From an uncultured Candidatus Peribacteria bacterium (GTDB taxonomy: Bacteria > Patescibacteriota > Gracilibacteria > BD1-5 > JAGOOR01): DNA of 34,410 nucleotides. Below are positions 1-34,410 of this stretch, in pieces (the stretch's first letter is position 1; each line of letters starts with the position of its first letter). Under the pieces are notes generated by a model. It worked only from the letters and a program-made list of their open reading frames with translations, was not told the origin of the DNA and did not search any database. The DNA lies in NCBI GenBank assembly GCA_964456455.1, contig CAYVZT010000003.1, forward strand, positions 1 through 34,410, read 5' to 3'. A program made the position numbers and the translations under genes.

Positions 1-370
1 ATATCATCTTGTCAGCATTGAAGATATAGGAAGCATTCTTCTCTGCAAAGTATGGAAGCATGGGGGTAATCCAGTCTCTCGTAAACTCGGCATATTCTCG
101 GTCACTCTGAATTCCGTCCTGAGGAATATCTTCAAACTTTTCTGTTGTTCCGGTAAATCCTTTCTTTGATTCGACATAATCAATTCAGTAAGGTGGATCT
201 GTCAGCAGTAAGTGTATTTTCTGCCCATCCCGCAGAAGTCTCCTAAACATATCTGGATCACGGGAATCTGAAGAATAGAGGATATGGTCTCCGAGGAGAA
301 ATATATCCCCCTGTGTGACTTTAAAGTCATGATGCAATTTTGATTGCTTTGGTGTTTGTAAGTTTTTCAT
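1..370 (-). CDS. DNA methyltransferase (N4/N6, DPPY type), N-terminal part; runs off the window start
   Basis: ATG at 368-370. 'HLLLTDPPY' is followed by in-frame TGA 185-187, giving DPPYG when read as Gly. The frame stays open to nt 2 ('...EYAEFTRDWITPMLPYF...'). The start overlaps the 3' end of the upstream MTase by 44 nt. Confidence 0.75.
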
Positions 371-1637
371 AGCGTTTGATGATTAAATCGATAAAAATAG
401 GTTCATGCTCAAGGAGAAGAGCAGTTCGTTTCAGTTGGTCGCACGCAATCAGAGTGCTCCCACTCCCTCCGAAAAGGTCGAGAACAATATCTCCAACTTT
501 GGTACAGCGTTTGAGAGGTTTCTCACTGAGTGTTGGTGGTTTTTGAGTTGGGTGTTCGTAGGTACCCACGACAAGCCTTTTTGCGAGCCAGAGGTCGAAG
601 AGGTCGATGATGTCTTCAAGGACTCGATTTCACACGCCTACTTCTTTGTCGAGTATCTCTGTAAGGTTTCTCATATCAGGAGATATGTATGGTTTTCATC
701 TTGATCCGTAGGTACAGGGCTCGTATCCGCGATTAAAAGGACTCTGGGGCGTCGCCGTGATATTATTTTTAAGCCAAAGACACACCCTTCTTGGCTCAAT
801 TCCAAGATCTCGATAGATACTCTGCACTCCTCAAATATTGTTCGGGTCAGACCAGCAAAACACATGGGTATCTGGAGTAGCATGTTTGAGTCAGTTGGTA
901 AATGCTTTTATGAGAAATGTCTTATAGGCTTCTGGAGTTTTGTTGTCATTGGTCTTCTTTCCTCCGTATTGCTTCTTGTTACTCACTCATCCGTTATACG
1001 AAATTCCAATGTTATACGGAGGATCATAATAGAGCATTGGTATATTTCACGAGGCTCATGGGAGTGAATGAATGAGCTTGTCTACATCTTCAGACTGAGT
1101 AGCATCTCAGCACATAATTCTGTGATTTCATAAGGCATAGATGTCTCACATTTTGCTTTGTGGTTCTCATAAGGCTTCGAGTTCTTTTTCCGTCTGAAAG
1201 TTATCCTCCTCGACTCACAACATGTTGTCCCACATGGAAGATAACTCTGAATTATCGAATCAGATATCCAAGAGGAGTCAGACATCGAAATCTTTGAGTA
1301 TTTCGAAATCAAAATCTCAGGTATTCTGATTCAACCTCAAATTGAGCTCACGCTCTCGCTCTAGAGAGAGTGAGAGGTAGAGGACTGGCACCTCCTTCAT
1401 TCCAAGAGCCTTACATGCTTCTAAACGAAAATGTCCACCTATAATAATGTTTTTTCTTTCTGGAAAGAAATTAACAATCAAAGGATCGACACATCCATAC
1501 TTTCGTATACTCTCCATAAGGTTCTGCATCTGGCGTTCCGAGTGTTTCCTCGGATTGTAAGTGGCAGGGTTAAGAATATCTATGGGAACATAGACGATCT
1601 TCTGGCGTAGGTCTGAGACCTTGTTTTTCTGGGACAT
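327..1637 (-). CDS. ParB-like nuclease domain fused to DNA methyltransferase (N4/N6 family)
   Basis: Track ORFs 1317..1637 and 327..569 share a frame. The gap between them translates without TAA/TAG once TGA=Gly. N-terminus 'IIGGHFRLEA' is ParB/Srx-like. 'YYDPPYNIG' is catalytic motif IV and 'DLFGGSGSTLIA' is the SAM-binding motif I. Length is 1311 nt (436 aa). Confidence 0.8.
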
Positions 1638-2139
1638 AAAAGAAAGGGGTAAAAGAAATAAAGACTGTTACATATCTGATATTCGTACGATTTTCCTATT
1701 TTCCTACGACATCTGCTATTTCCTGAAACGTAATAATTCTGTAAATAATTTATTACCTCTGAAGGACAAATAGACACTGTTCAGCAATTCTCCCTACACC
1801 TGATTACCTCTCCATATCATTTGAAGCCTTTCTTGTGAGAACAACAAAAATGTCCCAAGAAAATCTTGAGACATTGTTATATGGGTAATGAGGATAGGAT
1901 TATTCCTCTACCTCTTTACCATTTTACTATGTCAGAACCAGAATATTCAGAGCCTGAGTACCTTGGCAGTATTAAATGCGGGAAAGGACGTAAACAGAAA
2001 ATGAAAATCTATGCAGTTTACAAAAGAATTGCACCTGAGGAGCAGGAAGTGATAGATGTACAAATTCTCAGGATTCTAGGATTCTTATAGTTTCAGAAAA
2101 GTCAGGACGTATTTTATTATTTTTTTTACTTTTTCCCAT

Positions 2140-2304
2140 ATGAAACAACCATCCGAGCAAGAGGAAAAAATCGTTGGTACAGCTCTCTATGAGTTTATTA
2201 AGATACTTAACGAGATAGATTTAGATGCTAAGAATAGAGAAAAAGGCAGTCCTAATGAAATAATCATTAAACGAGGAAGGAAGAAAATCAAAGTGAAGCT
2301 ATAA
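2140..2304 (+). CDS. hypothetical small protein (54 aa)
   Basis: ATG..TAA ORF 'MKQPSEQEEKIVGTALYEFIKILNEIDLDAKNREKG...KVKL'. No recognisable motif and no clear RBS. Convergent with csoR. Confidence 0.3.
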   Translation: MKQPSEQEEKIVGTALYEFIKILNEIDLDAKNREKGSPNEIIIKRGRKKIKVKL

Positions 2305-2314
2305 CTCACGAAAA

Positions 2315-2602
2315 TTACTTCCTCGTCGAAACATCCCAAATGCGAGCAAACTCTTCAACAAATTGCTCACCTTTTTTTGTGTCTTTGTGGGAAAGGTCAG
2401 TTTTCCCACAACAGAGAAGATGATTTTTCATGAGTTCTGTGTTCACTCCTCGAAGAAGACCCATAGCCGCATTGATTTGCTGTCCAATGTCTGCACAGTA
2501 AGCATCTTCTTCTATCATCTGACCAATCTTATCAAGTGTCCCCCGAGTTTTCTTGATGCCAAGAAGGAGTTTTTTCTGGAGTTCTGGATTGGATTGTATC
2601 AT
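2315..2602 (-). CDS. csoR: CsoR/RcnR-family metal-sensing transcriptional repressor
   Basis: Complete 95-aa ORF. 'YCADIGQQINAAMGLL...NHLLCC' supplies the Cys...His-x3-Cys ligand pattern of copper-sensing CsoR (DUF156). It is the last gene of the copA operon. Confidence 0.85.
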   Translation of the reverse strand: MIQSNPELQKKLLLGIKKTRGTLDKIGQMIEEDAYCADIGQQINAAMGLLRGVNTELMKNHLLCCGKTDLSHKDTKKGEQFVEEFARIWDVSTRK

Positions 2603-2619
2603 AAAAAATTTATTTTAAA

Positions 2620-3018
2620 TTAGAGCGTATTGATAGAAAAACTGTACATACCCATTCAGCAGGTTCATGCAATTTTTTTACCAGACTCCGGTGTACCGAG
2701 ATCAATCTCTGTTTCACCAGTTGCAGGAAGAGAGTTTCTGTAGTTGAGTGACCGAATAACGAGCGACGAAGAGCAGTCATACGTACCATTTGTCTTCATA
2801 ACAAGTTTTGTAGGAATTCATCACTGAATAGTGGAAGTCTTTGGTTTGTAACCACCTTTTACATCAACAGTGACATATTGTATACCATTTTTTACTACAA
2901 CATTTGCAGTTTTTTCTATAGTGCCACTAGAGGAACTTGAGTTACTTGGGAAAATGATAAAGAGGGCTATTACTGCCAAGATACCAACGCCAAGCCAAGG
3001 AAGAAGAGATTTGTTCAT
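2620..3018 (-). CDS. cupredoxin-like domain protein with N-terminal membrane anchor
   Basis: ORF 2821..3018 continues through TGAs to TAA at 2620-2622. It reads '...TNGTYDCSSSLVIRSLNYRNSLPATGETEIDLGTPESGKKIAGTCGMGMYSF', and the CGMGM motif Gly is TGA-encoded. Signal anchor 'LLPWLGVGILAVIALFIIF'. Confidence 0.7.
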
Positions 3019-3070
3019 AAAGAGGAAGTAAGCAAATAAATTTAGTAAGAAGTAATTTTAGATAAACCAT

Positions 3071-3571
3071 TTATGAATGGTGATCATCATTTTTTGCTAT
3101 TCACTCTCAATGGTCATTATCAAGAGTTGGAGTTATTACAGAAGCAAGAAAATATGATGTACAAAAAATTAACAGAGAAACAGCAATTGCCTTGCTCAAT
3201 ATTTTCCAGAGACTGAATACTTTTATGTTTTCTTTTTTCTGATACATAAAGAGAGAAACAAGATAACCTAATGGCATTATTGCAACACTTCGCCAAGGTG
3301 AATCCAGAAAATGTTGGGCTCACCCAGAAATCATGGCTGTTCCGATGGAGAAAAATATACCAATAAGAAGAGTTGAAATGGAGCCAAGTTTTTCCATTTT
3401 AATATGTTTTTCGATAATAAGACCTATAAGGAATACCAAAATTCCAGATCCAGCCGTAATAAAGCTACGAGTGGTAGAAAAAAATCCATGACTAATAGAT
3501 CACGAAATGAGACCGATGCCTGCGTATTGAAAAAGTGTAGCCGTATGGCGAGAGAAAAGTGACTGTTGCAT
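3071..3571 (-). CDS. hypothetical integral membrane protein with His/Asp-rich C-terminal tail
   Basis: ATG 3569-3571 to TAA 3071-3073, with four in-frame TGAs. About 4 hydrophobic helices. The tail is '...TPTLDNDHGEGIAKNDDHHS'. It sits inside the copper operon. It is absent from the track because every standard-code fragment is under 60 aa. Confidence 0.55.
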
Positions 3572-3595
3572 AAAAAGAAATAAAAAAGAAATAAA

Positions 3596-4603
3596 TTATA
3601 AGTTAATAACAGGATCAATAAGACCAACACTAGCCAATCCTGAGAGCAAAGCAAATAGACCCAACCCTATCACCACAATGCCTGCAGACTTGAAAAAGAG
3701 AGGAGCATGACGAGACTGGGCAAATCATGCTGACCCGAACGAAAGGAGTGCAAGCATAGGAAATGTACCAAGAGCAAAAGCCAGCATAATAAGTCATCCT
3801 GAAAAGAACGATCCACTAGAAAGGGCAGCTATCTGCATAGCTTGCGTAAAACCACAGGGAAGAAAAAATGTTCCTAGACCAATAATAATAGGAGTAAAGT
3901 ACGTATGCTCGATTTTCCTGAAGAACTGAAATATGCTAGAAGGGAGTGTGACATTACTCTGAGAAAAAACTCAAACCAGATTTAACCCAAGAAGTATCAT
4001 AACAGTAGATGTAATAAGTCCGAGCATGGCAGTAAAGGTCGAGTTAATGCCAATAGCGTGTCATAAAGTTCCCAATACTCCACCTAGCAATGCAAAGCCA
4101 AGAATTCTGCCTGCATGGAAGAGGGTGAAAGTTTTTTTGTCACTCAACGTATCTTGCCCCACTGTTGCAGAAAGTGAGAGAACAAGTCAACCAACCACAG
4201 CCAGACAGCTGGAAACAGAAGCTATAAGACCAATAAGAAAACTTGTAGTGGGCGTTACCTTTCCTCAAAAACCAAAATTGAGAATGCCCGATTTCTGGAG
4301 AAGGAAGAATAGACCAAGAACAATAAGACCGAGAGGTATTGCCCGCCAGATAGTTCCATCTTGTTGTGGTTTTTCTTTAAATTTTTCCTGTGCTAAATTA
4401 TAACCGTAGGATTTTATCTTCTCAGATAAAGCACAAACCAGGTCTTCGCTATTTTCATCATTCTCACATTCGATACATACAGTCTTTTGTTTCAAATTCA
4501 CAGAAGCCTGTTTGACACCATCTTGTTCAATGAGGGTCTCTTCGATGAGGATTTTGCACGAGGGACAATGTGTCCCCGAAACATGAAAAGTATATTGTTT
4601 CAT
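3596..4603 (-). CDS. heavy-metal-associated (HMA) domain fused to DsbD_2/TauE-like permease
   Basis: ORF 4265..4603 ('HVSGTHCPSCKILIEE', a CxxC HMA fold) continues through TGAs as a polytopic membrane domain ('...GTFFLPCGFTQAMQIAALS...') to TAA 3596-3598. 1008 nt. Starts 8 nt after the copA stop. Confidence 0.75.
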
Positions 4604-4611
4604 AGAAAAGG

Positions 4612-6903
4612 TTAGAGTTTTACGTTTCTGAGTCGAAGCGAATTACTGACGACTGTTATGCTTTCAAATGCCATGAGCGCACCAGCAATCGCTGGCGAGA
4701 GAAGGAAACCATACCAAGGGAAAAGGATTCCAGCAGCAATAGGAATACCAAGTGAATTATAGCCAAAAGACCAGATAAGGTTTTGCCAAATGGTTCTCTT
4801 GGTTTTTTTTGCTAGATTGATAGCTTCTGCTACTTTGCCAATATCCCCATTAAGAAGAACAATATCAGCACTCTCAATAGCAATATCTGATCCATCACTC
4901 ATTGAAATTGCTACATCTGCTTGAGCAAGCGCTGGGGCATCATTGACTCCATCACCAATCATGGCGACTTTTAACCCTCTTTTTTGAAGATCTGAAATGA
5001 TTTTTAGCTTGTCTTCTGGTTTCACATCGGTATAGACTTCATCGATCATAAGCTCACGTGCCACAGACTCTCCAGTTTTTTTATGATCACCCGTTGCCAT
5101 GACAATCTTGAGACCAAGCCTTCTGAGTTTTTCAATTTCATCTTTTGCGGCAGGCTTGATGGTATCATGTATCTTTACAAGAGAAATGACTTCTTTCTCG
5201 GTGGCTAGATATATCTCTCTACCACTTTCAAAATGTTTCTCCTCAAACTGACCTTTCACCTTTTCTGATGGTATTCATATTTTTTCTGCTATATAAGCAA
5301 GAGATCAAAAGAAATAGAGTTTTTTTCATCGAGCAGTTAATCATTTTCCAGGGACTTCCTGTATATCTTTAAGAGGAAGAGTTTCTGTCTTAGTCTCCCG
5401 GAGATGCTTCGCAATACTGGCAGAAATGGGATGTCTTGATGACTGTGTCATGCTGTACACAATGGATGCTATATTTTCTTCATTTGAGCTAGTACTAGAT
5501 TGTTTTTTCGGAGAATAAATACCTTCGACAGAAAGCGTATTCTCTGTCAGTGTTCCTGTCTTATCAAAAACAATAGCCTGAACGTGAGCAAGTTTTTCTA
5601 AACTCTCAGCATTTTTGATAAGTATTCCTCTTCGAGCACCAGCACCGACACCTGTAATAATAGCTGTAGGTGTAGCAAGGCCAAGGGAACAAGGGCAAGC
5701 TATAACAAGAACTGCCATAGTGGAAGAGAGTGCGAGAGCAAAGGATTTCGAAAATCCAAAAGTTCCTGGAGCAAAAATCATCCAAGAAGCAAAGGTAATG
5801 ATAGCAAGAGTAAGAACAACATACACGAACACTCCTGAAATCTTATCTGCTATCCGCTCAATAGGAGCCTTTGAATTCTGAGCGTTCTCTACAATCTTGA
5901 TAATATGAGAAAGTGCTGTGTCTCGACTATCTTTTTCTACCTTTATTTTGAGAATACCGTAGAGATTTTGAGTCCCTGAAAAAACCCCGTCTCCCACGAG
6001 CTTATCCACAGGCATAGACTCCCCAGTAAGATTTGACTCATCGACCGTACTTGATCCGCTCATTACTTTTCCATCCAATGGAATACGTTCATTTGGTTTC
6101 ACAATAACAATATCACCAATTTGTACTTCTTCTATAGGTACCTCTATTTCCTTTCCATCCCGTTCAACCAGGGCTGATTTACTCGTTAATTCAGCGAGCT
6201 TCTGAAGAGCTTCATTGGTTTTACGCTTAGCTCGTGTTTCGAGGAGTTGTCCCAAGGCTATGAGACCAATAACGACGATAACAACATCGTAGAAATTCGA
6301 ACGAACATCAAGGTAAGGCGTTAGAGGTTCTTCAAAGGCTGTCACAATAAATGAATAGAGAAATGCTACCATTGTTGAGATGCCCACGAGAGTATCCATG
6401 TTTGCTGTTCTTGTCCTGATAAATAGTCCAACTGCTCGTATATATTTTCTTCCAATGCCAAAAAGGACAAAAGATGCAAAGATGGGCATGAGATGGTGGA
6501 AAAATTCATACCATGTTTCAGACATCTCACCAATTATCTTATTATCCGAAAGAACTTGCCAGCCCATCATAAAGAATGAAAAAAGGATCATCGGTACAAC
6601 AAATCTCATTTCAAATGTCATATGCTCTTCATTGCCATGATTGTGCATATGGGAAGTTGTTTTTTCTTCGGAATGTTTATGCTCAGAGCTTTCTCATTCT
6701 CCTAGGGAATATGCGAAAGGGGTAATAGCAGAATTAAGGTCTTGCATAGGCAAAATCTTATCCGAAAAAACAACTGTAGCTTTTTCAGAAGCAAGACCAA
6801 CAGAACAGGATTCCACTCCTGGAATTTTAGAAATCTTCTTTTGGATAAGGGAAACACAGCTAGCGCAGTGCATGCCTTTTATTTTATAAGTCTTTGTATT
6901 CAT
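4612..6903 (-). CDS. copA: copper-translocating P1B-type ATPase
   Basis: Track ORFs 6694..6963, 5341..6648 and 4612..5259 are one frame, joined by TGAs at 6694, 5341, 5326, 5305 and 5275. Motifs: N-terminal HMA 'GMHCASC', 'CPC' ([13 protein letters not shown]), 'DKTGTLT', 'VPGKG', 'MATGDH', '[10 protein letters not shown]'. Start chosen at '[10 protein letters not shown]'. Confidence 0.93.
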
Positions 6904-7150
6904 ATTTTTACCTATACCATAGGTGTAGGTAATAGTATAATAATAAAATACAAAAGCAAGCAATTTAAAAAAGCTCTTTTTTTAAGTGTGCCATTTGTCC
7001 CATTTTAACTATAATTGGTTCTAGACCCGTTAGGTCAACCATAATAAATCAATCTGTCTTCGAACCACTCACTTTGTTCGGGTTGACTCCGAGACCAGAG
7101 CATTGGTCTCGTCCCCCTCATCACCAACCATTCCTCCACCCATGCTAAAT

Positions 7151-7176
7151 AAAAGACCCACGTACGTGGGTCTTTT
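7151..7176. terminator. perfect 26-bp palindrome (hairpin with A/T flanks); bidirectional terminator or operator
   Basis: aaaagacccacgt|acgtgggtctttt. GC-rich 7-bp core stem GACCCAC/GTGGGTC with loop GTAC, an A-run upstream and a T-run downstream. It lies between divergent copA and the SAM-MTase. Confidence 0.4.
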
Positions 7177-7228
7177 TACACCATATTCTTGTACAAAAAT
7201 ATATCCGTCTATACTAAAGAAAATTATC

Positions 7229-7822
7229 ATGTTCTCTGGAAGCTACATACTCGATACATTATTTTTGGTATTTTGTATTTCAGTATTTTCATTTTTCTCA
7301 CTAGCACCCTGGTCTCCTACGCGAAAGATAGATTTTGAGAGAATTAACAAAATCCTGAAACTCAAAAAAGGAGAGAAATTTCTCGACATGTGATGTGGCG
7401 ATAGCCGAGTCGGACTCTATCTCGCAAAGAGAAATCCCAAAGCTCATATCGTCGGTATCGAACTCTCCCCTATACTCTACCTCATATCAAAGATACGAAT
7501 ATGGTGGAGTGGCTTACAAAATATAGAAGTAATCTACGGGAACGCACTCCATCAAGCATTAAAAAAATATGATGCTATATACATATTCTGACTTCCAGAA
7601 ACTATTCATAAAAAAGTAGTGCCAAAACTCAAACAAGAAACAAAAAAAGATATACGCTTTATCTCCTACTCATTTCGTACGACGGATAATTTTTTCGAAG
7701 AAACAAAACACACTCACACAAATCAAAGCAATATCTATGAATATAAAAAAAATAATTTTGATTCTTCTTTGTGCTCTATGACAATTCTGAAAGTAGATTT
7801 TCGAGATCGAGTGGTTCGGTAA
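7229..7822 (+). CDS. class I SAM-dependent methyltransferase with N-terminal TM helix
   Basis: ORFs 7103..7393 and 7619..7822 share a frame. TGA 7391-7393 completes motif I 'FLDMGCGDSRVGLYLAKR'. A second TGA gives 'YIFGLPE'. Start taken at ATG 7229 (MFSGSY...); an upstream in-frame ATG at 7142 is possible. The 3' end overlaps the convergent VOC gene by 47 nt. Confidence 0.75.
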
Positions 7823-8255
7823 CCATTTCGACTTTCCCATCGTTTGATACTTTCCATGCTTCACGTGGTCTATCACAGTAGAGCTCGACGCCGATATTAT
7901 CTGGATCACGGAGATAGATTGCCTCAGATACACCATGATCGCTCGCGCCACCGAGAGGATATCCTGCATCGATGAGTCGCTTCAATACTTTCGCGAGCTC
8001 CAGTCGTGATGGAAATAAAATAGCAAAATGATAGAGCCCACTCGTGCGAGGAGGAGGCGGTGGTACACCCTCACCTTTCCAAGTGTTGAGTCCGATGTGA
8101 TGATGATATCATCCTGCAGAGAGAAATACTGCTGAATCACCATAGTGCATCGTTACTTCAAATCAGAGTATGTCACGATAAAATGAAAGTGAACGATCAA
8201 TATTGGCAACAGTGAGATGCACGTGTCCAATCATGGTGTGTGGATGGAGAGTCAT
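7776..8255 (-). CDS. VOC (glyoxalase/bleomycin-resistance/extradiol dioxygenase) family protein
   Basis: ORF 7776..7985 extends upstream through two TGAs to ATG 8253-8255: 'MIGHVHLTVANIDRSLSFYRDILGFEV...FLSAGGYHHHIGLNTWKG...'. Both TGAs sit on family-conserved Gly (ILGF, AGGYHHH). Confidence 0.85.
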
Positions 8256-8280
8256 GGAGAAAGTATAGAATTATTTTAGA

Positions 8281-8313
8281 AAATAAAAATACCTCTCAAA
8301 AATGGAGAGGTAT
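8281..8313 (-). terminator. rho-independent terminator after the H1-like gene
   Basis: 9-bp perfect stem ATACCTCTC/GAGAGGTAT (8289-8297 and 8305-8313). On the minus strand it is followed by TTTTATTT. It lies 22 nt downstream of the TAG at 8335-8337. Confidence 0.5.
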
Positions 8314-8334
8314 AATTTTTGAAAAAAGGAAGAA

Positions 8335-8475
8335 CTATTTCTTCTTTTTAGCAGCAACTTTTTTCTTAGCTGGTGCTTTTTTCTTAGGAGCAGCTTTAGC
8401 AGCTTTCTTAGGAGCAGCTTTCTTAGCAGCTTTCTTAGGAGCAGCTTTAGCAGCTTTTTTCTTAGCGAATGCCAT
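8335..8475 (-). CDS. histone H1-like Lys/Ala/Pro-rich small basic protein (46 aa)
   Basis: 'MAFAKKKAAKAAPKKAAKKAAPKKAAKAAPKKKAPAKKKVAAKKKK'. The DNA shows a ~21-nt imperfect tandem periodicity (gctcctaagaaagctgctaa-). The track ORF 8335..8580 starts too far upstream in AT-rich spacer. Confidence 0.7.
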   Translation of the reverse strand: MAFAKKKAAKAAPKKAAKKAAPKKAAKAAPKKKAPAKKKVAAKKKK

Positions 8476-8738
8476 AGAAAAAGAATTTAAAAAAATAAAA
8501 AACGAACGTAAAAAAATTGTATATATTTCTCTATTTTTAGCATTAATTAATACCTTTTCAAAAATCATATTCATGTACATACATATAATAAAAAATTATA
8601 AACAGATAATTCAAAAGATAGAGAAGATGTGATATGTAAAAAGAAAAATGAACCCTTATATAAAAAAATAAATTATTTCAATATTAAAAAAATAAAAAAT
8701 AAAAATATTTTTTGAGAAATTATTTTTCGAAAAAGAAA

Positions 8739-9512
8739 TTATTTTTTCGGCGGAAAAGGAATGAGAATACTCGTACGACGTATATATTCCGAGTATCATT
8801 CTCTCCCCTTCAGATGCTCTTCTAGAAGAGGTATTCAGGTGACATATATAATCAGATAACTGAGTAAGATTGGACTCAAAATTCATATCATACTTTCGAT
8901 ATTTTGTATACTCATCAGATACAAACTCCACCACATAAGAAGCTCTCAAAAATAGTTTGGATGACGAGAATATTTCCACAGTCATGACTGAATTATTTTT
9001 CATTTATTCTTCGGATTACGACGAAATTCTGCCATCTGCTTATCTGCGAAAAATTCGCATAAGAATCAAATAATCCAGAGTATCGATCCTACGATAAATT
9101 GTGGAGACAGAGAGATATTTTTTGTAAATAAAAATAAAAAAGGAAGAGAAATAATTGCGATAAAAAATCACTGCAAAAGAAAAATAAAAAAATATGATTT
9201 CACAAAAAAATATTTTCACCACGAAGTACGAAATGCCGCATAACGAGAATCTTCGCCATGACGCATGAGTCTGAGAATAATGTGATAGACGAGGCGGAGA
9301 GACCAGATCATCACAAACACGAGTGGCAGAAGTGCTATGGAAGAAGGAGAGAAAAAAAGAAAAAACATGAATGCTATAATCCCATACGAGAGTCACCACA
9401 CCATATCGACAATATCTGTTCGACGAAAAAACAGAGCAACACAATACCACGATGTCATCCAGAAAAAAAGTACGATGCAGAGTGTGAGAAAAATTGGGAG
9501 CATATAATACAT
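8739..9512 (-). CDS. DUF1295 / steroid 5-alpha-reductase-like membrane protein
   Basis: ORF 9393..9617 continues through about 10 TGAs: '...[38 protein letters not shown]...YVTGIPLLEEHLKGREGYSEYIRRTS...'. RHPNYFGE and VTGIP are family signatures with TGA-encoded Gly. Start taken at 'MYYMLPIF' (9510-9512), stop TAA 8739-8741. Confidence 0.8.
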
Positions 9513-9578
9513 ATTAATAAAGAAACAAGGATATACGATTTTTTCACACAAACAAAAATACAAATAAAAAATGATTCT

Positions 9579-9682
9579 GTCATTCCGAGCGAAGTGAAAC
9601 GAAGCGTGGGAATCCATGTGTCGGTATTCTAGAGATTCTCACGGTGCTTGTGCCCCATATTTTCTCAGCACCTCAGAATGAC
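9579..9682. repeat. pair of head-to-head short intergenic repeat units
   Basis: Unit 1 is 9579-9615, gtcattcCgag...gggaatcc. Unit 2 is 9632-9682 on the opposite strand, gtcattcTgag...gtgagaatctc. Termini GTCATTC (9579-9585) and GAATGAC (9676-9682) are inverted. Non-coding gap between DUF2177 and DUF1295. Confidence 0.5.
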
Positions 9683-9703
9683 GATACAAATTCTAAGAAA
9701 TAT

Positions 9704-10099
9704 TTATCTAAAAAATTTCACTATCAGTGTCGATACCGTCCCCGTAATAAATGCTCACCACAGAACATCAGTAATCGTGATAAACCATGGCCAATTTTTC
9801 ATGAAAACATGGTTCGTGAGATCATAGGTGCTATAAGCAAAAAATCCGAGGAGAGCGCCGCGGAGAAATACTTGTGAGAGAGGGGCAGTACCATGGAGAG
9901 CAGGATAGATCACAAAGTATATCATCCCTCCAATATAGATAGTATAAAAAAGAAGTGCTGGAATAATAGCGACCTTGCCAGAGGTAAGATGAGAGAGATA
10001 CTGCGCATACCACTTGGTGCCAAAGACAGATATCCACACTGCATCTATCGCGAGAAAGAGAGTGAGAGTAGAAACAAAGAGAAGAAAAATTTTGAACAT
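9704..10099 (-). CDS. DUF2177-like integral membrane protein
   Basis: ORF 9755..10099 plus read-through of TGA 9755-9757 ('...ITDVLWGAFITGTVSTLIVKFFR') to TAA 9704-9706. Four hydrophobic helices. 131 aa. Confidence 0.65.
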
Positions 10100-10104
10100 A
10101 ATAA

Positions 10105-11400
10105 TTATATTTCAAGCATCTTATAAAAATCACCTTTCTTTTTGACGTAGAGATCTTCTTGGCGTACCAGCTTGAGGTACTCTTCTGGGAAAATAAAATA
10201 TTTGAGTGCTTCTTCGAGATAAATAGTGTTCTGACTTCATTTTGCGAAGAGGAGATATCTATCCGGATCAGCAGCGAGAAGCTGACGGATGTATTCTCAT
10301 GCAACACGAGAGTCGAGTGTGAAAAATGTTTTTTCTCTCCAGTTCTCATCGACCAATGGCTGGATTACTTCACACGATACAGCACCAACAAAAATATAAT
10401 GATCGATATCAAATGTTTGGAGTTTTTCCCAGAGTTCTTCGTGTCTTTCTTTTTCGAGAGCACCGAGCTCACGCATATCTCAGAGAAGTGCGATTGTTTT
10501 TCTACCTTCTGTTTTTGCAAGTCGAGCCAGCATCTCGACGCCAGCAACTATAGGATCAAATCCTCCATTATACGTGCCATCGATGACGAGGCTGTCATGG
10601 AGTCCTCGAAGGACATTTCCACGCGCATTTGGCAGATGAATATGTCTGAGAAATGAGATAGTATCGAGCGGTGGTATTCACATCTCCCCTGCCACAAGAA
10701 ACGCTCACGCAAGGAGCTCAATATGATGAGCACCAAGTATCGGAGAAACAATATGATATGAATCTCATTTGTAAGAAAAATCTCATTCGAGCCCATCTGG
10801 ATGCTCGACGACATTTGAGAAAACGAGATCACTCCTACGAGCATCTCTACCATACCAGAGCTGACAAACAAAATCAGATTGATGGACATCGTCTCCATTA
10901 CCGATAGCAAAGGTATTTTTATATTTCCTACGAAGGAGTTTTTTCTTTTCGTTGAAATAATTCTCCGCACTACCAAATCATTCTATATGACTCGGTGAAA
11001 GCTTTGTAAAGAGAGCTATATCTGGCTCGACTATCTGTATCTGTATGTCCATTTCACCAGTATGATCGACACCATATTCTAGCACGAGTATACGGGGATA
11101 TCTCGGACGTATCAGTGTCCATATTCCTGCAAAAAAAGCGATCACCCAAGCACGAAAACTATGTCATCCACTTCGTACCTGCAGAACAGAAAACGCGAGT
11201 CACCATTCACCATTATAATTTCATTCTGGAGAATAGACATCACGACCAGCACGACGAAGTATTTCAGTGATGATATGACGAACAGTAGTTTTACCAAAAG
11301 AGCCTGTGACACCTATCACAAATGGTTTGTGACGAAGGACACAAAGACGAGCCAAAAGACAAAAAAATTGGCGAACAAAAATACGAAATATTTTTTTCAT
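10105..11400 (-). CDS. murF: Mur ligase family protein (MurF-like), lacking the usual N-terminal domain
   Basis: ATG 11398-11400 lies 8 nt after the upstream stop. P-loop 'FVIGVTGSFGKTTV' begins near residue 20. Then 'GNYNGEWGLAFSVL', 'LEYGVDHTGEMD' and 'DGTYNGG' after TGA=Gly read-through. The frame is open to TAA 10105-10107 (431 aa). Confidence 0.7.
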
Positions 11401-11410
11401 ACAAACAGAT

Positions 11411-12925
11411 TTATACACCCCACTCACAGACAGGCCAATAATGATTGTTGTTTGATTGAGTATCGCGGACACATCCACATGCCTGATCATAGGTGTCAGG
11501 GTCGAGGATATGCTTGATACGACAGCTCAGATAATCGAGTATGCTTTTAGCTATGACACTTGAGGTAGCACCTGGTTCATCAAAGGCCTTCTCCACAATA
11601 CCTCAAAATACATGAGGAATACCCATATCGTATGCTACGAATTTTTGAGTATCGACATACCAATCACCAACTGTCATACCAAATTCTCCCGTTTTCTTAT
11701 CAATTTGAGTATCTTTTTGTGATTTTAGGAGAGCCATCTGTGACGGGAGATAGTATTCATAATTTTCAAAAAAAGTTTGCTGTGCTTTCGCTGTGACGAG
11801 GTACTGCATAAACTTTATCACTGGATCGTTGCCTGGTTTTTCACGATTACGATTGATGCCATTTTTCATCATAGCAAAATACATAAATCGAGAAAGATTT
11901 GTCTGCTTCTTTGCCTCATCTTCTACCTGTGGTATCGTTGTCCAACGAAGATTTTTTACAAATTCTGGATCGAGAGCTTTATCTTTTTTCGCTCGTTTTT
12001 GTGCCAGCAGTATCTCTCGTTCTGTCGATGGATAGCCGACAAGAGTGGCTACTTTTCATCTGACAAATAAATCAGTCGTCGTCAGTGTATTATCAAATGC
12101 ATCCTTGAATTGTCCGAGATTATTTGGCTCACGACGGTACTCTAGGAGTCTATCAATGATTGAGCGAGATTCGACACTGTCTATAGTTTTGTATGAATTG
12201 AAATTTATGCCCTTATACTGGATCGTGAGAAGCGGCAAAATATCACCACTGTCAGGCGTAGCACGACCATATCCGAGAGAAACAGCAGAAATTTTATTTT
12301 TCTTTGCATCATCCGAGAGCAAATCACCGATATTTTTCCAAAATGTCGGTGCAGTCGGCATGACATTTCGATTGTAGTAGATACCCAGAGGCTCAAATCA
12401 GACAGGTATGCCTCGCAAACCTCGAACGATTTTGTCAGCACCATTCACTTTTTGTTTTTCCTCAAACATCAGCTCATCGACAAAGAGTGGATGAAAACGG
12501 TTCTCAAAATCAGAAAAGTCTATGAGATTTTCTCCGAGTGAAACAATGTATGGATCAACATAAAAATTCCCGCCATGATTAGGGACCAATACGACATCTG
12601 GAGAAGTACCAGCCTGGACGACACGTGGCAAAACATCGAGCAAATCTTCATACGAAGCAAAGTCTCGGACTTTGAGCTTCATATCATTTCTATTGAGGTA
12701 GTCATTATATCATTTATTGAGTGTCTCAAATAATGTAGGAGACATATTCACGGACCATATCACGACTTCTTTTGTTTTTGGTTTAAATCCTTTCGCATTT
12801 TCAGTTTGAGTCGTGCGAGAAAGCGTCAAAACAAAACCTAAAATAATCAGAAAACAAAGAGAAATGATCCCCACAAAAATAAGCTTTCGTTTATTTGGTG
12901 ATGGAAGTGGAAGTGTATCAGCCAT
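11411..12925 (-). CDS. membrane-anchored extracellular solute-binding protein (ABC SBP family 1-like)
   Basis: Five track ORFs (12710..12925, 12398..12682, 12056..12361, 11603..11884, 11411..11596) are one frame joined by single TGAs. I translated the 11885..12055 gap and found no TAA/TAG. N-terminal TM 'LIFVGIISLCFLIILGFVL'. 'TSPDVVLVPNHGG' and 'GLRGIPVGFEPLGIYYNRNVM' are SBP-like. Confidence 0.7.
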
Positions 12926-12995
12926 GATAATATGTATTGCTTAATTAAAGAAAAATCTCTCAAAAAATAATACTCTTTCTCTGTGAAAATCAAAT

Positions 12996-14291
<1,296 letters not shown>

Positions 14292-14419
14292 AGAATAATG
14301 TAATTAAGCGAAGTATATGCGATACGTTCAAAGTCGCAAGAAAAGAGATTTTTTTTATTTTTATTGACATATGAAATATTTGAATATAAAACGATGAAAT
14401 ATCATAACATTTTACTTTG

Positions 14420-14878
14420 ATGGAACCACCTGAATGCGATCCAGATATCGTGAAAAGAGCTGAAACAAAAGATACAGCTGAAATCTACACATTTCTAGAA
14501 AAAATACGAGCACTCACCGGAAATGCTCTCCGAGCACGGACACAAGGTGAAATACAAAACAACATAGATGATTTTGTGGTGATTTGTGAAGGAGGAAACG
14601 TCATAGCCTGCGGACAAATCTTTCAAACAGATAATAGCTTCACTCTTGAGCTCTGAGCGCTAGCAACAGATCCAAAATATCAGTGACAATGATTGAGTGA
14701 TAAGATCATCGATTATGCAGAAAAATTTGCCAAACGAGAGAGGAAATATCTGATACTCGTCACCAATAATCCCATTCTCGGACAAAAACTCATCGAGCGA
14801 TGATACCATCTCGCTTCTCTTCGATATGCTTGGAGAGAGCAACGGTCACCGACCAAATCTGTATATATGAAGTATTAA
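14420..14878 (+). CDS. GNAT family N-acetyltransferase (ArgA-like small form)
   Basis: ORF 14417..14656 continues through four TGAs: '...TLELGALATDPKYQGQGLSDKIIDYAEKFAKRERKYLILVTNNPILGQKLIERGYHL...'. The Q/RxxGxG acetyl-CoA motif glycines are TGA codons. TAA at 14876-14878. Confidence 0.75.
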
Positions 14879-15543
14879 TTTTTCATTTTCACATGCGCCG
14901 TCACTGGCTCATGATCAGACGCTGTCATTTCAGACAATACAGCACTACTCTCTAAACGAAAATGTGGAGAAAAAAGTATCTTATCGAGTTCGCCTCGTGC
15001 CAGTCAGGATGGTATGTATTTTCACCAATTATGTTCCATGCGTCGCTTGTCATGTGTTCACTCGGCATGACGAGTATGACCAAATCCAGAATCACGAAGA
15101 AGAGAAAACATGATACGGAACTCCCAGGGCAAAATACAATTCGTATCCAGTGCTAAAAGTGTCGGGGTTTCGCCAGCATATCTCAATATATCCCTGAGTA
15201 CAGTATAGCGTTCCCGTGGAGCGAGCCCATGTCGTAGCTTCCCTGTCAAGACAGAAACAGGATGTGGTGACTGGACATCCACTTTCAAAAACGTGCGTGT
15301 CGTACGACCGAAAGAGAGAGATTCTGGACAAATCAAATCAGTGCCAAATGGTGCAATAATCATATTCTCATCTCTCTGAACCGAAACCGGTAATACTCCT
15401 GCAATTTTTCTTCATATATCATCAGTTACCTCTTGCAGACATATGAGAGAATCTGGGTGTTTTTGAGCCAATTCTTGGACTACGGGCACGACTTCTCCAG
15501 AGTGATTACGTTGCACATTGTATGTAATAATTTTTACTGACAT
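14875..15543 (-). CDS. endonuclease/exonuclease/phosphatase (EEP) family protein
   Basis: 'MSVKIITYNVQRN...LICLQEVTDDI' with ORF 15058..15363 in the same frame, C-terminal '...SDHEPVTAHVKMKN'. The ATG is 1 nt after the xth stop. The stop overlaps the convergent GNAT stop by 4 nt. Confidence 0.75.
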
Positions 15544-15544
15544 A

Positions 15545-16309
15545 TTACTGCAATACAATTCCGACTGGGCAATGATCAGAGCCCATAATATCGGGATGAA
15601 TCGTCGCATCGGTAATACGAGAAACGAGTGGTCGTGATGCCAAGAAATAATCGATTCTCCAACCAGAGTTATTGGCACGAGCATTATTGAAATTAGACCA
15701 CCAAGTATACGCTCCGGTGAGATCAGGATTTCTCTCACGAAAGACATCGACAAGTCCGATATTCATAAAAGCATCAAATCCTCTTCTTTCTTCCAACGTA
15801 AATCCATGAACTCCTTCATTTTGTTTTGGATTTTTGAGATCTATCGGCTGGTGTGCGACATTGAGATCTCCACAAAATAGCACAGGTTTATGGACTTGGA
15901 GCTTATCCAGAAAAACACACATAGCGTTATCCCATTCTTGACGATATGGAAGTCGGGAGAGGTCATCTTTGGAGTTTGGAATGTAGGAATTCACAAGATA
16001 AAAATCAGGAAATTCGAGAGCCAGAGTACGTCCCTCATTATCAGCTTCTGTGCCAATACGATTCATCACAGCCATCGGAGGAATTTTTGTAAAAACAGCA
16101 GTGCCCGAATATCCCGGTCGTTCAGCTGAGTTAAATATACATTCATAACCAAGAGACTGGATGATATCAGTTTCAGCGATGATTTGCTCTGGCTTCGCTT
16201 TGATTTCTTGGAGACCGATAATATCAGGATTTAATTTTTGAAGAATCTCAGGAAATCACTTTTTCATAACAGCCCGGATTCAGTTTACGTTCCAAGAGAT
16301 GAGTTTCAT
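15545..16309 (-). CDS. xth: exodeoxyribonuclease III
   Basis: ORF 15545..16075 ('...GDLNVAHQPIDL...WRIDYFLAS...GSDHCPVGIVLQ') extends upstream through TGAs to 'MKLISWNVNGIRAVMKKGFPEIL...GLQEIK' (ATG 16307-16309). Confidence 0.92.
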
Positions 16310-16317
16310 AAGATAAT

Positions 16318-16560
16318 CTATCTAATAAAAATACTTTCAATAAATTGAACAATAATAGATGCTATATCTGAATATCTATTTTTACTGAAAATTATTGCCA
16401 ACAAAACAAATAATAACATCCAAATCGCTACAAAGACTCCATAATATATTTCTGATATACCCAAACTCTTTAATTCATACCCAAAAATCTGTAACAATAA
16501 AGGGAAGAAAAATGGCAGAATTCAAATAATAATGAAGAGAGTTCCTTTATGTATTTTCAT
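16318..16560 (-). CDS. hypothetical small membrane protein (80 aa)
   Basis: ATG 16558-16560 to TAG 16318-16320, with one in-frame TGA. Two hydrophobic helices ('ILPFFFPLLLQIF', 'VFVAIWMLLFVLLAIIF'). Packed between rseP and xth. Confidence 0.45.
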
Positions 16561-16564
16561 ATAA

Positions 16565-17770
16565 TTAATTGTGAATAAATATATCTTTCCAGGTGATCAA
16601 AATCGTGGCAAAAATGATAATCATAAAACCTATAGAGTGAATCATCTGTTCGGTGCGAGGAGATATCTTGAATCGAGGATTGATAACGTGGATAATCTGG
16701 TTCACCAGAACGATGAGACATCGTCCTCCATCGAGCGCAGGAAAAGGGAGGAGATTAAAGACTCAGAGACTGAGAGAAATCATAGCAACCATGATCACCA
16801 CTGCACGCAGACTGACTCCATGATCAGCCAAACCGATAAATACACGACCGATAGCAACTGGTCCACCTATACCAGCAGTAGCTTCTTGTTTTTCTGCACG
16901 AGATGCAGTGTCCGAAAAACTCGTATGAATAATGGCTCGAAAGGTATGAAAAGAAAATGAAATCTGCATCATGACTTCTCGACATCCATGCAGGAGTGAC
17001 GAAAACAATCAATATTGGTATCGTGTTGGTATGATATTTGGAGCTACATAGGCACCTATTTTACCTTTTTCTGGGACAACAGTGATGGAGATTTCTCGGT
17101 TATCACGCATGACGCGGAGCGTATGAGATCATGTGGTAGCAGAGATGATATGGCTGAAATCTTTCGGACGCAACATCGGAACTCAGTCAATGTCCAGAGC
17201 GATGTCACCCGATTGAACACCAGACTTGAGGGCTATAGAATCCGGGAGAGGATCGAGAATGATTCCAGGTAGATGTCTTATGACTCCAGCTTTTTCAGCA
17301 TCTTCGAGAGTATCAAATATAGGGATAAGTTGCGTACCAGAACCAACATGCGAGAGGAGAGCATTTGGCATCATCTCACGTATATGGAGCGTGAGAGGCT
17401 CAGTACCATAGAAAAAGAGAGAGGCAAAAAGAAGTGCAGAAAGTAAAAAATTCATGGTGACCCCTGCGAGCAATATAGCAACCTGCTTCCACCATTTTGC
17501 CTGAGGAAGGGCGTCCTTTTCTCGACTCTCTGGAGCAGATATGTCCTCTCACTTGAGTCGCACAAATCCTCCAAGAGGAAGCCAATTGAGAGTCCATTCG
17601 GTTCATTTTTTATCTCGGAAAAGTCTCTTGAGTCTCGGAGGTATACCGATACCAAACTCATCCACCTTGACGCCACACCAACGAGACAAAAGAAAATGCC
17701 CCATTTCATGAATAAACACTACAATAAAGAAAACGAGAGCTGTCAGTAGTAGTCCTATAAACAAAGTCAT
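16565..17770 (-). CDS. rseP: RIP metalloprotease RseP (site-2 protease, M50)
   Basis: 'FIHEMGHFLLSR' (HExxH), a central PDZ-like segment, and 'LSLGVFNLLPFPALDGG' (NxxPxPxLDG with a TGA-encoded Gly). ORFs 17183..17473 and 16763..17008 share the frame. 401 aa. Confidence 0.9.
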
Positions 17771-17884
17771 AACAAGAAAAGAGATTTACTGCCCTATTGT
17801 ATTTATTGTCCACGAGAGCACAAACTCCTTTTTCAAAAAATGCTAAATCATTGACAGAGAAAATAAAAATACGAGAATAAAAAT

Positions 17885-19735
17885 ATGATAAAAATACACC
17901 CCCTCTTCGTCATGCCAGCACTGTGTCTACTCACCAGTTGCAGTGTACCATTTTTAGACAATCAAAAAGTAGATACACCAATTCCCTTGGAAAATATCCC
18001 TACTTCATGAATGGTGAATACGCCACCAATAGTAGGACCAGAATTACCTCCGCCTGTATACACTTCCCCTTCAGCAGTAGAAAATGCGATACCTAGCAAT
18101 CAACCCCCTCAGAGTGTCGAGTTACCCCTTGCTTCATCACTCTGAAAAGAAAAACTCTGCGTATCAACACTCTGTATCAATCCAGACAAACCATATTTTG
18201 AATTCTGAGACTCCTATGTGCAGTTCTATATAAATTCAAAATTTATCAATGATCAACCAGTCACACTAGAGCCAAAAGATTATGTGTACGCAAAAAAAGC
18301 ACAGGTCACAACATATAGTAATGGTGAAAAAAATGTCAGCTCAAGTGATCCAGATGTCATGGACAATATCATGATACAGATAAAAAAGGATGGTACATCT
18401 GCAGACTACAGCGAGATGTGGATGGGAGGAGAATTCAAAACTATCAAAAAGATGTCGAACGGTATTCTCATGATACAAAAAGGAACATGAAGTTGTGGAT
18501 GAGCAAACATCGAACAATACTTCATAAATGAAAAAAATATACAAATACCTCTCAAAAATGCAGTAGGAGAATTTCCAAAAAAATTCTCAGTAGCAGGCAT
18601 CCCCTTTGACTCGTATGTACCCGAAGGTAATGTCCTCTACCAAGGTGTCGCAAATCTACCTGATGCTCCAGAAAGAATACATGATATATGGTCTATAAAC
18701 GACAATATAGGTGAAAAAATAATGGACTATATTCTCACCAAAAAACGCTTCAATAAATCATACGCCATAGAATTTAGAGAGTATCCTGGTACGGTATTTT
18801 TCTATAAATCATGAGTAGAAAATTCTATCGCTGTAATACGCCTCCAGACAAATGGAAAAAAAATAGATAAAAATGGTGTCGTCCAGGACAAGGCTCTCAC
18901 ACGGGAAATTTTTGACTACTACAAGCCCTACGATGAGAACAATTTTTACATACCCCAAAGCATACAAAAAAAGGGGGCACAAGATTACAAAGTATTTACA
19001 GCCGATGATATCGACAGCATCATGCCTGTTTTCCGAGTAAGACTTTTCGTTGATGATTATTATCTCCTCTATACGACTCCTGAGTATATCTCCGCTCCCC
19101 TTGCCGAGATGTGTAAACCAGTCATCTACGTCTATGACGACACCTCAAAAGCGAAATCAGTAAGAGTAAAGATGCCTCTTGGTGGAACTTTTACAAAGAT
19201 TATTCCTGACTTCAATACCAATCATGATACATGGATTTTCTCTGCGAATAAAACAGGACAGATTGTTTCTCCGGGAAATACTGAAACATTTGCTTACCTC
19301 TACTATTCAGCTGATATTCCTGGCTATGAATTTAACACACGGGGTTGGCAAGTCTGGTGAAGAGATGTAGAGAATTTTTTTGAAGAAAAACTCACAAAAG
19401 TTGGACTCAACAAAAAAGAAAAAGAAGATTTTATAGAATATTGGAAAAATGAATTTGAAGACAATACGCTCTATTTTATATCATTTAAATTCAACAAAGA
19501 AATCGAAAAATATATACAGCTGTCTTTTTCTGAGAACCCGAAAACTCTTCTACGAGTCATCATGGAGGCTTATCCTCTTGATCAGCAGCTCAGAAAAGCA
19601 AATTATGCATGGCCTGAAGTAGGAAGCAGATTTGATCGTGATCTTCTCACAAGTTTTGAACGAACAGGAGAATTTGATGTCGTAGAATGGTGATGAACGA
19701 TCTATAAATCAACTGGTGATGTCACGATATACTAG
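17885..19735 (+). CDS. hypothetical lipoprotein (616 aa)
   Basis: 'MIKIHPLFVMPALCLLTSC' gives a signal peptide plus lipobox L-T-S-C. ORFs 18218..18490 and 19022..19360 share its frame. I translated the whole span with only TGAs interrupting, and it ends at TAG 19733-19735. No family recognised. Confidence 0.7.
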
Positions 19736-21392
19736 ACGTATCTGTGTCTATGCCTGATTGGGGGTTATCATTCTATCGTTATGAGCCTTATTTATCGTAT
19801 TTTCTGAACAACCTGATGTCTCCATTGTGGTACTTCCCCATCACGGAATCACAGGAAATAATATAGAAAATTTTTATAAAGATTTGAGTAAAAAAGAGAT
19901 GCATTTTGACACCGTATTTGTGGTATCACCTGATCATTTTTGACTGACAACTGCAAATGCCGAATCACTCCCAAAAGGCAATCAAAAAATATGTTACCGA
20001 GATATCTGCGGGACAGCTACTTCTCTCATAGGCTATGAAAGCAAAAACAGCAAACAACTCTACCCAAAACATGCTTCGATAATAGAGCATGGCCTCGGAG
20101 AACACATACAGAGAATTGTTCGTTATTTCCCACAAAGTACTATCGTGCCTCTGGTCGTAAAAAGAGAAAATCATGTGACAGATTTGGGTCGAAAAATAGC
20201 CAAAGATATACTCTATTTTTCCAAACATAAAAAAACATTGGTCGTGATTTCTGTGGATTTTTCTCATCATGTCCCAGAACCATTTGCTCAACTCCATGAC
20301 CAGAAAAGTATCAACACTCTCTCATGGGGCGAGACGAGAGATTTTGATGCTCTCGAAGTAGATTGTCGTAATTGTTTATTTATAGGAAAAGAAATTGCAA
20401 AAAAAGTATGAAAACCATATATAAAAATATGGGGCCGAACAAGTGTAGAAAGTATCTCCGGAGAAAAAGTGGGGACACAAAATACATCTCATGTTTTTGG
20501 TACATTTGTCAGCGAAAAAATCTGATCTCCTGGGGCGTTATTTCTCTTTGCTGGTGACACACACTGGTGAAGAGATTTTGATAAAAATGAAAAAACAAAA
20601 CCATTATTATTTGAGAGAATCATGCGTATTTTTTATCAAGAAAATGATATATCAAAAACCCCCTCTACATGGTATCATCGTATTCTGTCTGGGTTTGATG
20701 ATGTCGTAGTCAATTTTGAATCAACAATTGCTGATACCCATACATGCATCGAAGATGGAAAAAAAATACAGATAATTACGAAAGAAGAAAATATAAAAAA
20801 ATTGGCTGATATCGGTATCAATACGGTCAGCATAGCGAATAACCACACGCGAGATTGTGGAGAAAATATATTTCAAAAAATGTACGATCTATTTCCAAAA
20901 TATGGCATAGATGTCGTAGGAGAAAATCATGATTTTATAAAAACAATTTATGGAAAAAAATACGCTTTTGTATCGATAAATACAATCGAACAGAAATATG
21001 ATATAGACTCAAGTATCAATCGGATACACGAATACAGCGCAAAAAAAATACCCGTCATAGTCAATATACACTGGTGACATGAATATGAAAAGAAACACAC
21101 ACCAGAACAAGAAGCCATAGCACACAGACTCATCGATGCCGGAGCGAGGCTTATCATCGGACATCATCCACATGTCGTACAAGAAGAGGGATATTATAGA
21201 GGAGCCCCTATTTATTATTCTCTTGGAAATTTTGTCTTTGATGAGACATCTCCAGAAACTGAGCAATGATGGCTCGTATGATGTGATATATCAGAGTCAC
21301 ACACTTCGTGTCAAAAAGTATCAATATATCGCTGAAGAGATCTGACTCTAGGATGGAAACTCAATATTAGGAAAACTGGGCTAAATCAATAA
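19719..21392 (+). CDS. fusion protein: N-terminal TM anchor + Memo/AmmeMemoRadiSam-B-like domain + CapA (PGA_cap) metallophosphatase domain
   Basis: Single frame through ORFs 20145..20411 and 20622..21077. Memo-like motifs: '[10 protein letters not shown]', 'VVSPDHFG', 'IIEHGLGEH', '[10 protein letters not shown]'. CapA motifs: '[14 protein letters not shown]', '[12 protein letters not shown]', 'VNIHWGHEY', '[10 protein letters not shown]', 'YSLGNFVFD'. TAA 21390-21392. Confidence 0.75.
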
Positions 21393-22008
21393 CACGATTC
21401 TCTGGGTGTGCAGCAAAAAGAGTACGGTCATGCGTTGCAAAAACAATAGTCACTCAATAAGTCTGAATTTTTGTGAGAAGCTCGATGATGCTTGTAGTAT
21501 TTTCTGCGTCGAGGCTCGCAGTAGGCTCGTCAGCGAGTATGACATCAGGCTCATGTATAAGGGCTCGGGCAATCGCGACTCTCTGTGCTTCACCACCAGA
21601 GAGATGCTCAGGATAATCATGAGATTTGTGGAGCATAGAAACAGCCGAGAGGACCTGATGCGTCCGCTCATGGATACTAGCCATTGAGTATCCACAAATC
21701 TCCATTGCATAGGCGATATTTTCTGCGACTGTTTTTGTGGGAATGAGTTTATGATCCTGAAAAATCATACCACAGGTACGACGATACGATCGGAGATCTT
21801 TGGCAGATAATCTATAAATATCACGCCCTTTGTTATCAATAAAAGATCATACGAGCGGCTTTGAGAGACCAAATATAGTTTGCAAAAAAGTCGTTTTACC
21901 GCTGCCAGATGGACCATCAATAAATACCCATTCACCCTTTTTTATCTCAACATCGACTCCGAAAAGTATGGCTGCCTTATGACCGAGAGTTGCGTGGAGA
22001 AATCGCAT
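21367..22008 (-). CDS. ftsE: ABC ATPase, cell-division FtsE-like
   Basis: Walker A 'GPSGSGKTT', '[10 protein letters not shown]', signature '[15 protein letters not shown]', Walker B 'VILADEPT'. TGA 21454-21456 gives '...[12 protein letters not shown]'. 213 aa. The 3' end overlaps the convergent CapA fusion by 26 nt. Confidence 0.85.
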
Positions 22009-22010
22009 AG

Positions 22011-22583
22011 TTATTTACAAGTGAAAGTAGAGAGAACTGTTTTGTATTTATTATAATTATCCATGAGAGTATCGTTATCAAGACCAAAGGTGAGAAGATA
22101 GACTTTTTTACCACAAATACGTGCTGTTTGCATAAAAAGGTGTTCTTCTGTTACCTCGTTATACTTTGCATGAAATATCTCGAGCCTTGATGATTCACCG
22201 TCAGCAAAAGTGATTTGTTCTTCGCTTTCAAGGGTCAAGGTCAGATATTCTTTTGCTGCCCAGAGCATACTCTGCTCGACATAGGCACTTGCAGTAGTTT
22301 CAGTGAGGATCTGATCTGAGAGAATAACAAAATTATTCATAAAACCTCGTCGATTCACGAGTGATTTCATAGCGAGTTCAATTTTTCCATGTACTGGGAC
22401 TGTGATATTTTTGCTGTCTACGACTTCCCAAGAAGCAGGAATACGTATCTCATAGCCAATTCCAGAATGTTTGGAAAGTCATGAATCATCGACTGTTGCT
22501 GTCTTAGATCCACCTATACCGAGACATCCTGAGAGGATAAAAATCAAAGAAAGAACAAATATTTGAGGAAGTATTTTTACCAT
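22011..22583 (-). CDS. hypothetical lipoprotein (190 aa)
   Basis: 'MVKILPQIFVLSLIFILSGC' contains lipobox L-S-G-C. ORFs 22479..22661 and 22011..22370 are joined by one TGA. The start ATG overlaps the upstream gene's stop (ATGGTAA). Confidence 0.6.
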
Positions 22584-23440
22584 AGAGGGAAATAAAGAGC
22601 AGAAATAACTGCCACAAAAAATAAAAGAGAAAGTATACGGAAAAACCAGACTATCGGCCACTTATGAAACCACACTTCGCTGCCAAACCATAGAGTAAGA
22701 GAAAAAAGACCAGCTATAACACCAAATAATCAGTCCCTGATACGTGCTAACCACTGAAATTCAGAAAACCCAAACATGATAATCCGATTGTTGACCACCC
22801 AAACTATGACAAGAAAAATGGCAAACATCAGAATCATGTATCGTATTGCCAGATGAAGACGAATTCGGTCTGCATCGATGACTTTGAGCATACTCCTATA
22901 GATCGTATCTTCTTCGAGATAGTGTTTGAGACGAGCATCTTCCCCTGGGGTCTGTACACGAGACGGCGCTGCTGGAGGAGAGAGTGTAGATGATGGTTCA
23001 GAAGAAGGAATTATTTCTGGTACAGGAGGCGTGGAAATAGTTTCAGTCTTTTTTTCTGGAACAGATAGAGGAGTTTCTACTTCTTTTTTTGTATCAATTG
23101 ATGGTCATGTTACGAGATCAGCGGAGGGTATTTTTGGTGGTGGAGTCGAAGCCAGTGAATCAAGTATAGTCGCCATAGAGTCACGAGTATTTGGCAACTG
23201 GATATCTGCCGATGATGATACACTTGGAGTTCAAGCAGAGTGATCGGTAGTGCTAGCGGGGGCTTCAGGAGGTGTGCCTTTATTCTCTCAGAGAATGGTC
23301 GCAAGAGAGTCAGACATGAGAGGGCTATCGGCTTTCGAAGGTGCTGATACAGGTGCAGACGCAGATGACTGACTCGTCACAGGTGCAGACGATTCTGTCA
23401 TATCTCAGAAAAGTGGTGATTGATTCGTGTTATCGGTCAT
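22577..23440 (-). CDS. hypothetical membrane protein with Ser/Pro/Thr-rich N-terminal region
   Basis: ATG 23438-23440 to TAA 22577-22579, with five in-frame TGAs. About 190 aa of low-complexity S/P/T/A sequence, then 3-4 TM helices ('YMILMFAIFLVIVWVV', 'LFGVIAGLFSLTLWF', 'LLFFVAVISALYF'). Translationally coupled to the lipoprotein gene. Confidence 0.5.
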
Positions 23441-23503
23441 GGCTTGCGTTAGAGGGAAAAATACATACGATACAATCGTAATTTTTACTCAGTATAGTGT
23501 ACT

Positions 23504-23800
23504 ATGATACCAACGCAAGACCAAGTCCGACATGTCGCCAAACTCGCCCGTCTCCACCTCACACCAGAGGAGCTAGAGCTCTATCAGTGACAGTTGGCTG
23601 GGATTTTTGGTCTCTTTGATAAACTCAATGAAATAGATGTTTCTTCGGTAGACACACCAAAACACGCTTCTCGTGAACAGATGATCCTCCGAAAAGATGA
23701 AGTGAATATGACAGATGATCCTGAAAAACTGCTTGCCGTGACACACCAGGAAATCATCGGTGGACATATCGCCATACCTGCTATCATGAAGAAAAAATAA
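23504..23800 (+). CDS. gatC: Asp/Glu-tRNA amidotransferase subunit C
   Basis: 'VRHVAKLARLHLTPEELELYQGQLAGIFGLFDKLNEIDVSSVDTP' is the GatC consensus, with one TGA=Gly. 98 aa. The stop is 1 nt before the pheS ATG. Confidence 0.85.
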
Positions 23801-23801
23801 T

Positions 23802-24794
<993 letters not shown>

Positions 24795-24883
24795 TATAGC
24801 AAAACCCATATATCCCATTTTGTCACCACCGAGAGAGCGAGAAACACTTGAGAAAGAAGTCAAAAAATACTAGACTGTGGCAT

Positions 24884-25996
24884 ATGTTTAAGAAACACCG
24901 CTGTCCCTATTGTGGCAATAACCCTATTCCCCACTATCTCAACTGGTATTTCGATAGTATCAATATCCTCACTGAAAAAATACAAGTAGGCATATGGGAT
25001 AACCCTCTCACACGTTTTATCAATCGATACGAAGATGATATATTTCTCTTTATGATCGGTCTTCTGCGATTATGTCAGATAGTACATCTCGGTAAAAAAC
25101 CAAGTAAATATACACTTTCTCGAGCAAAAGTTCTCTGGGAAGAAGCAGAAAAACGCGGTCTCGAGATGCGAGAAGTAAAAATACTCGATAGAAGTGTCGA
25201 TACCTACATCGTCCGAAAGACTATTCCCGGCTCAAGAAAGAAACACATCATGCTCTTTTCAGGACTTCCTCGACCAAAAACAGCGAATCAAGCGAGTTTG
25301 GCAACTCTGGATGACAAAGGTCTTTTCAAGAAAACGTGTGAAAAAAATGAACTCCCGGTGCCAAAGGGTGGAGTCGCACGGAGCTACGAAGAAGCTAAAA
25401 AAATATTTGATCGTATAGAAAAACCAGTCATCGTAAAACCGCGACTTGGGAGTCGAGGACGGCATGTCGTCACCTATGTCAGAAATCATGATGATCTCCG
25501 TGAAGCCTTTCGTATAGCACGTCAGCTCTGCCTCTGGGTCATCGTCGAAGAACAAATCATCTGACCGGTATACCGTGCCACATGTATCAATTATAAAGCA
25601 GAAGGCATCCTCGCAGGTCTACAGCCACAGGTACTCTGAGACGGGAAAAAGAATCTCACCGAACTCATACAGGAAAAAAATAAAAACAGAGATGCCGGGG
25701 TAGCAGAAGTGACACCAGACCAAAAGATGAACTGGTTTTTGAAACGACAACTCTCGTATGATGGTAGGATACAGCTCTCAGCAGAAGACCTCAAAAAACC
25801 ATGGAACATCTATGACACAAATTGGGATAGGTCTCTCTTTGAGACGTATATCCCCAAGAAAGATGAAACTGTCTATTTGAGCGAAAAGATCGGTGTCAGT
25901 TACGGTGGCGGATCTGCAGAAGAGTATGATATATGTCATCCTGACAACCGAGCTCTTTTTGAAAAAGCAGCCGAGGTATTTCATGATACAATTTAG
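24884..25996 (+). CDS. ATP-grasp enzyme, cyanophycin-synthetase (CphA) N-terminal-like; reading frame breaks near 25990
   Basis: 'DDKGLFKKTCEKNELPVPKG...EKPVIVKPRLGSRGRHV...VIVEEQIIGPVYRATCI...' has the ATP-grasp layout, with an N-terminal CPYCG segment. Two in-frame TGAs. It ends at a genuine TAG 25994-25996 before the expected C-terminal lobe. Alternative TTG start at 24848. Confidence 0.7.
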
Positions 25997-26157
25997 GCTT
26001 TGATTTCATGATTCCTGACATTTCGCGTTCATGGCATGAGCAGCGCTGTGGTTTCCTTGAGGCCAATAGCGTTCCTTTTATCAATCTGCATCACGATCCA
26101 CTTAAAGGAAAACCACGTAATATAGCGGCAAAAGTCTGGGATGGAATCAAGTTTTAG
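25987..26157 (+). pseudogene. displaced C-terminal segment of the ATP-grasp gene (shifted by one base)
   Basis: The frame one base back reads 'NLGFDFMIPDISRSWHEQRCGFLEANSVPFINLHHDPLKGKPRNIAAKVWDGIKF' up to TAG 26155-26157. This is the canonical ATP-grasp C-terminus (compare the CphA '...EVNAAPG..H..P..GKPRNV...' region). It has no start codon of its own. Confidence 0.6.
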
Positions 26158-26164
26158 AGTCTAT

Positions 26165-26192
26165 TTGACTCTTCTGGCATTTTTTCTATACT
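26165..26192 (+). promoter_or_regulatory. sigma70-like promoter upstream of secE-nusG
   Basis: TTGACT (26165-26170), a 16-nt spacer, then TATACT (26187-26192). It lies 34 nt upstream of the secE ATG. Confidence 0.4.
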
Positions 26193-26226
26193 CCTATGGC
26201 ATTTTCGTTCGTTATTTACCTTTCTT

Positions 26227-26523
26227 ATGGCAAACTTTATCAAAGAATCAATGGCAGAGCTTGAGCATGTCGTATGGCCTACACATATTGAAACCAAAAA
26301 ATTCTTCCAGGCAGTTGTTGGAATTATTGTAGCGATGACCCTGTTTACCTATCTTATCACGGTTCTCTTCAGCAATAGCATGTTTGGAATACGTAACATG
26401 ATACACGCACCTCAAAAAGCTGATCTCTCTGGCTCTCCAATCACAACACAACCAATGAAGATCACAACAGCCGATGGAAAAGAGCTCGAGGTAACTCCCG
26501 TGACAGAACCTGCTAAAAAATAA
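26227..26523 (+). CDS. secE: preprotein translocase subunit SecE
   Basis: 'FIKESMAELEHVVWPTHIETKKFFQAVVGIIVAMTLFTYLITVLF' matches the SecE amphipathic segment plus a single TM. It sits directly upstream of nusG, the conserved gene pair. Confidence 0.85.
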   Translation: MANFIKESMAELEHVVWPTHIETKKFFQAVVGIIVAMTLFTYLITVLFSNSMFGIRNMIHAPQKADLSGSPITTQPMKITTADGKELEVTPVTEPAKK

Positions 26524-26547
26524 TTTTATCCCCTTCCGTTCAGACTT

Positions 26548-27096
26548 ATGTCAAAACTCTTCGCTCCAAAACCAGAATGGTACGTTATCCGAGTTATCTC
26601 TGGTACAGAAGATAATGTCCGCACTTCCCTCATGCAGAGACGAGAGATGTTTAATCTTGAGAAATACATCCTCGACTGTTTTGTCCCTCTCCATGATGTC
26701 GTCACTCTCAAAAAAGGTGGTGGTTCAATAAAAAATAAGAAAAATGTCTTTCCTGGATATATCCTCGTAAAAATGATCGTCACAAACGAATCATGGTATG
26801 TCGTACGAAACACACCAAATGTGACGGGCTTTCTCGGTGCTGGTACAACTCCAGTACCTGTCACAGAAGCAGAGCTCGCTCGTATACAGGGTATGGTCGA
26901 TGAGAAAAACGCTGAATACAAAACTCCAGTGAAAATTGGTGACTATGCGACTATTCTTGCAGGGTCTTTTGCTGGTAGTGAAGGAAAAATAGTAGAAATC
27001 AATGAGAAAAAAGCGACACTCAAGCTCAACATCAATCTCCTCGGTCGAGACACACCTGTGGAGCTCGAATTTGGCCAGATAAAGATCAAACATTAA
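26548..27096 (+). CDS. nusG: transcription termination/antitermination factor NusG
   Basis: Complete 182-aa ORF. NGN domain 'WYVIRVISGTEDNV...FPGYILVKM...VRNTPNVTGFLG' and C-terminal KOW 'GDYATILAGSFAGSEGKIVEIN'. Confidence 0.93.
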   Translation: MSKLFAPKPEWYVIRVISGTEDNVRTSLMQRREMFNLEKYILDCFVPLHDVVTLKKGGGSIKNKKNVFPGYILVKMIVTNESWYVVRNTPNVTGFLGAGTTPVPVTEAELARIQGMVDEKNAEYKTPVKIGDYATILAGSFAGSEGKIVEINEKKATLKLNINLLGRDTPVELEFGQIKIKH

Positions 27097-27140
27097 TTTT
27101 TGTTTGCAATTTCGCGAGTATCAATAGAGTGTGACCAGTC

Positions 27141-27215
27141 GCCGGGGTAGCTCAGTGGTAGAGCAGAGGCCTGAAAAGCCTTGTGTCGGTAGTTCGATTC
27201 TACTCCTCGGCACCA
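27141..27215 (+). tRNA. tRNA-Phe (anticodon GAA)
   Basis: GCCGGGGTAGCTCAGTGGTAGAGCAGAGGCCTGAAAAGCCTTGTGTCGGTAGTTCGATTCTACTCCTCGGCACCA. Acceptor stem 7 bp, D-arm GCTC/GAGC, anticodon loop CTGAAAA, T-loop TTCGATT, encoded CCA end. Confidence 0.92.
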
Positions 27216-27227
27216 TGTAATATACAA

Positions 27228-27255
27228 CCTTGCACAGAAATGTGTGAGGTTTTTT
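27228..27255 (+). terminator. rho-independent terminator after tRNA-Phe
   Basis: Stem CCTTGCACA/TGTGTGAGG (9 bp including 2 G-U pairs), loop GAAA, then TTTTTT. It lies in the 56-nt gap before the convergent giant gene's stop. Confidence 0.6.
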
Positions 27256-27271
27256 AAATATATGCCCCTCT

Positions 27272-30200
27272 CTAGAATGAGCAAACCCCTCCTGAAAAAT
27301 TGGCTGGTCTCTGAAGAATAGGGGGCAAGCTTGCATTATTGAGGATCTGATAATTGATCTTAAAGGTGCAATCCGGGTTACCATCATTCGTAATCATACG
27401 AAAGCGCTCTAAATCAGTCTGGAGCGGTGTAGCTTTGATAGTTGCCGAGTTTTGCACAAGAGACGTGCCTGAGAAATAATAACCCGTGGTATTGAGTGGC
27501 ATAAGCTGGCTGAGATCAGTAGAAGAAAGTGAGCCACCTCTATGGTTGAAACTATAGAGTCGACCATTCAGGACAAGACGATTAGTCAGGAGATTCTTAT
27601 CTGTAACAGTATTTTTGAGAGCACCATTTACCGCATTTATGAGAGCACCATCAGCTACTATGATAGCATCTATTCTGGTCACGGATGGATCGATGAGTAT
27701 GTTTCACCCTCCTCCTTTAGCATTTTTTCGAGCTATTATGACGAGTATTTTATCACCGCCACTATATTTGATATCAGAATTAATTTGGATGTTTTTACCT
27801 TCTGCCAGAACCACTTTTTGACCAGACCCAGTCGGAGAACTCGAGAGAGTGAGGAGAGATCCGAGCGTTGTCGCAGTAGAGAGAGCTGGAGTAGAGTTTT
27901 TATCTTGATAATAATAGTATCACTGAGTATTCCTTTGATTAGAAGGAAGTCATTTGATATACGCAGCATTATTCCAAGAAAATGCTGTCGAATCAGGGAC
28001 ATACTGGCTCACAATATGAGTATTGATATTACCAGTAAGGAGACTCTGAAAACAGGAAGTGTTTTGGATATCGAGAGACAGAGAATACCCATACTGTTTT
28101 GCTGCTATTGCTGCCTGGAGAGGAGTCTTGTAGGTCGTGATGGTTGGAAGAGGGTTCATGTTCGTCGCAGAGAAGCACCCGACAGGATCAGATGGGTAGA
28201 CACCACGAGTGACGTTTCAGGCGTTGTCTTGGACACAGTAAGAGATGAGATTAGTAGTCGTAGTTGGTGAGCTCGTGACGCCGCTTGCAGACAGATTAGT
28301 GAGATTTTGTGTCATAGAAGCACCCGGTTGTCCATAAGCATAGTAATCACCGTTATCTGCAGCTGTGAGGAGACATTTTTCATCAAATTCGTAGAGGGAT
28401 GGATTGGCATTATACGCAGTTTTTGAGAAGACTCGGTAGAGCAGAGCGGGTGCTGCATTATTTTTCTGAAGAGCGGGAGTCAGGCTCGGAAGAGGTCTCA
28501 GCGATCCTGGCTTCCAGAGTCATGATCCACCCTCAGCTGGGTCGACAATAGAAAAACTCACCTTATTGGCAGACGGAGTTGAGACCGTGACTTTTGGTGG
28601 TACACTATCGACGCCAATATTTGTCACAGCAAGAGGGGTCGAATTCCCTGCTGTATCACGAACTGTGACACTTCCTGGAATAGTGGAATTATTGGTAAAT
28701 GTGCGAGAGTAGGTCATAACATCGGCTCATTCTCTGATATCTGGACTCTGTATACCAGGAGACCAGTACTGCTGTGAGCCTACTTCGAGAAGTGTCGGAG
28801 CACATGCACAGTCTCCCCCATCGCTCTTACCAGGCTTGTCATGACAGGTGATAACTGCTAGAACTGGCTGCTTTTGCCAGAGTTGATATTGAGTCGGTGA
28901 AAGCACTGCATTATTTCCTGTAAAATACTCAATAGAAGCCTCAGGTGGTACACCATCTCGAGCGAGAGAGTACAGTGTTGTCTGAAAACTACTATTATCA
29001 CCAGAGAATACAGTAACTGGCAATCCTCCTGTTGGGAGAATCATCGTACAGTTCGTTACAGGACTGAGAGCTCATGGTGGTTGACTCGTTATACACTGGA
29101 GATTTTGTTTTTTTTCGACACCATTTTCTCTGTATGTTATTTCTGGATAAATAGGACTAGCAGTGGTTCCACTATTTTTGTACATCCATTTCACACACTG
29201 AGCATAATCAGGACTTTTTTCATTACATCCTATATCGTAGGTAAAGGTGGTCGTCGATGAACAAACAGCATTTGAAGAAGGTGTAATAATGAAAGTTTCT
29301 GGCGTAGAACAATCTGTACCAATACAGGTTCTGATCTTACAGCTATCATTGGTACTATATCCATCACCTACTTTCACGGCACAAACTACATCAGTAGCAG
29401 TATTAAATGTATAACTTGGAGTCGGATTTGATATAAATCATATACCAAGAATATTGAACAAATCTGGTCAGAGAAATACTGTCTGATTACCCTGAGTAAA
29501 TCTATATGGCAAAATCGAAGTACCTGTATCAAGTCGACTACCACAACGAAACGAAGCATCAAAAGCTGACACATTGCTCATGTCATCTGAAAGTGTATCA
29601 CCCTTATACGCATATATTTTGCTACAACCTTGGACACTAGCATCACTCTGGTCTTTCACTACGATAGTTTTCGTACATGAGTCAGGTGTCATACTCGCCG
29701 CTTGAGCACTTGAAGAACCGTAGAGACATTTGACAGAATAGGTACCTGGTGCCATGAGCGGTCATACATGTTTAACAGAAGTACCATTTAAGAATAAACC
29801 TGATGTATAGACCGTACTTCACGATGTGATTTGATACCGAAAATGTGTGGTGCCTGGTTTTGCATCACAAGTGATATATGGTATGTCTACTTTTGCTTTG
29901 AGCTCGCTCGGAGCATGTGTACCACACTGACTCACGCAACTATTCGTAGCACAATCCCAACCCAAACCAGCTGGACAACAGGCGGCTTCATTACAGGTAG
30001 GTTGAGAGACATCTCGTGTGCATCGTAAACCAATTTTGGCTTTACAGTTGTTACTATCATCACTGTCTCCATTGATACAATCACCACAGTCACATGATTC
30101 ATTATCACTACAGATACCATCATTGTTACACTGTGAGCTACAGTAGCTCGTTGGTGCACAACTTGTATTTTTGAGCCAGAGGTTGATAGGACCAAAATAT

Positions 30201-31915
30201 GTATTGGCCATGCCCGCTGATGTACCAGAACCAAATATAACAGCACCACTCGCATTAATCTGTGTCGCATATCATGGGTCGACAGTGTTTCATGGGAAAT
30301 TTGAGATTCTCTCGACTCCATTGACGAAGAGGTCAACCGTATCTGTGGCTGGATCGTAGACCATCTCGTAGGTGTTATATTGATTGGCGCCTCAAACTAC
30401 TTTGTACTTATAGGTAGAAGCTGAAGGCGCTATGTAAGTGGTGCCTGAGTCGGTGAGACCTATGACGGTTGGAGTTTTATCAGCATCAAGTCAGATAACA
30501 AAGGTGAATCGTTTTTCTCATTTCGTTGTATTCTTTCATCGAGCAATTTCAAAGTACGAAGCGAGGAGCATAGAAGCAGTGCTGGTTGGGAGAGAGGCGG
30601 ATATGTTTTTGAGTTGGATAGTGAGCTTCCCTCCGTTATTAAATAAACTACTGAGTTCTGTTGTTGAGAATTTTTTATAAATTATTGCTCCACTCCCTGT
30701 ACCAGCATCGTTTACTTGCCAGACAGGTTTTCATGCATCAGTTTGAGTATTACCAAGTCCACTTATATAAGACCATCCTTGTGTAAGAGGGCTCGTGTTG
30801 GGAATGTATTTGAGAGAAGAAGTGAGATACTCTGAACAGTTATTTACTGGATTTGGCACAGTAGAACAATCAGTATTTCATGAGACACACTGCCCACAGC
30901 TACACATCTTCTGCCCGAGATCACAGCCACAGTCATCAGCGTTTGCGACACATTCATTTCGAGAAGCACAGTAGACAGGCTTGTCCGCTGGACAATACCA
31001 TTCACACTTCTGAGGCCCAGTACAGCCTGCTTGATTGGCACGTCGGACGCGTGCAATATCGAGATTACCAGAAAGATTTGCCTCATCGTCAGTACATTTG
31101 ATACCATTTGTTGCGACATTACCAGTACAGACAATAGGTATACAGGCTTTTGGTGTTGCAGAGGAATCAACACGATATCCATTCACACAGGTGTATTCAC
31201 ATTTTTCAGATGTATTTGTCCCATTTATCAAGAGATTGGTGGTATAATCTTGAGTAAATGTATACGGGAGGGTCGTTGGCAATTCTGCATTAGAGATAGG
31301 AGTGGCATTAGCAGTACTTATACTCGGATTAGCATTACATCGCGCCAGTCGACATTGTGTCACGCCTCCAATCGTATCACGGACATATCCAGTATTACAG
31401 GCATATTCACACTTTGTGGCATTGGTTGCAGGAGCACCAGAAAGTTCCTGAGCGTAGCTTACGATGCTAAAATTATAATTCTGTGTAAGAGTATATGATG
31501 GTCAGAGTTCAGAAGAAGATATCACATGAGCGTTGGTTAGGCTAACACTGGGGGTGCTAACACATCTGAATCGCGGTCGACAATTCATAGTAGCCCAGGA
31601 CCATCCACCAGTCGCACTACAAGCTGTCGATCCTTCATGCGCACTACAAGCAGATCCATAGCCACAATGGGGCCCCTGGTCATTGGATCTTGATGGACTA
31701 CAATTACTACCAGCATAATGACATTTCCATGTAATCTGATAGTTCCCCGGAGCGGTCTGAGTACCTGAACATTCTTTATAAGCATCCATGACTGTCCATC
31801 CAACTGATTTTGAAACAGTACAAGAAGCATTTTGAGAGTTTACCGTATCATAATTCGCCCAACCAGAGGAAAAACAAAAAAGAACAAAAAAAGAAATTAA
31901 AATTTTATACTTCAT
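27272..31915 (-). CDS. giant secreted cysteine-rich multidomain protein (1547 aa), putative surface adhesin
   Basis: Ten track ORFs (31502..31915, 30878..31363, 29819..30211, 29468..29755, 29072..29377, 28727..29044, 28520..28717, 27950..28159, 27272..27682 and the small fragments between) are in one frame. I translated every gap and found only TGAs (about 20), no TAA/TAG. Signal peptide 'MKYKILISFFVLFCFSSGWA'. Repeated 'KCEY(A/T)C..GY' modules, a jelly-roll/LamG-like segment, an Asp/Cys-rich segment, and a conserved C-terminal module ending 'GGVCSF'. Confidence 0.85.
28179..28228. repeat. 50-nt block identical to 34216..34265 (copy A)
   Basis: ccgacaggatcagatgggtagacaccacgagtgacgtttcaggcgttgtc occurs in both paralogs. 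It encodes DNAGNVTRGVYPSDPVG on the minus strand, including an in-frame TGA. Flanking sequence is only about 80% identical by eye. Confidence 0.85.
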
Positions 31916-31918
31916 GAT

Positions 31919-33316
31919 CTATTTTTTAGTCCAAAATGGTGCATGAATAGCATACGGTATATCTGTTTTCTTTTCGACGAGAGAATAACCCACATTTTCC
32001 CAGAGTCACGAAAATTGGTCATATACCCAAAACCCTGGTAAGCGAGATTTATTTTTGATCGTCCATTCAAAAGTAATGGGATACTGAGAGGTGTCCTTTT
32101 GACTCTCCATATATCATGCAAGCTGATCTTTTTCGACGAGCAGAGCCACCTTTTCTGGAGACTGTGTTTCATCATAATCCGCAGGATTGAAATATGGTGT
32201 TTTTTCATTTGCAGAGTTAGCCTCTACAAGAGCATTCAATTCACGATTTGTGGTCCAGACCTGCATGGGATAATTTTTATACACTTCCAATCTCTGTCCT
32301 TTCATATCATAGAAAAATATAAGTGGCATACCGTAGGTCAGCAAGCCTTCCGCAGCAAATCAGCTCGCATCAGTAAAAGCATCGGAAGTCAAAAGTTCAT
32401 TTGCCGTTGCACGATCAAATTCATATACCACAACTCTCACTCGACCGAGATAAGGGGATTGATTGCTATCACGAATAGCGTCAAAAGGTATCAGATATTT
32501 CGTAAATGGATTGGTAATCTGGTATCATTCTTTGGTCACAGATCCACCTTTGCCAGTGATAGTTTTTTTCTTCGTCTCTATGAATAATTCTTGATAGAGT
32601 CGTTTGAGGGTAAAATCTTTTGTAAATGATTGATCTTTCGTGACAGCATAAAGTGGATCTATCAGAGGTACCGTGTGTACACCAGTTGCATAGTCTGGAT
32701 GCGAAACCTGAAAACGGAGTTTCCGAGGTCAAAGAGTATTAGTATGAAATTCATATTTTCATGTTGCATCAGATAACACAAAACCATCTTCTCCAAAAAG
32801 AGAAATTTTAGCGTTTTTTATAGGTTTTTTTTGTTCATCATAAATGTATCCAGAGAGAGTGATTTTGGCTGTAATTTGATCACAAAATTGAGAATCAGTA
32901 CAAATTTCTTTTTGAAATTTTTTATAGTTTTCCCAATCCCCTTCCAAGGCGCTCAAATATCAAAAAGATCTCAGAGTGGTACGATCTCTTTTTCAGGCAT
33001 TGTAATCAGAACGAATCTTATCTCGTGTCGTAAGATAATCCAGATTGCCTTCGAGCAATTTAGTATAATTTGCACCGAGATGATCTATCACTTCTGTCTG
33101 CATTTTTTTTGCTTCGATGATAACTGGGTCTGCCAGAGGATCAGAAAATACATTCTCTGTCTTTGGATTTTTAGAAACAGATGCTTCAGAAGAAACAGTA
33201 CGAAAAAAGATATTTCTCGCACGAACAAATTCTGGCAAGTACATGCCCGAAATAGAAATCCCGACGCCCACCAAAAAACAAACAATACAAAACAAAATGA
33301 GTCGTACGATTCTCAT
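31919..33316 (-). CDS. membrane-anchored hypothetical protein with carboxypeptidase-regulatory-like beta-sandwich segment (465 aa)
   Basis: ORFs 32993..33397, 32759..32956 and 32114..32344 share a frame. I translated the 32345..32758 gap and it is open. Start at 'MRIVRLILFCIVCFLVGVGISI' (TM). 'ITLSGYIYDEQKKPIKNAKISLFGEDGFVLSDATGKYEF' resembles a CarboxypepD_reg fold. The TAG is 3 nt before the giant gene's ATG. Confidence 0.7.
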
Positions 33317-33326
33317 CAGAAAAATT

Positions 33327-34410
33327 TTAGAAACTACAAGTCCCCCCGGTATAACCACTTGGTTTTTGAAGAAGAGTTGGAAGCGCTGAACCAGCAAGAG
33401 TATCGTAGTTTACAGTTGTCGTACAGAGAGCATTTCCATCATTCAATATAACACGGAGTCTCTCAAGGTCGACAGTACCAGCTTGTGCTGGAGTAACAGG
33501 TATTGAAACAGAATTAGTTGTCAATATTCATCAGACAAACATTTTTGCTGTACTAGTAACTGGTTTAAAATCATTAGCATCAATCACCAACGATCCCCCT
33601 CTCGTATTGAAGCTGTAGAGTCTTCCATTGATAGTGAGACGATTTGAGAGTTCATTTGGATTATCAATCCAGTTCTTGGTAGTTATATTAGTACCACTCA
33701 GAACACCATTCATGAGAGCGCCACCATCAGCAATGAGGATAGCATCTATTCTAGTAACAGATGGATTTACATAGATGTTTCCACCAATAGAACCTGTACT
33801 ACGAGCGATGAGTATGAGAGTCTTGTCTGTGCCAGAGTAATCAATGTTTGAATTGATCTGGATGTTACCTCCTTCGACGATGACCGCTTTTGATCCAGTA
33901 CCAGTTGGAGTGCTGTTGATGCTGAGAGTATTTCCAGCTATGTTCGAGAAGTAGTAGTATCCATTAGTATTTGGAGTGTTTGTATTCTTGAGTGTTGCTG
34001 GAGTAGACCAGTTGAGAGTATTGGTCGTACTTGGATTGTATTGGCTCGTGACGAGAGTGTTGATATTGTTTGAAAGGATACCACGGAAGCAAGTAGCGTT
34101 CGTAGCATTTTCTGAGAGAGAGTAGCCATACTGGTTTGCTGCCATAGCTGCTTGAAGTGGAGTCTTGTAGGTCGTGATGATTGGAACAGGATTCATGTTG
34201 GTCGAAGAGAAACATCCGACAGGATCAGATGGGTAGACACCACGAGTGACGTTTCAGGCGTTGTCCTCGATACAGTATGCTATGACATTACCATTAGGGT
34301 TTGTATTACTAGCAGGATTTGCAACCTCAACACTGAACGATTGACTCATGGTTACTCCTGCTTCATTTCGGTGATAATAATTGAGGTTGTTCGATGGGCT
34401 AATACACGTT
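33327..34410 (-). CDS. large secreted protein, C-terminal part (paralog of the C-terminal module of the 27272..31915 product); 5' end outside the window
   Basis: ORFs 33531..34196 and 33327..33524 are joined by a TGA-TGA pair. The frame stays open upstream of 34196 to the window edge ('...VIAYCIEDNAGNVTRGVYPSDPVGCFSSTNMNPVP...'). It ends 'GGTCSF' at the stop 33327-33329. Confidence 0.8.
34216..34265. repeat. 50-nt block identical to 28179..28228 (copy B)
   Basis: Same 50-mer read directly from the sequence lines at 34201-34270. Confidence 0.85.

Follow-up and report, generated by a model that had tools for sequence, protein, structure and literature searches.

The locus at the end of the window (here, the whole 34,410-nucleotide stretch of DNA that was analysed) is best explained as the tail end of a chromosomal island in which a code-25 Gracilibacterium carries two-gene cassettes in tandem, each with a membrane-anchored X-type protein followed by a giant, Sec-exported, disulfide-rich modular protein. 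We propose that the giants are surface fibres of modular build, variable at the tip and conserved at the base, which X tethers and which serve attachment to other cells, a reading drawn from the sequences and to which we give an even chance.

Gene organisation and genetic code

Calling open reading frames under table 25 (TGA = Gly) placed gene B, gene X and the 3′ part of gene A on the minus strand.

27141-27215, plus strand: tRNA-Phe, convergent with gene B
27226..27251, no strand assigned: hairpin and T-run between the B stop and the convergent tRNA-Phe (consensus match only)
27272..31915, minus strand: gene B, predicted secreted giant of 1547 aa, 20 in-frame TGA read as Gly (ORF calls, table 25)
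31919..33316, minus strand: gene X, predicted membrane-anchored partner of 465 aa, 8 TGA (ORF calls, table 25)
33327..>34410, minus strand: gene A, 3′ part with the final 360 of 1477 aa, 3 TGA, cut by the window edge

Full-length A (1477 aa) was read from L002 (12214-16647) and L003, both 100% identical to the window. The three genes are tightly coupled: 10 nt separate A from X, and 3 nt separate X from B. The hairpin with its T-run may act as a terminator at the end of the unit. Read with table 11, the B/X/A stretch contained no ORF longer than 245 aa, in line with the earlier note, which had described the locus as falling apart into small ORFs under that table.

Comparison with relatives supported the reading of UGA as glycine (code 25) in A, X and B. 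At the 34 in-frame TGA positions of the full-length proteins, paralogs and orthologs had a glycine encoded by GGN 56 times and a tryptophan not once, and TGA1404 of B falls inside the invariant GGNI motif described below. The housekeeping genes of the window gave strong Pfam matches only once TGA was recoded, and the relatives come from MAGs labelled Gracilibacteria or Peribacteria. The table-25 ORFs and the alignment of TGA with glycine agree that the recoded B, X and A genes are real.

A tandem array conserved in related genomes

Three independent assemblies of the same genome extend the locus into a larger unit of A0 (more than 2380 aa), small secreted proteins, a lipoprotein, X0, A, X and B. 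Of the three-gene transcription unit first proposed, the tight coupling stands; instead of forming an operon by themselves, however, the genes close a tandem array of X-plus-giant cassettes that comprises no fewer than three giants and two X-type partners. Both the pairing of X with a giant and the position beside tRNA-Phe/NusG/SecE recur in related Gracilibacteria genomes. The locus is therefore not an assembly chimera, the presence of the same array in all three assemblies pointing the same way. In L009 and L011, the array lies beside NusG/SecE/PheS with flanks of 81-84% nucleotide identity, and the B orthologs there share 72-74% identity across the conserved region. X was found directly upstream of a giant at at least 10 loci in at least six genomes, so that the synteny called for by the earlier note is kept in several relatives, and on the chromosome OZ246415.1 (1.05 Mb) the island spans about 32 kb. 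Some related giants (L016, L020, L022, L024 and L025) have no X within the flank examined, and X is thus not obligatory for every member of the family.

Giants with a variable N-terminal part and a conserved C-terminal region

The products appear to be extracytoplasmic, as supported by signal peptides in the giants and a membrane anchor in X. The following features were located in B and A.

31856..31915, minus strand: putative B signal peptide, residues 1-20, MKYKILISFFVLFCFSSGWA (read from the n/h/c-region pattern, no predictor)
29978..31855, minus strand: variable Cys-rich N-terminal part of B, residues 21-646, differing among A0, A and B
30860..31165, minus strand: shuffled Cys module of about 100 aa, B 251-352, about 50% identical to A 507-608 (E 2e-26)
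30146..30841, minus strand: possible ConA-like lectin domain, B 359-590 (sub-threshold Pfam matches only)
29996..30130, minus strand: Asp/Cys-rich element, B 596-640, with several copies in A0 (paralog comparison)
27275..29977, minus strand: conserved C-terminal region of about 900 aa, B 647-1547, β-rich with an Ig-like segment, 40-50% identical to A and A0
27275..28264, minus strand: B C-terminal module, residues 1218-1547, ending GGVCSF (family alignment A1)
33330..34289, minus strand: A C-terminal module, 53% identical to the B module (tblastn)
27392..27892, minus strand: core domain of the module, B about 1342-1508, common to a wider Patescibacteria family

The n/h/c pattern of B is of the Sec type, and the protein, described as cysteine-rich in the earlier note, contains 69 cysteines (4.5%). 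BLASTP between the paralogs aligned them only from residue 596/647 onward, apart from the one shuffled module. This pattern of a conserved C-terminus and a variable N-terminus across paralogs supports a base/tip layout.

The domains that had been named for the N-terminal part fared less well. EGF-like Cys modules found no counterpart in profile searches, since neither EGF-like nor Sushi modules matched B at E<=10 (paralog A gave a single Sushi match, E 0.067), and no EGF, TSP3, Big or PKD match to B was obtained at E<=1. The Asp/Cys-rich stretch had been taken as Ca-binding; the element at B 596-640 matched no NCBIfam or Pfam repeat at E<=1, nor did B as a whole match the acidic double-disulfide repeat NF033662 or TSP3-type Ca-binding repeats at that threshold. 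For the lectin-like jelly roll, B 359-590 matched Laminin_G_3 (E 0.073, 13.7 bits against a cut-off of 27.6) and Sial-lect-inser (E 0.082), both below threshold. OZ246415.1 encodes another giant, part of which shares 51% identity with this block.

In the conserved region, the profile matched proteins with Big_13-type repeats along the Ig-like part. The modules of B and A aligned with 49% identity (E 2e-114), and the core carries the motif GxKxxxVxGxNIxI...GGNIxIDPSVTxIDAxxxADG...LxxNGRxYSxN...DLExxR. A ends in ...PSGYTGGTCSF and B in ...PANFSGGVCSF; a hydrophobic tail is absent from both, B showed no TM-like segment, and the sortase arrangement of LPXTG, hydrophobic segment and basic tail is absent from both C-termini.

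Profile comparison by hhalign showed the core to be homologous to a Patescibacteria-wide domain, so that a module first described as private is in fact common to A, A0, B and that wider family. A1 matched a family of secreted Gracilibacteria proteins of 480-990 aa (L030-L045), homologous over about 140 aa (probability 99.6%, E 8e-24). Like the giants, these proteins carry a Sec signal peptide and are encoded in code 25; unlike them, they are shorter, end in …EY-x-P-x-x-x-x-PPP-x-F instead of …GGxCxF and lack the conserved 600-aa stalk, and none was seen in X cassettes. In an AF2 model of the module from an ortholog (mean pLDDT 64, moderate), the core was the confident part (pLDDT 83-93). Being of moderate quality and having no significant structural neighbour, the model yields no clue to function from its fold.

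The partner protein X

33245..33316, minus strand: N-terminal hydrophobic anchor of X, residues 1-24 (hydropathy 2.34 over residues 1-19)
32654..32860, minus strand: predicted transthyretin-like/CarboxypepD_reg β-sandwich of X, residues 153-221 (PF13620 and Foldseek of an ortholog)

One hydrophobic helix, at the N-terminus, was found in X and bears out its description as TM-anchored; the N-termini of its paralog X0 and the homolog P0028 resemble those of lipoproteins. Modelling indicates that X contains a TTR-like β-sandwich. PF13620 matched X with E 3.6e-7 and 30.9 bits, under the cut-off of 32.3, and four of the X homologs (P0020-P0028) carry a precomputed match to this family. The AF2 model (pLDDT 82) of ortholog P0022, which is 65% identical to X, contains a TTR-like β-sandwich that Foldseek aligned with the TTR domains of carboxypeptidases D/N/M (3mn8, 2nsm, 5aq0 and 1uwy; E about 1e-5), with an rmsd of 3.3-4.0 Å over about 90 residues.

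A homolog of the core domain heads type IV pilus operons

Homologs of the core domain in standard-code Patescibacteria head a pilMNO-pilB-pilC-pilin-pilD operon, with pilM directly downstream of this distant homolog family at 24/24 loci (3/3 genome, 21/21 metagenome); L043 (OY970357.1) has the full T4P operon. Against this pilM-upstream family, A1 gave hhalign probabilities of 97.2% (E 4e-11) and 94.1% (E 1e-7), and the path through the 480-990 aa family gave 99.6% and then 98.2%. The pilM-upstream protein, itself undescribed, resembles the giants in its homologous C-terminal core (GGNIxIDPxVT..., for instance in OY970357.1, L043 8447-10444) and in a Cys-rich extracytoplasmic region; the L043 protein matches NF033662 (acid_disulf_rpt, E 1.8e-24). 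It differs in being 450-690 aa long, with its own N-terminal TM anchor, W-rich and acid_disulf_rpt repeats and a constant place beside pilM. The giants reach 1500-2700 aa, their signal peptide is cleavable, and they pair with X at sites apart from pil genes.

CPR bacteria are known to attach to hosts by type IV pili (PMC11452946). The giants could be pilus accessories whose module docks on the machinery or the pilus, with tips presented by or near pili and X as an assembly or docking factor. Homology of the core to the first gene of the operon and its constant neighbourhood with pilM argue for this, yet we hold it unlikely. A and B bear Sec-type signal peptides and X a plain hydrophobic anchor, with no class III prepilin signal and no N_methyl match. 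Neither the window, whose genes are unrelated, nor the DNA flanking the giant loci contains pil genes (PilM tblastn). The common region covers only about 60-140 aa.

Comparison with known surface systems

A, X and B did not reach the curated cut-off of any Pfam or NCBIfam family and had no match in the PDB by sequence. No recognised adhesin, lectin or anchor domain was found at curated threshold. That the locus is not a described system holds insofar as these searches returned neither a curated family nor a solved structure; the general idea is already in print, giant surface proteins of code-25 bacteria having been proposed for host attachment in Absconditabacteria (PMC8080830). The giants of Vampirococcus lugosii share with ours a code-25 CPR lineage, a large size (1400-4200 aa), a predicted surface location and the proposed role. 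Compared by description only, they carry WD40, PKD, integrin, fibronectin and DUF11 domains, whereas A and B have no recognised domains, are Cys-rich, possess their own C-terminal region of about 900 aa and are paired with X. Modular adhesins such as MSCRAMMs and RTX giants are alike in having a signal peptide, a β-sandwich stalk and a distinct distal region. In contrast to these, A and B are without LPXTG, a C-terminal TM, RTX repeats (no HemolysinCabind or similar match) and T1SS genes (no ABC/MFP/TolC genes nearby); their conserved part is C-terminal and their tether would need a separate partner.

The layout of a secreted giant following a membrane-anchored β-sandwich protein recalls archaeal SlaA/SlaB, and by this analogy the proteins would build an S-layer-like coat or canopy rather than act as specific adhesins, X serving as its membrane stalk and the giants as its outer sheet; we consider this improbable. 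Foldseek matched the X ortholog to 8qox_B (SlaB; E 1.6e-4, TM 0.25) and a giant to 8cka_B (Deinococcus HPI; E 0.02, TM 0.14), but at TM-scores of 0.14-0.25 these are weak matches between generic β-sandwich domains. There is no sequence similarity to SlaA/SlaB, the host is bacterial and there is no sign of a lattice, in which several divergent paralogs with differing N-termini would be unusual. The high Cys content is atypical of S-layer proteins, and SLH (Pfam) or other S-layer domains are absent.

Large, polymorphic secreted proteins whose domains are shuffled among paralogs, in a lineage with predatory members (PMC8080830), could also be effectors or toxins against prey or competitors, with X as a helper or protective factor; we judge this very unlikely. 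Searches of Pfam, NCBIfam and PHROGs returned no domain typical of a toxin, an enzyme or an immunity protein, and X is large and extracytoplasmic, unlike immunity proteins. Membership among polymorphic toxin/CDI systems was rejected, as the polarity of the giants, variable at the N-terminus and conserved at the C-terminus, is the opposite of theirs. Finally, fragmentation under table 11 and the predominance of fragments among database relatives might suggest a chimera, pseudogenes or over-read stops, but this has virtually no chance and was rejected given 100% identity over 3.4 kb between independent assemblies, ORFs of 1500-2700 aa kept in many genomes under table 25, the TGA/Gly alignment and housekeeping genes that require table 25 too.

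Proposed function of the cassettes

In the surface-fibre reading, the giants would be exported by Sec, and their C-terminal region of about 900 aa (β-sandwich stalk and module) would form the cell-proximal base, the choice of the proximal end being an assumption. X may hold this base at the envelope; alternatively, the base may dock at the envelope or pilus site used by the pilM-upstream protein. The variable Cys-rich N-terminal part, including the possible ConA-like lectin domain, would be the distal end and would bind the surfaces of host or prey cells. If the fibre reading is true, tandem paralogs with differing tips would provide a repertoire of specificities.

Results

Recoded genes at the 3' end of the window

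When the last 7.1 kb of the window were translated with code 25 (UGA = Gly), three minus-strand genes were found, as the earlier note had proposed. They encode two giant secreted proteins, A and B, and a membrane-anchored partner, X (table 25 translations):

27272..31915, minus strand: B, 1547 aa
31919..33316, minus strand: X, 465 aa
33327..>34410, minus strand: 3' end of A, cut by the window edge

A spacer of 10 nt separates the A stop from the X ATG, and one of 3 nt the X stop from the B ATG. The predicted fragmentation under table 11 was also borne out, the longest ORF in this region being not above 245 aa. In public databases the genes are broken up by table-11 gene calling, and the family is therefore missed by routine annotation.

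We compared the 34 in-frame TGA codons of full-length A, X and B with paralogs and orthologs. TGA was aligned 56 times with a GGN-encoded Gly and never with Trp, which rules out code 4 (UGA = Trp). In B, TGA1404 supplies the second G of the GGNI motif, invariant across the family, and TGA1233 the G of DNAGNVTRG. Database entries can hide such positions: the related proteins P0019, P0020 and P0021 are stored as UGA = Trp translations, and their conserved Gly positions therefore appear as Trp. P0019 (Logan contig, 1836 aa, B-like) carries an extra N-terminal extension of ~480 aa with hydrophobic segments.

In-frame TGA codons were also present in the housekeeping genes of the window (CopA, SerRS, PheS, RseP and a ParB-methylase with 16). 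Since these genes carry TGA and give strong Pfam matches once recoded, the window is normal chromosomal sequence of a code-25 bacterium. The MAGs related to it bear Gracilibacteria or Peribacteria labels. Other features of the window were:

2-370, minus strand: second methylase fragment, cut by the window start, adjoining the next gene
321-1637, minus strand: ParB_N + N6/N4 DNA methylase fusion (the 16 TGA; Pfam E 4.5e-22 once recoded)
2315-6903, minus strand: copper-handling cluster, comprising the next three genes
2315-2602, minus strand: CsoR-like repressor
2620-3018, minus strand: cupredoxin-like protein
4612-6903, minus strand: CopA-type P-type ATPase
17885-19735: 616-aa lipoprotein without Pfam match, preceding the next gene
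19719-21392, plus strand: Memo-like domain fused to a PGA_cap (capsule synthesis) domain
27141-27215, plus strand: tRNA-Phe (GAA), directly after NusG and convergent with the B stop
27226-27251: hairpin (11-bp stem) with T-run, between tRNA-Phe and the B stop

Promoter and terminator scans stayed at shuffle level and gave nothing beyond this hairpin; an rRNA or ncRNA explanation was discarded, as Rfam gives tRNA-Phe only. The stretch 7800-11100 includes the lowest GC of the window (0.32 at 8001-9000), and its table-25 ORFs g7, g8, g10 and g11 are not protein-like in appearance. This stretch surrounds the DUF1295 gene (8739-9617) and may consist of degraded or non-coding sequence.

The genes belong to a tandem array conserved in relatives

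The locus could be followed past the window edge in L002, L003 and L004, three metagenome contigs of different sample origin. They match the window at 100% identity over 1.6-3.4 kb, which argues against an assembly chimera. Their gene order was A0, three small secreted paralogs, a lipoprotein, X0, A, X and B. Thus, of the three-gene cluster originally described, the three coupled genes stand but the limit to three does not. Full-length A has 1477 aa and a signal peptide. Its paralog A0 exceeds 2380 aa and runs off the end of each of the three contigs, and X0, the paralog of X, matches CarboxypepD_reg as X does and has a lipoprotein-like N-terminus. The last ~900 residues are common to A0, A and B (40-50% identity); the N-terminal parts are divergent, having in common only a shuffled Cys module of 100 aa and a short element rich in Asp and Cys.

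The small secreted paralogs (~270-300 aa; L002 7260-9864, just past the window edge) share the motif GDILTAGEWNR, and one of them matches phage tail-fibre PHROGs (phrog_11355, E 4e-5). Two of the three are absent from L003, another assembly of the same genome, so that their copy number is polymorphic.

An X homolog was found directly upstream of a giant at no fewer than 10 loci in at least 6 genomes; some giants of other genomes had no X within the flanking sequence examined. The complete X0-A-X-B order was seen again in L009/L026 and L011/L028, followed by tRNA-Phe/NusG/SecE...PheS orthologs at 81-84% nucleotide identity, and a further locus (L001) has three tandem giants, the last adjoining NusG/SecE/PheS. 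In a relative's closed chromosome (OZ246415.1, 1.05 Mb), the cassettes form an island of ~32 kb, ~3% of the genome, that spans the record start and is a composite of L005, L014, L028 and L011. The order there is X, a B-like giant, a 2416-aa giant, a 1978-aa giant, small genes, X0, an A-like giant, X and a B-like giant. The array is therefore a shared arrangement and no chimera, two points on which the earlier note had said that its reading could fail.

Export features and domain content

The N-terminus of B, MKYKILISFFVLFCFSSGWA/NYD, reads as a Sec-type signal, and no TM-like segment was found inside the protein. B contains 69 cysteines (4.5%), densest at residues 1-400 and 600-700. X has a single N-terminal hydrophobic helix.

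A and B had no match in Pfam or NCBIfam at E<=1. Searches of Pfam, NCBIfam and PHROGs with A, X, B and eight sub-segments (E up to 10) gave none above threshold, and PDB sequence searches with B, X and the profile of the giants' C-terminal module gave no match. The segment-wise scan (E<=10) returned sub-threshold matches to Laminin_G_3 (E 0.073) and a sialidase lectin insert (E 0.082) at B 359-590, and to Sushi (E 0.067) in A. As profile matches are sub-threshold only, the lectin-like jelly roll that the earlier note had read in B may be kept as a lead but not as an assignment, and its EGF and Ca-binding labels are unsupported. A phage origin was rejected: none of the three proteins matched a PHROG, and IMG/VR contigs yielded no relative.

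X gave a near-threshold Pfam match to CarboxypepD_reg. Structures were predicted on TGA-free orthologs, P0022 (65% identical) for X and P0002 for the module. The X ortholog model (AF2, pLDDT 82) superposed on transthyretin-like domains of carboxypeptidases; its remainder had no informative structural neighbour. The module model had a mean pLDDT of 64, with 83-93 in the conserved GGNIxIDP core, and Foldseek found no match at E<=0.001 in PDB or BFVD. ComZ (6qvi; Foldseek rank 48, E 0.48) was dropped as a neighbour. DUF7305, matched by only one of 17 family members (E 0.009) and mentioned in no paper, was likewise rejected.

The C-terminal module is related to a type IV pilus operon protein

Among the species-representative genomes scanned, only about ten Gracilibacteria/Peribacteria MAGs carried the module in full (38-70% identity), each with several copies; other Gracilibacteria and standard-code Patescibacteria gave partial matches. 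An exhaustive profile search returned 921 representative proteins at E<=1e-3, mostly table-11 fragments. Profile-profile comparison linked the module to a secreted Gracilibacteria family of 480-990 aa (probability 99.6%, E 8e-24, 137 columns), and this family to a further protein (98.2%, E 4e-14) that the module also matched directly (94-97%, 57-71 columns). The module is thus not "private", as had been supposed. None of these three families has a Pfam model. The further protein, encoded immediately upstream of pilM, was:

L043 8447-10444; also L046, L041, L047-L067: pilM-upstream protein, first gene of a type IV pilus (T4P) operon

It is a membrane-anchored, Cys-rich protein of 450-690 aa from standard-code Patescibacteria, with W-x-W-x-D-x-x-G-W repeats, acid_disulf_rpt repeats and the GGNIxIDP core. 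pilM lay immediately downstream on the same strand at 24/24 loci (3/3 genome, 21/21 metagenome), and in L043 the gene lies 6 nt ahead of pilM and opens a complete pilM-pilN-pilO-pilB-pilC-pilin-pilD cluster.

Discussion

Gracilibacteria and their relatives are uncultivated and host-dependent or predatory. Attachment has been proposed before as the role of giant surface proteins in code-25 bacteria (PMC8080830), and large extracellular proteins were noted earlier in a Gracilibacterium genome (PMC6851277). We found no description in the literature of the giant family, its cassette organisation with X, or the pilM-upstream family.

With gene structure, export signals, conservation and homologies established, the safest mechanistic reading is that the locus products would be exported, disulfide-stabilised modular surface fibres. 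We infer that the conserved C-terminal base of the giants would be tethered at the envelope, and that the variable N-terminal region would be distal and give binding specificity. X could act as the tether; its membrane anchor, translational coupling and co-conservation make it the obvious candidate.

A second reading, that the module docks at the type IV pilus apparatus, draws on its link to the pilM-upstream protein; however, the giants have no prepilin signals and no pil genes lie near their genes. In an extended form that we consider improbable, the core would be an unrecognised T4P docking domain, ancestral in the pilM-upstream protein, which code-25 Gracilibacteria grafted onto secreted giants with exchangeable tips, adding X, to give a pilus-linked cassette host-recognition system without described counterpart. 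An S-layer-like structure, a toxin or an artefact is a weaker explanation than either surface fibres or pilus docking.

The analysis brings out a family of giant predicted surface proteins, specific to the lineage and with swappable tips, whose orthologous island takes up ~3% of a relative's 1-Mb closed chromosome. It also identifies a conserved membrane partner, X, and links giants and X to a type IV pilus operon protein itself never described. The main value of the locus is that it offers clonable, testable candidates for host recognition in uncultivated bacteria.
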